Assembly: GCA_050739955.1 (NCBI GenBank)
Contig: JBOICI010000036.1
Coordinates: 11,656 to 75,655, forward strand
Reading direction: 5' to 3'
Length of the DNA: 64,000 nucleotides
Origin: Moraxellaceae bacterium
GTDB taxonomy: Bacteria > Pseudomonadota > Gammaproteobacteria > Pseudomonadales > Moraxellaceae
Of this stretch, positions 1 to 64,000 are shown piece after piece (position 1 is the stretch's first letter; the number at the start of each line of letters is the position of its first letter). Position numbers and translations under genes: made by a program. Below the pieces are notes generated by a model. That model made no database searches. It saw only the letters and a list, made by a program, of their open reading frames with translations, and was not told where the DNA came from.

Positions 1-261
1 GTACGCATACAGGAAGAGAGCACCAAGCTTTACAACCAGCTCACAGCAGCCGGCTACGACGTCTATTTCGATGACCGCAACGAGCGCCCGGGCGTGAAGT
101 TCTCGGATGCCGAGCTCATCGGCATCCCCCACCGTATCGTGGTGGGCGAAAAGGGACTGGATGCCGGCACACTGGAATACAAGGGCCGTCGTGATGAAGA
201 GTCCTGCGATATCGCCCACAACGAGGTGATGGATTTCCTGGCCCGCGTGGTCGGTCGCTAA
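1..261 (+). CDS. proS: prolyl-tRNA synthetase, C-terminal fragment (5' end lies outside the window)
   Basis: The frame is open from base 1 to TAA at 259-261. The translation ...[41 protein letters not shown]... resembles the C-terminal anticodon-binding end of ProS. A hairpin terminator follows. Confidence 0.75.
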
Positions 262-284
262 AGCCGCTTACGGCCCAAAGAAAA

Positions 285-312
285 AGCCCGGCATTTTGCC
301 GGGCTTTTTCTT
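285..312. terminator. bidirectional rho-independent terminator
   Basis: Stem AGCCCGGC / GCCGGGCT with loop ATTTT, an A-run on the left and a T-run on the right. It lies between the convergent proS and the small ORF at 394-612. Confidence 0.8.
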
Positions 313-393
313 TGCTACACACGTAACTCACAACCTGAACCACATAACACACGCTGCATCATCAACAGGCCACCGCCGCAGCGGCCTGCCGCC

Positions 394-612
394 TCAGGCC
401 AGGACTTTCTCCACGGCCAGAATATCGTCATCAATCGCCACCACCTTCACGCGATCGCCTGTGGCATATCCCCCCGCCGCGATCTTCCAGACATTACGCT
501 CCAGACCTACACGGTAGAGACCGTGGCGATCCGGCAGGCCCAGAACAAAAGAACGCCCGATAACATGACCTGAAGAGGCCAAATCAAACTGCAAAGCATG
601 AGCTGCCGACAT
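394..612 (-). CDS. small hypothetical protein, NfeD-like OB-fold pattern
   Basis: 72-aa ORF with a GGGAGA RBS 6 nt upstream of the ATG. The pattern G..G...G.YRV.....W.A......GD.V.VV.....L.V resembles the NfeD C-terminal OB domain. No membrane segment is present. Confidence 0.4.
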   Translation of the reverse strand: MSAAHALQFDLASSGHVIGRSFVLGLPDRHGLYRVGLERNVWKIAAGGYATGDRVKVVAIDDDILAVEKVLA

Positions 613-1065
613 GGTGGATCTCCCGTCTTATAGCTACGCAAAACATGACTGGCAACGGAATGATTCCCCCGAAAATCCCTCGTCACAATGCGAGCTGTAT
701 CACAAACCAACGGTGACCATCATCACGCTGCCTGAACTGTTTTGACAATATTGACAGCTCAAAAAGGCTGAAAATGCGCATTCATATGCTCAAATTTCCA
801 GCAAAAAAATTATTCAAAACATATAAAACAGTGACTTGCGAACAACTCCTGAAAAGAGAAAGAGGACGCAGCATCAAACCACTTTGCCATATGAAAAAAG
901 ACCGGTTGTGCGCTGCTCTTCTTCTATCCGCAGCGCCGAAAACCCCTTTTCCGGAACTGAGGAGTGCCCGCAATTTATCGCCATGGCGCACCGCTCATCG
1001 GCTGTAACACTGTACAGTCAGCATCGGCCGGGCCGGCACAAAAAAACAGATACTGTTGTCAGGGG

Positions 1066-1094
1066 CTTGCCTCCCCCCGATAAATCAGTAAGAT
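1066..1094 (+). promoter_or_regulatory. candidate sigma70 promoter for tRNA-Val
   Basis: CTTGCC, a 17-nt spacer, TAAGAT, then a GC-rich discriminator (ACGCGCC). It lies about 20 nt upstream of the tRNA 5' end. Each hexamer matches consensus at only 4 of 6 positions. Confidence 0.3.
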
Positions 1095-1115
1095 ACGCGC
1101 CTCTTCGAAGCGCTG

Positions 1116-1190
1116 GGGCGGTTAGCTCAGCGGGAGAGCACTGCCTTCACACGGCAGGGGTCACTGGTTCAATCCCAGTACCGCCCACCA
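1116..1190 (+). tRNA. tRNA-Val (anticodon CAC)
   Basis: Hand-folded cloverleaf. Acceptor GGGCGGT/ACCGCCC, D arm GCTC-AGCGGGA-GAGC, anticodon arm CTGCC-TTCACAC-GGCAG, variable loop GGGTC, T arm ACTGG-TTCAATC-CCAGT, discriminator A, encoded CCA. Confidence 0.9.
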
Positions 1191-1529
1191 TTCGCTTTGA
1201 ATTGATATGCAAGGCCTGATGTACCAGGCCCTCTGCCGGTTCCGGAATATCCGGAACGCGGGGTGACCTCCACAAGGATCGGTCGTCTTACCCGCAGTGA
1301 AAGCTCCATTGAAGCCTCTTCAGTCCACAGAAACATACGACTGGCTTCTCAGGAACTTTCGTCATCGTTCCTGACCTGCCTCTGCCAGTCGAGCGTTCTC
1401 AGCTCCCCTCTTGCAGCAATCCGGTTTGGCGACGATTCCGCGCCAGCCGTTCCAGGGCCATTCATAGCCCTTTCCCCGGCTTGCTTATTGAATGACCCAC
1501 AGGGCTTTTTGCTGCCCCGGAGTTGTATT

Positions 1530-3569
1530 TTGTCTTTTTCTGATCTGTCCCTTCACGAAGCCCTGCAACGCGCCATTGTCGCAACCGGCTATACCGAACC
1601 CACCCCTGTCCAGGCCATGGCCATCCCGGCTGCTCTGGCTGGTAAAGACCTTATCGTTTCTGCCCAGACCGGCACGGGCAAAACCGCTGCCTTCATGCTG
1701 CCCGCCCTTTCTCTGCTGGCCGAAGAGCCCCGCAAAGAAGGCCGTGGTCCGCGCATTCTGGTGCTGACCCCCACCCGTGAACTGGCCCAGCAGGTTACCG
1801 CTGCCGCCCAGAAATACGGTTCTGAACTGAAGAGCGTGCGTACTGTCAGCGTGCTCGGCGGCATGCCCTTCCCGGCCCAGAACAAGCTGCTGTCCCGTCC
1901 TTACGACATCATGGTGGCCACACCCGGCCGTCTGCTCGACCACATGAGCCGTGGCCGCATCGTATTCGAGCGTCTGGAAATGCTGGTGCTGGACGAAGCT
2001 GATCGCATGCTGGACATGGGCTTCATTGATGATGTCGAGCAAATCGCCGCTGCCATGCCCGCTGAGCGTCAGACCCTGCTGTTCTCCGCTACCGTGGAAG
2101 ACCGCATGGCCAAGCTGGCCGCCAACCTGCTGAAAAATCCCGAGCGTATTGCCGTGGACGCCGGTCACACCACCAAGCACGAACAGATCGAACAGCGCGT
2201 TTATTACGCTGACGATATGGAGCATAAGAAGAAGCTTCTGCTCAACCTGCTCGGCGCCGAAGACGTGAACCAAGCCATCGTGTTCGCCGGCACCCGTATC
2301 GACAGCGATCGTCTTGCCGACGAGCTGGCCGAATTCGGTTTTGCCGTGGACTCCCTGCATGGCGACATGAAGCAAAGCTCGCGTAACCGCACCCTGACCG
2401 GCCTGCGCACCGGCCGCACCAAAGTACTGGTCGCTACCGACGTTGCCGCTCGCGGCATCGACGTGCCCGGCATCAGCCACGTGGTGAATTACGACCTGCC
2501 CAAGAATGCCGAAGATTATGTGCATCGCATCGGCCGTACCGGCCGCGCTGGCCGCACCGGTATTGCCTGCTCGCTGGTCGGTCCGCGCGACCGCAGCGTG
2601 CTGCGCCGTATCGAACAGTTCACGCAGCAGCAGCTTGCCGTGCTGACCATTGAGGGCCTGGAGCCGCGTCGCCGCGCCGACAGCGCCGACCGTCCGCGTA
2701 CCGTCAATGACAAATCGCGCTGGGGCCACAAAGATCGCACACAGCGCGATGAGCGTCCGAAGCGTTTCTCGGATCGTCCGCAGCGCAGCGAAGGCGGCGA
2801 CCGTCCTCAGGGAGAGCGTCCGGCATTTGCTCCGCGCCCGCAGGGTGACCGTCCTTCTTTCGCGGACCGTGGTGATCGTGCAGCACGCCCGCAAGGCGAC
2901 CGTCCTTCTTATGGTGATCGTCCTCCGCGCCGTGATTTCGGTGACCGTCCGCCGCGTAGCGAAGGTGGCTTCGGCGATCGTCCGCCACGTCGTGATTTTG
3001 GCGACCGCCCACAGCGCAGCGAAGCTGCCCCAGGTGAACGCCGCAGCTTCGGTGATCGTCCGGCCGCCCGTGATGACAACTTTGGCAATCGCCCTCCGCG
3101 TGACGACAACTTCGGTAATCGCGCTCCGCGCGATGGCGGTGACCGTCCGCGTCGTGACTTTGGCGATCGTCAGCCACGTACGGAAGGCGGCTTCGGCGAA
3201 GTGCAGCGTCGTGACTTCATGGAGCGTACCGGCCTTGATCGTAAGCCGCGTCCTGCTGGTAACTTCGGTGATCGCAAGCCGCGCCCTGAAGGTGGTTATG
3301 GTGCTGCACGTCCGAGCTTCGGTGATCGTCCGGCCGGTGCCACCAGCTATGGTGACCGCCCGCCGCGTCGCGACTTTGGTGACCGCAAGCCCCGCAGCGA
3401 AGGCTTTGCCCCGCGCACCGGTGGCTTTGATCGCAGCGCACGTCCCGCTTACGGCGACCGTCCGGTGCGTGATACCGCTGACAAGCCGCCCGTACGTATA
3501 GAGCACAAGACACGTCGCAGCTTCGGTGATGAAAACCGTAGCCCAGTTGACGATGGCGGCAATCGCTAA
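1530..3569 (+). CDS. rhlE: ATP-dependent DEAD-box RNA helicase (RhlE-like) with a long Arg/Gly/Asp/Pro repeat tail
   Basis: Q motif (GYTEPTPVQ), motif I (AQTGTGKTAAF), DEAD (VLDEAD), SAT, and HRIGRTGRAG are present. I chose the TTG start at 1530 because GGAG lies 8 nt upstream and the N-terminus then reads MSFSDLSL, as in RhlE. The tracked ORF start at 1263 adds 89 aa that do not look protein-like. Confidence 0.9.
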   Translation: MSFSDLSLHEALQRAIVATGYTEPTPVQAMAIPAALAGKDLIVSAQTGTGKTAAFMLPALSLLAEEPRKEGRGPRILVLTPTRELAQQVTAAAQKYGSELKSVRTVSVLGGMPFPAQNKLLSRPYDIMVATPGRLLDHMSRGRIVFERLEMLVLDEADRMLDMGFIDDVEQIAAAMPAERQTLLFSATVEDRMAKLAANLLKNPERIAVDAGHTTKHEQIEQRVYYADDMEHKKKLLLNLLGAEDVNQAIVFAGTRIDSDRLADELAEFGFAVDSLHGDMKQSSRNRTLTGLRTGRTKVLVATDVAARGIDVPGISHVVNYDLPKNAEDYVHRIGRTGRAGRTGIACSLVGPRDRSVLRRIEQFTQQQLAVLTIEGLEPRRRADSADRPRTVNDKSRWGHKDRTQRDERPKRFSDRPQRSEGGDRPQGERPAFAPRPQGDRPSFADRGDRAARPQGDRPSYGDRPPRRDFGDRPPRSEGGFGDRPPRRDFGDRPQRSEAAPGERRSFGDRPAARDDNFGNRPPRDDNFGNRAPRDGGDRPRRDFGDRQPRTEGGFGEVQRRDFMERTGLDRKPRPAGNFGDRKPRPEGGYGAARPSFGDRPAGATSYGDRPPRRDFGDRKPRSEGFAPRTGGFDRSARPAYGDRPVRDTADKPPVRIEHKTRRSFGDENRSPVDDGGNR

Positions 3570-3584
3570 GTCTCTGCTACCAAT

Positions 3585-3612
3585 AAAAAAGCCGGCATAT
3601 GCCGGCTTTTTT
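3585..3612. terminator. bidirectional rho-independent terminator
   Basis: AAAAAAGCCGGC-ATAT-GCCGGCTTTTTT, between the convergent helicase and GGDEF genes. Confidence 0.85.
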
Positions 3613-3630
3613 ATTGGGCGAAAAAACGAT

Positions 3631-4872
3631 TTAGCCAGCGCCGGCCTGCAAGGCAGTCCAGCTGCGCGCCCGATTACGCCCACTGCTCTTGGCAAAATAA
3701 AGTGACTGATCCGCTCTCGCAATAAGCTCTGCCACATCCGTAGCAGCCTGCTCGGGCTGCAATGCAGCCACGCCTATGCTCACCGTGACACGATCACTTG
3801 CACGTGCCGTGCGGTGCGGCATATTTTTTTCAAAAATATAGGCCACCACTTCATCGGCAATCGCCAGCGCATCCGCTTCACTGCTGCCAGGCAGGATGAG
3901 GGAAAACTCCTCACCACCATAACGCGCCGCTACATCACCGGGGCGGCGCGCAAACAAGGCCAGTGCTTGCGCGACTCGCGTCAGCGTGTCATCGCCGGCC
4001 TGGTGGCCATAGCTATCGTTGTATTGCTTGAAAGAATCGATATCCAGCATGAGCAAAGCCAGCGGCGTATGAGCGCGCGCAGCGCGCCGGAACTCCTCCT
4101 CAAGACGGGCGTCGAAATGACGGCGATTGGCAATGCCGGTCAGGGCATCGCTGCGCAACAACTGCTGCAAATGCGCATTGGCGGCCTCCAGATCCTGCTG
4201 ACCCAGCTCCAGCAAACGCTGCTGCAGATAATCCGAGCGCGCCGAACGCTCCATCATGTAATTCGCCACCAGGCACAACATGCCGGCAAACACGACCAGC
4301 ATGAGATCAATCAGGTTGTCAGAGTGGCTGCCGGGGAAATCCAGCAGCATGAGGGCGGATGTGGTGCCCGTAACAATGACCAGCACACTGGCCATCGCAT
4401 ACGTGAACTGCATGCGTAGCAAGGTCAGGCCGAATATCTGGATGAGCATGAGCGTATCGATATAAATACGCCCCAGCGGCGAACTCACGAAAAATGCCAT
4501 GAGCATGAAAGCCGAGGCCCCGCCCAGCGTGGAAAGCATGAGCAGGAACTGCTGGCGGCGCGCCATGGAGCGACGCGAGATGAGAAAAAGCAGGACCAGA
4601 ACCGAGGGCAGTACCAGACCGAAGCGAATGAACAGCGGCATGTCGCGCTGTCCGGCCGGAATCAGGAAATCCTCGAACAGCGACACCACCATGGCGAGTG
4701 CGCCTATGGCCAAGCCCAACACCATCTGACCACGATAGCGCTCGGCATAATGCTGCTGGAAATCCGTTTCAAGCTGGCCGGGATAGGCCAGACGCCAATG
4801 CCAGCTGCGCGAGACCTGCAAGGCCGATTCGTATAGTGCACGTTCATGGGTGACGCGAAGCGGTGGCGTCAT
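3631..4872 (-). CDS. membrane-anchored diguanylate cyclase (GGDEF domain)
   Basis: The N-terminal half has several hydrophobic helices. The C-terminal half carries the GGDEF signature (RYGGEEFSLILPG) and DSFKQYNDSYGHQAGD. Confidence 0.85.
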   Translation of the reverse strand: MTPPLRVTHERALYESALQVSRSWHWRLAYPGQLETDFQQHYAERYRGQMVLGLAIGALAMVVSLFEDFLIPAGQRDMPLFIRFGLVLPSVLVLLFLISRRSMARRQQFLLMLSTLGGASAFMLMAFFVSSPLGRIYIDTLMLIQIFGLTLLRMQFTYAMASVLVIVTGTTSALMLLDFPGSHSDNLIDLMLVVFAGMLCLVANYMMERSARSDYLQQRLLELGQQDLEAANAHLQQLLRSDALTGIANRRHFDARLEEEFRRAARAHTPLALLMLDIDSFKQYNDSYGHQAGDDTLTRVAQALALFARRPGDVAARYGGEEFSLILPGSSEADALAIADEVVAYIFEKNMPHRTARASDRVTVSIGVAALQPEQAATDVAELIARADQSLYFAKSSGRNRARSWTALQAGAG

Positions 4873-4953
4873 GACAGGACTACTTCCGGGACAAGTAGAC
4901 TTAGCCTAGCAAACAGCCCGGCCGGCCGGCGCAGGCTGACGCCGAAAAATGCG

Positions 4954-5493
4954 TCAATAGCCCAGCGCGATGTTGAAGCTGAAAAAGATGGTGGGGTCCA
5001 TTGTCAATTCATGCCCCGTCACCTCGTTTTTCTCCGCCAGCGCCGTGCCTATGCCTATCGTGGCTTCGGCACGGGTATATTCGGCAACCCAGTGATAGCC
5101 CAGCTCAGCGCCGCCGCCCAAGCGCTGATAGTACTCGCCATCCAGAACGTCACCAGACACCTGACCACCGAAGACACCGATGTAATAACCGCTGCCAAGA
5201 CTGTCCACGACCGTCAAAGGCTTGCGCCAACTGGCATTAGCAGCAAAACCTTCACCGATATTATGAAAACGGCCCGCGCGCAGCACGATGTAACCCCACT
5301 CGTCCGTCACGAACTCGAGATTGACATTGACCATATCGCTGAAAACACCAATGCCCACATAAAGGTCATCAGGGTTATCCACTTTGATCGTTGGTTTTTT
5401 GCTGCCCAGAAGCGGCTCATCGGCATCCGCTGCATGGGTAGCCGCTGCCAGCAGGCTGAACGCCAGCAGTAAGGTCTGGAAAAGTCTGGACAT
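4954..5493 (-). CDS. putative outer-membrane beta-barrel protein (hypothetical)
   Basis: Signal peptide MSRLFQTLLLAFSLLAAATHAADA, alternating amphipathic strands, and a C-terminal aromatic residue (..NIALGY). Confidence 0.55.
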   Translation of the reverse strand: MSRLFQTLLLAFSLLAAATHAADADEPLLGSKKPTIKVDNPDDLYVGIGVFSDMVNVNLEFVTDEWGYIVLRAGRFHNIGEGFAANASWRKPLTVVDSLGSGYYIGVFGGQVSGDVLDGEYYQRLGGGAELGYHWVAEYTRAEATIGIGTALAEKNEVTGHELTMDPTIFFSFNIALGY

Positions 5494-5625
5494 GAAGGAT
5501 TCCCGTTGCCGCCTCAGATGCGTTTGCCCTGAGGCTTTGTTGTTATGAGTACGCCAATTCGAAGAATGGCCAAGCGCCCGAGTTTAAAGACCCCCCTGTC
5601 CGCCAGCAAGGCCGGCATACAAGGT

Positions 5626-6759
5626 TCAGGCTGGCTGAAAGCCGAGCGCCGCCAGTAGTGGCCAGGCCGGATGAGCCGCCGGCAAAAGCACCCGATGCGC
5701 CGTGAACTCCCGCCGTGGCGGGTAATGCTTGCGCAGGGCATCAAAAGCCGCCGCCGGATCCGCCGCGGCCATGCTGGCACGCAAGGCGGCATCATCCCGG
5801 CGCATCGGGCAGGCCTGCATTAATACTGCCGCCAGAACAGCGGGTACAGACAGCTTGGCATCCACCTGCAAGGCCGCCGGCAGCTCCGCGGGCTGCAGTA
5901 CCTCCAGACTCAAAACAGCTGGCCGCCCGAGGAAATCACAAAGCTGCTCGTAGAGCATGGCCGTACCCCGCCACTTGCCTTCCTGGCTATAGCCCGCCAC
6001 ATGCGGACTGGCCGTATGCACCTGCTCCAGCAAGGCGGCCGAAACTCGCGGCTCACCTTCCCAGACATCCAGAATCGCCGTCAGCCTGCCGGGATGGGCA
6101 AGCAGATGCTGATGCAGAGCCGTATTGTCCACCACGCTGCCGCGGCTGCAATTGATCACGATACTACCGGGTGCAAGCGCCATGAGCTCTGTCGCGCCCA
6201 ATAAATGATGGGTGGCATATGCCCCTTCTTTTTGCAGCGGAACATGCAGGCTGATGATGTCGGCCTCGGCCAAGAGCTCGGACATGGTGCGCATTGGAAT
6301 GCCGGGCAGTTGCACCGCCGGATCACAGCCCACCAGACGAAAACCCAAGGTGGCTGCCAGGGCCGCCACGGCGCGGCCGGTATTACCCAATCCAACTATG
6401 CCCAGCGTCTTCTGCTCTGGCCGCCAGCCTTGCTCATAGGCCAGCATGACCAAGGCTGTTGTCACATATTCGCCCACCGCACGCGCATTGCAGCCTGGCG
6501 CTGAGGCCAGCGTAATGCCCTGCTCCTGCAAGGCTGACTTGTCGATATGGTCAGTCCCTATGGTGGCCGTCCCCACCCAGCGCAGGGCAGAGTCATGCAC
6601 CAGTTCGCGACTGACTTCAGTGACTGAGCGCACCAGCAGGATCTCGGCCGCATGCACATCCACAGCAGCCATCTGACGCCCCGGCATGAGGCGTAATTCG
6701 CCCAAACCAGCAAAGAATTCGGACAACAAGGGCATGTTTTCATCAGCCAGCAAATGCAT
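5626..6759 (-). CDS. pdxB: 4-phosphoerythronate dehydrogenase
   Basis: The N-terminus MHLLADENMPLLSEFFAGLGELRLMPGR is diagnostic of PdxB. A D-2-hydroxyacid dehydrogenase NAD fold (GIVGLGNTGRAV) is present. I set the start at the third ATG (6759), which has GGGAG 6 nt upstream. Confidence 0.9.
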   Translation of the reverse strand: MHLLADENMPLLSEFFAGLGELRLMPGRQMAAVDVHAAEILLVRSVTEVSRELVHDSALRWVGTATIGTDHIDKSALQEQGITLASAPGCNARAVGEYVTTALVMLAYEQGWRPEQKTLGIVGLGNTGRAVAALAATLGFRLVGCDPAVQLPGIPMRTMSELLAEADIISLHVPLQKEGAYATHHLLGATELMALAPGSIVINCSRGSVVDNTALHQHLLAHPGRLTAILDVWEGEPRVSAALLEQVHTASPHVAGYSQEGKWRGTAMLYEQLCDFLGRPAVLSLEVLQPAELPAALQVDAKLSVPAVLAAVLMQACPMRRDDAALRASMAAADPAAAFDALRKHYPPRREFTAHRVLLPAAHPAWPLLAALGFQPA

Positions 6760-7240
6760 ATCGACTCCCGGCATCAAATTGACGGCACTTTAATCCGCGG
6801 CACTGTGCCGAGCACAATCGATGCTGGCAAGCGGCGTATGGCCAATGCCATCACCACCGTCACCAATTCGTCATCGGCAACCGTTTACATGCCAAGGTGA
6901 CGAGCTTGCGCATTACACAGACGGATCACAGACCAACGGCAGAAAATGACCAATGAGCGTCACCCGCGCGTTCTTGCAAAAGCACCGCAATGGGGCAATA
7001 TCCGGCCACGATAATATGCTCCGGATTGTCATCACATTGGCATGAAAATTCGCCTGCAAGGCCCTGAAAGATCGTGATTTCAAGGCTTTGACGGACGAAT
7101 GGTAGTGTGCGTTAATAGCCCCGATTTAAAGGGCAGAGTACCTCAGCACGAATGTTGCAGAGGGCAAAAGACCCGCGGTTTTGAGCACTGGAAAAAGGCT
7201 CACGCCTCTTACAACCAATCTGTTTTCTGGATTAATCACA

Positions 7241-7771
7241 ATGACTCGTGGACGCTTGCTCGCCCTGTCTCTGCTGGGCCTTACCGCTGCTGCCGGACTC
7301 TCTTCTCCCTTGCTCGCCGCTGATGTACCTCTGCCTTCCGACCTTCAGGGCATGAAAGGTGAGTTGCTCAATCTCAATCGCGATATCTCGCAGCTGGAAA
7401 ACGAACTGCTTTTTCCCAGCGCAGAAACAGCCGTGGTGGTTTCCGTTGAAGCCGGCTCAGGCGTGAAAATCGTCGACGTCAATGTGCTGATCGACGATAA
7501 GAATGTCGGTTACCACTATTACAGCGATCAGGAATACAGCGCCCTCGCCAAAGGCGGGATGCAGCGCATCTATGCCGGCAATATCACCAGCGGTCAGCAC
7601 ACGCTGAAAACCGTTGTCACCGGCTACGACCCAGGCGGCAAGGATTTCCAGCGCACAGCCACTTATACCTTCACCAAGGGCTCGGCCCGCAAGGTCATAG
7701 AAATCAAAGCGGCAGACAATGCCAACCACACTCAGGGCGAGATCCGCTTCCGGGAGTGGGAAATCCAGTAA
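7241..7771 (+). CDS. secreted hypothetical protein, first gene of the TPR/Exb cluster
   Basis: Signal peptide MTRGRLLALSLLGLTAAAGLSSPLLAA, a short coiled-coil (LNLNRDISQLENELL), then a beta-rich domain. It is co-directional with and 30 nt upstream of the next gene. Confidence 0.6.
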   Translation: MTRGRLLALSLLGLTAAAGLSSPLLAADVPLPSDLQGMKGELLNLNRDISQLENELLFPSAETAVVVSVEAGSGVKIVDVNVLIDDKNVGYHYYSDQEYSALAKGGMQRIYAGNITSGQHTLKTVVTGYDPGGKDFQRTATYTFTKGSARKVIEIKAADNANHTQGEIRFREWEIQ

Positions 7772-7801
7772 GTCAGGCAGCCGCACAGGATTATCCGGGC
7801 C

Positions 7802-9730
7802 ATGAATCAGCCGTTCCGTTTTCGACGCGCCCCGCAACTGCTTGCGTTTGCCGTCGCCGCTCTTAGCTTGAATCAGGCGGCAGATGCCGCCGACCTGCGC
7901 AAACGCCTCAATGTCCGCCAGGAAGCCAGTGAAGTCGTGCTCGGCACGACGATGTACGACTATTACCAGGGCGACAGCTTTACCGCGCTCAACGATATCC
8001 TGCTGGCCAAAGCCATGGGACGTATCGACGACAGCGTCACGACCTCCGAACTATTGCTGGGTGATCTTTACACCGCATTCGGCATGCCCGATGAAGCCGA
8101 CACCACCTTCTCGCGCATGGCGGCGCGCGATATGCGCTCGCAGACTCGTAACGAAACCATGTTCCGTAAAGGTCGTCTGCAATATCAGCAGGGTAATTAT
8201 TTCGAAGCCGAACGCATCCTCAACGTCCCGCTGGACACGCAGATCACGCCCTTGGAAGCCGAGCGCCGTGTCATGCTGGCCAATGTGATGATGAGTCGTA
8301 ATGAGTTTACAGAGGCTCGAAATCTGCTGGCGCCGATTCCGCTGGACTCGCAGTTGGGCGCTTACGCTACTTACAACACCGGTGTCGCGCATTTACGTGC
8401 CGACCGCTCGCCGGAAGGCGTACGTCTATTGCAGACCGTGATGAATCTGCCGGTCAGCGACTCCGAAACCAATGCCCTCAAAGATCGCGCAGCGCTGGCC
8501 ATCGGCTTTAACTATCTGCAGCAGCAGAGCCCGGATCAGGCGCGTGATGCCCTCGTCAGCGTACGCCTGGAAGGCCCGTTCAGTAATTCCGCCATGCTGG
8601 CGCTGGGCTTTGCCCATTATGAAAAGAAGGACTACAAGCGTGCCCTGTCCTTCTGGCTGGAACTGCTGACCCGCAACCCCGGCGATCCCTCTGTACAAGA
8701 GGCCATGATTTTTGCACCGCGCGCCTATGAGGCGCTCAATGCCAGCCAGCAGGCCTTCTTCGGCTACAAACTGGCCATCACCACGCTCAATAATCAGCTG
8801 ACTGATATCGACCAGTTGGCCGAAGCCCTCAAGAAGCCGGAATGGCTGAATACACTCAGCCCCAGCTCTGACGGCGGCGTCAATGCCGACCCCATGGATG
8901 TGCCCGCCTCCGTCACTCCAGCCGACCATGACACCGTCGCCCTGCTCTATGGCCTGTTTGCCCAGCATCCTTTTAATGAAGGCTTTCAGCAGTATGAGCA
9001 GTTGCAGCGCCTCAAGACTCTGCTGAACCAGCGCAGCGACGATCTGCGCGCCATGCGTGATACCGCGGCGAGCCTGCAAAAGCGCCAGACCAGTCTCAGT
9101 ACCTCCGCCTCGCGCGTAGATGCTGTAGACAAGCGGCTCAGCTTAGTGGCCGAACGTTGGCCCATTCTGGAAAAGCGCGGGCGCCAGATAGCAAGAGATG
9201 GCAAGAGTGTTACCGGCGGCACTGTCAGCATCCAGAACATGGAGCGTCAGTTCAAGCTGGGGCAAATAGACGAGTATCTGACCAAGCAGCCGGATACCGC
9301 CGCCAATAAGGCTTTGAAGAATCGCGTTCGCGCCCTCAAAGGCCTGGTACTGATGGATGCGGCCAGCCGCGCGCCAGCCTCACAGGAACAGATCTACGCC
9401 GACATCGCCAGCAATGAAACCCAGTTGCGCCTGGCCCAGGTCCGTATGGAGGCACTGCAGCAACTGCTGGCCGACAACCAGAAAATACTGGCCAGCAATA
9501 ACGAGGCCCGTATCCGTGCTCTGGAAACCCGTTTAGCCGCCAGCCAGAAGCAGGTTGAAAAGGCACTGGATGAATACCGCACTTACCTGCGTACGCTGGC
9601 GGAAAACCAGTTGGAAGACACGCGTACCCGTATCAACAACGATCTTGCCGAGGCTCACCTCAGCATTGCCCGTCTCCAGGATGCCGCCTTGCTCCGCGGT
9701 GACGGTGCCTCCGGGAAGCCGCAGCCATGA
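7802..9730 (+). CDS. secreted TPR plus coiled-coil protein (642 aa)
   Basis: Signal peptide ...ALSLNQAADAAD. TPR-like repeats fill the N-terminal two thirds and long heptad-like coiled-coil segments fill the C-terminal third. The stop overlaps the next start (ATGA at 9727-9730). Confidence 0.7.
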   Translation: MNQPFRFRRAPQLLAFAVAALSLNQAADAADLRKRLNVRQEASEVVLGTTMYDYYQGDSFTALNDILLAKAMGRIDDSVTTSELLLGDLYTAFGMPDEADTTFSRMAARDMRSQTRNETMFRKGRLQYQQGNYFEAERILNVPLDTQITPLEAERRVMLANVMMSRNEFTEARNLLAPIPLDSQLGAYATYNTGVAHLRADRSPEGVRLLQTVMNLPVSDSETNALKDRAALAIGFNYLQQQSPDQARDALVSVRLEGPFSNSAMLALGFAHYEKKDYKRALSFWLELLTRNPGDPSVQEAMIFAPRAYEALNASQQAFFGYKLAITTLNNQLTDIDQLAEALKKPEWLNTLSPSSDGGVNADPMDVPASVTPADHDTVALLYGLFAQHPFNEGFQQYEQLQRLKTLLNQRSDDLRAMRDTAASLQKRQTSLSTSASRVDAVDKRLSLVAERWPILEKRGRQIARDGKSVTGGTVSIQNMERQFKLGQIDEYLTKQPDTAANKALKNRVRALKGLVLMDAASRAPASQEQIYADIASNETQLRLAQVRMEALQQLLADNQKILASNNEARIRALETRLAASQKQVEKALDEYRTYLRTLAENQLEDTRTRINNDLAEAHLSIARLQDAALLRGDGASGKPQP

Positions 9731-12720
9731 ATTCACGACGTCCCCCCGTATCCCGTTTTGCCCTGCGTCTGACGCCACTGGCGATAGCTCTCAGTCTGCT
9801 GGCAGCTTGCGCCAGCACACCCAAGGAGCCACCTGCGGCGCCACTGGCCAACAAGAACCGCTTCAGCGGCGCCACCCTGGCTGATCTTGAAAGCCGCGAC
9901 ATCCAGGTACAGTCCGACGTGCTGGCCCCGCAGTCAGCGGAAGATGCCCTGAGCAATTATCAAGCAGCACTCGGCCTCTTCCGTGATCCGAGTGCTCGTC
10001 TGGACACCATGCGCCGTATGGCCGACCTCACCATGGAGTCGTCCCAATCGCGCGAAATCGCCGCGGACAAGGGCGTGGGCTCTAACGCCGAGCTGCCTTC
10101 TGCCAATGAAGATCAGCTCTACGAACAGTTCATGCAGGGCATGAGTAGTGCGCGTGATCGCAAGACCGCTACAACAGCCAAGAAAGCGACGCCGGCCAAG
10201 CCCAAGGCACAGGTGAATTACGCCGAAGCCATCGCGCTCTACCAGCAGGTATTGAAAAACGCCCAGAGCGGCCCGGAACGTGCCGAGGCCTATTACAACC
10301 TCGCCAAGGCCTATGACATGAACGGCCAGCGCGATGAGTCTGTAGATGCCCTGCGCAAACTGGTTGATCAGTACCCAGGCAGCCAGAACATCGTCGAAGC
10401 CCAGTTCCGTATCGCCGAATACGAATTCTCCACCGGCCAGTATGTGGCCGCGGCCGATCACTACGGCGAAGTGGTGGCGTCACCGGATAATGCCGAATTC
10501 CGTGACCAGTCCCTCTACAAGCAGGGTTGGGCGCTGTACAAAGCCTCTGATTACGATCAGGCGCAGCCGATTTTCTTCCAGGTAGTGGAAGAGCTGCAGC
10601 CCAAGGCCGCCAACCCCGACAAAAATATCAGCCAGAATGCCCTCAAGCTGTTGGATGACACGTTCAACATCATCAGCTTGGGCTTCATCCAGCAAGATGG
10701 TGCCAAGTCGGTGGCACAGTATTTCAAGAAAGTCGGCGCCAAGGATTACGAAGCCGACGTCTACATGAATCTGGGTGAGACCTATCTGTCCAAGCGCCTT
10801 TATCGTGATGCGGCGCAGACCTTTGATTTCTTCGTGGCTCAGCATCCCTTTGATCCGCGTGCCCCGGAATTCAGCTCGGCTACCATACGCTCCTATCAAG
10901 ATGGCGGCTTCCCGTCGGAAGTGATTCCGGCCAAGGAAAACTTCATCAAGCACTACGGCCCCAAGAGCGAGTTCTGGGCCAAGTCTGACGAAAGAACGCA
11001 TGAAAACATTCTGCCCCTGCTACAGGCACATATCATCGATCTGGCCAAGTACTGGCACGCCACGGCACAGCAGAGCAAGAAACCTGATGACTACCTCAAG
11101 GCCGCTGGCTGGTATCGCGAGCATCTCGCGCTAACACCGCCAGAGTCCGAAGCCATCACCATCAACCAGCTCTTGGCTGAAGCCCTGTTTGCCGCCAAAC
11201 ATTTCGATGAAGCCATCGTCGAGTTTGAAAAAACGGCTTATAGCTACCCAACCAATACCAAGGGACAGGAAGCTGCTTACTTCGCGTTGATGGCCTATGG
11301 CGAGCAAGAGCCCGACATCGAGAAACAGCCCAAAGAGCAGCAGGATATCTGGTGGCAGCGTCGCGCTGAGAGTATTTACAAATATGCCGCCGCCTTCCCT
11401 GCCGACAAAAACACCGCTCTCGTGCTGCAAGGCCTGACCAACGATCAGATTGCCCGCAAGGATCTGGTTGGCGCCATGAAATCTGCCAGCACCATCCTGC
11501 AATTGCAGCCACCCGCACCCGAGGTCGTCCAGAAAGAATCCTGGATGGTGGTCGCTGATGGCGAGTTCGATCTGGGGCGGCCAGAGGCAGCGGAATTTGC
11601 CTACAGCAGGGTCCTGAGCTTTCAAGACATCACGCCCGAGCAGCGCAAGAAATATCAGGAGCGCATGAGTGCATCCGTCTACAAACAGGCGGAAAAAATG
11701 CGTGATGCCAAGGACATTGATGGCGCCGCTGCTGCTTTTCAGCGTGCCGCCAGCGTGTCTACCGACCCCAAGTTCAAGGCCGGTGCCGAGTTTGATGCCG
11801 CCACGATTTATCTGAATGCCGAACGCTATGCCGCTGCCATTCCCATGCTGGTGGCCTTCCGGGGCGCACATCCAGACAGCGAACTGAACTCCACCATCCC
11901 GGACAAACTGGCCCTCTCCTACGAGAAGACCGGCCAGCTGGACAAGGCTGCTGCGGAATACGAAACCATCGCGGTAGCTAATGCCAAAAACAACCCAGAT
12001 GTTGCTCGCGAAGCGCTCATGACGGCTGCTTCCATGTATGAGAAGTCCGACAAGTCTGACGATGCGGCCCGTATTTATCGCAAATACATTGCGGCCTATC
12101 CCAAGCCGGTCGATGCCAATATGGAAGCGACCTACAAGCTCTACGGCTATTACGACAAACAGGGCAATGCCACCGAAAGCCAAAGCCTGCTGCGTGAACT
12201 GTCACGTAGCTTTGATCGCGCCGGCTCTGAAAACACAACGCGCACCAGCTATCTCGGCGCCATGGCCAAGTTCAAACTGAACCAACCTGTTTATGACGAG
12301 TTTGCTGCCATCAAACTGAGCCAACCGCTCAAGCAAAGCCTAGCGAAAAAGAAAGCCGCCATGAAGAAGGCACTGGACGCGTATACGAAAACAGCTGAAA
12401 TCGGCGTCGCCGAATTCACTACTGCATCAAATCACCAGATTGCCGAGATTTACCGGAAATTCGCGGCCGATCTTATGGCTAGCGAACGCCCCAAGGGTCT
12501 CAACGAGCTGGAACAGGAGCAGTACGGCCTGTTGCTGGAAGAACAGGCCACACCTTTCGAGGACAAGGCACTGGATCTTTATGTGGCCAATGCCAACCTC
12601 GCCAAGCAGAACATTTACGACGAGTCCGTGCGCAAGAGTTTCGATGCGCTCGCCAAGCTCTCCCCGGGCCGCTACAACAAGCGCGAGCAGCCAGAAACCT
12701 TTGTTGACGTGATTTATTGA
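9727..12720 (+). CDS. large TPR-repeat lipoprotein (997 aa)
   Basis: Lipobox LSLLAAC. Many YbgF/TPR-type repeats are present (for example AEAYYNLAKAYDMNGQRDESVDALRKLVDQYPGS). ATGA overlap with the upstream gene. Confidence 0.75.
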   Translation: MNSRRPPVSRFALRLTPLAIALSLLAACASTPKEPPAAPLANKNRFSGATLADLESRDIQVQSDVLAPQSAEDALSNYQAALGLFRDPSARLDTMRRMADLTMESSQSREIAADKGVGSNAELPSANEDQLYEQFMQGMSSARDRKTATTAKKATPAKPKAQVNYAEAIALYQQVLKNAQSGPERAEAYYNLAKAYDMNGQRDESVDALRKLVDQYPGSQNIVEAQFRIAEYEFSTGQYVAAADHYGEVVASPDNAEFRDQSLYKQGWALYKASDYDQAQPIFFQVVEELQPKAANPDKNISQNALKLLDDTFNIISLGFIQQDGAKSVAQYFKKVGAKDYEADVYMNLGETYLSKRLYRDAAQTFDFFVAQHPFDPRAPEFSSATIRSYQDGGFPSEVIPAKENFIKHYGPKSEFWAKSDERTHENILPLLQAHIIDLAKYWHATAQQSKKPDDYLKAAGWYREHLALTPPESEAITINQLLAEALFAAKHFDEAIVEFEKTAYSYPTNTKGQEAAYFALMAYGEQEPDIEKQPKEQQDIWWQRRAESIYKYAAAFPADKNTALVLQGLTNDQIARKDLVGAMKSASTILQLQPPAPEVVQKESWMVVADGEFDLGRPEAAEFAYSRVLSFQDITPEQRKKYQERMSASVYKQAEKMRDAKDIDGAAAAFQRAASVSTDPKFKAGAEFDAATIYLNAERYAAAIPMLVAFRGAHPDSELNSTIPDKLALSYEKTGQLDKAAAEYETIAVANAKNNPDVAREALMTAASMYEKSDKSDDAARIYRKYIAAYPKPVDANMEATYKLYGYYDKQGNATESQSLLRELSRSFDRAGSENTTRTSYLGAMAKFKLNQPVYDEFAAIKLSQPLKQSLAKKKAAMKKALDAYTKTAEIGVAEFTTASNHQIAEIYRKFAADLMASERPKGLNELEQEQYGLLLEEQATPFEDKALDLYVANANLAKQNIYDESVRKSFDALAKLSPGRYNKREQPETFVDVIY

Positions 12721-12734
12721 GGCCGCGTGTGAAT

Positions 12735-13613
12735 ATGAGCATTAAACACACTTTCGCACTGAGCGCCCTCGCTGCCGCCCTGTTACTGGCCGGCTGCGCC
12801 AGCACGCCTAAGGCAACGGCGCCAGTGGAAGCCACCGACACTGCGGCGGCAGAGGCCAGCGAACCGGATCTGGTCGATCAGTTGCGTGAGCGTATGGCCG
12901 CAGGCCCTCTGCAGCGCCAGGAAAAAACTGAAGACCGTAAACCCTCTGAAGCCACGGCCGACAGCTCCAAGTCCCCCACCGTGGCTGTCGATCTCGCCAA
13001 GCAACAGGCCGCTGCTGCGATCGGCGCTGATTACGCCAAAGCACTGGGCCTGATGAGCAATGGCAAAGACGATGACGCCTTGGCCTTGCTCAAAAGCGTT
13101 GCGGGAAAAGCGCCCCAATTCTCCGGCCCGCTGGTGAATGAAGGTCTGATTTATCTGCGCAAGCAGAAATACGCCGATGCCGAAAAAGTACTGCAGGAAG
13201 CCATCAAGGTTAATCCGCGTAATCCCTTCGCTTTCAATCTGCTCGGGGTTGCCCTGCGTGAGCAAGGCAAGTTCCCGGATGCCAAGGCGGCTTATGAATC
13301 TGCGCTGGCCATAGACCCCAATTACGCCAAGGCTCATTTCAATATGGGCGTGCTGGCAGATCTTTATATGCAGGATTTGCCGCTGGCCCTGAGCCACTAC
13401 CAGCGCTATCAGACCCTGCAATCCAAACCAGATCCTGCTGTGGCCAACTGGATTACCGATCTGCAAAAGCGCACCGGCACCTATGTGCCGCCGGCACCAC
13501 TGCCCGTGCTACCACCCGTGGAAGAAGCCGGCGCTGATAGCACAGAAGCTGATGCTGCTGCGCCTGTAGAAGCCGCTACACCTGCCGCTGAACCCGTCGA
13601 AGGGAAGCAATGA
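12735..13613 (+). CDS. TPR-repeat lipoprotein
   Basis: Lipobox ALLLAGC. Canonical TPRs are present (NEGLIYLRKQKYADAEKVLQEAIKVNPRNPFAFNLLGVAL..AYESALAIDPNYAKAHFNMG). I preferred the ATG at 12735 over the tracked TTG at 12717. Confidence 0.75.
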   Translation: MSIKHTFALSALAAALLLAGCASTPKATAPVEATDTAAAEASEPDLVDQLRERMAAGPLQRQEKTEDRKPSEATADSSKSPTVAVDLAKQQAAAAIGADYAKALGLMSNGKDDDALALLKSVAGKAPQFSGPLVNEGLIYLRKQKYADAEKVLQEAIKVNPRNPFAFNLLGVALREQGKFPDAKAAYESALAIDPNYAKAHFNMGVLADLYMQDLPLALSHYQRYQTLQSKPDPAVANWITDLQKRTGTYVPPAPLPVLPPVEEAGADSTEADAAAPVEAATPAAEPVEGKQ

Positions 13614-13957
13614 TCATGATGAAAGCAAGCGCAACTGCCCTGCTCTGTCTGGCCACCGCCCTGGCTCCAGCCGCTTTCGCCGCTCCGGCCAAATCAACAC
13701 CAGCGAAAAAAACTACGACTCCGGCCGCGGCCGCAGCTCCTGCTCCAGACGAAGCTTCATCCGAAGGACTGCAAACCGATGTGGTCGGCAGCAAGGAAGC
13801 CCCAGGCGTATTCAATATCGTTTCCTGGAAGGACAAAGCGGTGGAAGTTCCCGTCAAGCAGGTGAGCACCTCCATCTTGCGTGAAACCTTGCAGCCACTG
13901 GATCGCAATGTACTGCGTCGTGAAATCCTGCTGCAGCAGTCCATGAGCCAGCAATAA
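13610..13957 (+). CDS. small secreted hypothetical protein
   Basis: Signal peptide MIMMKASATALLCLATALAPAAFAAP, followed by an Ala/Pro/Thr-rich linker. ATGA overlap with the upstream TPR gene. Confidence 0.55.
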   Translation: MIMMKASATALLCLATALAPAAFAAPAKSTPAKKTTTPAAAAAPAPDEASSEGLQTDVVGSKEAPGVFNIVSWKDKAVEVPVKQVSTSILRETLQPLDRNVLRREILLQQSMSQQ

Positions 13958-14103
13958 GCCACTGAACACAACATCAAAGAACACAAGATGTTGTCGCCAG
14001 CCGTGAAGGCGGCAACACCGGGACGGTGCGGCTTAAGCCAATCTGTCTTTCCAAACAAACACGGGGCAACCATTACAACCATTCGGTAGAAGGAGATTTC
14101 AAA

Positions 14104-14739
14104 ATGTCGATTATCAAGTTTATTCAGGAAGGCGGTTTCTTCATGTACCCCATCCTGCTGGTGCTCTTCTTGGGCTTCGGCATCGTGATCGAACGCGCGC
14201 TGTATCTGGCCAAGGTGGTTAGTACCAACAAGAGCATCTGGGCTGATGTTTACCCGCTGATCACCAAGGGCCAGCTCAAACCGGCACTGGACAAGGTCAA
14301 GGGCAGCGACACCGCCATCGGCCGCATCCTGGCCAACGGCCTGACCCGCAGCCTCAATGCCCGCCGCGTAGAAGATGTGGAAACCGCTATGGAAGAGGGC
14401 CTGATGGAAGTCATGCCGCGCCTGGAAGCCCGCACCTCCTATGTATCCACCTTCGCCAATATCGCCACCCTGCTCGGTCTGACCGGTACGGTGCAGGGTC
14501 TGATCTCCGCCTTCGACGCGGTGGCCAATGCTGATCCCGCTCTCAAGGGTGACCTGCTCTCTGGCTCCATCTCCGTGGCCATGAACACCACCCTGTTCGG
14601 CCTCGTGGTCGCTATCCCGCTGGTGTTGGCTTACTCCTATCTGCAGAACAAGACCAACTCCGTGGTGGAAAGCCTGGAAATGGCATCAGTGAAATTCCTG
14701 AACGCCCTGCGCCAGCTCAGCGCGAACAAGCCTGAATAA
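14104..14739 (+). CDS. MotA/TolQ/ExbB-family proton channel protein
   Basis: Three TM segments and the conserved C-terminal core (ANIATLLGLTGTVQGLISAF...SVAMNTTLFGLVVAIP). GAAGGAG RBS lies upstream of the ATG at 14104. Confidence 0.85.
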   Translation: MSIIKFIQEGGFFMYPILLVLFLGFGIVIERALYLAKVVSTNKSIWADVYPLITKGQLKPALDKVKGSDTAIGRILANGLTRSLNARRVEDVETAMEEGLMEVMPRLEARTSYVSTFANIATLLGLTGTVQGLISAFDAVANADPALKGDLLSGSISVAMNTTLFGLVVAIPLVLAYSYLQNKTNSVVESLEMASVKFLNALRQLSANKPE

Positions 14740-14772
14740 ATCGGCCCTGACATCTAGATAGAGGACCGAATC

Positions 14773-15282
14773 ATGAGCTCGCGCAACAGAACGCGCAGCA
14801 CAGAAGCGGAGCTGGACATCACCTCGTTCATGAACTTGATGGTGATCCTGATCCCCTTTCTGCTGCTGAATGCGGTCTTCACGCAAGTTGCCGTGCTGAA
14901 TGTGTCGCTACCCAAAGATGGTGGTGGCGCAGCAGGCAATGAACCCAAGAAGCCGTTGGTACTGGAAGTAATGGTGTATGGCGACCGCTTTGTCGTTGCC
15001 GACCGCCAGACCGGCCCGCTGAAAACTATCGGCCATGCTGATGGTAAGCCAGCGTACAAGGCACTCAACGATTATCTGCGGGAAGTGAAGACGCAGTACC
15101 CCGCCGTGTCCGAAGCCACTGTTTTGCTGGAGCAAGACACAAGCTACGACGCCCTGATTCACACCATGGACGCCGTGCGCATCATCCAGAGTGAAGTGAA
15201 CGGCAAGCCCACCAAATACGCCCTGTTTCCGGACGTAGGTATTGGTGATGCACCGGTTGATCCGCAAAAGGGAGGTGCATGA
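14773..15282 (+). CDS. ExbD/TolR-family protein (paralog 1)
   Basis: The N-terminus has the conserved LDITSFMNLMVILIPFLLL TM helix containing Asp. A periplasmic ExbD-like domain follows. Confidence 0.8.
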   Translation: MSSRNRTRSTEAELDITSFMNLMVILIPFLLLNAVFTQVAVLNVSLPKDGGGAAGNEPKKPLVLEVMVYGDRFVVADRQTGPLKTIGHADGKPAYKALNDYLREVKTQYPAVSEATVLLEQDTSYDALIHTMDAVRIIQSEVNGKPTKYALFPDVGIGDAPVDPQKGGA

Positions 15283-15785
15283 TGAAATCAAATGCACGCG
15301 CCCTGCGTCTGGCTCGCCGCCAGAAGCGCCACACGCCACAAGCGGCGCTGAACATCACCTCGCTGATGGATATTTTCACCATTCTCGTGTTCTTCCTTTT
15401 GGTGAACTCCGAGAACCCGGCCAAGCTGCCACCGGTGGACAAGATCCAACTGCCGGTTTCGCTGGCGGAAACCGCTCCCAAGCAGAATCTGGTGGTGATG
15501 GTGACCAAAACCGACATCCTGGTACAGGACATGAAGGTGGCTACTGTGGCTGATATTCTGACCACCGATGCCATGCTGATTCCTGCCCTGGCCGAAGAGC
15601 TCAAATACCGTGCCGCCAAAACAGTACCGGTGCTGAATGCCGACGGCATTCCCGAGCGCGAAGTCACGGTGCTGGGCGACAAAGAGCTTTCCTATAAAGC
15701 TCTGCGCAAAGTCATGGCCACACTCAGTGCCAATGATTACTCGAAGATCTCCTTCGGCGTGATCAAAGGAGGGAAGGCACCATGA
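15279..15785 (+). CDS. ExbD/TolR-family protein (paralog 2)
   Basis: LNITSLMDIFTILVFFLLV TM helix with the conserved Asp. ATGA overlap with paralog 1. Confidence 0.8.
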   Translation: MMKSNARALRLARRQKRHTPQAALNITSLMDIFTILVFFLLVNSENPAKLPPVDKIQLPVSLAETAPKQNLVVMVTKTDILVQDMKVATVADILTTDAMLIPALAEELKYRAAKTVPVLNADGIPEREVTVLGDKELSYKALRKVMATLSANDYSKISFGVIKGGKAP

Positions 15786-16732
15786 CTAGCGCCATGATGC
15801 ATCATCTGGAGGCCATGCTGCCTTGGGATGATCTGCCCAGTGACGAGGAACGCAAACGCCGCATTACCATCATCATGCTGACGCTGGCGCTGCTGATATC
15901 GCTGCTCATCATGTTCGTCAAGGTACCGGCACAGCCGCGCTCCGAGGCGGATGCGGTGCCGGAACGTATTGCTCGCGTGATCGAACGCAAGGTTGAGCTG
16001 CCACCTCCGCCCCCTCCCAAACCCAAGGAAGAAGTGAAGGAAGAGGCGCCCAAGGAAGAGGCCAGCAAACCCAAAGAAGCCGCCAAGCCTGCCGAAGTCG
16101 CTCAGGCCAAGGTCAAGGCATCCAAGATTGCCAAAGAAGCCGGTTTGGATTCTCTGGCCAGTCTGCGTGAAGAGTTTGACGTGCCCGTTGTTGGCACTGG
16201 CGGACTCATCACCAGCACCCAGGAGGCCGGCACCAGCCGTAACCTGCTGACCAGCCGTGCAGGCGCCGGTTCCGGCGTGGGTACGGCCTATGCCGGTGGC
16301 GTCAGCTCCGGTTTTGGTGGCGGCAAAGCCGGTGGCAAAGGCAGTGCAGGCATGATGGGCAAGGGCGGTGGCAATCTGCAGGCCGTGGCCAGTGGCATTG
16401 GCACTGCTGCAGCAGCCAGCAAAGTGGGCAAAGACGGCAAGTCGCGTCGTACAACGGAAGATATCCGCAAGATTTTCGACCAGTACGGCGGCAAGCTGAA
16501 CAATGCCTATCAGCGCGCACTGCGTGATGACCCCACCATGCAGGGCACACTGCGCGTCAAGCTCACCATCGCGCCGGACGGCTCGGTGACCAGTGCCAGC
16601 GTTGCCAGCAGCCAGCTCAACAATGCCGAGCTGGAAAGCAAGATGCTGTCGATTGTGCGTGGATTCAACTTCGGTGCCGAAGAAGTGGAAATCTGGACCG
16701 GAACCTACGACATCAACTTCGTCTCGAACTGA
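15782..16732 (+). CDS. TonB-like energy-transducer protein (possible AgmX/PglI-type C-terminal domain)
   Basis: N-terminal TM anchor, a Pro/Lys/Glu-rich spacer (PPPPPPKPKEEVKEE..), a Gly-rich segment, and a C-terminal TonB_C-like fold (GTLRVKLTIAPDGSVTSASV...MLSIVRGFNF). ATGA overlap with ExbD paralog 2. Confidence 0.7.
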   Translation: MTSAMMHHLEAMLPWDDLPSDEERKRRITIIMLTLALLISLLIMFVKVPAQPRSEADAVPERIARVIERKVELPPPPPPKPKEEVKEEAPKEEASKPKEAAKPAEVAQAKVKASKIAKEAGLDSLASLREEFDVPVVGTGGLITSTQEAGTSRNLLTSRAGAGSGVGTAYAGGVSSGFGGGKAGGKGSAGMMGKGGGNLQAVASGIGTAAAASKVGKDGKSRRTTEDIRKIFDQYGGKLNNAYQRALRDDPTMQGTLRVKLTIAPDGSVTSASVASSQLNNAELESKMLSIVRGFNFGAEEVEIWTGTYDINFVSN

Positions 16733-16748
16733 TGCTGCTGGGTAACTC

Positions 16749-16779
16749 AAAAAAGGCGCGGATTTCCGCGCCTTTTTTG
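16749..16779 (+). terminator. rho-independent terminator ending the TPR/Exb cluster
   Basis: AAAAAAGGCGCGGA-TTT-CCGCGCCTTTTTT, immediately after the TonB-like stop codon. Confidence 0.85.
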
Positions 16780-16812
16780 TGCCTGCTCGGCGGCCAGCCC
16801 GCTGCTGCTACA

Positions 16813-18216
16813 ATGCGCTCCCCGACCGAGGTCCGCATGTCCGCAGCCCCCTCCTTCCGCTCCGAACTCCACGCCCTGCTCCTGCTGCTTGGCCCCATCC
16901 TGCTGACCCAGCTCTCGCAGGCTGCCTTCGGCTTTGTCGATACCGTCATGGCCGGTCAGGTGTCGCCGCTGGATCTGGCCGCGGTGGCACTGGGTGCCAG
17001 CCTCTGGCTGCCCATGGTGCTTTTGGTCTCCGGCATCCTTATGGCCACCACACCACTGGTGGCTGCTGCCTGGGGCCGCCGCGACCACGGTGAAGTCCCC
17101 CATGTCGTGCATCAGGCGCTGTGGCTGGCGCTATTCATAGGCGTGGGCGGTGCCGTCCTGCTGCATCATGTCAGCCCAGTCTTTGTCTGGCTGGACACGC
17201 CAGAGCATCTGCGTGAAATGACACGGCGCTATCTCGCCGCCATGGCCTTCGGTCTGCCGGCCATGGCGCTTTTTTCCGTGCTGCGCTGCTACTGCGAGGC
17301 CATGATCAAACCCATGCCGGTCACGCTGATCAGCATTATCGGGCTGTTGCTCAATATTCCCCTTAACTACATCTTCATTTACGGGAAATTCGGAGCACCG
17401 GCGCTGGGTGGCGTCGGCTGCGGCTGGGCCTCGGCCATCTCCATGTGGGCCATGCTGCTGATGCTGGCCACCTATGTGCTGTGCGCCGCTAGCTTTGCGC
17501 AAACCCGCCTCTTACATCAGCGCAGCCGGCCGCAATGGGCCCGCATCAAACCCTTTCTCAAACTGGGCCTGCCCATCGGTATCGCCATCTTTTTTGAAGT
17601 CAGTGTGTTTGCCATTGTCGCCATCCTTATCAGCCCATTGGGCGAGCTGCAGGTGGCCGGCCACCAGATTGCGCTCTCAGTCACCTCGCTGCTCTTCATG
17701 TTCCCGCTCAGTCTGGCCTTCGCCATGACCATACGCATAGGCCACGCCTTTGGTCGTCAGGATCTGGCGGCCATACGCCGTACCCGTCGTGTTGGCCTCG
17801 TCATGCTGGGCTTGTTTGCCTGCGTCACCGCCACTTTTATCGTACTCACGCGTACCTGGCTGGCCGATCTCTACACCGATGATGCTCAAGTCATACATCT
17901 GGCGGCCGATCTACTGTTGTTTGCGGCCGCCTACCAGATTGTCGATGCCCTGCAGGTCGGCGCTGCCGGCGCTCTGCGCGGCCTGCAAGACACAAAAGGC
18001 CCCATGGTACTCACCATGATCTCCTACTGGATTGTCGCCCTGCCCTTAGGCTATGTGCTGGGGCTGACGTTTCTGACCGGCGCGCGCTACGGCCCCTACG
18101 GTTTCTGGACCGGCCTTGTGGCCGGCCTCGCGGTAGCATCGGTGCTGCTCAACTGGCGTCTGCGCAAACAAACGCGCAAGTTACAGCGGCAGGGCTTTCC
18201 CACGCACCGGCACTAA
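16813..18216 (+). CDS. norM: MATE-family multidrug efflux transporter
   Basis: About 12 TM helices. The N-terminal signature LLLLGPILLTQLSQAAFGFVDTVMAG is typical of NorM. The start is placed after the terminator, at ATG 16813, with ATG 16837 as an alternative. Confidence 0.8.
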   Translation: MRSPTEVRMSAAPSFRSELHALLLLLGPILLTQLSQAAFGFVDTVMAGQVSPLDLAAVALGASLWLPMVLLVSGILMATTPLVAAAWGRRDHGEVPHVVHQALWLALFIGVGGAVLLHHVSPVFVWLDTPEHLREMTRRYLAAMAFGLPAMALFSVLRCYCEAMIKPMPVTLISIIGLLLNIPLNYIFIYGKFGAPALGGVGCGWASAISMWAMLLMLATYVLCAASFAQTRLLHQRSRPQWARIKPFLKLGLPIGIAIFFEVSVFAIVAILISPLGELQVAGHQIALSVTSLLFMFPLSLAFAMTIRIGHAFGRQDLAAIRRTRRVGLVMLGLFACVTATFIVLTRTWLADLYTDDAQVIHLAADLLLFAAAYQIVDALQVGAAGALRGLQDTKGPMVLTMISYWIVALPLGYVLGLTFLTGARYGPYGFWTGLVAGLAVASVLLNWRLRKQTRKLQRQGFPTHRH

Positions 18217-18258
18217 GCCCCGGCACCAGCTCGCCCTAAAGCTCAAGGAGGAAGTGTC

Positions 18259-18450
18259 ATGGAAGCCCTGGAAGGCGTATCGCTGCAATGCCCCTACTGC
18301 GGGGAACAAATCGAAATTCTGGTCGACCGCAGCGAGGGCGATCAGGACTGGATAGAAGACTGCAGCGTTTGCTGCCGACCCATCGAGCTCAGCGTCAGCG
18401 GCACGCAGACAGGCGAGTTGCAGGTGCAGGCTCATCGTGAGGATGACTGA
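18259..18450 (+). CDS. CPXCG-motif cysteine-rich small protein
   Basis: 63 aa with CPYCG...CSVCC, a four-Cys zinc-ribbon-like arrangement. AAGGAGG RBS lies upstream. Confidence 0.65.
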   Translation: MEALEGVSLQCPYCGEQIEILVDRSEGDQDWIEDCSVCCRPIELSVSGTQTGELQVQAHREDD

Positions 18451-18543
18451 AGCGCCCACCACAAATCCGCTGGATGCCATTGGCCGATCCGCGCATTCCG
18501 GTTATTCAATGCGCGTCTCTTTCTGAATCGGAAAACAAGAACA

Positions 18544-19323
18544 ATGTCTTGGCACTACATCGAAGCAGGCAGCGGTCGACCGCTGGTTCTGCTGCACGGT
18601 ATCGGCATGTCCTCCCATGCCTGGAAGAAAGTCATTCCCCTGCTGGCGCGTGAGCGCCGCGTGCTGGCCTTTGATGTGGCCGGCTTCGGCCGCACACCCC
18701 GCCTGCCCGCCTGGACCGCCCCCACCGCCGCCAATCTCGCAACTGCTCTCGGTCAAACCCTGCAGGAAATTGGCGTGGCCACGCCCGTGGATATCGCCGG
18801 CAATTCCATGGGCGGCTTTATTGCGCTGGAAGCCGCGAAACAGGGACTGGCGCGCAGCGTAGTCGGCCTTTCTCCGGGCGGGCTCTGGGCAGAAGGCGGC
18901 CTTGCACCGCATATCAGTCTCAGCCTCAAAGCCGCACGCTGGGGCGCCAAAACCGCGCCGGACCTGATAAAGAAAGCCACGGCCATCACACCCTTACGCT
19001 GGCTGACACTGGCTATACCGGTGTCATCGCAAGGCTGGAAAATTCCCAAAGAAGATGCGCTGGCCTGCGTGGCCGATATCAGCGCCGCCATCGGCTTTGA
19101 AGAAACTTTTGCCCATGCCGGTCGTTTTGAAAATGGTCGCGGCATCGACGTGCCGGTGACAATAGCTTTCGGTAGTCGCGACTGGTTGCTGACCAAGTCC
19201 GCACAACAGCGTGATGAATTACCGGCTCACACGCGCTGGCTGAAGCCTCGGGGCTGGGGCCATGTGCCCATGTGGGATGATCCGGAAGGCGTGGCCCAAC
19301 TCATACTGCAAGGTAGCCGCTAA
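18544..19323 (+). CDS. alpha/beta-fold hydrolase
   Basis: HG oxyanion motif (LVLLHGIGMS), nucleophile elbow GNSMGG, and a C-terminal His (GWGHVPMWD). Confidence 0.8.
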   Translation: MSWHYIEAGSGRPLVLLHGIGMSSHAWKKVIPLLARERRVLAFDVAGFGRTPRLPAWTAPTAANLATALGQTLQEIGVATPVDIAGNSMGGFIALEAAKQGLARSVVGLSPGGLWAEGGLAPHISLSLKAARWGAKTAPDLIKKATAITPLRWLTLAIPVSSQGWKIPKEDALACVADISAAIGFEETFAHAGRFENGRGIDVPVTIAFGSRDWLLTKSAQQRDELPAHTRWLKPRGWGHVPMWDDPEGVAQLILQGSR

Positions 19324-19519
19324 AAAATTCCTGGAAGAATTTAAGCCGGGGAAATAATCGCCGTCGCACTACACGCTGAGCCCCCTGAACAGGGGGCGGG
19401 TTATTACGGAGTTGCGGTTTATACGTATATCCGCGTGACTGACTCTTTCTTAAGTTTGGGCGGTGCTCTGCAAAGCACCGCCCAATACCCCCAGAAATGA
19501 ATCAGCAAAGGAGCCCACC

Positions 19520-20080
19520 ATGGCCAGCGGATGGATTGTACGTATCACCAATAACAGCAATTACGAATTCATTTTCCGGCAGACCGACAACAATATGCAT
19601 CCAGTGATCGGCAGCAGCAACGGTGTCGATATCATAGAGCAGGGAGTACAGAATCCGCAGAACGTGCAGGTGCAAAGCGGCCAACAAATCCGTGTACGGC
19701 CAGGTGGCCGTCTCACTGCAAGCTGGTTCGCCATTCCTTGGCAGGGCTGGGGCAACCTCGCCATCAGCCACAACAACAATATCGTGAACACGACCACTGG
19801 CCCGCACGAAGGCAAGGATTACCTGATCTTCGATGGCGTAGCAGACAAGGCCTTGTTCATCGGCCAGCAGCATGGCTGGCAAAACGTCGAGTTCGAAGTC
19901 GAAATCGACAATAAGGGCGGCATGGTTTTCAAACCGGTGGGCGGTAACGATTTCGACTGGCTGCGCAAACAGCTCGTCGATTTTGCTGTCATGCTGTTCA
20001 AGGCCCTGATTACTGGCCAAGCACCAGGCCAACAGCAGGCACAAGGCAAGGCCCGACACGAGCAGCCTGCAAACGTTTGA
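19520..20080 (+). CDS. hypothetical protein with no recognisable motif
   Basis: 186-aa ORF with an AAGGAG RBS 7 nt upstream of ATG 19520. The gene is bracketed by a stem-loop (19458-19484) and a terminator (20101-20128). Confidence 0.55.
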   Translation: MASGWIVRITNNSNYEFIFRQTDNNMHPVIGSSNGVDIIEQGVQNPQNVQVQSGQQIRVRPGGRLTASWFAIPWQGWGNLAISHNNNIVNTTTGPHEGKDYLIFDGVADKALFIGQQHGWQNVEFEVEIDNKGGMVFKPVGGNDFDWLRKQLVDFAVMLFKALITGQAPGQQQAQGKARHEQPANV

Positions 20081-20100
20081 AATGCCTTAACAAGAATATG

Positions 20101-20128
20101 AAAAGGCCGGCATATTGCCGGCCTTTTC
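20101..20128. terminator. bidirectional rho-independent terminator
   Basis: AAAAGGCCGGCA-TAT-TGCCGGCCTTTT, between convergent genes. Confidence 0.85.
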
Positions 20129-20143
20129 ATGCGTTCAAAAAGC

Positions 20144-20383
20144 TCAACCTTTGCGAATGAGATAGCGGAATTCTTTTTTATCCGCGAGGGTTTCTTGGGC
20201 TACCAGTTCATGGCCGAGGAAGTTGCAGAACTTGGGAATGTCGCGGGTGGTGGACGGATCGGTAGCCATCACTTCCAGTAATTCGCCCGACTGCATATCG
20301 CGCACTTTGTTGTGCAACATCATGACTGGCTCCGGGCAATAGAGGCCACGGGCATCAAGGTGGTGGGCAGCGGTTTCGGTCAT
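20144..20383 (-). CDS. tusA: sulfurtransferase TusA
   Basis: [52 protein letters not shown] matches the TusA CPxP active-site motif and overall sequence. The start is set at MTETAA. Confidence 0.85.
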
Positions 20384-20425
20384 GGCGGGAACGACGCGGA
20401 TCAGCAAGGTCAGGGGCGCGCATTT

Positions 20426-21712
20426 TCACCCGAAAGACGATCTATCGGAAGGCCCGTGCAGCAGCGGTAAGCGATAGCCATAGACCGCCGCCGGCCAGAG
20501 CAGAACCAGAGCAATCAGCCCGGAAATCAGGAAGTAACCGGAATAGCCCAGCGCCTCGGCCACAAAGCCGGCCCCCAGATAAAAGCTGCCACCAAAGATT
20601 GCCAGAATGCTCACCTGCACGGTGAAGTCCGAGGCCGCATGCTCGGGCCGGCACAAATCCATCACGGCCGTCAGCAGCGCCGCCATGGCCATGCCGCTGA
20701 CAAAGTGCTCAAACGCATTGATGCCGTAAATCAGCTGCAGATTTACCGGCAAGCCCTGATCATGACGCCAGGACAGCGCCGCATAAGCAGCAATCGAAAA
20801 GGCCTGCAACGCACCAAACCAGATAATCGCGCGCGGACGCCCCATCAGTGTTGTCAGCCAGCCCCCCAGCAAAGCGCCGAGCAAAGTCGCCAGCGAGCCC
20901 GCCAGACTCACCATCAGGCCTATCTGTTTCAGATCCAGCCCCATGTCCACCAGCATGGGTTTCACCATGGCTGAACCCAGCGACTCCCCCGCCTTATAGG
21001 TCATCAGCACGATCAACCAGCCCCGCAGGCCGGGCCTGTCAAAAAAGCTCGTGAAAATCTGCCAGTAGGGCAAGGCCTTGTGTGCTGCGTGGTGAATGGG
21101 AGCGGGCTCATGAAAAACCAGCACGGGGATCGTCAGCAGCGCCATCAGCAAGGCCAGTACCAGAAAAGAGTTTTGCCAGTCCCACGCTCCGATCAGGTAA
21201 AGCAGCAGGCCACCACCAATCACCAGACCGATGCGATAACCGGCCACCTGCACCCCATTGCCAAGACCACGCTCACTGAAACCCAGGGTGCGCACCGCCA
21301 GCCCATCGGTTGCAATGTCTTGCGTGGCGGCAAAAAGATTGACGAGAAACATCAGCAGGAAAAACTGGTAGACGCCGCTTTTTGTACCGAGCTGCAGAGG
21401 GTCAAAAAACGCGATGGCCAGCAGTACCAGCAAGGCCAGCATCTGCATGGGCAAAATCCAGGAGCGGCGCTGGCCGATACGAGCCGAGAAATGCTTCTCC
21501 ACAAAAGGCGCCCAGAGAAATTTCAGTGCCCAGGGCATGGCCAGCAGACCACTCAAGCCGATGACAGACAAGGGCGCGCCGTATTGCCGCAAGAGCGCCG
21601 GCAAGGCTTGCGTAAACACACCGGTCGGCAGGCCCTGACAGATATAGAGCGTCAGTAGCAGACTGAGTCGTGCACGCAGTGAATCACCACTAGAAAATTG
21701 TTGGGCGAGCAT
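20426..21712 (-). CDS. MFS transporter, AmpG/PAT-family-like
   Basis: Twelve or more TM helices. The motif LKFLWAPFVEKHF resembles the AmpG KFLWSPLMD loop. The start is uncertain (21712 or 21760). Confidence 0.65.
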   Translation of the reverse strand: MLAQQFSSGDSLRARLSLLLTLYICQGLPTGVFTQALPALLRQYGAPLSVIGLSGLLAMPWALKFLWAPFVEKHFSARIGQRRSWILPMQMLALLVLLAIAFFDPLQLGTKSGVYQFFLLMFLVNLFAATQDIATDGLAVRTLGFSERGLGNGVQVAGYRIGLVIGGGLLLYLIGAWDWQNSFLVLALLMALLTIPVLVFHEPAPIHHAAHKALPYWQIFTSFFDRPGLRGWLIVLMTYKAGESLGSAMVKPMLVDMGLDLKQIGLMVSLAGSLATLLGALLGGWLTTLMGRPRAIIWFGALQAFSIAAYAALSWRHDQGLPVNLQLIYGINAFEHFVSGMAMAALLTAVMDLCRPEHAASDFTVQVSILAIFGGSFYLGAGFVAEALGYSGYFLISGLIALVLLWPAAVYGYRLPLLHGPSDRSSFG

Positions 21713-21783
21713 GAAGCCTGTCTTGCAGGAATATGAGAATGCAGCCTTGCACGTCGCCACCGGCCGCGCCAGTGAACAAAGTC

Positions 21784-22259
21784 TTACAGCAGGCTTGCGA
21801 TGGACTCACGAATGGCGGCATCTTCTGGCGGCGTTTTCGGTGAAAACCGTGCTTTCACCTCGCCATCACGGCCAATCAGGAATTTTTCAAAGTTCCAGGT
21901 GATATCGCCGGGGAAAGCAGCCTTCTCACCCGTCAGCCAATGATAGAGCGCATGCCGCCCTGCCCCGTTCACCTCCAGCTTTTGCGTCAGTGGAAAAGTA
22001 ACGTGATAGTTCGTATCACAGAAGCTGCGAATTTCTTCCGACGTGCCCGGCTCCTGCCCGGCAAACTGGTTACAGGGCAGACCCAGCACTACCAGCCCTG
22101 CTCCTGATAACTTTCATACAGGGCTTGCAGGCCCTTGTACTGCGGCGTAAGCCCGCACTGGCTGGCCACATTCACCAGCAGCACCACTTTGTCCTTGAGA
22201 GTGGACATGTCGAAATGCTTGCCATCCAGTGTGTTAAGCGAGAAATCCGTGATTTTCAT
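21784..22259 (-). pseudogene. glutathione peroxidase (BtuE/Gpx family) interrupted by a 1-nt frameshift
   Basis: Two adjacent ORFs (22259-22089 and 22089-21784) together encode a complete Gpx: ..LLVNVASQCGLTPQYKGLQALYESYQEQG | LVVLGLPCNQFAGQEPG..WNFEKFLIGRDG. The frames switch at CAGGGCTGGTAG, about 22086-22097. Confidence 0.75.
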
Positions 22260-22325
22260 GAGGGCTCTCCTTTTGAAATTCAGCACTGTGCTGCATTAGC
22301 AGAGTACAAAACGCGCTGCGATAAA

Positions 22326-22895
22326 TCAGGGTACTGCAGCATAGGCGATATCCAGACCAGAGATGTCCGACTCGCTCCAGCCCGAGGCCGGCGCCGCATG
22401 CCCTGCCGAGACAAACACAGCACTGCTGGCCAGTATCTCGCCATTCCCGGCAATATCTTCCGCCAGTTTGAAGGCCACATTCACAGGGTCACCAAAACAA
22501 TCCGTATGCGGAACATAAAGAAAACGACCGATATCCAGCCCCATGGAGACCTCCAGCGGCTCCGGCAGGGAAATGCAGGCATGACGAATGGCTTTGGCCG
22601 CTTGCAGGGCATTTCCCGCATCAGAAAACACGGCCATCAGATTGTCCGCCGTGTATTTCACGACTTCGCCGCCATGCGCCAGCACCAGCGGGGAACTCAG
22701 CTGCTGCATACGACGTATACGGGCGAGATAACTCACGATGCCGGTGGCATGCACGGTGCGGGAGAAGCCACTCATATCCAGTGCCAGCACACAGGCATCT
22801 AGGCCGAAGGTGGCCCAGAGCATCTCCTCGTGGGCCTTTTTTTCTTCCGCGTTGCAACGCTCAAGGCGATCTATGAGTGCGTAAAAAGCTTGCAT
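22326..22895 (-). CDS. stand-alone class III nucleotidyl-cyclase-homology-domain protein (189 aa)
   Basis: VLALDMSGFSRTV (first metal Asp), KYTADNLMAVF (second Asp), and CFGDPVNVAFKLAE (the xxVNxAxR-type motif with Lys in place of Arg). No sensor or membrane domain is present. Confidence 0.55.
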   Translation of the reverse strand: MQAFYALIDRLERCNAEEKKAHEEMLWATFGLDACVLALDMSGFSRTVHATGIVSYLARIRRMQQLSSPLVLAHGGEVVKYTADNLMAVFSDAGNALQAAKAIRHACISLPEPLEVSMGLDIGRFLYVPHTDCFGDPVNVAFKLAEDIAGNGEILASSAVFVSAGHAAPASGWSESDISGLDIAYAAVP

Positions 22896-22919
22896 GTCTT
22901 TCGTCCCTGAAAACTTGTT

Positions 22920-23798
22920 TCAGTTAAAAACAATGGTCTTGTTGCCGTGCACGATGATGCGGTCTTCCAGATGCCATTTCACGGCACGCGCCAGCACATT
23001 GCGCTCCACGTCCTGCCCCAGATCACGCAGAGTGGCAATATCATCGCGATGTGACACACGATCCACGTCCTGCTCGATGATGGGGCCCTGATCCAGATCA
23101 GCCGTCACATAATGTGCCGTGGCACCGATCAGCTTCACGCCCTTCTCATGCGCCTGACGGTAGGGGTCGGCACCGACAAAGGCCGGCAAAAAGGAGTGGT
23201 GGATATTGATGATCTTGTGCGGCCATTGCTTCACGAAATCGCCGGAGAGAATTTGCATATAGCGCGCGAGCACCACGAGATCACAGCCCCGCAGCAATTC
23301 CTGAACCTTGGCCTCGGCCTCGGGTTTGTTGTCCTTGTTCACCGGCACGACATGAAAAGGCACATCAAAACGCTCTACCGCGCGGCGCAGATCCTCGTGA
23401 TTGCTGATCACGCCGGCAATCTCGCAGGGCAGCGCGCCACGCTGCCAACGCCAGAGCAACTCCAGCAGAGCGTGATCCACTTTGGAAACCAGAATCGCGA
23501 CTTTTTTCAGATCGGCCGCGTAGCTGATGCGCCAGTCCATGCCGTAACGATCGGCCACGGCATCGCCAAAGGTTTTGGCCAGCACATTGCGGGAAAGATC
23601 GAGATGCGGGGTCTGAAATTCCAGACGCATGAAATAGGTACCGCCTTCAGCCTCCGTGGAGTGCTGATCAAGGTCGGTAATATTAGCGCCGTGGTTATAG
23701 AGAAAATTCGAGACCGCGCTGACGATGCCAGGTTTGTCCGGGCAGGTAATAAGCAAGCGGGCCTGTGTTTGTGAGGCGTTATCCTGAGCAGACGACAT
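22920..23798 (-). CDS. purU: formyltetrahydrofolate deformylase
   Basis: N-terminal ACT domain ([26 protein letters not shown]) plus a formyltransferase core ([18 protein letters not shown]). Confidence 0.9.
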
Positions 23799-23954
23799 GG
23801 GAGTTCCGAAGCGGTTATCGCGAAAGTCCAGACTCTACCGCAGCAGGAGGAATCGTGAAACGTGAGGCTGCGCTTTGCGCTAGCGGTGAAATGTGAATCG
23901 TGAAGGGTAAAAGCAGATCCCGTATCACATCCCGAGTCCGGGTATTTTCACGCT

Positions 23955-25007
23955 TCAGCCGGCGACCCAACCTTCGTCGTCATCGCCTTCCCCCGCTTCC
24001 GGCGGCAAGCCCAGCAACTCGCGGCGCCAGGCCGCAGGCGTCTGCCCCGTCCACTTCTTGAAAGCGCGGTGGAAAGAGCTGGCCTCGGAAAAGCCCATCA
24101 TCAGCGCAATTTCATCAATGGAGAGCTCTTCCTTGGCGAGGTAATAGCGCGCGGCATCCTGACGGATGCTGTCCTTGATGGCCTGATAGCTGGTGTTTTC
24201 TTCCTTGAGCCGACGACGCAGGGTTTGCGGCGTCATGTTCAAGGTTTCACAGACTTGGGCGAAGTCCGGGAAGGCGTTGCCATAGCCTTTGGAAATAATG
24301 GCGCGTATCTGCTCGGGCAAGCCTATGGGCTGACGATTGCCGACAATGATGAGGGCCAGCGAATCCTTGAGGAATTTCGAGAGCGAGAGCGGATTCTGCA
24401 CCAGCGGCAAAGACAGCCATGAGGTGGGAAAAACGATGGCCGTGCGCGCGTTGTTATAGGTGATGGGGCCTTGGAAAAGACGGCGGAACTCTTCCGACTG
24501 CGGCGGCTCCGGAAAATCCAGCTGCAGGGCCACCGGGTCCAGATTACGGCCGGTGAGCCAGCTCCAGAAGCGCAGCGAAATGAAGATGATGGCTTCCATG
24601 ATATTGCCGTGTTCCAGAGCGGTGGCCGTGATGATGAGCCGGCTTTCACGTTCGCCACGCTCCACGCGCAAGCCCATCGGGAAATCCACGATCTGGTAAA
24701 ACTGCGCCGAGCGTGCAATGGCGGAACCGAGATCGGGGCAGTTGATAACGGCATGCGCCATCATGGAAAAAGTGCCGGGCTTGGAGCGGGTGCCACGGCC
24801 AAGACCGAGGAATTCATCCTCGGTGCGCCGCATCACGGTTTGCAGCAGACGTATGAAATCGCCCATGCCGATACGCATGTCTTCCTGACCCAGCAAGCTC
24901 GGGTCCAGACCAGATTCACGGAAGAGGCTGACCATATCTGCGCCCTGGCGGGCGGTATCGGTCAGCAGCCGCTTCACATAGGCGATGGTGATGCTGCCAC
25001 GGGTCAC
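23955..25007 (-). CDS. AraC-family transcriptional regulator
   Basis: C-terminal double HTH (..LSIDEIALMMGFSEASSFHRAFKKWTGQTPAAWR). The long N-terminal effector domain is of the type seen in OruR/ArgR-like AraC regulators. It is divergent from the acyl-CoA dehydrogenase gene. Confidence 0.8.
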   Translation of the reverse strand: MTRGSITIAYVKRLLTDTARQGADMVSLFRESGLDPSLLGQEDMRIGMGDFIRLLQTVMRRTEDEFLGLGRGTRSKPGTFSMMAHAVINCPDLGSAIARSAQFYQIVDFPMGLRVERGERESRLIITATALEHGNIMEAIIFISLRFWSWLTGRNLDPVALQLDFPEPPQSEEFRRLFQGPITYNNARTAIVFPTSWLSLPLVQNPLSLSKFLKDSLALIIVGNRQPIGLPEQIRAIISKGYGNAFPDFAQVCETLNMTPQTLRRRLKEENTSYQAIKDSIRQDAARYYLAKEELSIDEIALMMGFSEASSFHRAFKKWTGQTPAAWRRELLGLPPEAGEGDDDEGWVAG

Positions 25008-25224
25008 GTCACTGTTCTCTACGTACCGGCTTACACCGGCTCAATTACCTTTTGGAATCATGAGGTTATCAGAAGAGGCCGTGGCCCGCATCGGCCCTGA
25101 GCATTAATGTCAGTAATTTTGGACTCTGGAGTCATTGGCGGCTCAAGGCAGCAAGCGGAGACTCGCGCGGTCCTGCCAGCGCCCCTGCGCGGCACCTGCT
25201 TTTCAGCCCCACGGAGACTTTGCC

Positions 25225-26358
25225 ATGTCCGCCCGCCCGCATTTTGAGTCCGAACACGAAATCTTTCGCGACAGTTTCCGCAAGTTTTGCGAAGTTGAAG
25301 TGAAGCCGCATCAGGAACAGTGGCTGAAAGACCGCATCGTTTCCCGTGAAGTGTGGAAAAAAGCCGGTGAAAATGGTTTCTGCGCTCCCTTCGTGGAAGA
25401 GCAATACGGCGGCCTCGGCCTCAACGATTTCCGTTACTCGCAGATCATGATTGAAGAGCTCTCGCGTATTGGTGAATCCGGTTTCGCGCTCAGCCTGCAC
25501 AACGATGTGATCGCCCCCTATATCGCCAGCTTCGCCAGCGAAGAACAGAAGCAACGCTGGTTGCCCGGCATCTGCTCCGGCGAAAAGATTCTCGCCGTGG
25601 CCATGACCGAACCCGGTACCGGCTCTGACCTCAAGGCCATCAAAACCAAGCTGGAAGACAAAGGCGATCACTACATTCTGAACGGCGCCAAAACCTTCAT
25701 CTCCAACGGCATCCTCTCCGACATCGTTGTGGTCGCCGCCAATCTCGAAGGCGCCGGCATTACCCTGCTGGTCGTTGAGCGTGGCATGGAAGGCTTCAAC
25801 CGTGGCCGCAAGCTCGACAAGATGGGCATGGCGTCGCAGGACACCGCCGAACTTTCTTTTGAAAACGTCGTCATCCCCAAGAACAACCTGCTCGGCCAGC
25901 CCGGCATGGGCTTTATGTACCTGATGCAGAAGCTGGCGCAGGAGCGCATGGTTTGCGCTATCGGCGCCATCTCCGGGGCTCAGTATGCCCTCGAGCATAC
26001 GCTGCAATACGTGAAGGACCGCAAGGCCTTCGGCAAGCCCATCGGTACCTTCCAGGCCAACCGTTTCAAGATGGCCGAGATGAAGACCGAAATCACCATC
26101 GGCAACACCTTCGTTGATTCGCTGGTCATGAAGTGCGTGAACGGCAGCATCACACCGGAAGATGCTTTCATGGCCAAGTACTGGACTACCGATCTGCTGA
26201 ACAAAGTCTGCTACGACTGCGTACAGCTGCACGGCGGTTACGGTTATATGATGGAATACCCGATTGCCCGCGCCTACGTGGACGCGCGCATCACCACCAT
26301 CTTCGCCGGCACCAATGAAATCATGAAAGAAATGATCGGCCGCGGCATGGGCTTGTAA
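25225..26358 (+). CDS. acyl-CoA dehydrogenase
   Basis: ACAD motifs are present (AMTEPGTGSDL, QLHGGYGYMMEYPIARAYVDARITTIFAGTNEIMKEMI). The start ATG at 25225 has an ACGGAG RBS. Confidence 0.9.
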   Translation: MSARPHFESEHEIFRDSFRKFCEVEVKPHQEQWLKDRIVSREVWKKAGENGFCAPFVEEQYGGLGLNDFRYSQIMIEELSRIGESGFALSLHNDVIAPYIASFASEEQKQRWLPGICSGEKILAVAMTEPGTGSDLKAIKTKLEDKGDHYILNGAKTFISNGILSDIVVVAANLEGAGITLLVVERGMEGFNRGRKLDKMGMASQDTAELSFENVVIPKNNLLGQPGMGFMYLMQKLAQERMVCAIGAISGAQYALEHTLQYVKDRKAFGKPIGTFQANRFKMAEMKTEITIGNTFVDSLVMKCVNGSITPEDAFMAKYWTTDLLNKVCYDCVQLHGGYGYMMEYPIARAYVDARITTIFAGTNEIMKEMIGRGMGL

Positions 26359-26381
26359 TCACATAGTTCGCTGCATCAAAA

Positions 26382-26407
26382 AAAGCCCGGGCTGGCCCGG
26401 GCTTTTT
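26382..26407 (+). terminator. rho-independent terminator
   Basis: AAAGCCCGGGC-TG-GCCCGGGCTTTTT after the acyl-CoA dehydrogenase stop. Confidence 0.8.
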
Positions 26408-26460
26408 GCTTTCTGCTGTGCTTTTTTACTTTCTGCTGCGCTTTTTTACTTTCTGCTATA
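26401..26460. repeat. three tandem copies of a 20-nt unit (CTTTTTTACTTTCTGCTGYG)
   Basis: Direct reading gives GCTTTTTGCTTTCTGCTGTG / CTTTTTTACTTTCTGCTGCG / CTTTTTTACTTTCTGCTATA. The first copy overlaps the terminator T-tract. Confidence 0.8.
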
Positions 26461-26489
26461 GTGCGCCGGTCTCCTTCCGGGCTCTCTCC

Positions 26490-26924
26490 ATGTTTTCTCT
26501 GCACCCACGTCTTGCCGCCGACACCATCTTGCTGGGGGATTTTCCGCTCAGTCATTGCCTGCTCATGAATGATATGCACTACCCGTGGCTGATCCTGGTG
26601 CCAAGGCAGGAAAACCTGCGGGAAATTTTTGAGCTCAGCGTGGAAGACCAGCAACAGCTATTGCGTGAATCCAGCTGGGTGAGTGAGCGCCTGTCAAAAC
26701 ATTTCAATGCGGACAAGATCAATATCGGTGCACTGGGCAATATGGTGCCGCAGTTGCATCTGCATCATATCGCACGCTATCAGAACGATGCGGCCTGGCC
26801 CGGCCCGGTCTGGGGCAAGCATCCCGCCCAAGCCTATACCGCAGAAAACCTGATCATGATGAATCAGCGCCTACGCGAAGCCTTTGCCGATGGCGAAGAC
26901 ATGAAGTTTGTGTGGGCCGATTAA
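26490..26924 (+). CDS. HIT-family (histidine triad) protein
   Basis: Histidine triad QLHLHHIAR and a typical HIT fold length. The start is at ATG 26490 (MFSLHPRL). Confidence 0.8.
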   Translation: MFSLHPRLAADTILLGDFPLSHCLLMNDMHYPWLILVPRQENLREIFELSVEDQQQLLRESSWVSERLSKHFNADKINIGALGNMVPQLHLHHIARYQNDAAWPGPVWGKHPAQAYTAENLIMMNQRLREAFADGEDMKFVWAD

Positions 26925-26942
26925 AAAATCTCTAAAGAAAGA

Positions 26943-27329
26943 TCAGTGCTTTGTCAGCACAAAGGCTAGCGTGCGCTCCAGCTCAGCCAAGGAGAAAGGT
27001 TTTTCCAGCGTGGCCTCCACGCCCATGGCACGCACCAGTGATAGCGAATCTACACTGAGATCGGTGCGTCCCCGCCCCGACATGGCCACCACCGGCAAAT
27101 GCTTTTTCTGCTGCCGGATTTCTGCCACCAGCCGCACTCCATCCTGCTCCGGCATCAGCACATCAGTGAGCACCAGATCGACGTGATGATCCTGGAGCCA
27201 AGCCGCTGCCTCTCGACCATTGCCGACCACATGCGTGACATAGCCGCACTCCTGCAAAGCATCTTCCAGATAGCGACGCAGCATCAGGTCGTCTTCGACG
27301 ATCAGCACATGAGCAGGGGTCAGATGCAT
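26943..27329 (-). CDS. single-domain response regulator (CheY-like receiver)
   Basis: Acidic pocket (VLIVEDD), phospho-acceptor context (DLVLTDVLMPEQDG), and a conserved Lys (LEKPF). It lies 2 nt downstream of the hybrid kinase gene. Confidence 0.85.
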   Translation of the reverse strand: MHLTPAHVLIVEDDLMLRRYLEDALQECGYVTHVVGNGREAAAWLQDHHVDLVLTDVLMPEQDGVRLVAEIRQQKKHLPVVAMSGRGRTDLSVDSLSLVRAMGVEATLEKPFSLAELERTLAFVLTKH

Positions 27330-27331
27330 GA

Positions 27332-30300
27332 TTAGCCTTCCAGAGATTCGTACTCCGTTCCGGGTAGTAGCGGCCGCTCGGGCTGCCAGGGTGATTGCTG
27401 CATGGCCTGCTGCAGGGCATGCAATAACTGCTGGCCCTGCACCGGCTTCACCAACACTGGTGCATCGGTAATTTCTGGCAGCAGAGCAGCTTGCGCACTG
27501 AGACGGATAACGGGCAGTGCCGGACGATAACGTCGCGCCAGATGCATGAGCTCGTCACCTTCCAAGCCTGGCATGACCTGATCGGTTATCAGCGCCGCCA
27601 CCGGTGTTGCCACATCTTCCAGCTGCATCGCCGCCTTGGTGCTGTCGGTGAAAATCAGCGGCTCATACCCGGCAGAGCGCAGCAGCTCGCCCAACATGCC
27701 GGCCACCAGCACATCATCATCCACCACCATTACGGTCTCACCACGGCCGGCTTGCAGGTCTGTACTTGCCGGTAACGTGATGGCCATTGCTTCGGCCTCA
27801 CACGCGGGCAAAAGCACACGAAAAGTCGTAGTCCCACGACTGCTGTCCAGAACTATATGCCCGCCAAACTCATGCACCACACCATGCACCACAGCGAGTC
27901 CCATGCCAGTGCCCTGCCCCACCCCCTTGGTGGTGAAGAAAGGATCGAAAATCCGCTCGCGCACTTCCGGGCTGATGCCTGAGCCCTGATCGCTTACCGC
28001 CACTTCCACCCATTCGCCACGCAGCTCCTCATGGCAAGAGGCACAGCGCAAACCGCGCGCTGAAGAGTGCCGGGCAATCAGTTTGACTTCGCCATGGGCA
28101 TCGCAGGCATCACGCGCATTGATGACCAGATTCATCACCACCTGCTGCATGCCCACAGAATCCACACGTATCGGAGGCAGCTGCTGGTTGATATAGGTGC
28201 GCAAACGCAAACTGGCCGGCAAGGTGGGACGTAGCATGCGCACTGTTTCCTGCAGCAGCGCCGAAATTTCCTGCACGCGTGATTCATTGCTGCCGGCACG
28301 ACTGAATAGCAGGAGCTGCCGTATCAGATCGCGGGCACGCGCACCGGCGGCATGGATCTGCTCCAGATAAACGCCCAGCTTGGCATCGCCGGTTTGTGGC
28401 TGACGCCGGGCTGCCAGTTCGGCATAGCCCAGAATGCTGGCCAGAATATTATTGAAATCATGCGCGATGCCGCCGGCCAACTGGCCCACAGCTTCCATTT
28501 TCTGAGCTTGGCGCAAACCTCTTTGCAGCTCGTCGCGCTCAGCCTCCATGCGCGCGATATCGGTGATGTCGCGTACCACACACATGATGCGCTGCGGCGC
28601 TTCGTTATCATCACGGACCAGCCAAGCCTGAATGGAAACCGGCACATGGCTGCCATCAGAGCGCCGTAACTCTTTGCGATAGGAATCACACCAACCACGC
28701 ATCAATATCTGTTCGCGCGCGCGCGCATCCGCCTCTTGCCAGGCTGGCGCCGTTATTTCCTGAAGATTCAAACCCACACGACCCAAATCACTGCTCTGCA
28801 AACCCAACATGCGATATAGCGATGGGTTCGCCGCCTCTACCGAGCCATCCAGAGAAAGGAAGCAGATACCGTTGATATTGGTATCGAAAAGACTGCGATA
28901 ACGCTGCTCAGACTCGCGCTGCTCGCGCTCGGTCTGGCGCATACGCGAGATATCTACCAGCAGGCATTTGACGACAACATGACCATCGTCACGCACTGCA
29001 ATCGCATTGGTGAGGGCATGTACATGGCGGCCATCGGCATGTGTGAAATGCAGCTCAGCATCGTGCACGCCACCATCACGCAGAACAATGCCAAGAAAGC
29101 CACGTATGGTGTCGCTATAGGCCGGGAACAACTCCTCCAGCAAACGCCCTTGCACTTGCTGCGGGCTCTGTATGCCGAACATGACGCAATAAGGCTCATT
29201 CACTTCCAGAATGCGGCCACTGGCACTGAGGCTGAGATAACCGGTATGCGTGTCGGCCACCAAGGTGCGATAAATCTCTTCAGATTTGCGGGCCTCGCGC
29301 TCGCTGCTGATATCAGTGAGATGACCATCCACTGTCCAGCTTCCATCCGGACGTTGCCAGGCCAGACCATGCTCAGCTATCCAGCGCACACCGGAGATGC
29401 CATGACGCAGGCGGTAAATCACTTCAAACCGGCCATCTCCTGCCATGGCAGCTTTCAGTGCTTGTTGCACAAGCAGGCGATCTTCTTCCAACAAGAGATC
29501 ACCCAGGGTGTGTCGTTTTTCTGCACTTAGAAAAAGCAGGCGCTGCTGACCGGTGAGCACCTCTACGCCTTCGCTCAGAAATTCAGGCACGCAATCGTGA
29601 TGCAGCACCTGCTTTCCGGGTATGAAGTCATAGCGATAAACCGCGCCGGAGAGATTGGCAATCAGCGTGGCGAGACGACGCTCGCTCTCCATGAGCGCCC
29701 TTTCTGTCTGCTTACGCTCATGCACATCACTGATCTGGGCTAGGAAGAAATTCTGCCCTGGGGCCAGCTCCACCAGCACGCCACGGGCATTACCCCAGCG
29801 CGCCACTCCATCACGGCGTAAATAACAAGTTTCCATCTGGTAGACACTTTCCGAGCGTGTCTGCAGCGCGGCCAGCGCCAGCGCACTGGCCTGACGATCA
29901 TCCGGATGAATGAGCTCCTGGACATTGAGCGCCACCATCTGCTCGGGCGCGTCGTAACCGAAAAAGCGGGCGCTTTCAGAATTCACCATGCGCAGACGAC
30001 CTTCCGGATCAATCAGCGCCAGCGCTACCGGCACAGATTCAAACATCAAACGAAAGCGCGCCTCGCTGCCGGCCAATTGCTCCAGCGCCGTTTCCAGGGC
30101 AGTCACATCATTGCCTACCAGCGAAAGATAGCGGCGCCCGTCTTTGGGATCAGTGAAGTGTCGCGCGCGCCAGTGCAGCACCCGTGGCAGACCGCTGCCC
30201 AGCGGTACGTTAAAGCTGAATTCAAAAACGTCGTCATTGGCACGCATGGCCATGACACGGGCCGACAACGCCGGGCCTTCCCGGGGCGGCGCATATTTCA

Positions 30301-30571
30301 GAAAAAATTGCTGGCCCAGAGCTTCGGCGCGCGTAGCGCCATACAGTTTTTCCAGCGATGGATTCCAGTCGATGACATGGCAGGTTTCATCCAGCACCAC
30401 CATGCACAGATCGGAAACGAACATGACTTGATGGTATTGCGCCTCGCTGGCCTCAAGGCGCAGCGCCAGCACTTGCTGTTGCTGGCGCTGTTGCCGCCAG
30501 AGCCACAACAGGAAGCCAATGAGAGCGGTCTTGACGACCAGAAGAAGGATTAGCAGAAGCACAAGCGACAT
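27332..30571 (-). CDS. hybrid sensor histidine kinase with multiple PAS domains and a C-terminal receiver
   Basis: One N-terminal TM helix, at least four PAS-like modules, HisKA H-box (GIAHDFNNIL), HATPase N/G boxes (NLVINARDA, DQGSGI, GTGMGLAVV), and a receiver domain (VMVVDDD...LITDQVMPGLEG). No Hpt domain is present. Confidence 0.9.
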   Translation of the reverse strand: MSLVLLLILLLVVKTALIGFLLWLWRQQRQQQQVLALRLEASEAQYHQVMFVSDLCMVVLDETCHVIDWNPSLEKLYGATRAEALGQQFFLKYAPPREGPALSARVMAMRANDDVFEFSFNVPLGSGLPRVLHWRARHFTDPKDGRRYLSLVGNDVTALETALEQLAGSEARFRLMFESVPVALALIDPEGRLRMVNSESARFFGYDAPEQMVALNVQELIHPDDRQASALALAALQTRSESVYQMETCYLRRDGVARWGNARGVLVELAPGQNFFLAQISDVHERKQTERALMESERRLATLIANLSGAVYRYDFIPGKQVLHHDCVPEFLSEGVEVLTGQQRLLFLSAEKRHTLGDLLLEEDRLLVQQALKAAMAGDGRFEVIYRLRHGISGVRWIAEHGLAWQRPDGSWTVDGHLTDISSEREARKSEEIYRTLVADTHTGYLSLSASGRILEVNEPYCVMFGIQSPQQVQGRLLEELFPAYSDTIRGFLGIVLRDGGVHDAELHFTHADGRHVHALTNAIAVRDDGHVVVKCLLVDISRMRQTEREQRESEQRYRSLFDTNINGICFLSLDGSVEAANPSLYRMLGLQSSDLGRVGLNLQEITAPAWQEADARAREQILMRGWCDSYRKELRRSDGSHVPVSIQAWLVRDDNEAPQRIMCVVRDITDIARMEAERDELQRGLRQAQKMEAVGQLAGGIAHDFNNILASILGYAELAARRQPQTGDAKLGVYLEQIHAAGARARDLIRQLLLFSRAGSNESRVQEISALLQETVRMLRPTLPASLRLRTYINQQLPPIRVDSVGMQQVVMNLVINARDACDAHGEVKLIARHSSARGLRCASCHEELRGEWVEVAVSDQGSGISPEVRERIFDPFFTTKGVGQGTGMGLAVVHGVVHEFGGHIVLDSSRGTTTFRVLLPACEAEAMAITLPASTDLQAGRGETVMVVDDDVLVAGMLGELLRSAGYEPLIFTDSTKAAMQLEDVATPVAALITDQVMPGLEGDELMHLARRYRPALPVIRLSAQAALLPEITDAPVLVKPVQGQQLLHALQQAMQQSPWQPERPLLPGTEYESLEG

Positions 30572-30784
30572 GAAGGAGCCCCATCAGGTCGCGGCATCCC
30601 GCCGCAGAGTGTGTCCCTAGTTTTCTTGTTTTACACACCATGCTTGGTGCGACAGGCTGGCAGCAAGCGCCACCCGAAGCGTGGCATATGTCACAGACGA
30701 AAACGGGGACCGCCACACAAAGTGTGATGAACATCACACTGCAAGGAGAGGGCTAACTCGGAAAGACAAGTGGACCGCCGCCGG

Positions 30785-31780
30785 CTAGCGCAGATTCTTT
30801 TCCCGGGCGGCCTGCCCCGGCGTCATGTCGAACCAGCGCCGGAAGGCCCGTGAGAAGGCGCTGCTGCTGGAAAAGCCCAGCATCAGGGCCAGCTCAGTCA
30901 AAGAGCGCAGCTTGCCCGCCGTGCCGCTCAGCCACTGTCGGGCAATCTCGCGGCGGGTCTCGTCCAGCACCTCCTGAAAGGTCTTGCCCTCACCACCCAG
31001 ATGACGCTGCAGGCTGCGCGTGCTGACATGCAGACAGGCCGATATGTCGGCCAGTGTGGGCTCGGCATCAGCCAGACGCTGGCGTATGAGCTGGCTGACC
31101 TTGGCCGACCAGCTGGCATCACTCTCCAAGGAGGCGAGCCGCTGCTCCAGCAGCGGCTCGAACTGACGCGCCACCTCCGCCCCCAACGGGGCTTCGCGAT
31201 AACCCTTGAGCGGCAATACCAGCGTGGTGGAGGCCGCGTCCTGCTCCACCGGACAAGCGAAATAAGCCTCATAAGCGGCTTGGCCAGCAGGATTATGAAA
31301 AGCCAGCGAGACCGAGAGCGGATCTGGCGGCGGGTTCAGGCGAAAACGCAGCAAGCGGATGATGAGGCCAGCGGCAAACTCCACCGCCCGCCAGTGTGGA
31401 TCACCATTGGTGTGGATAGTGATGGAGAGTGTGTCTTCCTCCTCCACGATCTCGTAATACATGGCATCGGTGAGCAGGCGATGGAAGCGGGCAATGCGGT
31501 CCATGACCTGAGGCAGGCTGCCGCCGGCCACCATGACCACACCCAGCTCCCCGAAATCAGTGAAATCAATCTGCTCGAGCATGGACAGACCCAGCACCGG
31601 GTCTTCGCTCTGCGCCTCGGCCACAGTCCAGATACGCCGGGTAAGCTCCACCGGCAGGCGGCCCGAACCGCTCTCGCCGACACTCAGACCAGCCACATCC
31701 AGACCGGCCTGCAGATCATGGCCGCCGGCGCGCAGGGTGCGGCTGAGTATGAGCATCCAATTGTGGAAGGTTCCGAGCAT
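30785..31780 (-). CDS. AraC-family transcriptional regulator
   Basis: C-terminal HTH (LTELALMLGFSSSSAFSRAFRRWFDMTPGQ). It is divergent from the desaturase gene. Confidence 0.8.
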   Translation of the reverse strand: MLGTFHNWMLILSRTLRAGGHDLQAGLDVAGLSVGESGSGRLPVELTRRIWTVAEAQSEDPVLGLSMLEQIDFTDFGELGVVMVAGGSLPQVMDRIARFHRLLTDAMYYEIVEEEDTLSITIHTNGDPHWRAVEFAAGLIIRLLRFRLNPPPDPLSVSLAFHNPAGQAAYEAYFACPVEQDAASTTLVLPLKGYREAPLGAEVARQFEPLLEQRLASLESDASWSAKVSQLIRQRLADAEPTLADISACLHVSTRSLQRHLGGEGKTFQEVLDETRREIARQWLSGTAGKLRSLTELALMLGFSSSSAFSRAFRRWFDMTPGQAAREKNLR

Positions 31781-32006
31781 GTGGACTGCCTTAGGCTCAG
31801 TATTGGCGCCGATCAGCCGGGAGTCTGTCCCTGGGCCGTCGGCACTTCGTTATTGGCGGCCAGACCGTCAACCCGGCGCGTTGGGTCAACAGCTTGGCAT
31901 TTCCGGCAAAGCATAAACGCCCCCGCCCCCCTAGCCTACCCTCACAGCCTGGCAACAGGCCTTAAAACAATCGGGCCGGATTGCCCGCAGTATCGAGGGA
32001 AACGTC

Positions 32007-33152
32007 ATGACAAGCCCCAGCACCGCAGCCAGTACCTCTCGCCTTGCCTCCGAGCAGCACATCAATGCCGTGGATGCCGCCCGCAGCCAGCGTATACGCC
32101 AAGGCATACTGGAAGCCGGCAATGCCCTGCGTGCCCGCCATCCTTGGCTGGAAAAGCACCAGAACAGCATAGGCATGAGCATCTTCTGGATCAGCATCGC
32201 CGGCATTCTGGGCAGTGCCTGGGCTTATTACACCGGCACCTTCGCCTGGTATGTCGCCATCCCGGTTGCCGCCATCTTCATGTCGCTGCTGCATGAGCTC
32301 GAACACGACCTCATCCACATGATGTATTTCCGCAAGAACAAGTTCTGGAATGATTTCATGTTGGGCGGCGTCTGGCTGTTTCGCCCCAGCACCATCAGTC
32401 CCTGGGTGCGTCGCCGTCTGCATATCCACCACCACAAAGTGTCCGGAACTGAAACTGATCTGGAAGAGCGTGGCATCACCAATGGCGAGAAATGGGGCCT
32501 CAAGCGCCTGCTCATGACCGGCGACAATATGCTGGCCATCTATCTGCGTCCTTTCGCCACCTACAAGATGACACGCGCCTTTGTGCGCGAAGTGGCCAAG
32601 ACCAAAGCAGAGGCTCGCATCATCGCCCGTGAAAACGTGCTGGGCTATTTCCCGTTGGGCATCATCAATTACGCACTGTGGCATGGCTTCATTGTCTACC
32701 ACGCCACACTGATAACGCTGGGCTTGTTCGGCATTCACCCTGCTGTTCCCACCATGCTGCAGACCGTAATGAGTGCGGTAGACCTCTATGCCGTGGCGAT
32801 TGCTGCGCCGAATGCGTTGCGCACCTTCTGCCTGCACTTCGTGAGTTCGAACATGCATTACTACGGTGATGTGGAAAAAGGCAATATCGTGCAGCAGTGC
32901 CAGATCTGGACCACGCCCTGGGCAATCCCCCTGCACCTGTTCTGCTTCAACTTTGCCGGCACCCATGCCTTCCACCACTTCGTAGTACGTGACGCGTTCT
33001 ATATCCGCCAGTGGCTAGCCCCCAGCCTGTATCCGCTGATGCGTGAGAATGGTGTGCGTTTCAACGATTTCGGCACCTTCAAGCGCGCCAATCGTATGTA
33101 TGCCAAACCTGATCTGCGCATGGTGACTCCAGCACAGAAAGCCACTGCATGA
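32007..33152 (+). CDS. membrane fatty-acid desaturase-family di-iron protein
   Basis: Three His boxes are present: HELEHDLIH, HIHHHK, and HAFHHFV, plus NMHYYGD. Hydrophobic segments separate the boxes. Confidence 0.75.
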   Translation: MTSPSTAASTSRLASEQHINAVDAARSQRIRQGILEAGNALRARHPWLEKHQNSIGMSIFWISIAGILGSAWAYYTGTFAWYVAIPVAAIFMSLLHELEHDLIHMMYFRKNKFWNDFMLGGVWLFRPSTISPWVRRRLHIHHHKVSGTETDLEERGITNGEKWGLKRLLMTGDNMLAIYLRPFATYKMTRAFVREVAKTKAEARIIARENVLGYFPLGIINYALWHGFIVYHATLITLGLFGIHPAVPTMLQTVMSAVDLYAVAIAAPNALRTFCLHFVSSNMHYYGDVEKGNIVQQCQIWTTPWAIPLHLFCFNFAGTHAFHHFVVRDAFYIRQWLAPSLYPLMRENGVRFNDFGTFKRANRMYAKPDLRMVTPAQKATA

Positions 33153-33167
33153 CGCAACAAAGACCAT

Positions 33168-33197
33168 AAAAAAGGCCCGCGATTGCGGGCCTTTTTT
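33168..33197. terminator. bidirectional rho-independent terminator
   Basis: AAAAAAGGCCCGC-GATT-GCGGGCCTTTTTT, between the convergent desaturase and H-NOX genes. Confidence 0.85.
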
Positions 33198-33210
33198 ATG
33201 CTGTATGTCA

Positions 33211-33759
33211 TCAGGCCGCCTGGCCGGCTACCGCCGGGAACTGTATGGAAACCCGGGTGGTATCCAGCACACGCACTTCCAGTTTCTCGTTGAAATAATT
33301 ACCTATGCCACGGGCCAGACCGGCATAAAGATGAACAAGTCCTCGCGGCGAAATATAGTGAACCACCAACTCGCCATTTTCCTTTTCTTCATAACGGAAG
33401 CGCGGCGGGCGGGCATTCGCCATGGTCTCGGTCACTTGCACATGCACCTGATCCAGTTTGAGCAAAAACTGGCGCGCGGTTTTCACCCCTTTGTAGACCG
33501 AAGAGTAAATCTTGGGCGCATAAATCACAGACCAGAAGTTGCCATAAGCATCGGCCAGCGCCTCATGGCTTTTGAAATAGCGTTTCTGGGCTTCACCAAA
33601 AAGAGCCAGCGCTTGGCCGTCCTCAACATCGGTAGACAGCAATATCACCTTGTTCCTGTCGATGCCGGCTGCCGCCAGCATATTCTTCCAGTCCTCAATA
33701 CTGAGACCGTTTTGTTCGGCAAGCATGTCCCTGAGACAAACAATTATGGTTCCTTTCAT
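33211..33759 (-). CDS. H-NOX (heme-nitric oxide/oxygen binding) domain protein
   Basis: 182 aa with N-terminus MKGTII...L. The candidate proximal His lies in FLLKLDQVHVQV (NLDxLH-like context). The Y-x-S-x-R heme-propionate motif is present as HYISPRGL. Confidence 0.7.
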   Translation of the reverse strand: MKGTIIVCLRDMLAEQNGLSIEDWKNMLAAAGIDRNKVILLSTDVEDGQALALFGEAQKRYFKSHEALADAYGNFWSVIYAPKIYSSVYKGVKTARQFLLKLDQVHVQVTETMANARPPRFRYEEKENGELVVHYISPRGLVHLYAGLARGIGNYFNEKLEVRVLDTTRVSIQFPAVAGQAA

Positions 33760-33909
33760 GATGCTCCCCTGCAGAGTGAAAAACTGATCCTAGTACAGCC
33801 CGGCAAAAGCAGTAGGGCGCCATTGGCTCATGACTGGTCTTCGCGAATCACTAGTGCCGCTCCAACGTGAAAGCGTGAACTGCATCACAAGAGATATCAG
33901 GAGGAGCCC

Positions 33910-33940
33910 ATAAAAAAAGGCCCGCTGCAGGGGCCTTTTT
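33910..33940 (-). terminator. rho-independent terminator downstream of the glycine-zipper gene
   Basis: Read on the minus strand: GGCCCC-TGCAGC-GGGCC hairpin followed by TTTTTTT. Confidence 0.7.
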
Positions 33941-33958
33941 TCATTACTGCCAACTGAC

Positions 33959-34441
33959 TCAGTGCCAGCGACCACGGTCATTATCGCGCTCACGGCCACG
34001 ACTATTGCCACGATCATTATCATTCCAGGCGTAATCACGCTTCCAGTTCTTGTCGTGGCCATAGCCATGACCGCGTCCCGGCTTGCGCTCTACCACCACT
34101 ACGCGGCGCGGCTCGTAATAACGATGCACCACTACATTACGCGGCACTTCGCGCACCACTACACGCTCATACACCTGGGGCTCGTGATAAACCACGGTGC
34201 GGGTTTCCACACGCTGACGATCACGATCCGAGGTGGCAATGGCCACACCGGTGATGGCGCCAATGGCACTGCCTATCAAAGCGCCGTCACGTCCGTTAAC
34301 GGAATGGCCTATGAGAGCGCCAGCTCCACCACCGACCACAGCACCCACCACGGCATCACTTTGCTGGCCTGCCATGGCTGCGGCACTGAAAGCTGTCGAC
34401 ATCACGAGAGCAGAAATCATCAGTATCCGTTTCATCATCAT
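33959..34441 (-). CDS. glycine-zipper (Gly-zipper_2TM / 17-kDa antigen-like) secreted protein with an Arg/Asp-rich tail
   Basis: Signal peptide MMMKRILMISALVMSTAFSAAAMA and glycine zipper GAVVGGGAGALIGHSVNGRDGALIGSAIGAITGVAIA. The start at 34441 has AGAGGA upstream. The longer tracked ORF (to 34897) lacks protein-like character. Confidence 0.75.
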   Translation of the reverse strand: MMMKRILMISALVMSTAFSAAAMAGQQSDAVVGAVVGGGAGALIGHSVNGRDGALIGSAIGAITGVAIATSDRDRQRVETRTVVYHEPQVYERVVVREVPRNVVVHRYYEPRRVVVVERKPGRGHGYGHDKNWKRDYAWNDNDRGNSRGRERDNDRGRWH

Positions 34442-34909
34442 TTCCTCTTGTTGTGCTCCCGGGTGGAGCGACCAGGCTTGCTGCCTGTATGGATCAACGT
34501 CCAGCGGCAAAGACAGTTGACGTAAAAACCCGGGCATTACATTTGAACAACATGAAGCGGACTCCTGCCGCAGCCGGGAAAGCCTCAACCCGTCTCCAGC
34601 CTCCACACGCAGGCTCAAAGCATCCAGCACCTCTTCACGACTCACATCCTGTGGCGGCTCCAGCAAAAGCTGCAGCAATGTGGAGGCAACCAGATTATTG
34701 ATGAGGTGCAGCGAAGCCTGTGATGCTGGTACGGGAATACGGGTGCCGGCACTTTGTCGGGCAGCTTGCGAAAGATGAAAAGAACTTCCAGCGCTGGCGT
34801 TTTCTGGTGCGGTGCACGGTGAAATCGCTGCCTGCCCGCTGGCGTCAGAATCCGGATGCATGGAGGGCCATGCAAGCACGCAACTCCTGGCGGTCAAGGG
34901 ATACAGAAC

Positions 34910-35485
34910 TCACGCCGTCCGGCTGGCCACCAGTGCATTGATAAAGCTTTCTGCCGTGCGCACATCACGCAGTGCCATAAAGCCACGCTTGTGCTCTACC
35001 GTACTGCCCTTGTTGCCGCGCCGCATTTCAATATCAAACACAAGATCGCCCGAACCATCGGGCCGTTCGGTACGGCTAATCTGGCCCAGCTGATCAGGCC
35101 CCCAGGAAATCATGTTCACCGAGCGTTTGCCGGCCAGCATGAAAGCCCGTGTATTGCTGATGACATAAACCGTGTGCTGCGCATTGACACGTAGCCACCA
35201 CGGCGAAGCCAGACCACCGATACCGATGAAGAGGAAAGGCAGGCCGAACAAGGGAAAGAAGGAAAACGGCCCGGAAAAATCCGGGATGCGAAAGCCGGCG
35301 GCACCCCATATCCAGAAAAGCGAAAACGCGGTCCAGGGAATGAAGAAAAACCAGATCAGAAAACCCTGCCGCATGAGGCGAGAAGGGTCGGGCTGTCCCG
35401 CCCAGCGCACTACCTCACCCGGCATCAACTCACGCGTCACCCGCTGCTGCAGCGCGGGCGACATCTTCATCAGATCCATGCTCAT
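34910..35485 (-). CDS. hypothetical membrane protein
   Basis: 191 aa with two clear TM helices (FLIWFFFIPWTAFSLFWIWGAAG; FFPLFGLPFLFIGIGGLASPWW) followed by a soluble beta-rich tail. Confidence 0.6.
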   Translation of the reverse strand: MSMDLMKMSPALQQRVTRELMPGEVVRWAGQPDPSRLMRQGFLIWFFFIPWTAFSLFWIWGAAGFRIPDFSGPFSFFPLFGLPFLFIGIGGLASPWWLRVNAQHTVYVISNTRAFMLAGKRSVNMISWGPDQLGQISRTERPDGSGDLVFDIEMRRGNKGSTVEHKRGFMALRDVRTAESFINALVASRTA

Positions 35486-35530
35486 GCATCATTCCAAGCG
35501 CAACATCAGCGCCTGATTCTGCATCAGCAC

Positions 35531-36415
35531 TCACGGCGCGGGAACAGCCCCGCTCTCATGCAGAGCCAGCTCCAGCCCCACCAGAACACGCTTGCGCGAC
35601 TCGCCCCAGCGATACTCACCCAACACGCCGTTGGCACGTATGACGCGATGACAGGGAATGAGCAAGGCCACGGGATTGGCACCCACAGCCGAACCCACGG
35701 CCCGACTGGCCGCAGGCTGGTCTATGGCATGAGCCAGCGCGCCATAGCTCAGCAGGCGCCCTTCTGGCACACGCAGTAATGCTTGCCAAACCTTGAGCTG
35801 AAACTGGCTGCCCTTGACGAAAAGATGCACGGGCTCCGGCTGCCGATAGCTAGAAAACAATTGCACGGCCCGGTGCTGGGCTTGTGGATCGTCACGCTGC
35901 AACACAGCAGCCGGCCATTCTTTTTGCAGCTCCAGAAATTCTGTGTGCCCGCCATCGTCGGTAAACGCCAGCTTCATGAGGCCACGTGCACTCTGCGCCA
36001 GCAGTGCCGGGCCGAAGGGCGTCGCGGCCATGCCCCAGACGATTGTCAGTCCCGTGCCTCCGCTCTTGAATTCACCGGGGCTCGCCGCCTCGCAGGTAAT
36101 GAGCAAATCATGCAAACGTCCCGGACCGGAAAGCCCGGCCACTGCGCTCGCGCCCAACATGTCTGCACCAGCACGCAGAGCCGCACGCGCGCGCTCATGC
36201 GAAAGATGCTGAAGGAAACGTTTGGGGCTGATACCGGCCCAGCGCGCAAACAGCTTTTGCACATGAAATTCAGAAAGCTGCATATATGCCGCCAGCTCAG
36301 CCAGAGAGGGCTGCGCCTCAGCGTGGGCACACAACCAGCGCAAGGCTTCGGCCATTCTGTCGTAGTGCTCGGCCTGATCACTCAGGGCAGCAGAAATCGG
36401 GGAGGATGCATTCAT
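35531..36415 (-). CDS. AraC-HTH / methylated-DNA-protein-cysteine methyltransferase fusion (Ada-like, without the N-terminal Zn domain)
   Basis: N-terminal HTH (LAELAAYMQLSEFHVQKLFARWAGISPKRF). C-terminal MGMT active site IPCHRVI with the flanking SYGALA..AVGSAVGANP. Confidence 0.85.
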   Translation of the reverse strand: MNASSPISAALSDQAEHYDRMAEALRWLCAHAEAQPSLAELAAYMQLSEFHVQKLFARWAGISPKRFLQHLSHERARAALRAGADMLGASAVAGLSGPGRLHDLLITCEAASPGEFKSGGTGLTIVWGMAATPFGPALLAQSARGLMKLAFTDDGGHTEFLELQKEWPAAVLQRDDPQAQHRAVQLFSSYRQPEPVHLFVKGSQFQLKVWQALLRVPEGRLLSYGALAHAIDQPAASRAVGSAVGANPVALLIPCHRVIRANGVLGEYRWGESRKRVLVGLELALHESGAVPAP

Positions 36416-36579
36416 GTCACGATCATAAGGCCGCGCTTCTCCAGCGCCCACCCGCTTCTTGTCATGGCCGCGCAACAGGCCATATTCATGTCAGGCAGGA
36501 TGAGTGGAATGGTCATTCTCAAGGCCCAAATCGCCACTTAAGCTGGCCCGCAATTCCCGCCCTACCGGAGCAATACCCC

Positions 36580-37023
36580 ATGAGCGCCCAGAGCCAATTC
36601 CAGCAACTGCAATCCTCCAGTGAACGCATAGATATTGCCGTGCTGCAGGATTTCTTCGACCGCCTCGAAGCCCTGCCCGCCGAATTCATGCTGGGCGAAT
36701 GGGACGGTGGCGTTTTCAATACCGGCCACCCCGGTGAAAAGCAATTAGGTGCACTCAACTGGCATGGCAAGGCTTTTCACAGTGCCAATGATGTGAATCC
36801 CATCATCAGTCATGACGCCGATGGCAAACGTGTGCTTAATCCCGTGCTGGGCACAGCCTGCCTGCGCAGCGTGGCCTATCGTGGCGTCGTCACGACCACC
36901 ATGGTGTATGACAGCCATCCCATCTTCGATCATTTCCGCAAGATTGATGAGAGCACCGTGCTCGGCGTAATGGATAGAAAAGGAGATGAGATGCCTCTTT
37001 TCTTTTTCTTGAAACGCATCTGA
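36580..37023 (+). CDS. GXWXG / DUF4334-type protein
   Basis: GEWDG motif (FMLGEWDGGVFNTGHP), and a C-terminal FDHFRKIDESTVLGVMDRKG pattern typical of the paired GXWXG+DUF4334 family. The start ATG at 36580 has CCGGAG upstream. Confidence 0.6.
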   Translation: MSAQSQFQQLQSSSERIDIAVLQDFFDRLEALPAEFMLGEWDGGVFNTGHPGEKQLGALNWHGKAFHSANDVNPIISHDADGKRVLNPVLGTACLRSVAYRGVVTTTMVYDSHPIFDHFRKIDESTVLGVMDRKGDEMPLFFFLKRI

Positions 37024-37357
37024 AGTATTCAAGCGCATCTCATAGCGTGAAAAAAATCCCTGCCGATGCAGGAATTTTTAATTTTCAGAACCCATCTCGT
37101 AAACAAAGCAGTTACACCTGCATCACATATCTCCCCTTAAAAGCCCGGCCACATAGCACAGGGATAACTCAAAACCGACGCCAGGCCAGTTCAATAAAAG
37201 CTCAAACTACAGAAACGCCCATCTTGCACAGCAAACTTTTCAGCGACCGCAGTTAGATTGGTTTCACGCCCAGCGCGTTTGACGAGGAAAACCGGAACAC
37301 TGGAAATACCGGAAATTTCCTTGAAGCCTGTTAAACCAATGGAAGGATGCCATCATC

Positions 37358-37969
37358 ATGAACAAGCAAATCAACCTGCCCCTGAGCTCAGGGATCAAAG
37401 CTGCCACTCTCGCTCTTGCCTTCGCCAGCACAGGCTTTATTGCCGCCGCTCATGCTGAGCCTCCTGCCTCCGGCTTCCAGATCGGTATTGATGGCGGTAA
37501 AGCCGAGGCCGATGGTGTGTGCGATAACGTGACCAATTGCGAAAGCTCCGATAAAAGCTTCCGCGGCAATGTCGGTTACCAATTCAATCCCTATGTAGGC
37601 GCTGAAGTGGGTTACACCAGCTTCGGTACCATTTACGACACCCAAGACAATCAGGCTGATGCCTCGCAGGAAGCCGGCGCCATCACGGCCAGTGTGGTCG
37701 GCACCATTCCCTTGGGTGAAAAGTTCGGCCTCTTCGGTCGCGTGGGTGCGGCTCGTTATGATCTGGAAAACAGCGGCAGCATTCAGGGCGTGCCTGTTGA
37801 AGAAGGTGATAACGACGTTAAGCCCTATTACGGCGCCGGTGCCCGCTTCAATGTGACGGAAAACTTCGCCCTGCGTGCGGAATACCAGATCTATCAGGAC
37901 CTGGCCGGCGTGGATGGCAATAACGACGACGTTAACGTCTGGTCGGGTGGTGCGCTCTTCACTTTCTAA
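37358..37969 (+). CDS. outer-membrane beta-barrel protein (OmpA-like TM domain family)
   Basis: Signal peptide ...FIAAAHAEP, alternating beta strands, and a C-terminal ..WSGGALFTF ending in Phe. Confidence 0.75.
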   Translation: MNKQINLPLSSGIKAATLALAFASTGFIAAAHAEPPASGFQIGIDGGKAEADGVCDNVTNCESSDKSFRGNVGYQFNPYVGAEVGYTSFGTIYDTQDNQADASQEAGAITASVVGTIPLGEKFGLFGRVGAARYDLENSGSIQGVPVEEGDNDVKPYYGAGARFNVTENFALRAEYQIYQDLAGVDGNNDDVNVWSGGALFTF

Positions 37970-37980
37970 GTAAGAGCCAT

Positions 37981-38011
37981 AAAAAAACGCCGCTGTATGC
38001 GGCGTTTTTTT
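37981..38011. terminator. bidirectional rho-independent terminator
   Basis: AAAAAAACGCCGC-TGTAT-GCGGCGTTTTTTT. Confidence 0.85.
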
Positions 38012-38030
38012 ATGCGTAAAGAGCTCAGGG

Positions 38031-38492
38031 TCAGATTCGGTGATAGTCGCCATCGAAGAGGCTGAACCATTCATTGGGCGAGGGATGCATGCTGGAAAAC
38101 GGTAGGTCTTTAACGCCATAGGCATCCAGTACCTTGACCGCATGATCGAGACAGTTGTTACCGCGCACCTTGTAGCCGGCCTCCCGCGTACGCTGTGCTT
38201 CCACCTGAGCCGCATCCGGATGCGGGTCAGTAACCTGAGCCACCTTGAAGACATCGTAACCACGCAGTTGCATGACCTGCATCATCTGCGTGAGCTGGGT
38301 AAACGACTGTACCCAACTGCCATTCTCATCGCCGGGCGGAATCACCGGATCGCCCTCAAAGTTTTCCGTGGAGCCGCAGACCAACTCCTTTTGTTCTCCA
38401 TCCGACAGAAACGCCCAACCAACATGTCCCGAGCAACCCAGCGGCATTGGCGCTCCGTTTTTCCGCAGGAAAATATAGGCACGACCTTGCAT
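38031..38492 (-). CDS. hypothetical protein with a His...Cys dyad in permuted-papain (PPPDE/LRAT-like) order
   Basis: 153 aa. GHVGWAF (His) occurs early and GNNCLDHAVKVLDAYG (Cys) late. This parallels the H...NNCNHF arrangement of PPPDE-type peptidases. No signal peptide is present. Confidence 0.45.
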   Translation of the reverse strand: MQGRAYIFLRKNGAPMPLGCSGHVGWAFLSDGEQKELVCGSTENFEGDPVIPPGDENGSWVQSFTQLTQMMQVMQLRGYDVFKVAQVTDPHPDAAQVEAQRTREAGYKVRGNNCLDHAVKVLDAYGVKDLPFSSMHPSPNEWFSLFDGDYHRI

Positions 38493-38825
38493 GACTCACC
38501 TCACCCCTTCAGTCTTCCGACTTGTGATGCAGATCACATACGGCGGAGCTAGATATAGAGCCTGCCGCTCATAAGAGCCAGTGACAAAAGTCATTCTCCG
38601 TAAAAACCGCAATTTTCCAGATATATCGCACAGATGTTTTAAAAACCGGCAAAGAATCAGCAAGGAAAAACACATAAAACCTTACAGACAGAAACGAATC
38701 CTTAATATTTCTACCGTGGGAAAATTCCGCAGAGGAATCAAACAAAAAACGGCCAATCACCGAAGGAAATGTCAGCCGAAAATCTGACAGTCGCCCAGAA
38801 GAGACAGCCCTGTCGCCAGCAAACG

Positions 38826-39404
38826 TCAGATTTTCAGCAGGGTCTTGATTCGTGCCTGCAAAGCCGGCACCACCTCCTGTTCAAACCAGCGATTTTTAGA
38901 CAACCAGACATTGTTCAGCGGACTGGGGTGCGGCAAGGGCATGACATCGCCAAAACGCTGCCAATCCTTCACACGCTCCGTCAGAGAACCCTTGGCCTTG
39001 GGCAGATGCCAGGCCTGGGAATACGCACCTATGGCCAGCACCAGCTCCAACCCGATGAATTCGTCCATCAGGCGCTGTCGCCATTGCGGCGCGCACTCCT
39101 TGCGCGGAGGCGCATCCCCCGAGGCCGCCTTGCCGGGATAGCAAAAACCCATGGGCAGGATGGCGATGCGGGTCTCGTCGTAAAACACATCACGACCTAT
39201 GCCCATCCATTCGCGCAGACGGTCGCCACTGGCATCCTCGAAGGGAATGCCGGAGCCATGCACACGGCGCCCCGGCGCCTGGCTGGCAATCAGAATGCGG
39301 GCCGTGGGGCTGAACTGGAGAATGGGGCGCGGGCCCAGCGGCAGATGGTCGGCGCAGAGCGTGCAGGCTCGAACTTCATCGAGCAGAGGAATACGACGGG
39401 ACAC
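38826..39404 (-). CDS. uracil-DNA glycosylase superfamily protein
   Basis: CTLC...LIASQAPG (motif A-like) and HPSPLN (motif B). The length of about 190 aa is typical of family 4/5-type UDGs. Confidence 0.8.
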   Translation of the reverse strand: MSRRIPLLDEVRACTLCADHLPLGPRPILQFSPTARILIASQAPGRRVHGSGIPFEDASGDRLREWMGIGRDVFYDETRIAILPMGFCYPGKAASGDAPPRKECAPQWRQRLMDEFIGLELVLAIGAYSQAWHLPKAKGSLTERVKDWQRFGDVMPLPHPSPLNNVWLSKNRWFEQEVVPALQARIKTLLKI

Positions 39405-39508
39405 AAGCTTTCCTGGCGAGGGCGGGGATGTCGCAGTCTACCTCGCCGGCAATATCGTCAGTCACTGAGCTATGGATTATGCTGGCGCCCGCTTTTTGGA
39501 GAGGCCTC

Positions 39509-39847
39509 ATGAGCAATGAATTGATCGTGGAAGATATCGTGCTGGGTGCGGGCAAAGAGTGCGTCAAAGGCGCCCTCATCCTCACGCATTACCGCGGCAC
39601 GCTGGATGACGGCAGCGAGTTCGATTCCTCGCATCGTCGGGGCCAGCCATTTGAATGCGTGATCGGTGTGCGTCGCGTGATACAGGGCTGGGATACGGGC
39701 CTGATGGGCATGAAAGCCGGCGGTAAGCGCCGTCTCTTTGTACCGGCCCATCTGGGCTATGGCGAGCGCGCTGTGAACGGAATCCCACCTAACTCGAATC
39801 TGCATTTTGAAATCGAGTTGCTGGAAGTCCGCACACGCGACGAATGA
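39509..39847 (+). CDS. FKBP-type peptidyl-prolyl cis-trans isomerase
   Basis: HYRGTLDDGSEFDSS...VIQGWDTGLMGMKAGGKRRLFVPAHLGYG...LHFEIELLEV is a canonical FKBP domain. GGAGAGG RBS lies upstream of ATG 39509. Confidence 0.9.
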   Translation: MSNELIVEDIVLGAGKECVKGALILTHYRGTLDDGSEFDSSHRRGQPFECVIGVRRVIQGWDTGLMGMKAGGKRRLFVPAHLGYGERAVNGIPPNSNLHFEIELLEVRTRDE

Positions 39848-39880
39848 CTTCTTGCTGCAAGAACAACCGGGAATTCTTTT

Positions 39881-40291
39881 ATGAAAAAACCTGCCGAACT
39901 CAATGCCATGGCCGCCGGCACCCTGCCCGGCCTGCTCGGCATTACGATTACCGAAGTCAGCCGTGAGGCCCTGCGGGCCGAACTGACCGTGAGGGCCGAC
40001 CTCATGGCCCCCAACGGCTTTCTGCATGCCGGCACCGTGGTGACACTGGCCGACAGCAGCTGCGGCTATGGCTGCATGGCGCTGCTGCCGGAAGGCGCCA
40101 ACGGCTTCACCACCATCGAGCTCAAATCCAATCACTTGAGCACGGCACGTGACGGTCATCTGGATTGCGTGGCCACGCCTGCGCATCTGGGCCGAACCAC
40201 GCAGGTTTGGGATGCCGTGGTCACGCATCGCGAAAGCGGCAAAACCATTGCCCTCTTCCGCTGCACGCAGATGGTTCTTTATCCCAAGTAA
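39881..40291 (+). CDS. PaaI-family hotdog-fold thioesterase
   Basis: NGFLHAGTVVTLADSSCGYG motif in a 136-aa hotdog fold. Confidence 0.8.
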   Translation: MKKPAELNAMAAGTLPGLLGITITEVSREALRAELTVRADLMAPNGFLHAGTVVTLADSSCGYGCMALLPEGANGFTTIELKSNHLSTARDGHLDCVATPAHLGRTTQVWDAVVTHRESGKTIALFRCTQMVLYPK

Positions 40292-40335
40292 TACGTCTCT
40301 CAAAAGCAATAGCAGCTGAAAAACCGCCGAATCAT

Positions 40336-41133
40336 TTACGCATCGCGAAAAGGATTCAGGCGGTTTCCCAAGTGATATTGCAGGGCTACCGGCAGCGGTC
40401 GCACGCTGCTGGCAATCAGCTTGTTCACCATACCGGGCACGCAGACCGGTTTGCCCTTCATCACTGCCTCCCAGCCTTCACGCACCACTTCATCAGCTTC
40501 TTGCCAGAGCAGGCCCGGCAGCTTGTCGGCCTCGTCACGCGTGCCCATGGCATCGTGAAATTCGCTGCGCGTAAAACCCGGGCACAGCGCAGTGACATGT
40601 ATGCCCTGCGGCTTGAGCTCCATATCCAGCGATTGCGAGATATTCAGCACATAGCTCTTGATGCCGGTGTAAAGCAGGCTGGCGCCCGGCGGTGAAAACG
40701 CGGCCAATGAAGACAGATTGATAATGCGGCCCCAACCGCGTTCGCGCATGCCGGGCAGCACGCGATGACAAAGCTCGGTGAGCGCCGTCACCATGAGCTG
40801 GATTTCTCCGGCCAACGCCGACCAGGGCGTTTCGCCAAAGGCCGTTTTCCCGGAAAGACCGGCATTGTTGATAAGCGCATCAATGCTCAAACCTTTCTTC
40901 TGTGCGAAAGCCATGATGGCAGCCGGTGCTTGCGCATCATTCAAATCGGCGGCAAACACTTCACAGCGCACACCGTGGGCCGCAACAAGCTCAGCCGCAA
41001 TCTCCTCAAGACGCTCGGCACGGCGCGCCACCAAAAGCAGTGCATAGCCCTCACGCGCCAAATGGCGGGCAAAAGCCGCACCGATGCCGGCGGAAGCGCC
41101 AGTGATAAGAGCAGTACGGTTATGTGCAGTCAT
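40336..41133 (-). CDS. SDR-family oxidoreductase
   Basis: TGASAGIG cofactor motif, NNAG, and the YxxxK catalytic motif (YTGIKSY). Confidence 0.85.
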   Translation of the reverse strand: MTAHNRTALITGASAGIGAAFARHLAREGYALLLVARRAERLEEIAAELVAAHGVRCEVFAADLNDAQAPAAIMAFAQKKGLSIDALINNAGLSGKTAFGETPWSALAGEIQLMVTALTELCHRVLPGMRERGWGRIINLSSLAAFSPPGASLLYTGIKSYVLNISQSLDMELKPQGIHVTALCPGFTRSEFHDAMGTRDEADKLPGLLWQEADEVVREGWEAVMKGKPVCVPGMVNKLIASSVRPLPVALQYHLGNRLNPFRDA

Positions 41134-41165
41134 GATGTCCTCTCAGGGTTTTCTCAAAACAGTTT

Positions 41166-41744
41166 TTAAAACAGGGCAGGAATTTCACGGCGGCCGGGCA
41201 CAAAGCCCCGGCGCTCGCGGCCGATATCGCCGCGATAGGACGCAACCGGCCCCTGCAGCAGAAAAGGATAGGGCTGGCGCCGCTGCGCCGCCGTGAAACC
41301 ATAGGTGCCTATGCCGAGGTAAAGGCCGGGCGCGACCCGCCTTACCTCGTCGACCATATGCACGGTGCCGCACAGTGAATGGAAATGCCGGTAGACCAAT
41401 TGATAGGCCGGACGACCATCAAAGCGCGAAGGCGCCAGCCGCGTCTGCATGGCATAGCGCTGTATCACTTCGCTGCCCTGCAAGAAGGTGTTGTAGCCCC
41501 GCCCGGTTTCACCATCCACGGGCCGGAAAGCCTTGCACAGCCATGTCCGTAAGGGGTTGCCCACCGCCAACCAGCCGGCAAATGCCGCTACAGGATTGGG
41601 CTGGGCTAGCAGGCGGGCTGCATATTCGCCCTGCATCTCGCTCAGGGCCGGCACTTCCAAGGTGGCAAAAAGTGCCAGCAGCTCCTGGCTGGAGAGCCTG
41701 TCCAAGTCTTTGGCTTGTAAATCAGCGGACGCAATCGTCTTCAT
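41166..41744 (-). CDS. hypothetical protein, co-transcribed with the SDR gene
   Basis: 192-aa ORF lying 32 nt upstream of the SDR gene and divergent from the TetR gene. Its layout is faintly similar to the GXWXG/DUF4334 protein at 36580 (MQGEYAA..; ..VDEVRRVAPGLYLGIGTYG). Confidence 0.5.
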   Translation of the reverse strand: MKTIASADLQAKDLDRLSSQELLALFATLEVPALSEMQGEYAARLLAQPNPVAAFAGWLAVGNPLRTWLCKAFRPVDGETGRGYNTFLQGSEVIQRYAMQTRLAPSRFDGRPAYQLVYRHFHSLCGTVHMVDEVRRVAPGLYLGIGTYGFTAAQRRQPYPFLLQGPVASYRGDIGRERRGFVPGRREIPALF

Positions 41745-41895
41745 GTCTCCCCTCGCAAAGCCATGCCTTGAATGGCATTCAAGGAGCGCATGCTAGCCGA
41801 ATTCTTGATTGCCGTTCAAGAACCCATACAATGCCTTGGACAAGCGGCATGCCGTTTCATTCTTAGCCCACCCGCCGCATCGCCCCGGAGCCCTC

Positions 41896-42429
41896 ATGGC
41901 ACGCAACAAACGGGAACAGGACCGCGACAGCAAACGCGACGAAATCATCGCCTCAGCACGCCAGCTCTTTCTGGAAGACGGCTACGAAGCCACCGCCATG
42001 AGCCGTCTCGCGGCCACGGCCGGCGTCGCCCCCAATACCATCTACTGGTACTTCAAAGACAAAGACGAAGTGCTGGTGGCCGTGCTGGACGCAGAATTCA
42101 CAAAGCGCGCCGCGGAATATCTGGAGCGGCACTTCACTGATAGCGCAGAACGCCTGCTCTGGATCGTGAACCAACTGGAGCTCACCAGCCGTCTGGTCAG
42201 CACCGTGCATTCGCGCGTGGCAATCTCGCCGCAGATCAGCGCCTGGCATGATCGCTTTCATGCTTTGAGCGAAGGCATGATCCGCCTGGAGCTCGCACAA
42301 AAAGGCCTAGCGCCCGAGCGCATAGAACCGCTGGTGAAAATCTGCGTGTTCGCGATAGAGGGTTTGCTGGCACACCCCATGTCCGACGCTGAAAAGCGCA
42401 GTATTTGCGCTACGCTGGGCGCGATTTAA
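41896..42429 (+). CDS. TetR-family transcriptional regulator
   Basis: N-terminal HTH (RDEIIASARQLFLEDGYEATAMSRLAATAGVAPNTIYWYFKDKDE). Confidence 0.85.
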   Translation: MARNKREQDRDSKRDEIIASARQLFLEDGYEATAMSRLAATAGVAPNTIYWYFKDKDEVLVAVLDAEFTKRAAEYLERHFTDSAERLLWIVNQLELTSRLVSTVHSRVAISPQISAWHDRFHALSEGMIRLELAQKGLAPERIEPLVKICVFAIEGLLAHPMSDAEKRSICATLGAI

Positions 42430-42452
42430 TCGGCGCACTTTTTGGAGCCCGC

Positions 42453-43313
42453 ATGAAAAGCCTAGCCTTCATACATCGCAACGATATGCGCTTTGCCGTG
42501 GGCGACTTTTCTCCCGTGCTCTCCGTGTTTTCCTATAACGAGCTGGGCAATACCGTTTCGCCCTTCCTGCTGCTGGACCATATCGGCCCCGGCAAGCTGC
42601 TGCCCTCCGAGCGACCCGGTGGCGTCAACGAACATCCGCATCGCGGCTTTGAAACCGTGACCATTGTCTACAAGGGCGAGCTGGAACATCGCGATTCCAG
42701 CGGTGGCGGCGGTCTTATCGGTGCCGGTGATGTGCAGTGGATGACCGCTGCCTCCGGCATTATTCACCGTGAATTGTTCAGCCCTGCTTTCACGCAAAGC
42801 GGCGGGCCGTTTGAAATGGTGCAGCTCTGGGTGAATCTGCCGGCGGCCGACAAAATGAATGCCCCGCGCTACCAGAATCTCACCAGCGCCAGCATTCCTG
42901 TCGTGGAGTTACCCGATGATGCAGGCACGGTGCGCGTGATTGCCGGCCGTTTTGAAAATATCGCCGGCCCTGCTCTCACGCATTCGCGCCTGCAAGTGCT
43001 GGATGTGCGCATGAGCGCCGGCCACAAGGTCCGCTTTGCTACGGAAGATGGCGATACCGCGCTGGTTTATCTCTTAGCGGGAAAGCTGCAATTCAGTGCA
43101 GAGGAAGTGTTGGAAGAGCAGGCCATGGCCGTGATGTCCAGCCAAGGCGCTGCATTGGAAATTACTGCACTGGAAGGCAGCCGTTTCCTGGTGCTGAGTG
43201 GCGCGCCCTTTGATGAACCCATCAACGGTCATGGGCCTTTCGTGATGAATACCTACGACGAAATCCTGCAGGCTTATGACGACATCAAAAGTGGGAAGTT
43301 TGCCAAGCCGTAG
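42453..43313 (+). CDS. pirin-family protein
   Basis: Cupin metal motif HPHRGFETVTIVYKGELEHRDS, a bicupin-length protein, and a C-terminal FVMNT..EI.QA..D pattern. Confidence 0.85.
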   Translation: MKSLAFIHRNDMRFAVGDFSPVLSVFSYNELGNTVSPFLLLDHIGPGKLLPSERPGGVNEHPHRGFETVTIVYKGELEHRDSSGGGGLIGAGDVQWMTAASGIIHRELFSPAFTQSGGPFEMVQLWVNLPAADKMNAPRYQNLTSASIPVVELPDDAGTVRVIAGRFENIAGPALTHSRLQVLDVRMSAGHKVRFATEDGDTALVYLLAGKLQFSAEEVLEEQAMAVMSSQGAALEITALEGSRFLVLSGAPFDEPINGHGPFVMNTYDEILQAYDDIKSGKFAKP

Positions 43314-43423
43314 GGTGGGTAAAGGCGTAGCCTTTACCCACGCGTTGCAGCCTTGACTCAACAATGTGCTCTATTTAATTCTCATCCGCGTGGGTAAAAC
43401 CCTTCGTGTTTTACCCACCCTAC
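43310..43423. repeat. inverted pair of REP-like palindromic units (GTAGGGTGGGTAAA...TTTACCCACGCG type)
   Basis: Unit 1 at 43310-43344 is GTAGGGTGGGTAAAGGCGTAGCCTTTACCCACGCG. Unit 2 at 43387-43423 is CGCGTGGGTAAAACCCTTCGTGTTTTACCCACCCTAC, in the opposite orientation. Each unit is itself a hairpin. Confidence 0.8.
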
Positions 43424-43431
43424 GAAAAACA

Positions 43432-44172
43432 TTACCCCTTCTTTTTCGCCGGCTTGATCATGCGGCGGGCACCTTCCGCCACGAAATCCAGCATGTCGGC
43501 ACGTATGCCACTGCGTATGGCGCGCAGGGCATCGGCACGCACGCGCAGTTTGGTGCGGTAGTGGGCACGCATATCCAGTTCGGCGTAGCGCGCGGCCACG
43601 GCGGCGGCGTGGGCCTGCACTTCGGCGGCGGGCAACACCACATCGAGAAAGCCGGCGGCACAGGCGCTTTCCGGGTTGTAGATTTCGGCGAGTATGGCGG
43701 CGCGGGTGAGATGGCTGGGCAGCAGACGCTGACGGCAAATTTCCACGCCGGCGCGCGGCATGGTGAGGCCGATGGCCACTTCATTGGCACCCAGTTTGAA
43801 ATCACCCGCGGTACCAACGCGGTAATCGCCGGAGAGCATGAGGAAGGCGCCCATGGCCAAGGCATGGCCGGGGCAAACCATCACCACCGGTGTGGGGAAA
43901 GAGAGAATACGCTCGGACAATTCGAAGCCGCCACGCAACATGGAGAGGGTTTCGGTGGGACCGCCCTTGCGTATGATGTTGAGATCAAAGCCGGCGCTGA
44001 ACACATTTTCGCGGCCGGTGAGCAGCACGACTGCCCTCGCCTTTTCGGCTTTATCGAGGGCGGCATTGAGATCGGACTGGAGGCGTGGGGAGACGACATT
44101 GGATTTGCCGTCGTCCATCACGATCTTGGCGATGGGGCCGTTGAGTTCGTAGCTCACTAATGAGGTGGTCAC
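43432..44172 (-). CDS. enoyl-CoA hydratase/isomerase (crotonase) family protein
   Basis: Crotonase fold motifs are present (VVLLTGRENVFSAGFDL; CPGHALAMGAFLMLSGDYRV). Confidence 0.8.
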   Translation of the reverse strand: MTTSLVSYELNGPIAKIVMDDGKSNVVSPRLQSDLNAALDKAEKARAVVLLTGRENVFSAGFDLNIIRKGGPTETLSMLRGGFELSERILSFPTPVVMVCPGHALAMGAFLMLSGDYRVGTAGDFKLGANEVAIGLTMPRAGVEICRQRLLPSHLTRAAILAEIYNPESACAAGFLDVVLPAAEVQAHAAAVAARYAELDMRAHYRTKLRVRADALRAIRSGIRADMLDFVAEGARRMIKPAKKKG

Positions 44173-44424
44173 TTGTTGCCTCGCTTGGGAATTGCGGAAT
44201 GCTTGCGGTGATATTGCCTGTGGATCGGGCTAAGTGATTTGCCGGGATGACGTTAAGTGTTGTCGGGGCGGCTAGCAGGAATCCTGTAAACCGTGGTCAG
44301 GGTTTTGTAGGAGGGGCTTTAGCCGCGATTGTTTTTGTATGGACCTGAGATTCATGAAATCTGATGTGTTGGGTGACGCTGGTTGATGGCGGGGTTTTGC
44401 GCGTGCTGCTCTGCTGTTTTCCGG

Positions 44425-44700
44425 TTGCCCGGGAGTGCGGAGATTTGGGCACTGTCGGGGATTCGGTGAAGTGCTTCGATGGGGTTGCTTCTGTTGTTTA
44501 TTCCTTAACGGGATTGCGGCTGCACCGGGCCTCACTTTCTTTGCTTCGCCTAAAGAAAGTAAGCAAAGAAAGGCGAGCCCTGCGGGCAGCCCTTCATTTG
44601 ATAAGAGCTGTGTTCTTTTCTGCCGACATCCGGGTGGTGCTCGCGCGTTCGCGACTCGCGAATACCTTCGGTTCTTTTAATATGGGCGGGGTCGTAGGTT
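44425..44700 (+). repeat. ~280-bp interspersed intergenic repeat, copy A
   Basis: It shares long near-identical blocks with 52011-52291 in the same orientation: TTGCCCGGGAGTGCGGNGATTT..ACTGTCGGGGATTCGGTGAAGTGCTTCGATGGGGTTGC; GGCCTCACTTTC..AAAGTAAGCAAAG.AAAGGCGA; GGTGCTCGCGCGTTCGCGACTCGCGA.TACCTTC. Confidence 0.85.
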
Positions 44701-45270
44701 GAGCAGGCCTTCGCAAGAAGCTGGCTGTGTGAGGGCTGTCGCTGCTCGGTCTGTGATGCCCTCTTTCCGCCAGCGCTGTAACGTTCAAAACCCGCAACAC
44801 CGCGACGGCCAAGAAAGAAACTCTGTCGCCCCGGAAGGCTTTAGTCCGGGGCCCAGTGACTTTGCTTTTGCTTTCGATCTTTCTTTTAGCTTTTCACAAC
44901 AAAGGAAAAGAACACAGATGCTTTGCTCTTGAGGCCCCATTGAGCCTGCCGACCGGAGCAAAGCCGGCCAAGGGAAAGCCGTACATGGATGTACGGCTTA
45001 GGCGAGGTGAGGCAGGGACGCCGAATCTCGCCGGCCCTTCGACGCCGGCTTTGTGGAGGGCGGGAACCCGGCGTAGCCGGGCAGGCGATCGGGGTGCGCG
45101 GGAAGTCCAGAGGGGCCGCCGCATCGCGGTCCCTTTGGGCCCGTCCGGCGAGGACGCGGCCGATCAAATAAACAAATGGCTCCGAGCAAGAGCTGCCAAG
45201 AATGAGAACTCCACATGCGGCGGAAACCCTTCGGGGTTCCTCCCTACGCGAGCTACGCAGCCTGCAGCCG

Positions 45271-46035
45271 TCACCCAGCAGAAACAAAGCCTCTGATGTA
45301 ACTCTGTGCGGGATAAAATATTTCTTTCCAGTTAGGAATGTCCGATTTTGAAAATTGAATAGAGGCGCCAACCCCCTCAACATTAAAATGCATCCAACAA
45401 AAATTGGTAACGCAAATAATGGCAACAATTTCTTCTTCTTTATCTATATCTTTATTAGTAAATAAAGTTGATCCGAGCCCCCTAGCTGCCCGGCAGTTAC
45501 TTTCCGGAACTGGATCATCAGCAGGCTTGCTTTTAATATAAGCCGCAACGGATGGGTTAAATTTCATGCGATGGGAATCAAAACACTCGACCCTGGAGTA
45601 TCTAGTTAGTCCATAGGCGCTCACATCCAAAATATAATCATCCTGCCCCCTTTCTTTATTGTTTTTCAATTGAGAGTCCACTTCCAACAAAACCCTATTT
45701 CTTATCTCAACCCCACCTGTTACCCCTATATTTATTAGAAACTTCCCAGCCCATTGGCCATTTTTATTTTTTGAGAAAGAGTCTCCTGACGAGAATGAAC
45801 CATAGGCCTCCTCGCCCCCCAAGGGCAGTTGCATTCTCAATGAAACAGACTCGACAACGCCATTTTCGGCAGCAATTCCTTGGCTATAAATGTACTTCCT
45901 GGGAAATAGGAAATTTTTCCCTCCTTTTGAAAAGAGAAATTTTTGGGGATCACTGCCCCCTAGCGGACTAGCCTTATCACACCCCAGCATACTGAATGCA
46001 AAAACTACAACGACTGCAATACTCATAGCTTTCAT
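45271..46035 (-). CDS. orphan lipoprotein in a visibly AT-rich segment
   Basis: Signal peptide plus lipobox MKAMSIAVVVVFAFSMLGC. AGGAAG RBS lies upstream of ATG 46035. The coding region is conspicuously AT-rich compared with all neighbours. The tracked 350-aa ORF extension runs through a terminator and REP units and is rejected. Confidence 0.6.
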   Translation of the reverse strand: MKAMSIAVVVVFAFSMLGCDKASPLGGSDPQKFLFSKGGKNFLFPRKYIYSQGIAAENGVVESVSLRMQLPLGGEEAYGSFSSGDSFSKNKNGQWAGKFLINIGVTGGVEIRNRVLLEVDSQLKNNKERGQDDYILDVSAYGLTRYSRVECFDSHRMKFNPSVAAYIKSKPADDPVPESNCRAARGLGSTLFTNKDIDKEEEIVAIICVTNFCWMHFNVEGVGASIQFSKSDIPNWKEIFYPAQSYIRGFVSAG

Positions 46036-46156
46036 GCCTACCGCTTCCTTACGCTTTCGTTTCCGTACTGCATAACCGGACTTAGTAAATAATCGATCAC
46101 GCGCCGCTCTCCATTCTTTATTTCCACAGAAACAGACATACCCGGCGCCCGCAAGC

Positions 46157-46254
46157 GTAGGTTGGGGTGAGCTTGCGAACCCCAACGTTATCGAATCCTC
46201 CACTGTGCCGAATCGAAGAGCGTTGGGGTGCGGCTTTGCCTTACCCCAACCTAC
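46157..46254. repeat. inverted pair of REP-like units (GTAGGTTGGGGT...CCCCAAC type)
   Basis: 46157-46188 is GTAGGTTGGGGTGAGCTTGCGAACCCCAACG. 46221-46254 is CGTTGGGGTGCGGCTTTGCCTTACCCCAACCTAC, in inverted orientation. This consensus differs from the pair at 43310-43423. Confidence 0.8.
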
Positions 46255-46287
46255 ACCCGTGAAATAATCCGATTCTGCGGCACCCAA

Positions 46288-46316
46288 TAAAAAGCCCCGC
46301 ATTATGCGGGGCTTTT
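46288..46316 (-). terminator. rho-independent terminator downstream of the beta-oxidation operon
   Basis: AAAAAGCCCCGC-ATTAT-GCGGGGCTTTTT, 25 nt after the stop of the 727-aa gene. Confidence 0.85.
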
Positions 46317-46340
46317 TATTCAAGCAGTCAACTTCGGCTA

Positions 46341-48524
46341 TTACTGGAAGGTCTTACCTTCCGCAGCCATCGTTTCCAGCAGCTTAGGCGGCGTGAAACG
46401 ATCACCGTACTTAGCCGCGAACTCCTTTGCCTTGGCAACGAACTCGGGCAGGCCGATGAAGTTGATGTACTGGAGCTGGCCACCGGTCCACGGCGCCATG
46501 CCGATACCGAAGATGGAACCGATATTGGCATCCGGCACATTGCGCAGCACGCCTTCTTCCAGGCAACGAGCGGCTTCAATGGACTGACGGAACAGCAGGC
46601 GTTCCTTCAGTTCTTCGAATTCAGCCGGAGTCGGCTGCGCCTTGTCGGCCTTCATGAAGTGCTCTTTCAGACCGGGCCACAGCACCTTCTTGCCACCTTC
46701 CGGATAATCGTAGAAGCCAGCGCCGTCTTTCTTGCCGGGACGCTTGAACTCGTCGCACATACGGTCAACCACAACTTCTGCCGGATGCGGCACATACTCT
46801 TTGCCTTCCGCCTTGAGGTCGGCAATGGTCTGCGCGCGCACCTTGCGGCCAAGCTCGAGGTTCACTTCATCCATCACGGCGAGCGGACCGACCGGCATGC
46901 CGGCTTGCGCGGCGGCCTGTTCGATGGACTGCGGGTTCCAGCCTTCGCCGAGCATGGCGACGCCTTCGAAGCAGAACATGCCGAACACGCGCGAGGTGAA
47001 GAAGCCACGGCTGTCGTTGACGACAATCGGGGTCTTCTTGATCTGCAGCACGTAGTCGAATGCCTTGGCCAGAGTTTCATCCGAGGTTTCTGCGCCGCAG
47101 ATGATTTCCACCAGCGGCATCTTGTCGACGGGCGAGAAGAAGTGCAGGCCGATAAAGTTCTTGGCGTTCTTGGAAGCCTTGGCAAGACCGGTAATGGGCA
47201 GCGTGGAGGTGTTGGAAGCCATCACCAGTTCAGCGCCTGTTACGGCTTCGGTCTTCTTGGTGACGTCAGCTTTGATTTCGCGATTTTCAAACACGGCTTC
47301 GATCACGAGATCGCAACCGGCCAGATCAGCAAAATTGTCGGTAGCGGTGATCAGGGCCAGCTTGGCATCAGCGGCTTCTTTGGTCATGGCGCCCTTGGAA
47401 ACGCGCTTGGCCAGCAGCTTTTCGCTGTAGGCCTTACCGTTCTTGGCGGCATCCAGATTCACATCAAGCAGCACGACTTCAATACCGGCAATCGCAGCGG
47501 ACTGATAGGCAATACCTGCGCCCATCATGCCGGCGCCGAGCACGCCCACTTTCTTGCTCTTCCACACCGGGAAGGCTTCTTTGGAAGGACGCGAGCCGCC
47601 GCCATTGATCTTCTGCAGATCGAAGAAGAAAGCCTTGATCATGTTCTTGGCGTGCTTGCCGACCGCGAGGCTGGTGAAGTAACGGCCTTCGATCTTGAGC
47701 GCGCTGTCGAAATCAACCTGTGCGCCTTCTACCGCGGCAGACATGATGGCCTTAGGCGCCGGGTAGTTGTCCTGAGCACCCTTCAACTGCTTACGCAGAT
47801 TGGCCGGGAAAGCTGGCAGATTGGCAGCAAATGCCGGGGTGGACGGTGTGCCACCGGGCATCTTGTAACCCTTCACATCCCAAGGCTGCTGGGCGGTGGG
47901 ATTGGCCTTGATGAAGGCACGAGCCTTCTCGAACATTTCTTCCGGGGTTTCAGCGAGCTCGTTGATGAGGCCCACTTCTTTGGCCTTGGCCGGCTTCATG
48001 CGTGCGCCCTGCATCAGCACATTCATGAGCGCATTCTGGATGCCGAGCATACGCACGGTACGCACCACACCACCGCCACCGGGCAGCAGGCCGAGAGACA
48101 CTTCCGGCAGACCGAATTCGGCCTTGGGATTGTTCAGGGCAACGCGGTAATGCGTGGCGAGAGCGATTTCCAGACCACCGCCGAGAGCGGTGCCATTGAG
48201 CGCGGCCACAACGGGCTTGCCCAGTGTTTCCAGAGCGCGCAGCTGACGCTTGATTTCGGTCACGCCGTCTTCAAATTTCTGGGCCTGATCAGGCTGGGCC
48301 TGGATCAGATCGCGCAGATCGCCACCGGCGAAAAAAGTCTTCTTAGCGGAGGTGAGGATGACGCCGGCGATGCTGTCTTTTTCAGCGTGCAGACGGGCAA
48401 CGGTTTCAGCCATGGACTTGCCGTAGAGCTCGTTCATGGTGTTGGCGGACTGGTTGGGATCGTCCAGGGTCAGCGTGACGATATTGTCAGCGTCTTTTTC
48501 CCAACGGATTGCGGACTGGCTCAT
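46341..48524 (-). CDS. multifunctional fatty-acid oxidation protein (enoyl-CoA hydratase / 3-hydroxyacyl-CoA dehydrogenase)
   Basis: N-terminal crotonase domain (FFAGGDL, ALNGTALGGGLEIALA) plus the NAD-binding 3-HCDH domain (VGVLGAGMMGAGIA). The start is set at ATG 48524 (MSQSAIRW), with GGAG upstream. Confidence 0.9.
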   Translation of the reverse strand: MSQSAIRWEKDADNIVTLTLDDPNQSANTMNELYGKSMAETVARLHAEKDSIAGVILTSAKKTFFAGGDLRDLIQAQPDQAQKFEDGVTEIKRQLRALETLGKPVVAALNGTALGGGLEIALATHYRVALNNPKAEFGLPEVSLGLLPGGGGVVRTVRMLGIQNALMNVLMQGARMKPAKAKEVGLINELAETPEEMFEKARAFIKANPTAQQPWDVKGYKMPGGTPSTPAFAANLPAFPANLRKQLKGAQDNYPAPKAIMSAAVEGAQVDFDSALKIEGRYFTSLAVGKHAKNMIKAFFFDLQKINGGGSRPSKEAFPVWKSKKVGVLGAGMMGAGIAYQSAAIAGIEVVLLDVNLDAAKNGKAYSEKLLAKRVSKGAMTKEAADAKLALITATDNFADLAGCDLVIEAVFENREIKADVTKKTEAVTGAELVMASNTSTLPITGLAKASKNAKNFIGLHFFSPVDKMPLVEIICGAETSDETLAKAFDYVLQIKKTPIVVNDSRGFFTSRVFGMFCFEGVAMLGEGWNPQSIEQAAAQAGMPVGPLAVMDEVNLELGRKVRAQTIADLKAEGKEYVPHPAEVVVDRMCDEFKRPGKKDGAGFYDYPEGGKKVLWPGLKEHFMKADKAQPTPAEFEELKERLLFRQSIEAARCLEEGVLRNVPDANIGSIFGIGMAPWTGGQLQYINFIGLPEFVAKAKEFAAKYGDRFTPPKLLETMAAEGKTFQ

Positions 48525-48550
48525 TATGTATTCTCCAAATTCTCGTGGGA

Positions 48551-49765
48551 TCAGACGCGTTCGATGATGGTGGCAATGCCCATGCCGCCGCCTACGCACA
48601 GAGTGCACAGGGCGCGCTTGAGATTGCGACGCTCGAGTTCATCCAGCACGATCTGCACGATCATGCAGCCGGTGGCGCCGAGCGGGTGGCCCATGGCAAT
48701 GGAGCCGCCGTTCACGTTAACGATGTCGTCTTTGATGCCCATGTCTTTCATGAAACGCATGGCGACAGCAGCGAAGGCTTCGTTGATTTCCCAGAGGTCG
48801 ATGTCCTTGGCGGTGAGGCCGGCTTTCGCCAGTGCCTTCTTCGCGGCAGGAGCTGGACCGGTGAGCATGATGGTGGGATCAGCGCCGGAAACGGCGGTGG
48901 CGATGATCTTGGCGCGGGCTTTCAGGCCCAGCTTCTTGCCAGCGGCTTCGGAGCCGATAAGCATGAGAGCGGCGCCATCCACGATGCCGGAGGAGTTACC
49001 CGGTGTGTGCACGTGATCGATCTTTTCGACCCAGTTGTACTTCTGCAGGGCGACAGCGTTGAAGCCGCCCATTTCACCCATCACGGCGAAAGAAGGATTC
49101 AGGCCGCCCAGCGATTCCACGGTGGACTTGGGCTTGATGAACTCGTCCTGATCCAGAATGGTGAGGCCGTTCATGTCTTTCACCGGCACCAGCGACTTGT
49201 TGAACCAGCCTTCAGCACGGGCCTTGGCGGCGCGCTGATTGGACTGGGCAGCAAATGCATCGACATCGGTACGCGAAAAGCCTTCGATGGTGGCGATCAG
49301 ATCAGCGCCTATGCCCTGGGGCACGAAACCGGTCTGCAGATTGGTGGCCGGGTCCATGGCCCAAGCGCCACCGTCGGAGCCCATGGGCACGCGGCTCATG
49401 GATTCCACACCGCCAACCACAACGAGATCTTCAAAACCGGAACGGATCTTCATGGCGCCGAGATTCACGGCTTCAAGGCCGGAAGCGCAGAAACGGTTCA
49501 GCTGCACGCCGGCAGTCTGGTCAGGCCAGCCAGCCTTGAGCACGGCAGTCTTGGCAATGTCGGCACCCTGGTCGCCCACGGGGCCCACGCAACCCAGCAC
49601 CACGTCATCGACATGATTCTTGATCTCGACGCCATTGCGCTCTTCCAGCGCATGCAGCAGACCAACTACCAGATCCACGGGCTTTACGGTGTGCAGCGAG
49701 CCGTCTTTCTTGCCTTTGCCGCGGGGGGTACGAACCCCGTCGAAAATATACGCTTCAGTTGTCAT
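48551..49765 (-). CDS. acetyl-CoA C-acyltransferase (3-ketoacyl-CoA thiolase)
   Basis: Thiolase motifs are present: active-site Cys context ([12 protein letters not shown]), [17 protein letters not shown], and the C-terminal CVGGGMGIA. Confidence 0.9.
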
Positions 49766-50133
49766 GGACGTTCCTCGTTTTATCGGGGTTCACGGGGGGC
49801 AAAACCAGCATTGGCCGGCCTTTCCGCGGGGGAAAAGCATACGCCAGGCCGGAGGCCATTTGTGGGCTGCAACCATGCTCCCGGCACGATGAGCGGACAA
49901 TGACGCATGTGTTCAAAAGCATTGACCAAAGCACTCAGGCCCCAGAGCCTGCGCGGCTCCCGGGCCAGCACGGCCGGACCGCATGCGGCCGATCCTGATT
50001 AGCCCTTGATCAGACGCGTGTTGAAGGCATGTAGAGGGTTTGCTGATGCCGGCAGACCTGCTATTCAAGGAGAGCGCATTTTCAATGCAATCGCCTTGAG
50101 CTGATATGGCGCCAAAAGAATAAGGAATTCGAC

Positions 50134-51903
50134 ATGGGCTCAACGACCGAGCCAGGCAAGCAGGTGGATGCGCGGACAGTACTGGCTGAGTGCCCCCTGT
50201 TTGCCGGACTGAATCACGACGCCGTAGACAGGTTGGCGGCAGAAGCACAGGCCGTGCGACTGGAGGCCGGCGAAACCCTGTTTGCCGCCGGCGATGTGGC
50301 GGAAACGCTTTATATCGTTGCCACCGGGCGCCTGCGCGCCATCTTCCCGGATGGCCGTATTGCTGGTGACATTGCCCGGCTAGAGCCTTTGGGGGAAATA
50401 GGCCTGCTTACCGGCGACCGCCGCAGCGCCAGCGTGCACGCCCTGCGCGACAGCCTGCTCTTCGCCTTCAGCCGAAAGTCCTTTCACGCTTTTGCCATGG
50501 GCGAGCCAGCGGCCTTTATGGCCATCACCAAGGTCATCATCGACCGCATGCGTGAGCCCGGCCGCGAAACCCGGCTGCGCGCCGCACGCAAGATACGCAC
50601 GCTGGCGGTGCTGGCGGCCACGCCGGAAGTTGATGGTCCCGCCTTTGCCGCCCAGCTCGATGACGCCTTAGGCGGCAATACCCTGCTCATCGGCCACGAG
50701 CATGCCGAGCGCGCTGGCCTTGCTGACAATCTCGATGCCCTGCATGCGTGGATGAGCCAGTTGGAGTTCACGCACAAACAGGTGATTTACGACGCTACCG
50801 GCCCCACGAACTGGATACGCGCCGTGCTGCGTCAGGCTGATCGTATTCTGGTGGTGGCCGATGCCACCGCGGCCGCCTCCCCCGCCTTTGCCTGCGATGC
50901 CCTGCAGGCGGCCGATCCGCGTTCTTCCATCGAACTTGTGCTGCTGCGGCGCGAGGGCGACGGCGCGCTCTGCACCTTGAGCTGGAAAGCGGAATTGCGT
51001 GCGCAAAGCCATTATTTTGTGCGCCCGAATCATGCCGCGGATATCAGCAGCCTCGCCCGCCAACTCACCGGCTACGGTGTCGGCCTTGTGCTGGGCGGCG
51101 GCGGTGCCCGCGGCTTTGCGCATGTGGGTTTAATTCGGGCCCTGAATGAACTGAAAATTTCCGTGGATGTCTGCGGTGGTGCCAGCATGGGCGCCTATAT
51201 CGCCGCCCTGCATGCCAGCGGCCGTGATGTGCAGAATATTACCGAAGCACTGCAAGACACCTTCATGCGGCGCAAGCTGCTCAATGATTACCGCCTGCCC
51301 TTTGTCTCACTGATTGCCGGGCAGAAATTCCGCCGTCATCTGCATAGCGTGTTTGGTGATTTACGCATCGAGCATATGGGCACGCCGTTTTTCTGCGTTT
51401 CCACCAATCTCACCCATGCGCGCGCCGAAGTGCATAACGAAGGCGTAGTGGCCGATTGGCTCGCGGCCAGTATGTGCATCCCCGGCCTGGCCCCGCCCGT
51501 GGCGTGGCAGGGCAGCCTGCTTTGCGATGGCGCCGTGGTGAACAGCCTGCCTACGGATGTGATGCAGAATCTCGGGCGCGGCGTGATTGTGGCCAGCGAT
51601 GTTTCCAATGAAGGCGCGATTGCCGCACCGCATGCACAAGGCCCGGATCCGGATTTTCTCGCCGTGCACAAACGCCATGCCGACGGCCGCCGCGTGAGCC
51701 TGAAAGACGTGCTCTTTCGCACCACCTCGCTGGGCTCGGAAAGCGGCATGGCCGCCCGCGCCGAACGCGCCGATCTCTATCTGCGCATGCCTGTAGGCCA
51801 TATCGGCACCTTCGACTGGCCGCTGTTCGACGATATTATCCAGCGCGGTTATGAATTCGCGATGGAGAAATTGCCGCCGCTACTGGAGAAGCTGGAGCCC
51901 TGA
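50134..51903 (+). CDS. cyclic-nucleotide-binding-domain / patatin-like phospholipase fusion (NTE/RssA-like)
   Basis: N-terminal cNMP-binding fold (LFAGL..GETLFAAGD..LYIVATGRLR..GEIGLLTGDRRSASVHA). Patatin motifs are present: GGGGARGFAHVG, GxSxG (GASMG), and the catalytic DGA (CDGAVVNSLP). Confidence 0.85.
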   Translation: MGSTTEPGKQVDARTVLAECPLFAGLNHDAVDRLAAEAQAVRLEAGETLFAAGDVAETLYIVATGRLRAIFPDGRIAGDIARLEPLGEIGLLTGDRRSASVHALRDSLLFAFSRKSFHAFAMGEPAAFMAITKVIIDRMREPGRETRLRAARKIRTLAVLAATPEVDGPAFAAQLDDALGGNTLLIGHEHAERAGLADNLDALHAWMSQLEFTHKQVIYDATGPTNWIRAVLRQADRILVVADATAAASPAFACDALQAADPRSSIELVLLRREGDGALCTLSWKAELRAQSHYFVRPNHAADISSLARQLTGYGVGLVLGGGGARGFAHVGLIRALNELKISVDVCGGASMGAYIAALHASGRDVQNITEALQDTFMRRKLLNDYRLPFVSLIAGQKFRRHLHSVFGDLRIEHMGTPFFCVSTNLTHARAEVHNEGVVADWLAASMCIPGLAPPVAWQGSLLCDGAVVNSLPTDVMQNLGRGVIVASDVSNEGAIAAPHAQGPDPDFLAVHKRHADGRRVSLKDVLFRTTSLGSESGMAARAERADLYLRMPVGHIGTFDWPLFDDIIQRGYEFAMEKLPPLLEKLEP

Positions 51904-52010
51904 TGTTTTCTTTTTGACCCTTGCAGATCGGGCTTTACCGAAGTGTGTTTTAACTTTCCCTTTGCCTGCCATAGCACCCTGCATCCGTGCTCTGGGCATT
52001 TGCTTACCCT

Positions 52011-52291
52011 TTGCCCGGGAGTGCGGGGATTTATGTACTGTCGGGGATTCGGTGAAGTGCTTCGATGGGGTTGCACCGGCTGTTTATTATTAAAAGGGAT
52101 TGCGCCCTGCCGGCGGGGCCTCACTTTCCTTTGGATCGCCAAAGGAAAGTAAGCAAAGGAAAGGCGACTCCTGCGGAGAGCTGGTTAGTTGGCTCTGTCC
52201 TCTCTTGTAGCTGATTTTGTCCGGGCGGTGCTCGCGCGTTCGCGACTCGCGATTACCTTCTGTTTTCTTGCCTTAATCAGGGCCGTAGGTG
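52011..52291 (+). repeat. ~280-bp interspersed intergenic repeat, copy B
   Basis: See copy A (44425-44700). The block order and orientation are the same. Confidence 0.85.
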
Positions 52292-52399
52292 CAGAGGCCC
52301 CGTGCCTTATAAGAGGCCCATTGCTCTGCACTTTTATTCTGCTCTTCACTCTGCGGAGTAGTGGCGCAATCAAAAAAATGCAGGGGCTTTTAGTAAGCC

Positions 52400-52427
52400 A
52401 AAAAAAGGCGCCACAAGGGCGCCTTTT
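52400..52427 (-). terminator. rho-independent terminator downstream of the Usp gene
   Basis: AAAAAAAGGCGCC-ACAA-GGGCGCCTTTT. Confidence 0.8.
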
Positions 52428-52442
52428 CCATAAGCCCAAGCA

Positions 52443-53324
52443 TCAGTTGGGATCAAAATAATCCTGCGGCCGCAACAAGAGCACATCGCAGTCCACTCGC
52501 GGCAATACATCCTCTGCCGTATTCCCCAACCAGAATGCCGAGAAGCCCTTGCGCGCCACCGTGCCCAGCAGCAGGCAATCCACATTTTCTGTTTTCACCA
52601 AATCGGGCAACACCAGATCAGGGCGGCCCGCCGAAATACGCAAGACAGCTTCTGCCAGACCGAAGGCCGTCACCTGCTGCGTCAGATTTTCGCGATAACC
52701 CGCCTCCAGATCAGTGCTCACATAGCTGGCGGCATAGGCATCGCCCATCAGCGGCACCAGCTCCACCGGATTGGGTAGTGCTGAAAGCACGCGTGCTTCG
52801 CCCTGGAATTTCAGCGTGAGCGCTATCAGATGTTCGAGCACCGCCTGATTGAGCAGTTTGTGCGGCGCATCGGCAGCACCCGCACCAAGAGCGGCAGCAA
52901 AACGACGTGGTGCTTTTTCGCGCCGTGCCAAGAGCAAAGGACAAGGCAGTTGGCGCAACAAAGGCTTGAGATCAGGGCCACTTTCACACTGACCCACGCA
53001 GAGCAGATCGGCTTCGAGACGTCGGGCCTCATGCAGCACTGTCTCGGCCCAGGTGGTGGTGGCCACTACAGTGTGGCCGGTGCCAGCCGGCGCAGCCGCC
53101 AGCAGCGTCTCCAGCCAGCGCCCACCCTGACTTTCCGCATTGCGGGCCGCCATGTCGGCCAGCCCTTCTGCCAGCTGCAGTCCCTCTTTCACATCCGGCG
53201 GCACGGGCAACAACACTTCCAGTCGTGCACCCAGCACCTGTGCCCAGGCTCGCGCCTGGCTCCATACCGGCTGCTGCTCTTTTCCAGGCTGCAGCACAAC
53301 CACCAGCGTCTTGATAGGCAACAT
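52443..53324 (-). CDS. tandem universal stress protein (UspA-family, two domains)
   Basis: Two Usp-like halves are present, with a C-terminal G..G.....LGNTAEDVL..V.CDVLLL motif. The start ATG at 53324 has GGAGAG upstream. Confidence 0.75.
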   Translation of the reverse strand: MLPIKTLVVVLQPGKEQQPVWSQARAWAQVLGARLEVLLPVPPDVKEGLQLAEGLADMAARNAESQGGRWLETLLAAAPAGTGHTVVATTTWAETVLHEARRLEADLLCVGQCESGPDLKPLLRQLPCPLLLARREKAPRRFAAALGAGAADAPHKLLNQAVLEHLIALTLKFQGEARVLSALPNPVELVPLMGDAYAASYVSTDLEAGYRENLTQQVTAFGLAEAVLRISAGRPDLVLPDLVKTENVDCLLLGTVARKGFSAFWLGNTAEDVLPRVDCDVLLLRPQDYFDPN

Positions 53325-53494
53325 ATCGTCTCTCCCTGAAGCTGAAAAAATCCTGTCTGATCCCAACAATACTGTCCGCCGCCAGCCTGCAACAGCCCCG
53401 GCATACAAAGCCGCTGCGGCTGGGGCATTTAGTCCAAGGCATAGAGGCGGCCAAGCCGTTATGATGAAAGCTCTCCCGTTGCGAGTAAGCCGCC

Positions 53495-54277
53495 ATGAAC
53501 GAGACTCGCCCTGCAGTTGTCATATTGCATCGCCAAGGCAGTAGCAGTTGTGCCGAATGCGCTCTCAATCCGGTTTGCCTGCCTCCGGCAGTGGCAGAGG
53601 CGGACCTGGACCAACTGGAGAACATCATAGAGCGCCGCCGCCCGCTACCGCGAGGCAGCCAGCTTTTCCAGCAGGGCGATACCTTCAATGCGGTCTATGC
53701 CGTGCGTTCCGGTGGCATCAAGACCTGCATCACCGGCCCTGACGGTGCTGAGCAGATCACCGGCTTCTATCTGCCGGGCGAAATCGTGGGGCTGGACGGC
53801 ATTGCCAATGGCCACCATGGCGTCACTGCCACCGTGCTCGAAAGCACTGCTGTCTGCACCATCCCCTTCAGCCGTCTGGAAGCCCTGACCAGCCGACTGC
53901 CCGGCCTGCAACATCATCTCTTTACCTTGCTCAGTCGCGAGATACAGGCTGACCAGCAACTGCTGCTCCTGCTCGGCAAGCGCTCGGCCGAGGCTAGACT
54001 CGCCGCCTTTCTGCTCTCCTTGTCTACGCGCCATCAACGCCGCGGCCTGTCCGGCCGGCGTTTCCTGCTGCCGATGTCGCGCACCGACATCGGCAACCAT
54101 CTGGGCCTGGCCATAGAAACGGTGAGTCGTCTTTTTACACGATTGCAACAAAGTGGCGTGCTGGCCGCGGAAGGCAAAGACATCACGCTGCTGGACAGCT
54201 CAGCGCTCTGCCTACTGGCTGAACCAGCGGCAGAATGCGCCGACGAAGCCGGAAAGCGGGTCCGCCAACTGTCTTGA
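53495..54277 (+). CDS. fnr: FNR/ANR-type oxygen-sensing Crp-family regulator
   Basis: N-terminal Cys cluster C-x2-C-x5-C (SSCAECALNPVC) plus an internal Cys (AVCTI). A cNMP-like beta-roll is present, and the C-terminal HTH reads SRTDIGNHLGLAIETVSRLF, with the E--SR recognition motif of FNR. Confidence 0.85.
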   Translation: MNETRPAVVILHRQGSSSCAECALNPVCLPPAVAEADLDQLENIIERRRPLPRGSQLFQQGDTFNAVYAVRSGGIKTCITGPDGAEQITGFYLPGEIVGLDGIANGHHGVTATVLESTAVCTIPFSRLEALTSRLPGLQHHLFTLLSREIQADQQLLLLLGKRSAEARLAAFLLSLSTRHQRRGLSGRRFLLPMSRTDIGNHLGLAIETVSRLFTRLQQSGVLAAEGKDITLLDSSALCLLAEPAAECADEAGKRVRQLS

Positions 54278-54324
54278 CCCTGCAAATAGGGGGGGTCAAG
54301 ATGCCTGCAGTTTCATAGCCGCAG

Positions 54325-54654
54325 ATGACCACAGCCAAGACCATGCAAGCAGCCTCCCGCTTCAACAATTTTGCCGAGTTTTATCCCTACTATCTGAGCG
54401 AACACTCGGACCGCACCAACCGTCGCCTGCACTTCATCGGCACCAGCATTGTCATCGTCCTTGTCGCCTGCGCTCTGCTGCTGGGCAGCTCATGGCTGTG
54501 GTGGGCCGTACCCATTGCCGGCTACGGCTTTGCCTGGGTTGGTCATTTTTTCTTCGAAAAGAATCGCCCGGCCACATTTCAGCACCCTTTTTACAGCCTC
54601 TGGGGTGATTTTGTGATGTACAAAGATATGCTCACGGGCAAAATCGCTTTCTGA
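54325..54654 (+). CDS. DUF962 (Mpo1-like) membrane protein
   Basis: FAEFYPYYLSEH..NRRLHFIGT..GYGFAWVGHFFFEKNRPATFQHP is the DUF962 signature. Confidence 0.75.
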   Translation: MTTAKTMQAASRFNNFAEFYPYYLSEHSDRTNRRLHFIGTSIVIVLVACALLLGSSWLWWAVPIAGYGFAWVGHFFFEKNRPATFQHPFYSLWGDFVMYKDMLTGKIAF

Positions 54655-54724
54655 AATTTGCTGCTTCCTGTTTTTCTGGCCACTTGCCGGAATTTGGCGC
54701 CAACCCGAGGCTGACCTGCTCTCC

Positions 54725-56110
54725 ATGCCTATTGACGAACAAGAACAAGAAGACCGCACACTGGTAGCCATTCAACACACCCGCATGTTGGCCTATATCG
54801 TGGCCGGCTGCGTTTTCGCGGCCGGCATCTATTCCGGTCTCTATGACACCAGTGTTATCGCCATCATTCCGCTCACCGTGCTCGTGCCCTGGGGCCAGCG
54901 CTTCTTTCATGAGTGGCTGAAAGAGCGCTACGCCGATCAGGCCGATGGCGCCGTCATGCTCACCGATGCCCTTGCCGTCGGTATCGGCATTGCCGCTGCG
55001 GGCTACAGCTTGGTGCCGACACTGACTTTCCTCAGTCTGCTGCTCACCAGTGCCCTAGCTTTCGGCAATCTTTATCTGATGACACTGGCCGCCTTCGTGA
55101 CTTTGATAGGCAGCTTGCTGGGCGGCCTCTTCTTCGGCTTCAACGTCATTCCCTATGTAAAAACGCCGGCAGAAATGACTGCGGTGGCCATCAGTGGCTT
55201 CGCTTGCTATGTCGGCTTGTCCGCTTTTTACCTCCGCGAACAAGCCAACATTCTGCTGCGCGCCAAAAACCAGATCATGGAACAGCAGGAACAGGCCATA
55301 CAGCTCTCGCGCAAGCTGGTGAAATACCTGCCCACCCAGGTCTGGGAATCCATCTTCTCCGGCAAGCGCGATGCGCGCTTGCAGAATCACCGTAAAAAGC
55401 TCTCCGTGTTTTTTTCCGACATCAAGGACTTCACCGAAACCACGGATGAAATGTCGCCGGATGCGCTCACGGAAATGCTCAATTACTACTTCGACCAGAT
55501 GTGCAAAATCGCCCTGCGCTACGGCGGCACCATCGACAAGTTCATCGGCGATGCCATCCTGATTTTCTACGGCGACCCCTCCACCAAGGGCGCCAAGGAA
55601 GATGCCGTGGCCTGCGTTTCCATGGCCATAGACATGCGCAAGCAGATGCAGGTGATGCGACAGAAATGGGGCAGCATGGGCGTGGAAAAACCCCTGCATA
55701 TACGCATGGGCATCACTACCGGTTACTGCCATGTGGGCAACTTCGGTTCGGAGTCCCGCATGGACTACACCATCATCGGCCGTGATGCCAACCTCGCCTC
55801 GCGCCTGCAAAGCGTGGCTGATCCCGATGAAATCCTGATCTCCAACGACACCTATCTGCTGGTGCGCGACAAGATCATGTGCCGCGAGAAAGGCACGGTG
55901 CGCCTGCGCGGCATCTCCAATCCGGTGCAGGTCTGGCAGGTCGTGGATTTCCGTGCCGATCTCGGCGCCACCACCACCTGGATAGAACACGAGCTGGATG
56001 GCTTCGCCATGCTCATGGACATCAACAAGGTCAAAAATTACGACAAGGACCGCATCGTGAAAGCACTGGAAGGTGCGGCCCAACGCCTCAAGGACAAGCG
56101 CATCAACTGA
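54725..56110 (+). CDS. membrane-anchored class III adenylate/guanylate cyclase
   Basis: About five N-terminal TM helices are present. The catalytic domain has LSVFFSDIKDFT, KFIGDAILIFYG, and DYTIIGRDANLASRLQ. Confidence 0.85.
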   Translation: MPIDEQEQEDRTLVAIQHTRMLAYIVAGCVFAAGIYSGLYDTSVIAIIPLTVLVPWGQRFFHEWLKERYADQADGAVMLTDALAVGIGIAAAGYSLVPTLTFLSLLLTSALAFGNLYLMTLAAFVTLIGSLLGGLFFGFNVIPYVKTPAEMTAVAISGFACYVGLSAFYLREQANILLRAKNQIMEQQEQAIQLSRKLVKYLPTQVWESIFSGKRDARLQNHRKKLSVFFSDIKDFTETTDEMSPDALTEMLNYYFDQMCKIALRYGGTIDKFIGDAILIFYGDPSTKGAKEDAVACVSMAIDMRKQMQVMRQKWGSMGVEKPLHIRMGITTGYCHVGNFGSESRMDYTIIGRDANLASRLQSVADPDEILISNDTYLLVRDKIMCREKGTVRLRGISNPVQVWQVVDFRADLGATTTWIEHELDGFAMLMDINKVKNYDKDRIVKALEGAAQRLKDKRIN

Positions 56111-56152
56111 ACGCGCCCTCCGCTCTTTCTGCGCCGACCACTGCTTTCTGCC

Positions 56153-56371
56153 TCAATTGGCTTTCCTGCCCTGCCCCCGCAACTGGCGGGCTCGGCGGAA
56201 AGCCGCCAGATACTCTCCTCGCACCTCCTGCGGCAAAGCCGCCAAAATATCGGTGCACAGGCCGGAAATAGCCAAGGCTAGAGCCTCTTTGGGCGGGCTC
56301 AGGGCTTGACCGCAAGGCAGACACTCAGGGATATCGGTGGAAAATTCCAGGGCGTAATAGCCGCCGCGCAT
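56153..56371 (-). CDS. small hypothetical protein (72 aa) at the 3' end of the Hpt operon
   Basis: ATG 56371 is preceded by AAGGAG with a 6-nt spacer. Codon usage downstream of that ATG looks native. The longer tracked version (GTG 56521, overlapping the Hpt stop) has a compositionally odd N-terminus. Confidence 0.4.
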   Translation of the reverse strand: MRGGYYALEFSTDIPECLPCGQALSPPKEALALAISGLCTDILAALPQEVRGEYLAAFRRARQLRGQGRKAN

Positions 56372-56513
56372 TTCAGACTCCTTGGCTTCTACAAGCCTTG
56401 CTGCGAATGCAGCAGAGTCTGTTCTTAGTGCGTGCTCTGCACCATGAAGAGTTTGTCGAAGGACTGGCGACTTTGCGTTGGGCGAGTGTTGAGCGTGGGT
56501 AAAAGGCGCAGCT

Positions 56514-56852
56514 TCAGACACGATCCCGCAATAAAACTACGGCGTGCTGCTGCTCCTGCTGAATCTTGAGCATACGAGGCTCCTGACCCTCCAGGCTGCC
56601 GTCGCGAGCGGCATCTTCCATGACACGGCACTGCTCGGCGAGATAGATGAGACCAAGATTGGCGCTGGCCCCTTTCAGGCTATGTGCCGATTTGCGTACA
56701 CCGTCCACATCACCGCGGCTGAAGGCCTGACGCATATCGTCAACACGCACACCAGAATCCTGGATAAAGGTGCTGATGAGCGAAGGAAACTCGTCGTCGA
56801 GAATGCTGCGCAATTCTTCCAGCAGCGCTTCATCCAGATACAGTTCACTCAT
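56514..56852 (-). CDS. stand-alone histidine phosphotransfer (Hpt) protein, HptB-like
   Basis: 112 aa with the Hpt signature SAHSLKGASANLG. Confidence 0.8.
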   Translation of the reverse strand: MSELYLDEALLEELRSILDDEFPSLISTFIQDSGVRVDDMRQAFSRGDVDGVRKSAHSLKGASANLGLIYLAEQCRVMEDAARDGSLEGQEPRMLKIQQEQQHAVVLLRDRV

Positions 56853-56867
56853 TGGCTTTGCCTCGGA

Positions 56868-58553
56868 TTATTGACCAGTCTCACGCCAAGCGAATTCGAC
56901 CAGTACTTCATTGCCGGGAGCGGAATATTCCACACGGCGACACAGGGCGGCAACCAGTGTCAGGCCTCGGCCATAGTACGCCGGATTCTCGCTGGACGTC
57001 TTGGGCGACTCGAATTTAAAACCTTTGCCACTGTCTTTGACCTGCAGCCGCAACACCCCACCCCCATTTTCGGGCAGTACTTCGGCTCGCAGACGTATGC
57101 TGGCCTGTTCCAGCTGCTGCAGGCGCTCGGCACGCAACTGATAGTACTGGCGAAAACCGTCGGCACTATTCTTCAAACCCGAATCCAGCCCCAGCACACC
57201 GTGCTCCAGCGCATTGGAATAAAGTTCGTTGAGTATGGTGTTGATGGTGCCGCTCTGCGCACGCAGGCCCGGTGCCTGCAAGAGCATGTGCATGAGCAGC
57301 GGCACCGGGTCCATGGTGCGCAGGCTTTCAGCACGCAATTCATACTCCAGCGACCAGTTGCCCACAGGGCGACGTTTCTCGCCCGGCACCGGCTCAGCTT
57401 GCAGTTCAGCCCCGTTATCACGCAGCCGTACTTCTACCAGTGAATAATCATCGCTCTGGCTGCCCTGCTGGCTGAATTCACGCAGATTACCGGTGATGCG
57501 CGCAAACATGTCGGCATGCGCCACATCACCCTCTTCAAACAAGGCCAGCAAACGCTGCTCACCGAACATGTCGCCAGCGGGATTCGTGGTTTCAATAATG
57601 CCGTCAGACCAGAGATAAAGCGCATCATCCGGCTGCATATCCACGATCTGGGCTGAATAGCGGAACTGGTCAACAGCCAGCACGCCCAGTGGCAGATGCC
57701 GCGAAGGAATATGTGTGAGGCTTCGGTTGCCCGGATGATAAACCACACCATCCGGCAAGCCCCCCGCCCATATTTCCGCATGGCGATTGCGGTAACTGAA
57801 CTGTGCGGCCGTGGCGCAGCAAAACACGGAAGGTGGCAGCACCAGCTTCAGGCGACCGTTGATTTCGCGCAGGATGGCTTCCAGCCCGAAACTCTTGGCG
57901 ACCATGCCATAAAAAATTTCCGAGAGCGGCATGATGCCGATAGCGGCCGGCAGACCATGACCGGTGAAATCCCCGAGCAGCACCAGCAGATCACCACCGG
58001 GCTGGCGCGCCGCCAGCAATACATCGCCATTAAAAATTGCCATAGGCGACATGAGATAGCGGATGTTTTCTGTGCGCAGGGCACCGAGACGGGCAATGCG
58101 GTCGAAAATACCCTTGGCCGCCTGCTGCTCAGCAATCAGGTGCTCACGCTGGCTGCGCACTTCCGAGTGCAACCGGCGTACGCGCGAAAAAGCCTTGATC
58201 TTGGCCTGCAGGATGACGGGGTTGTAGGGCTTGCTGAGAAAATCATCACCGCCGGCCTCAAGGCAGGCCGCAAGATCGCGCGCATCATTAAGTGAAGTCA
58301 GGAAAATGATGGGAATGAGTTCATTGCCGGCCAATTCGCGCATACGGCGCGCGGCGGAGATGCCATCCATTTCCGGCATCATCACATCCAGCAGCACAAG
58401 ATCCGGTGGCGACGCTTCAAAATGCTGCACCGCCGCCAGACCGTCAGCAACGGCATCCACCACATGACCCTGGCGCTTGAGCAGGATCTCCATGATGAGG
58501 CGGTCGGTGGGGCTATCGTCTGCCACCAGAATGCGCAGCCGCTGCAAACTCAT
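56868..58553 (-). CDS. response regulator / PP2C (SpoIIE) phosphatase / RsbW-like kinase fusion, HsbR-like
   Basis: Receiver domain (ILVADDSPTDR..LVLLDVMMPEMDG..SKP), a PP2C/SpoIIE core (LLGDFTGHGLPAAI..LYLWSDGIIET), and a C-terminal HATPase_c-like module (LNELYSNALEHG..VKDSGKGF..GRGLTLV). Confidence 0.85.
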   Translation of the reverse strand: MSLQRLRILVADDSPTDRLIMEILLKRQGHVVDAVADGLAAVQHFEASPPDLVLLDVMMPEMDGISAARRMRELAGNELIPIIFLTSLNDARDLAACLEAGGDDFLSKPYNPVILQAKIKAFSRVRRLHSEVRSQREHLIAEQQAAKGIFDRIARLGALRTENIRYLMSPMAIFNGDVLLAARQPGGDLLVLLGDFTGHGLPAAIGIMPLSEIFYGMVAKSFGLEAILREINGRLKLVLPPSVFCCATAAQFSYRNRHAEIWAGGLPDGVVYHPGNRSLTHIPSRHLPLGVLAVDQFRYSAQIVDMQPDDALYLWSDGIIETTNPAGDMFGEQRLLALFEEGDVAHADMFARITGNLREFSQQGSQSDDYSLVEVRLRDNGAELQAEPVPGEKRRPVGNWSLEYELRAESLRTMDPVPLLMHMLLQAPGLRAQSGTINTILNELYSNALEHGVLGLDSGLKNSADGFRQYYQLRAERLQQLEQASIRLRAEVLPENGGGVLRLQVKDSGKGFKFESPKTSSENPAYYGRGLTLVAALCRRVEYSAPGNEVLVEFAWRETGQ

Positions 58554-58583
58554 CTTGCCTCTCCGGCTCTGAAGCTGACTGGC

Positions 58584-58889
58584 TTACTGGATGCTGAAAA
58601 GCTGCTCGAAGTTGGAGATGGCGAGTATCTTCTTCACATCCGGATTGCAGTTAATGATGCGCACGCGCTTGCCATCACCACCGGCGTGATCACGCAGCAA
58701 CAGCAACATGCCAAGGGCAGAGCTGTCGAGATAGGTGGCTTCACGCAGATCAACCGTATAAGACAGCACGTCCGCCTGTGCGCTTTCATAAGCACTGCGG
58801 AAATCTTGATGGGTGCTGAAATCAAAGCGTCCCTTGACGAGTATGGTCAGCTCTTTTCCGTCAGCGGAGGCTGAAGAAAGAATGCTCAT
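58584..58889 (-). CDS. STAS-domain anti-sigma-factor antagonist, HsbA-like
   Basis: 101 aa. The STAS pattern has the phosphorylatable Ser context (TYLDSSALGMLLLL). AGGAG RBS lies upstream of ATG 58889. Confidence 0.8.
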   Translation of the reverse strand: MSILSSASADGKELTILVKGRFDFSTHQDFRSAYESAQADVLSYTVDLREATYLDSSALGMLLLLRDHAGGDGKRVRIINCNPDVKKILAISNFEQLFSIQ

Positions 58890-59140
58890 TGAGGTCTCCT
58901 GAATCCTGTCGGTGGCAGCGCCTGGGCTTGCCCGCATTCTTCACTGCCAGACAGCACAGGGACAAGCCCTGGCGGCAATGCCACCCCGGAAATATTGCTG
59001 TTTCACCAGAGCGACAGTGCAGTGCCGCCTGAGAGTAGTTCAAAAAAGCGACGATTACAGGTTCTTCTGTGTCGGGATTGCGTCACTGGCGAAAAAGGCA
59101 AAAGCTATGCGCCAGCTTCCGCCTTCCGAGCCTCCTGCAC

Positions 59141-59521
59141 ATGAATGCACACGATATTGAAATCTATCTGCAAGGTACTGCCGCCAACAGCATCCTTGAG
59201 TGGCTTGCCACCCGCTTTCCCGATGCTGGCGGCAAACCGGCAAAGCCGGCTGGCAAGAAACAGTGGCGACTGCAACTCAAGCACGAAGGCCACGATATTC
59301 CTGTCCTGGTGATAGAAGATGCCAGCCCCGGTTTCACTTCGATCTGGTTCGACAGTAGCCACACACCCTGGGACAGCGACATGAGCTGCGCCCGCGAAGC
59401 ACATGCACATTTCGGCACGGAAATTCGTGCCACTCCCGGCAGCTGGCAAGAAGGCGACGATCCCGATCTTTGGTGGCATATCAATAATCAGGGAGAGGGC
59501 ACGCTGCACTGGCAGGGCTGA
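59141..59521 (+). CDS. hypothetical protein
   Basis: 126-aa ORF from ATG 59141 with native-looking codon usage and no recognisable motif. Confidence 0.45.
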   Translation: MNAHDIEIYLQGTAANSILEWLATRFPDAGGKPAKPAGKKQWRLQLKHEGHDIPVLVIEDASPGFTSIWFDSSHTPWDSDMSCAREAHAHFGTEIRATPGSWQEGDDPDLWWHINNQGEGTLHWQG

Positions 59522-59664
59522 CCGCCTGGCTGCAGATTTCCAGCACCCGTGCCAATCGCGCACAAGCCGCGCCACGCGCTTGCTAGACTCGGAACAATTC
59601 CCCACGCTGCAGAGCCCGCCAACCACGCTGGCGCCAGCTGTGCAAAAACACGGGAGATGCAGGC

Positions 59665-60858
59665 ATGAGCGCAAGCCATCTGAAACACACCGGGCTGATT
59701 CTTTCAGGCGGCGGGGCAAGAGCGGCCTATCAGGTGGGCGTGTTGCGCGCCGTTGCCGAAGTCCTGCCGCCGGATTATCCCAATCCCTTCGACATCATCT
59801 GCGGCACGTCGGCAGGTGGTCTCAATGCTGCCGGCCTGGCGGCCCACGCCAACTGCCTGCGGTCCGGCGTAGACCTGCTGGAATCGGTCTGGGGAAATTT
59901 CCACACCGAACAGGTATACCGCACCGACTGGCCAGGCGTGCTGCGCCGCGCGAGCCGCTTTCTCTGGACCATGGCCTTCGGCCGCCTGCGCCGTGATTTG
60001 CCGATATCCCTGCTGGACAACAGCCCACTGCGTGAACTGCTGCATGCCAATATCCCGCTCTCACAGGTTCAGTCCGCCATTGAGGCCGGTTATCTGCGTG
60101 CGCTCTGCATCACGGCATCAGGCTATGCCAGCGGTGAATCCGTCAGTTTTTTTCAAGGCATAGCCTCGCTGGAAAACTGGCGTCGCTCACGCCGCATCGG
60201 CATGCGCAGCAATATCACGCTGGATCATCTACTCGCCTCGGCCGCCATTCCCATCATCTTTCCCGCCGTGCGCGTACATCGTGAATATTTCGGCGACGGC
60301 GCCCTGCGCCAGCTCTCGCCCATCAGCCCGGCTCTGCATCTGGGTGCCGAGCGTGTGCTGGTCATAGGCGTGGGCGGGCAATCGAAACGGCATATACGCG
60401 AAAAATCCGTGGCCTATCCCAGCATTGCGCAGGTGGTCAGCCACATCATGAACAGCTCATTCGTGGATAGCCTGGAGGCCGATATCGAGCGCCTGACGCG
60501 AGTGAATAACACCTTGGGCCTGATTCCGGAGGAAATCCGCATGCAGCACTCAACGCTGCGTCAGGTAGAGGTCATGGTGATGTCACCGCCAGCCGAGGTG
60601 CTGGATACCATCGCCATGCGTCACGCCCATCTGCTGCCGAAAAGCATCAAGCTTTTCGTGCGCGGTTCCGGAGCCACGCATCGCTCCGGCTCCGGCGTGC
60701 TGAGTTATCTCTTGTTCGAGGCCGCCTATTGCAAGGACCTTATGGCTCTAGGCTATCACGATGGTCGCGGCCGTCAGGAAGAGCTACGCCGCTTTCTCGG
60801 CATAGATATGCAGCAGAGTGAAAACAGCAATGTGCTGGAATTCAAACGCGCAGAATAA
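59665..60858 (+). CDS. patatin-like phospholipase
   Basis: GLILSGGGARAAYQVG oxyanion motif, GxSxG (GTSAG), and the catalytic DGA (FGDGALRQ). Confidence 0.85.
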   Translation: MSASHLKHTGLILSGGGARAAYQVGVLRAVAEVLPPDYPNPFDIICGTSAGGLNAAGLAAHANCLRSGVDLLESVWGNFHTEQVYRTDWPGVLRRASRFLWTMAFGRLRRDLPISLLDNSPLRELLHANIPLSQVQSAIEAGYLRALCITASGYASGESVSFFQGIASLENWRRSRRIGMRSNITLDHLLASAAIPIIFPAVRVHREYFGDGALRQLSPISPALHLGAERVLVIGVGGQSKRHIREKSVAYPSIAQVVSHIMNSSFVDSLEADIERLTRVNNTLGLIPEEIRMQHSTLRQVEVMVMSPPAEVLDTIAMRHAHLLPKSIKLFVRGSGATHRSGSGVLSYLLFEAAYCKDLMALGYHDGRGRQEELRRFLGIDMQQSENSNVLEFKRAE

Positions 60859-60886
60859 AGCCCGTGGCGCATCAAGCATCAGCATG

Positions 60887-60913
60887 AAAAAAGCCGGCAA
60901 ACGCCGGCTCTTT
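60887..60913. terminator. bidirectional rho-independent terminator
   Basis: AAAAAAGCCGGC-AAAC-GCCGGCTCTTT, between the convergent patatin and tesB genes. Confidence 0.8.
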
Positions 60914-60928
60914 CATAGGCGCAAAGCC

Positions 60929-61801
60929 TCAGTATTTTTCCGGCACTTCACGCAGGCGCATCAAACCCTCCTGTGCGGTGGTCGCCACCAGCTTTCCATC
61001 CTGCGTAAAGATACGACCGAAATTCATGCCGCGTGAAGCCGAGGCATTGGGCGAATCCATTTCATACAGCAGCCACTCATCCACACGCGCATCGCGGTGA
61101 AACCACATGGCGTGATCCAGACTGGCGGCCTGCATATTATTCTGCAGAAAGGAAACACCGTGCGGCAGCATGGCCGTTCCCATAAGGGCAAAATCAGAGG
61201 CAAAAGCCAGAATGCACTGATGCAGGAAAGGGTCGTCAGGCAGGCGATTTTGCGCACGCATCCACTGATGCCGCACGGCCTCCTGCTTCACCGGCGCAAA
61301 CGGATTCACCGGATTGATGGGACGGATTTCAATGGGGCGCTCGCGCACGAATACTGCACGAATCTTCTCCGGAATCATGGCGGCAATTTTCTGGCGCAGC
61401 TCGGTCTCGCTGGGTATGCCATCCGGTCCTGCCACCGATGGCATTTCCGCCTGATGCTCCAGCCCTTCTTCCGCCACCGCGAAAGAGGCCGACATGGTGA
61501 AGATGATTTCGCCGTGCTGTATGGCCTTCACATTACGCGTGGCAAAGCTCTTGCCGTCACGGATGCTTTCCACCTGATAGACGATGGGCGCTGTGGTATC
61601 GCCGGCGCGCAGGAAATAGGCATGCATGGAGTGCGCAAGGCGGCCTTCCACGGTACGGCCAGCGGCCATCAGGGCCTGACCCAGCACCTGCCCGCCAAAG
61701 ACATTCTTGCCCACCAGATTGCGGCTCTGGCCACGAAACAGGCCAGCTTCTATGACCTCCAGTTCAAGCAGGTCCAGGACTTCCTGCATCACATTGCTCA
61801 T
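60929..61801 (-). CDS. tesB: acyl-CoA thioesterase II
   Basis: The N-terminus LLELEVIEAGLFRGQSRNLVGKNVFGGQVLGQAL closely parallels E. coli TesB. It is a double hotdog of about 290 aa. Confidence 0.9.
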   Translation of the reverse strand: MSNVMQEVLDLLELEVIEAGLFRGQSRNLVGKNVFGGQVLGQALMAAGRTVEGRLAHSMHAYFLRAGDTTAPIVYQVESIRDGKSFATRNVKAIQHGEIIFTMSASFAVAEEGLEHQAEMPSVAGPDGIPSETELRQKIAAMIPEKIRAVFVRERPIEIRPINPVNPFAPVKQEAVRHQWMRAQNRLPDDPFLHQCILAFASDFALMGTAMLPHGVSFLQNNMQAASLDHAMWFHRDARVDEWLLYEMDSPNASASRGMNFGRIFTQDGKLVATTAQEGLMRLREVPEKY

Positions 61802-61903
61802 GGGGGCTGCTCCTCTGGGCCGGGAAATGGGGGAGTGAGACTAGCCTAGACCACCCAAAAGCGGAACAGCCGTACCGGCCAAGCAGACTGCGCAAAGGCC
61901 AGA

Positions 61904-61930
61904 CAAAAAAATCCCGGCAGGAGCCGGGAC
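61904..61930 (-). terminator. rho-independent terminator downstream of the MpaB-family gene
   Basis: On the minus strand: GTCCCGGC-TCCT-GCCGGGA followed by TTTTTTT. Confidence 0.75.
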
Positions 61931-62054
61931 TGTAAAGAGGAAAGCAAAATTGGCGCGGGTCAAGAAGCCGGCTTAAGACAGCGGCTTAATAAACCTATTC
62001 AAGAAAGCTCTCTTACCAAGGCTCACTTAAGAAAGCCCCATTAAGAAAGCCTCA

Positions 62055-63026
62055 TTAAGAAACCAAGGCCGGCTGGCCGACCAATACCTGATTGAGCTTG
62101 GCAGTGACGAAGTCCGGCTCGGAATGGCCACGCAGGCGGCGACGGGCTTCCACATAGGCCGGGATATAGGCAAAGCGGCGCGGCACCCAAGGATGCACAC
62201 GGCGAATGATGGCCGTAGTACGACGGAAGCTGGCCAGATTCTTTTCTGTGGCCGGTGGCAGACCAAAGCCTTCGCGCAGGCGCTCCGGCATAAGCATGCT
62301 GGTCATGACACGGAAATGCGACAGCGCCGGCTTCAGCAAGGGCGTGTCCAGATCAAAGAGATAGGACGCAATTTCGCGCGCTTCTGGCGAGACCGTAAGC
62401 TGATCGGACTCCCACATGGCTTCGCAATAGGCCATGAAATCATCCCAGGTCGGCGGCAGATCTTCTTCACGAATACCGAAGCAATAGGCAAAGAGTTTGG
62501 ACTCTTCGTAGTACTGCTCTTTCTCGGCCGGGGTGAGTTCGCGCACGAACATTTCATACATCTTGACCGCGCCTTCCCACAGCGTGGCGTGCACCCAGAG
62601 CATGGAGTTCACTTCATTGGCCTGATAGTGCGAGCCCTGATGGAAGGCGCCAGCCTCCGTGTGAATCTTGCCCTGCATGCCGCGATGGATGTTGTGCACA
62701 GCGATGCAGCATTTGAGCAGCTGATCGGTGCTACCGAACACCATGGTCCAGACATTGGTAAAAGTGCGTTGAAAACGACCGAAGGGATCGCCCACGGTTT
62801 CGGAATGATCATAAACGGCATTGGCCACCCAGGGGTGAGCCAGCTGCAACAGGGCGGCGCGACCAGCGCCAAAGAAATTCACAAAATGCTTGTTCACTTC
62901 CCAGAACATGGTGTCCGGACCGAAGAGACCTTCGGCGGGATCTATGGATTTCTTTTTCAGCACTTCCAGTTGTGCCAGCAATTGTTCGCGCGTGATGTGA
63001 TGGGGTGCTTCAGGCAACTGATACAT
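62055..63026 (-). CDS. oxygenase MpaB-family (DUF2236) protein
   Basis: The pattern FGPDTMFWEVNKH..FGAGRAALLQLAHPWVA is typical of DUF2236. The start ATG at 63026 has AGGAG 8 nt upstream. Confidence 0.65.
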   Translation of the reverse strand: MYQLPEAPHHITREQLLAQLEVLKKKSIDPAEGLFGPDTMFWEVNKHFVNFFGAGRAALLQLAHPWVANAVYDHSETVGDPFGRFQRTFTNVWTMVFGSTDQLLKCCIAVHNIHRGMQGKIHTEAGAFHQGSHYQANEVNSMLWVHATLWEGAVKMYEMFVRELTPAEKEQYYEESKLFAYCFGIREEDLPPTWDDFMAYCEAMWESDQLTVSPEAREIASYLFDLDTPLLKPALSHFRVMTSMLMPERLREGFGLPPATEKNLASFRRTTAIIRRVHPWVPRRFAYIPAYVEARRRLRGHSEPDFVTAKLNQVLVGQPALVS

Positions 63027-63284
63027 ACCTGCATCTCCTGTGACCACGTGGCTTGTGCTGACGCAAGCAGCGGTCTTCTTATTCATTAATGTATGCCGGA
63101 CTGCTGCTCCAAAATGAAAACGGCAGTCCTCGTAGGGACTGCCGCAAGATGGAGGGAAAGGCTTTGGGTCTCAATGGCGGGACTGGGCCTTCATATTGGC
63201 CAATTAGCTCAGAGCTAACAGGCGCTTTTTATCCCGGCAGGGTTAGCAGAAAGCCTGCTTTGGAGCCGGCCAAGCCCGGCGAAA

Positions 63285-64000
63285 TCAAAGCCAGCCGACC
63301 CGACGCAGACGACGCCACAGCACCACGCAGCCGGTCAGCATCACGCCCAGGGTGAGTGGATAGCCGTAATGCCATTGCAGCTCCGGCATGAAAACGAAGT
63401 TCATACCGTAGAAGCTGGCAATCATGGTGGGCACCGCGAGGATGGCAGCCCAAGAGGCCAGCCGCTTCACCACCTCATTCTGCGCCACCGTGACCATGGC
63501 CATATTCACGTCCATGGCCACCTTCACCATTTCACTTTGAACATTGATCACATCATTGATGCGCAGCACATGGTCGTTAACGTCACGCAGCCAAGGGTAC
63601 ACCGCCTTCGGCATCATTTTCTCGTCCACATGCATGAGATAGCTGCAGACATCCTGCAAGGGCGTCGCCGCCAAACGCATATTCACGAGATCACGTTTGA
63701 GCTCATAGAGATGCCTGATGGTTTTGCGCCGAAACGTCACTCCGAAAATATCGTGCTCGATGCTCTTGAGATAATTACCCAGGTCTTCTGTCACCGGATA
63801 ATAGTTATCAACGACAAAATCCAGAATGGCATAAAGCACCCAAGCCGGGCCCAGCTTCATCATTTTCGGACTTTGCTCGCAGCGCTGACGCACCGGGGCA
63901 TAGCTGAAAGAAGGCCCCTGCCGCACAGTGAGCACATAGCGCGGGCCGACAAAAATATAGGTGTGGCCAAGGCAGATATCGTCGTTTTCCAGACGCGCCG
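63285..64000 (-). CDS. corA: magnesium/cobalt transporter CorA, C-terminal part (5' end outside the window)
   Basis: YGMNF signature followed by two TM helices and a basic C-terminus. The frame stays open upstream of the tracked GTG through base 64000 (..ARLENDDICLGHTYIFVGPRYVLTVRQG). Confidence 0.85.
   Translation of the reverse strand, partial: ARLENDDICLGHTYIFVGPRYVLTVRQGPSFSYAPVRQRCEQSPKMMKLGPAWVLYAILDFVVDNYYPVTEDLGNYLKSIEHDIFGVTFRRKTIRHLYELKRDLVNMRLAATPLQDVCSYLMHVDEKMMPKAVYPWLRDVNDHVLRINDVINVQSEMVKVAMDVNMAMVTVAQNEVVKRLASWAAILAVPTMIASFYGMNFVFMPELQWHYGYPLTLGVMLTGCVVLWRRLRRVGWL

Follow-up and report, generated by a model that had tools for sequence, protein, structure and literature searches.

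Which kind of envelope machine is encoded by the nine-gene cluster found at positions 7241-16732 of a 64-kb stretch of DNA (the window, that is the whole stretch analysed) from an uncultured Moraxellaceae bacterium, and on what does this machine act? The original prediction described nine co-directional genes, and we confirmed the nine open reading frames (ORFs) at the predicted starts, all on the + strand, as follows:

g1, 7241-7771, + strand, 176 aa: predicted secreted protein with no Pfam family
g2, 7802-9730, + strand, 642 aa: predicted periplasmic TPR protein at the GltC position
g3, 9727-12720, + strand, 997 aa: multi-TPR lipoprotein scaffold at the GltD position, predicted outer-membrane
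g4, 12735-13613, + strand, 292 aa: TPR lipoprotein at the GltE position, predicted outer-membrane
g5, 13610-13957, + strand, 115 aa: predicted small secreted protein at the position of the "additional gene" between gltE and aglR
g6, 14104-14739, + strand, 211 aa: putative AglR-type MotA/TolQ/ExbB proton-channel subunit
g7, 14773-15282, + strand, 169 aa: TolR/ExbD-like protein at the AglQ position, with Asn21
g8, 15279-15785, + strand, 168 aa: TolR/ExbD-like protein at the AglS position, with Asp31
g9, 15782-16732, + strand, 316 aa: putative GltG-type TonB-like transducer with an AgmX/PglI C-terminal domain
Terminator, 16749-16779, strand not assigned: intrinsic hairpin with A-run and T-run flanks, potentially bidirectional, at the operon end

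The nine genes appear to form a real, translationally coupled operon. As predicted, four junctions (9727, 13610, 15279 and 15782) show 4-nt stop/start overlaps of the ATGA type, the remaining intergenic gaps being 30, 14, 146 and 33 nt long, and a single strong terminator follows the last gene. This hairpin (GGCGCGG-ATTT-CCGCGCC followed by a T-run) has a folding energy of −28.2 kcal/mol (z = −6.8), and none of 200 shuffled sequences was as stable. It was not reported by a consensus terminator scanner, a likely reason being that the A and T runs on either side of it base-pair, thereby consuming the T tail. The scanner reported only two weak + strand sites within the cluster and, on both strands, 12 sites for 12.3 expected by chance. 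Alternative TTG or GTG starts exist upstream of g1, g4 and g6.

Turning to the motor, g6 matched the Pfam family MotA_ExbB (99 bits), and g7 and g8 matched ExbD (48 and 55 bits, respectively). The best NCBIfam and PDB matches of g6 are TolQ and then ExbB, and all 72 homologues retain its channel motifs GL.GT..G.I.AF and AMN.T..GL..AIP unchanged, the channel Thr and Pro being conserved. Consistent with the original prediction, the three proteins belong to these families and lie far outside the canonical TolQ, TolR, ExbB and ExbD equivalog cut-offs (61.7 versus 221 bits for TolQ and 35.8 versus 206 for ExbB in the case of g6; 17-22 versus 153-216 for ExbD). TolR and ExbD carry an essential membrane Asp at the position equivalent to Asn21 of g7. 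This Asn21, which aligns with Asp23 of Escherichia coli TolR, is Asn in 68/68 homologues, while Asp31 of g8, which aligns with Asp25 of ExbD, is Asp in all 67 homologues, and both residues are also kept in distant clusters. Accordingly, g6 is a TolQ-like channel subunit, and g7 and g8 are TolR-like plug subunits that are invariably asymmetric at the proton-binding position (Asn versus Asp), the membrane Asp occurring only in g8. This asymmetry is a modest new point, as the core-complex literature examined (see below) makes no mention of an invariant Asn in the AglQ-position subunit. In Myxococcus xanthus both AglQ and AglS have a membrane Asp, and the D28N mutant of AglQ is dead (2022 review), whereas the AglQ-position subunit of our cluster has a natural Asn.

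The transducer g9 gave sub-threshold matches only to the TonB_C/TolA families of Pfam. It passed the NCBIfam models NF033768 (AgmX/PglI C-terminal domain; 57 bits, cut-off 40) and tonB_Cterm (31.2 bits, cut-off 27.1), and matched the myxobacterial GltG model with 64.5 bits (E = 7e-18; model positions 400-628 of 650). Its close relatives in NCBI are named "AgmX/PglI C-terminal domain-containing protein", and several relatives are annotated "energy transducer TonB". Its cytoplasmic N-terminus is short (about 24 residues, with a conserved LPWD motif), and its linker is Pro/Lys/Glu-rich, then Gly-rich. The AlphaFold2 model comprises a transmembrane helix (residues 19-45), a largely disordered region with short helices (56-212, mostly of low confidence) and a C-terminal domain (222-316, pLDDT about 90), for which Foldseek placed nothing but C-terminal domains of TonB, HasB, FusB or TolA among its 24 best matches. 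Thus, g9 is modelled as a single-helix inner-membrane anchor extended by a long flexible periplasmic linker to an AgmX/PglI-type end with the fold of the TonB C-terminal domain.

Could the motor be an ordinary TonB-ExbB-ExbD energiser, with receptors encoded elsewhere and accessory TPR proteins, as in TonB2/TonB3-type systems? It shares with such systems the MotA_ExbB and ExbD families, a TonB C-terminal fold that superposes on TonB domains, some of them solved in receptor complexes, the tonB_Cterm match, the TonB annotation of several relatives, a Pro-rich linker and presumed proton-driven pulling through the periplasm; moreover, cellodextrin import was proposed by the authors who studied the Fibrobacter cluster discussed below. 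We nevertheless regard this reading as quite improbable, for the following reasons. First, the tiny equivalog scores place the ExbB and ExbD similarity at the superfamily level only, and the AgmX/PglI and GltG models fit g9 better. Second, TonB systems do not feature a pair of obligatorily different ExbD-like paralogues, one with Asn and the other with Asp. Third, in agreement with the original prediction, a scan of 24 ORFs of the 64-kb window, neighbours of the cluster and large ones (21 with a Pfam match and three without), revealed no TonB-dependent receptor, siderophore gene, TolB or Pal. Fourth, across more than 80 loci the invariant, obligate partners of the motor are TPR lipoproteins, never a receptor.

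The five products encoded upstream of the motor were expected to carry signal peptides or lipoboxes, and indeed g3 and g4 have lipoboxes (LAAC and LAGC, respectively), while g1, g2 and g5 have hydrophobic N-terminal signal-like segments, judged by eye and with a hydropathy scan, and are predicted to be secreted. In both g3 and g4 the lipobox Cys is followed by Ala-Ser, that is, there is no Asp at position +2, hence their predicted outer-membrane location; Cys28 of g3 is invariant in 14 homologues. The TPR content predicted for the large proteins was confirmed with Pfam in g2 (N-terminal TPR_2, TPR_19, TPR_16 and TPR_6), g3 (TPR_6, 75 bits) and also g4 (TPR_11 and TPR_1), but the predicted coiled coil of g2, whose C-terminal half is helical or coiled, corresponds to weak family matches (residues 396-465). 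As to g4, it matched the NCBIfam GltE model below the cut-off (37 bits, E = 1.8e-9), and unrelated TPR families scored higher. No Pfam or NCBIfam family matched g1 or g5. The AlphaFold2 model of g1 (mean pLDDT 82.5; above 90 across residues 62-175) comprises a signal peptide, one long helix and an eight-strand beta-sandwich, for which Foldseek returned generic Ig/transthyretin-like matches only (best E about 0.01). As for g5, it has a signal peptide and a linker that is variable and rich in Ala and Pro, whereas its C-terminal module of about 55 aa is conserved (family consensus GSxEAPxVxNVVPWKDK...LxPLDxDVLxRE); the core motif of this module, PxVLxxVPW, is retained in two distant clusters.

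The original prediction regarded the cluster as a reduced version of the Agl-Glt/Nfs machineries, and this reading holds. We propose that the cluster very probably represents the Agl-Glt/Nfs core complex family in stand-alone form, as a proton-motive-force-driven, envelope-spanning machine operating on the Tol/Ton principle. The novelty that the prediction implied does not hold, since the core complex was defined in 2011 as gltC, gltD, gltE, gltG, aglR, aglQ, aglS and one extra gene, and as the ancestor of the Myxococcus gliding and spore-coat machines (Luciano et al., PMC3169522), a view restated in 2013 (Wartel et al., PMC3858216) and 2020 (bioRxiv 10.1101/2020.07.22.216333). It occurs as a single locus, with no assigned function, in Gammaproteobacteria, one betaproteobacterium, Geobacter and Fibrobacter (PMC3169522); Moraxellaceae were absent from the 2011 genome set. 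Our assignment stems from the match in gene order, protein sizes and domain content with the published clusters. First, the published order, GltC-GltD-GltE-small gene-AglR-AglQ-AglS-GltG, and the gene set (Group B genes of Gammaproteobacteria, Geobacter, Methylibium and Fibrobacter; PMC3169522, PMC3858216) are those of g2 to g9, and the published complexes likewise have a short GltG devoid of FHA domains. Second, the sizes of the Marinobacter VT8 proteins (648/952/189/-/235/170/166/324 aa) parallel those of g2 to g9 (642/997/292/115/211/169/168/316 aa). Third, g2 and g3 have the size and position of the GltC (550-692 aa) and GltD (933-1016 aa) homologues, and g4 has the position of the GltE homologues (162-263 aa), of Table S3 of Luciano et al. 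The orthology of g2, g3 and g4 to GltC, GltD and GltE is thus suggested by synteny, size and this published table. In the same table, one locus tag is skipped at the g5 position in every gammaproteobacterial cluster, and g5 corresponds to the published additional gene.

Profiling the neighbourhood across genomes, as had been recommended, showed that the linkage is far beyond chance. The nine-gene order is conserved in 80 genome loci, which represent six or more gammaproteobacterial lineages (Moraxellaceae, Alcanivoracaceae, Permianibacter, Pleionea, Kangiellaceae and Cellvibrionaceae), and also in four metagenome loci that are more distant; wherever the contig of one of the 80 loci is long enough, gene order and strand are the same virtually without exception. 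Homologues of g2, g3 and g4 occur in 76, 80 and 79 of these 80 loci, respectively. A g1 homologue lies directly 5' of the GltC-like gene in 70/80 loci, and likewise in very distant clusters, which we reached through g1 relatives with 28-37% identity; the g1 family counts 778 clusters at 50% identity. Hence, whereas the published list holds seven genes and one extra, g1 is an equally conserved ninth member. With the core-complex identity in print since 2011, our modest additions are g1, the Asn/Asp asymmetry and the conserved PxVxNxVPW module of g5. Two outcomes would have spoken against the original prediction: canonical TonB/ExbBD motor proteins that serve a specific receptor, or TPR proteins unrelated to the GltD/E type in a linkage that is not conserved. 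The equivalog scores and the conserved linkage observed here agree with neither.

Membership of this family is compatible with a second Tol-Pal-like envelope-integrity system, in which the motor and a TolA-like g9 would pull at the TPR lipoproteins of the outer membrane without moving any cargo. The outer membrane would thereby be tethered or remodelled, for instance at division or in the control of vesicles. Like TolQ-TolR-TolA-TolB-Pal-CpoB, the cluster would combine a 5:2-type proton channel (g6 is nearer TolQ than ExbB, and its nearest solved relatives are TolQ) with an inner-membrane-anchored transducer bearing a long linker and a TolA/TonB-fold end (g9 weakly matches TolA models, and TolA domain III is among its fold matches). 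It would also have a CpoB-like TPR partner (g3 scored 88.5 bits on the CpoB/YbgF model, under the cut-off of 90.1, and one of its homologues is annotated "TolA-binding protein") and outer-membrane lipoproteins, g3 and g4, like Pal. We consider this reading rather unlikely, as the nine products and the ORFs scanned include no TolB or Pal, none of the nine products has an OmpA-like peptidoglycan-binding domain, every Tol equivalog score is far under its cut-off, the plug would be a one-Asp heterodimer instead of a TolR homodimer, and the TPR partners are very large. Furthermore, the characterised relatives Glt and Nfs move cargo (PMC3169522, PMC3858216), and the patchy, horizontally transferred distribution, at times with several copies per genome, is unlike that of a housekeeping integrity system (PMC3169522).

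Returning to the core-complex reading, our cluster shares several features with the M. xanthus Agl-Glt and Nfs machines: a TolQ-like channel combined with a pair of TolR-like subunits; a TonB-like transducer that ends in an AgmX/PglI C-terminal domain; large scaffolds made of TPR lipoproteins, GltD and GltE being Cys1 lipoproteins too; and, at the gltF position, a small, mostly disordered connector. It differs in being one operon, the M. xanthus genes lying at three loci, and in having no GltA/B/H outer-membrane barrels, GltK or CglB adhesin, GltI or GltJ. That it encodes a working gliding apparatus of the Myxococcus or Bdellovibrio type is extremely improbable, despite its homology to the gliding core and its occurrence in Agitococcus lubricus, a cultured relative described as a twitching coccus. 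The Group A genes (gltA/B/H/K, for barrels and a lipoprotein, gltI and gltJ) are absent from the cluster and its conserved neighbourhood, and the cytoplasmic part of g9, of only about 24 residues and devoid of FHA domains, compares with roughly 330 residues, with FHA, in GltG. Without the FHA domains there should be no link to an AglZ/MglA/MreB platform, unlike in M. xanthus, and without the Group A genes as well the machine should be static, with no coupling to the cytoskeleton. Besides, the core genes are insufficient for motility, and most of their carriers are non-gliding (PMC3169522).

For the mechanism we draw on the TolQR and ExbBD structures, and on the 2025 AlphaFold model of the M. 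xanthus machine, as analogues. We propose that a g6 pentamer would enclose a g7-g8 heterodimer, and that proton flow through the single Asp of g8 would drive a conformational or rotary stroke passed on to the g9 helix; an AglR-GltG interaction has been seen in a two-hybrid assay (PMC3169522). In the published M. xanthus model, GltD is a pillar along which GltG is threaded and to which GltE is bound, GltC is the outer-membrane connector, and GltF a small disordered bridge. Likewise, the linker and C-terminal domain of g9 would contact the outer-membrane-anchored, GltD-like g3, to which g4 would be bound, while g2 may be an adaptor on the way to the outer membrane, g5 a small connector resembling a TonB box and g1 an additional periplasmic adaptor. 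The output would be mechanical work performed at the outer membrane, on something either at its inner face or at its surface. No counterpart of the GltA/B outer-membrane beta-barrels is encoded within the cluster or close to it, which counts against this scheme, as the force path then has no defined partner in that membrane.

To our knowledge, the only non-myxobacterial relative with experimental data is the Fibrobacter succinogenes cluster FSU_2396-2403 (OmpA, two TPR proteins, ExbB, two ExbD and a TonB family protein). Judging from order and annotation, FSU_2397-2403 are apparently equivalent to Fisuc_1892-1897, a core complex in the table of Luciano et al. It differs from our cluster in belonging to another phylum, in having no GltE-size gene listed and in its adjacent OmpA gene, which has no counterpart here. 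Cellulose induces the Fibrobacter cluster, whose TPR protein and OmpA were detected in a vesicle complex together with cellulases and fibro-slime. As to the cargo, we suggest with low confidence that the Moraxellaceae machine may handle a surface polymer or an adhesive complex, rather than import a nutrient, because Nfs moves a spore-coat polymer (PMC3858216), because the apparent Fibrobacter homologue is cellulose-induced with its TPR protein in a cellulose-adhesion complex, and because the carriers of the cluster are enriched in degraders of insoluble substrates.

The nine-gene cluster at 7241-16732 is very probably a member, in Moraxellaceae, of a kind of core complex that has been known since 2011. 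In that year, Luciano et al. (PMC3169522) divided 14 M. xanthus gliding genes into Group A, confined to Myxococcales and Bdellovibrionales, and Group B (gltC, gltD, gltE, gltG, aglR, aglQ and aglS), which extends to several Gammaproteobacteria, one betaproteobacterium, Geobacter and Fibrobacter as well. Outside Myxococcales and Bdellovibrionales, the Group B genes form a single cluster, to which that study assigns no function, with one additional small gene, which lies between gltE and aglR and has no Myxococcales homologue; Table S3 of that study lists this pattern for Marinobacter, Saccharophagus, Teredinibacter, Hahella, Cellvibrio and Shewanella. The core complex was later described as a stand-alone 'basal transport machinery' (Wartel et al. 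2013, PMC3858216). It is regarded as ancestral to two Myxococcus machines that have been studied in depth, and our finding adds one host family to its carriers, from an uncultured bacterium.

The genes and signals of the cluster, with the corresponding position in the core complex and the published size range (Table S3, PMC3169522)
7241 (+), g1: 176 aa; Pfam scan without a family
7802 (+), g2: 642 aa; GltC position (550-692 aa); TPR repeats (Pfam)
9727 (+), g3: 997 aa; GltD position (933-1016 aa); lipoprotein with TPR repeats (Pfam)
12735 (+), g4: 292 aa; GltE position (162-263 aa); lipoprotein with TPR repeats (Pfam)
13610 (+), g5: 115 aa; position of one unassigned locus tag; Pfam scan without a family
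13958-14103: 146-nt gap, the sole sizeable intergenic space, with the scaffold genes (g1-g5) on one side and the motor genes (g6-g9) on the other
14104 (+), g6: 211 aa; AglR position (205-272 aa); MotA_ExbB, 99 bits (Pfam)
14773 (+), g7: 169 aa; AglQ position (169-188 aa); ExbD, 48 bits (Pfam)
15279 (+), g8: 168 aa; AglS position (162-185 aa); ExbD, 55 bits (Pfam)
15782 (+), g9: 316 aa; GltG position (321-334 aa); TonB-like protein of the AgmX/PglI type
16749-16779: terminator hairpin

This assignment is based on the following lines of evidence. First, g2 to g9 agree with Table S3 in both order and size. Second, g5, which belongs to no family, fills the locus-tag gap present in every gammaproteobacterial cluster of that table. 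Third, one MotA/TolQ/ExbB-type gene is followed by two TolR/ExbD-type paralogues, as in the aglR, aglQ and aglS series, and g9 lies directly downstream of these motor genes, as does GltG; g7 is taken as the AglQ counterpart on the gene order of Table S3. Fourth, three TPR proteins of the GltC, GltD and GltE size classes are encoded upstream in the same sequence, their orthology being assigned by order and size. The NCBIfam GltE model gives g4 a score of 37 bits (E 1.8e-9), below its cut-off of 225, and the MamA, PrsT, PilW and NlpI models score higher, while no GltC or GltD model match was obtained even at E 10. The original prediction of a reduced Agl-Glt core was thus correct as regards gene order, sizes, the AgmX/PglI domain and linkage, but not as regards novelty, such clusters having been in print since 2011. 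What the comparison adds is a unit of nine genes rather than eight, the single-Asp pair of a stator that is predicted to be heterodimeric, and a connector motif. Word-index searches with g3 and g9 returned, among the matches listed, close gammaproteobacterial relatives only, and a literature search by the published locus tags found no paper with functional data.

The predicted layout as one operon was borne out by the ORF calls, which place nine plus-strand genes at the positions listed, with 4-nt ATGA overlaps at the four junctions 9727, 13610, 15279 and 15782; at the remaining junctions the genes are 30, 14, 146 and 33 nt apart, and the motor genes g6-g8 are contiguous and translationally coupled. 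The terminator hairpin that had been noticed in the sequence after g9 folds with -28.2 kcal/mol (z = -6.8). It was missed by the consensus terminator scanner, probably because its flanking A/T runs pair, thereby consuming the T tail; the other sites reported by this scanner are at chance level (12 found versus 12.3 expected), with only two on the plus strand inside the cluster, both weak. A consensus promoter scan gave no sigma-70-like site ahead of g1, and the cluster has no match in Rfam. The 146-nt gap between g5 and g6 has no significant fold (z = -1.25) and could hold an internal promoter that sets unequal expression levels for the two halves of the operon. The lipoboxes noticed in g3 (LAAC) and g4 (LAGC) are indeed present, each followed by Ala-Ser, and the g3 lipobox cysteine is invariant in 14 homologues. 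According to the E. coli sorting rule, lipoproteins without Asp at position +2 go to the outer membrane; g3 and g4 are predicted to be sorted there because they have no Asp at that position. The N-termini of g1, g2 and g5 are signal-like, as judged by eye and hydropathy only.

The domain assignments made from the sequence were also upheld by Pfam for g2-g4 and g6-g8. The C-terminal domain of g9 is of the TonB type at the domain level only: it passes the cut-off of TIGR01352 (tonB_Cterm; 31.2 bits versus 27.1) and gives a sub-threshold TonB_C/TolA match in Pfam (19.8 bits for TonB_C, cut-off 24.6). The g9 protein scores higher with NCBIfam NF033768, the AgmX/PglI C-terminal domain (57 bits, above the curated cut-off of 40), and with the model of myxobacterial GltG (64.5 bits, E 7e-18), where it covers positions 400-628 of 650, i.e., the periplasmic half; a score below the full-length cut-off of 650 is expected for a protein that lacks the FHA half. 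An NCBI protein of a metagenome-assembled Moraxellaceae bacterium equals g3 with 100% identity; in the same record, g9 is named 'TonB family protein', and NCBI calls several of its close relatives 'AgmX/PglI C-terminal domain-containing protein'. In an AlphaFold2 model built with 30 homologues, a transmembrane helix (19-45) is joined by a long and mostly disordered linker to a C-terminal domain of high confidence, and the 24 best fold matches are without exception C-terminal domains of TonB, HasB, FusB or TolA. The top one, H. pylori TonB (6sly), is also reported as the best match of the GltJ C-terminal domain (2025 structural paper). A sequence search of PDB chains with g9 gave no match, and only the fold search did. 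Alignments of g9 homologues show an invariant L-P-W-D motif in the short cytoplasmic N-terminus, just ahead of the transmembrane helix; a motif of this kind is not known from TonB or TolA, and it may be a contact to the g6 channel.

Against a canonical TonB system stand the low equivalog scores of the motor proteins (35.8 bits versus a cut-off of 206 for the NCBIfam exbB model; 17-22 versus 153-216 for the ExbD models), the asymmetry of the ExbD pair and the constant TPR partners, and we consider this reading unlikely. The reported absence of a TonB-dependent receptor, TolB or Pal nearby also held among the ORFs scanned in the 64-kb window, and no such receptor occurs in the cluster or in any of more than 80 related loci. 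TonB-dependent receptors are often unlinked to their motors, so the absence of a nearby one is not decisive.

The main functional rival is a Tol-Pal-like system maintaining envelope integrity, which is compatible with membership of the core-complex family. The solved structures nearest to g6 are TolQ (38 bits) and then ExbB (27 bits), and a resemblance of g3 to CpoB also favours this reading, while g6-g9 do not reach the TolQ, TolR or TolA equivalog level (61.7 bits versus 221 for tolQ, 20-25 versus 127 for tolR and 32.8 versus 59.45 for tolA). Neither a WD40/TolB nor an OmpA/Pal domain turned up when the nine products and their neighbours were scanned, and the distribution of the cluster is patchy and multi-copy, which also speaks against a Tol-Pal-like role. 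A defence system of the Zorya-like type was considered as well and is excluded, PADLOC giving no match.

A full gliding motor is likewise excluded by missing parts. By domain and size only, no Group A gene of a complete gliding or Nfs machinery (the gltA/B/H barrels, gltK, gltI, gltJ, gltF) is found in the cluster, in its conserved neighbourhood or among the scanned ORFs of the window. Moreover, g9 has about 24 residues ahead of its transmembrane helix and no FHA match, whereas GltG carries two FHA domains and a transmembrane helix at 330-348 (2025 structural paper).

The linkage of the nine genes was expected to be conserved in other genomes, and it is. Scanning genomes with g3 homologues as the seed alignment yielded 120 loci, the best 80 of which were analysed by tblastn with the nine proteins; these 80 are from Gammaproteobacteria only (Moraxellaceae, Agitococcus, Fluviicoccus, many Alcanivorax species, Permianibacter, Pleionea, Kangiellaceae and Cellvibrionaceae), and order and strand are the same wherever the contig allows. 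Matches were found in 80 of these loci for g3, 79 for g4, 76 for g2, 75 for g6, 70 for g1, 69 each for g7 and g8, 67 for g9 and 64 for g5, a small ORF occupying the g5 slot even where tblastn misses it. The same order occurs in four metagenome loci; over the genome and metagenome loci together, identity goes down to about 31% for g3 and 28% for g1. An all-against-all comparison of the loci revealed no further universally linked gene family, and a plasmid search with the motor genes gave no match. Four loci (L048, L052, L055 and L057) have a permuted gene order, in which the g1-g2 pair follows g9 rather than preceding g3 but keeps its strand and its linkage. One locus, L003 (JAVHYE010000075.1, 'MAG: Pedobacter sp.'), bears a Bacteroidota label; its g1-g4 are 87-93% and its g5-g9 51-67% identical to the proteins of the window, with the same flanking pdxB (76%) and MATE (85%) genes, and the label is most likely a binning error in the genome record.

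Concerning the stator, it is worth noting that only one of the two ExbD-type proteins has the essential membrane aspartate. In alignments with E. coli TolR and ExbD, this residue faces Asn21 of g7 and Asp31 of g8; across the loci, the position is Asn in 68/68 g7 homologues and Asp in 67/67 g8 homologues, and the asymmetry is kept in distant clusters. The g6 protein keeps the channel motifs with Thr and Pro. In M. xanthus, AglQ and AglS both carry Asp, and the choice between hetero- and homodimer was left open (2022 review citing Sun et al. 2011); the AglQ D28N mutation inactivates the motor (PMC3858216), and an AglQ-AglS heterodimer within an AglR pentamer has been predicted (2025 model). A g7 homodimer would have no proton-binding residue; the invariant one-Asp pair argues, at the level of sequence, for an obligate heterodimer as the plug in the core-complex family. 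The two TolR-like subunits would then not be interchangeable, which bears on the point left open in 2022.

Two small proteins complete the unit. The first one, g1, is outside the published core list yet is conserved like the others. It matches no NCBIfam family, and its confidently predicted fold is a helix plus an eight-strand beta-sandwich; Foldseek matched merely generic beta-sandwiches, and the fold was set aside as a functional lead. The g1 family is large (778 clusters at 50% identity), and on unrelated metagenome contigs the same eight-gene core is immediately preceded by a distant g1 relative in two cases (28% and 37% identity). The unit to be tested thus comprises nine genes, g1 included. 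In the second one, g5, a signal peptide and a variable linker of low complexity precede a conserved module of about 55 residues (family alignment), the core of which, PxVLxxVPW, is retained in distant clusters. Its position is that of gltF in the M. xanthus order gltD-gltE-gltF-gltG. GltF is mostly disordered and links GltC to the GltG C-terminal domain by beta-strand addition (2025 structural paper), and it has been likened to a TonB box (2022 review). By analogy, g5 may play GltF's part, and its short conserved motif offers a sharper target for tests.

Distant clades have a thioredoxin-fold gene of the TlpA/AhpC type directly ahead of g1 (16 loci), and it accompanies the g1-g2 pair where that pair follows g9. 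The loci with this gene or those named next, all outside the window, are L048, L052, L055, L057, L069-L075, L076, L078, L081 and L083-L086. In 13 loci, an ApbE flavin transferase gene adjoins the cluster, and four or five loci contain genes for DUF4266 and DUF3570; none of these four occurs anywhere in the 64-kb window. Together, these genes may form an accessory periplasmic redox module. ApbE was rejected as a tenth member for the window, being adjacent in those 13 loci only, on either side, and absent from the 64 kb.

Based on the TolQR and ExbBD structures and on the M. xanthus model, we propose that a g6 pentamer would surround a g7-g8 plug, and that proton flow via Asp31 of g8 would generate a stroke handed to the g9 helix. 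The linker and C-terminal domain of g9 would then engage the g3 scaffold anchored in the outer membrane, to which g4 would be attached, with g2 oriented to the outer membrane and g5 and g1 acting as adaptors. Since g9 has almost no cytoplasmic part and the Group A genes are absent, the machine should be a static force transducer, uncoupled from the cytoskeleton, and not a gliding motor. As for its cargo, three indirect hints point weakly to the handling of a surface polymer or to adhesion. First, Nfs moves the spore-coat polysaccharide (PMC3858216). Second, the Fibrobacter genes FSU_2397-2403 are induced on cellulose, and their TPR protein was found with cellulases and fibro-slime (Fibrobacter study); they agree in order and annotation with Fisuc_1892-1897 of Luciano et al., and we infer that both sets are the same cluster. 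Third, most carriers degrade insoluble substrates (Cellvibrio, Saccharophagus, Teredinibacter, Marinobacter and Alcanivorax), a pattern read from the list of carriers.

A joint reading, which we hold to be rather improbable as a whole, would be that a nine-gene unit (not seven plus one), with an obligate 5:1:1 stator and a single proton-binding Asp, works as a self-contained machine powered by protons, holding or moving a complex for adhesion or polymer handling at the outer membrane of bacteria living on insoluble substrates (alkanes, lipids, cellulose). This would have been its ancestral job before gliding and spore-coat assembly, with a periplasmic thioredoxin/ApbE redox module travelling with g1 as a partner in some lineages. 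Cultured carriers with feasible genetics are Alcanivorax species, Agitococcus lubricus, Fluviicoccus keumensis and Pleionea sediminis.

The neighbours of the cluster are genes for a DEAD-box helicase, a GGDEF protein, a 179-aa secreted protein, PdxB, a MATE transporter, a hydrolase, an MFS transporter and PurU, with regulators and beta-oxidation genes farther away.

Features around the cluster
1485-3737: long ORF antisense to a real gene
4954-5493 (-): 179-aa secreted protein, no Pfam family, C-terminus ...NIALGY, between the GGDEF gene and pdxB
5626-6777 (-): pdxB, 4-phosphoerythronate dehydrogenase type with DUF3410, divergent, upstream of the cluster
11131-12183: long ORF antisense to a real gene
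15737-16750 (-): long ORF antisense to a real gene
16732-18216 (+): MATE transporter, mechanical ORF
23955-32000 and 45000-52000: two AraC-type regulators, acyl-CoA dehydrogenase, FadB-type enzyme, cNMP-binding patatin-like phospholipase, large PAS hybrid histidine kinase

A terminal aromatic residue, such as that of the 179-aa protein, is typical of outer-membrane beta-barrels; among the best 80 of the 120 loci, this gene is near the cluster in 17 closely related ones only. In the same 80 loci, pdxB is upstream of the cluster in 56-57, from Moraxellaceae and Alcanivoracaceae, which is unusually stable for an unrelated gene; this linkage is local synteny. The mechanical MATE ORF begins in an overlap with the g9 stop and would cross the terminator hairpin, and translation probably begins at the ATG at 16837 (MSAAPSF...), past the terminator. 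The long antisense ORFs, of up to 750 aa opposite the DEAD-box helicase, have no family match in any case and resemble side effects of the G+C-rich composition rather than genes. The gene content at 23955-32000 and 45000-52000 is consistent with a lipid- or hydrocarbon-degrading lifestyle.
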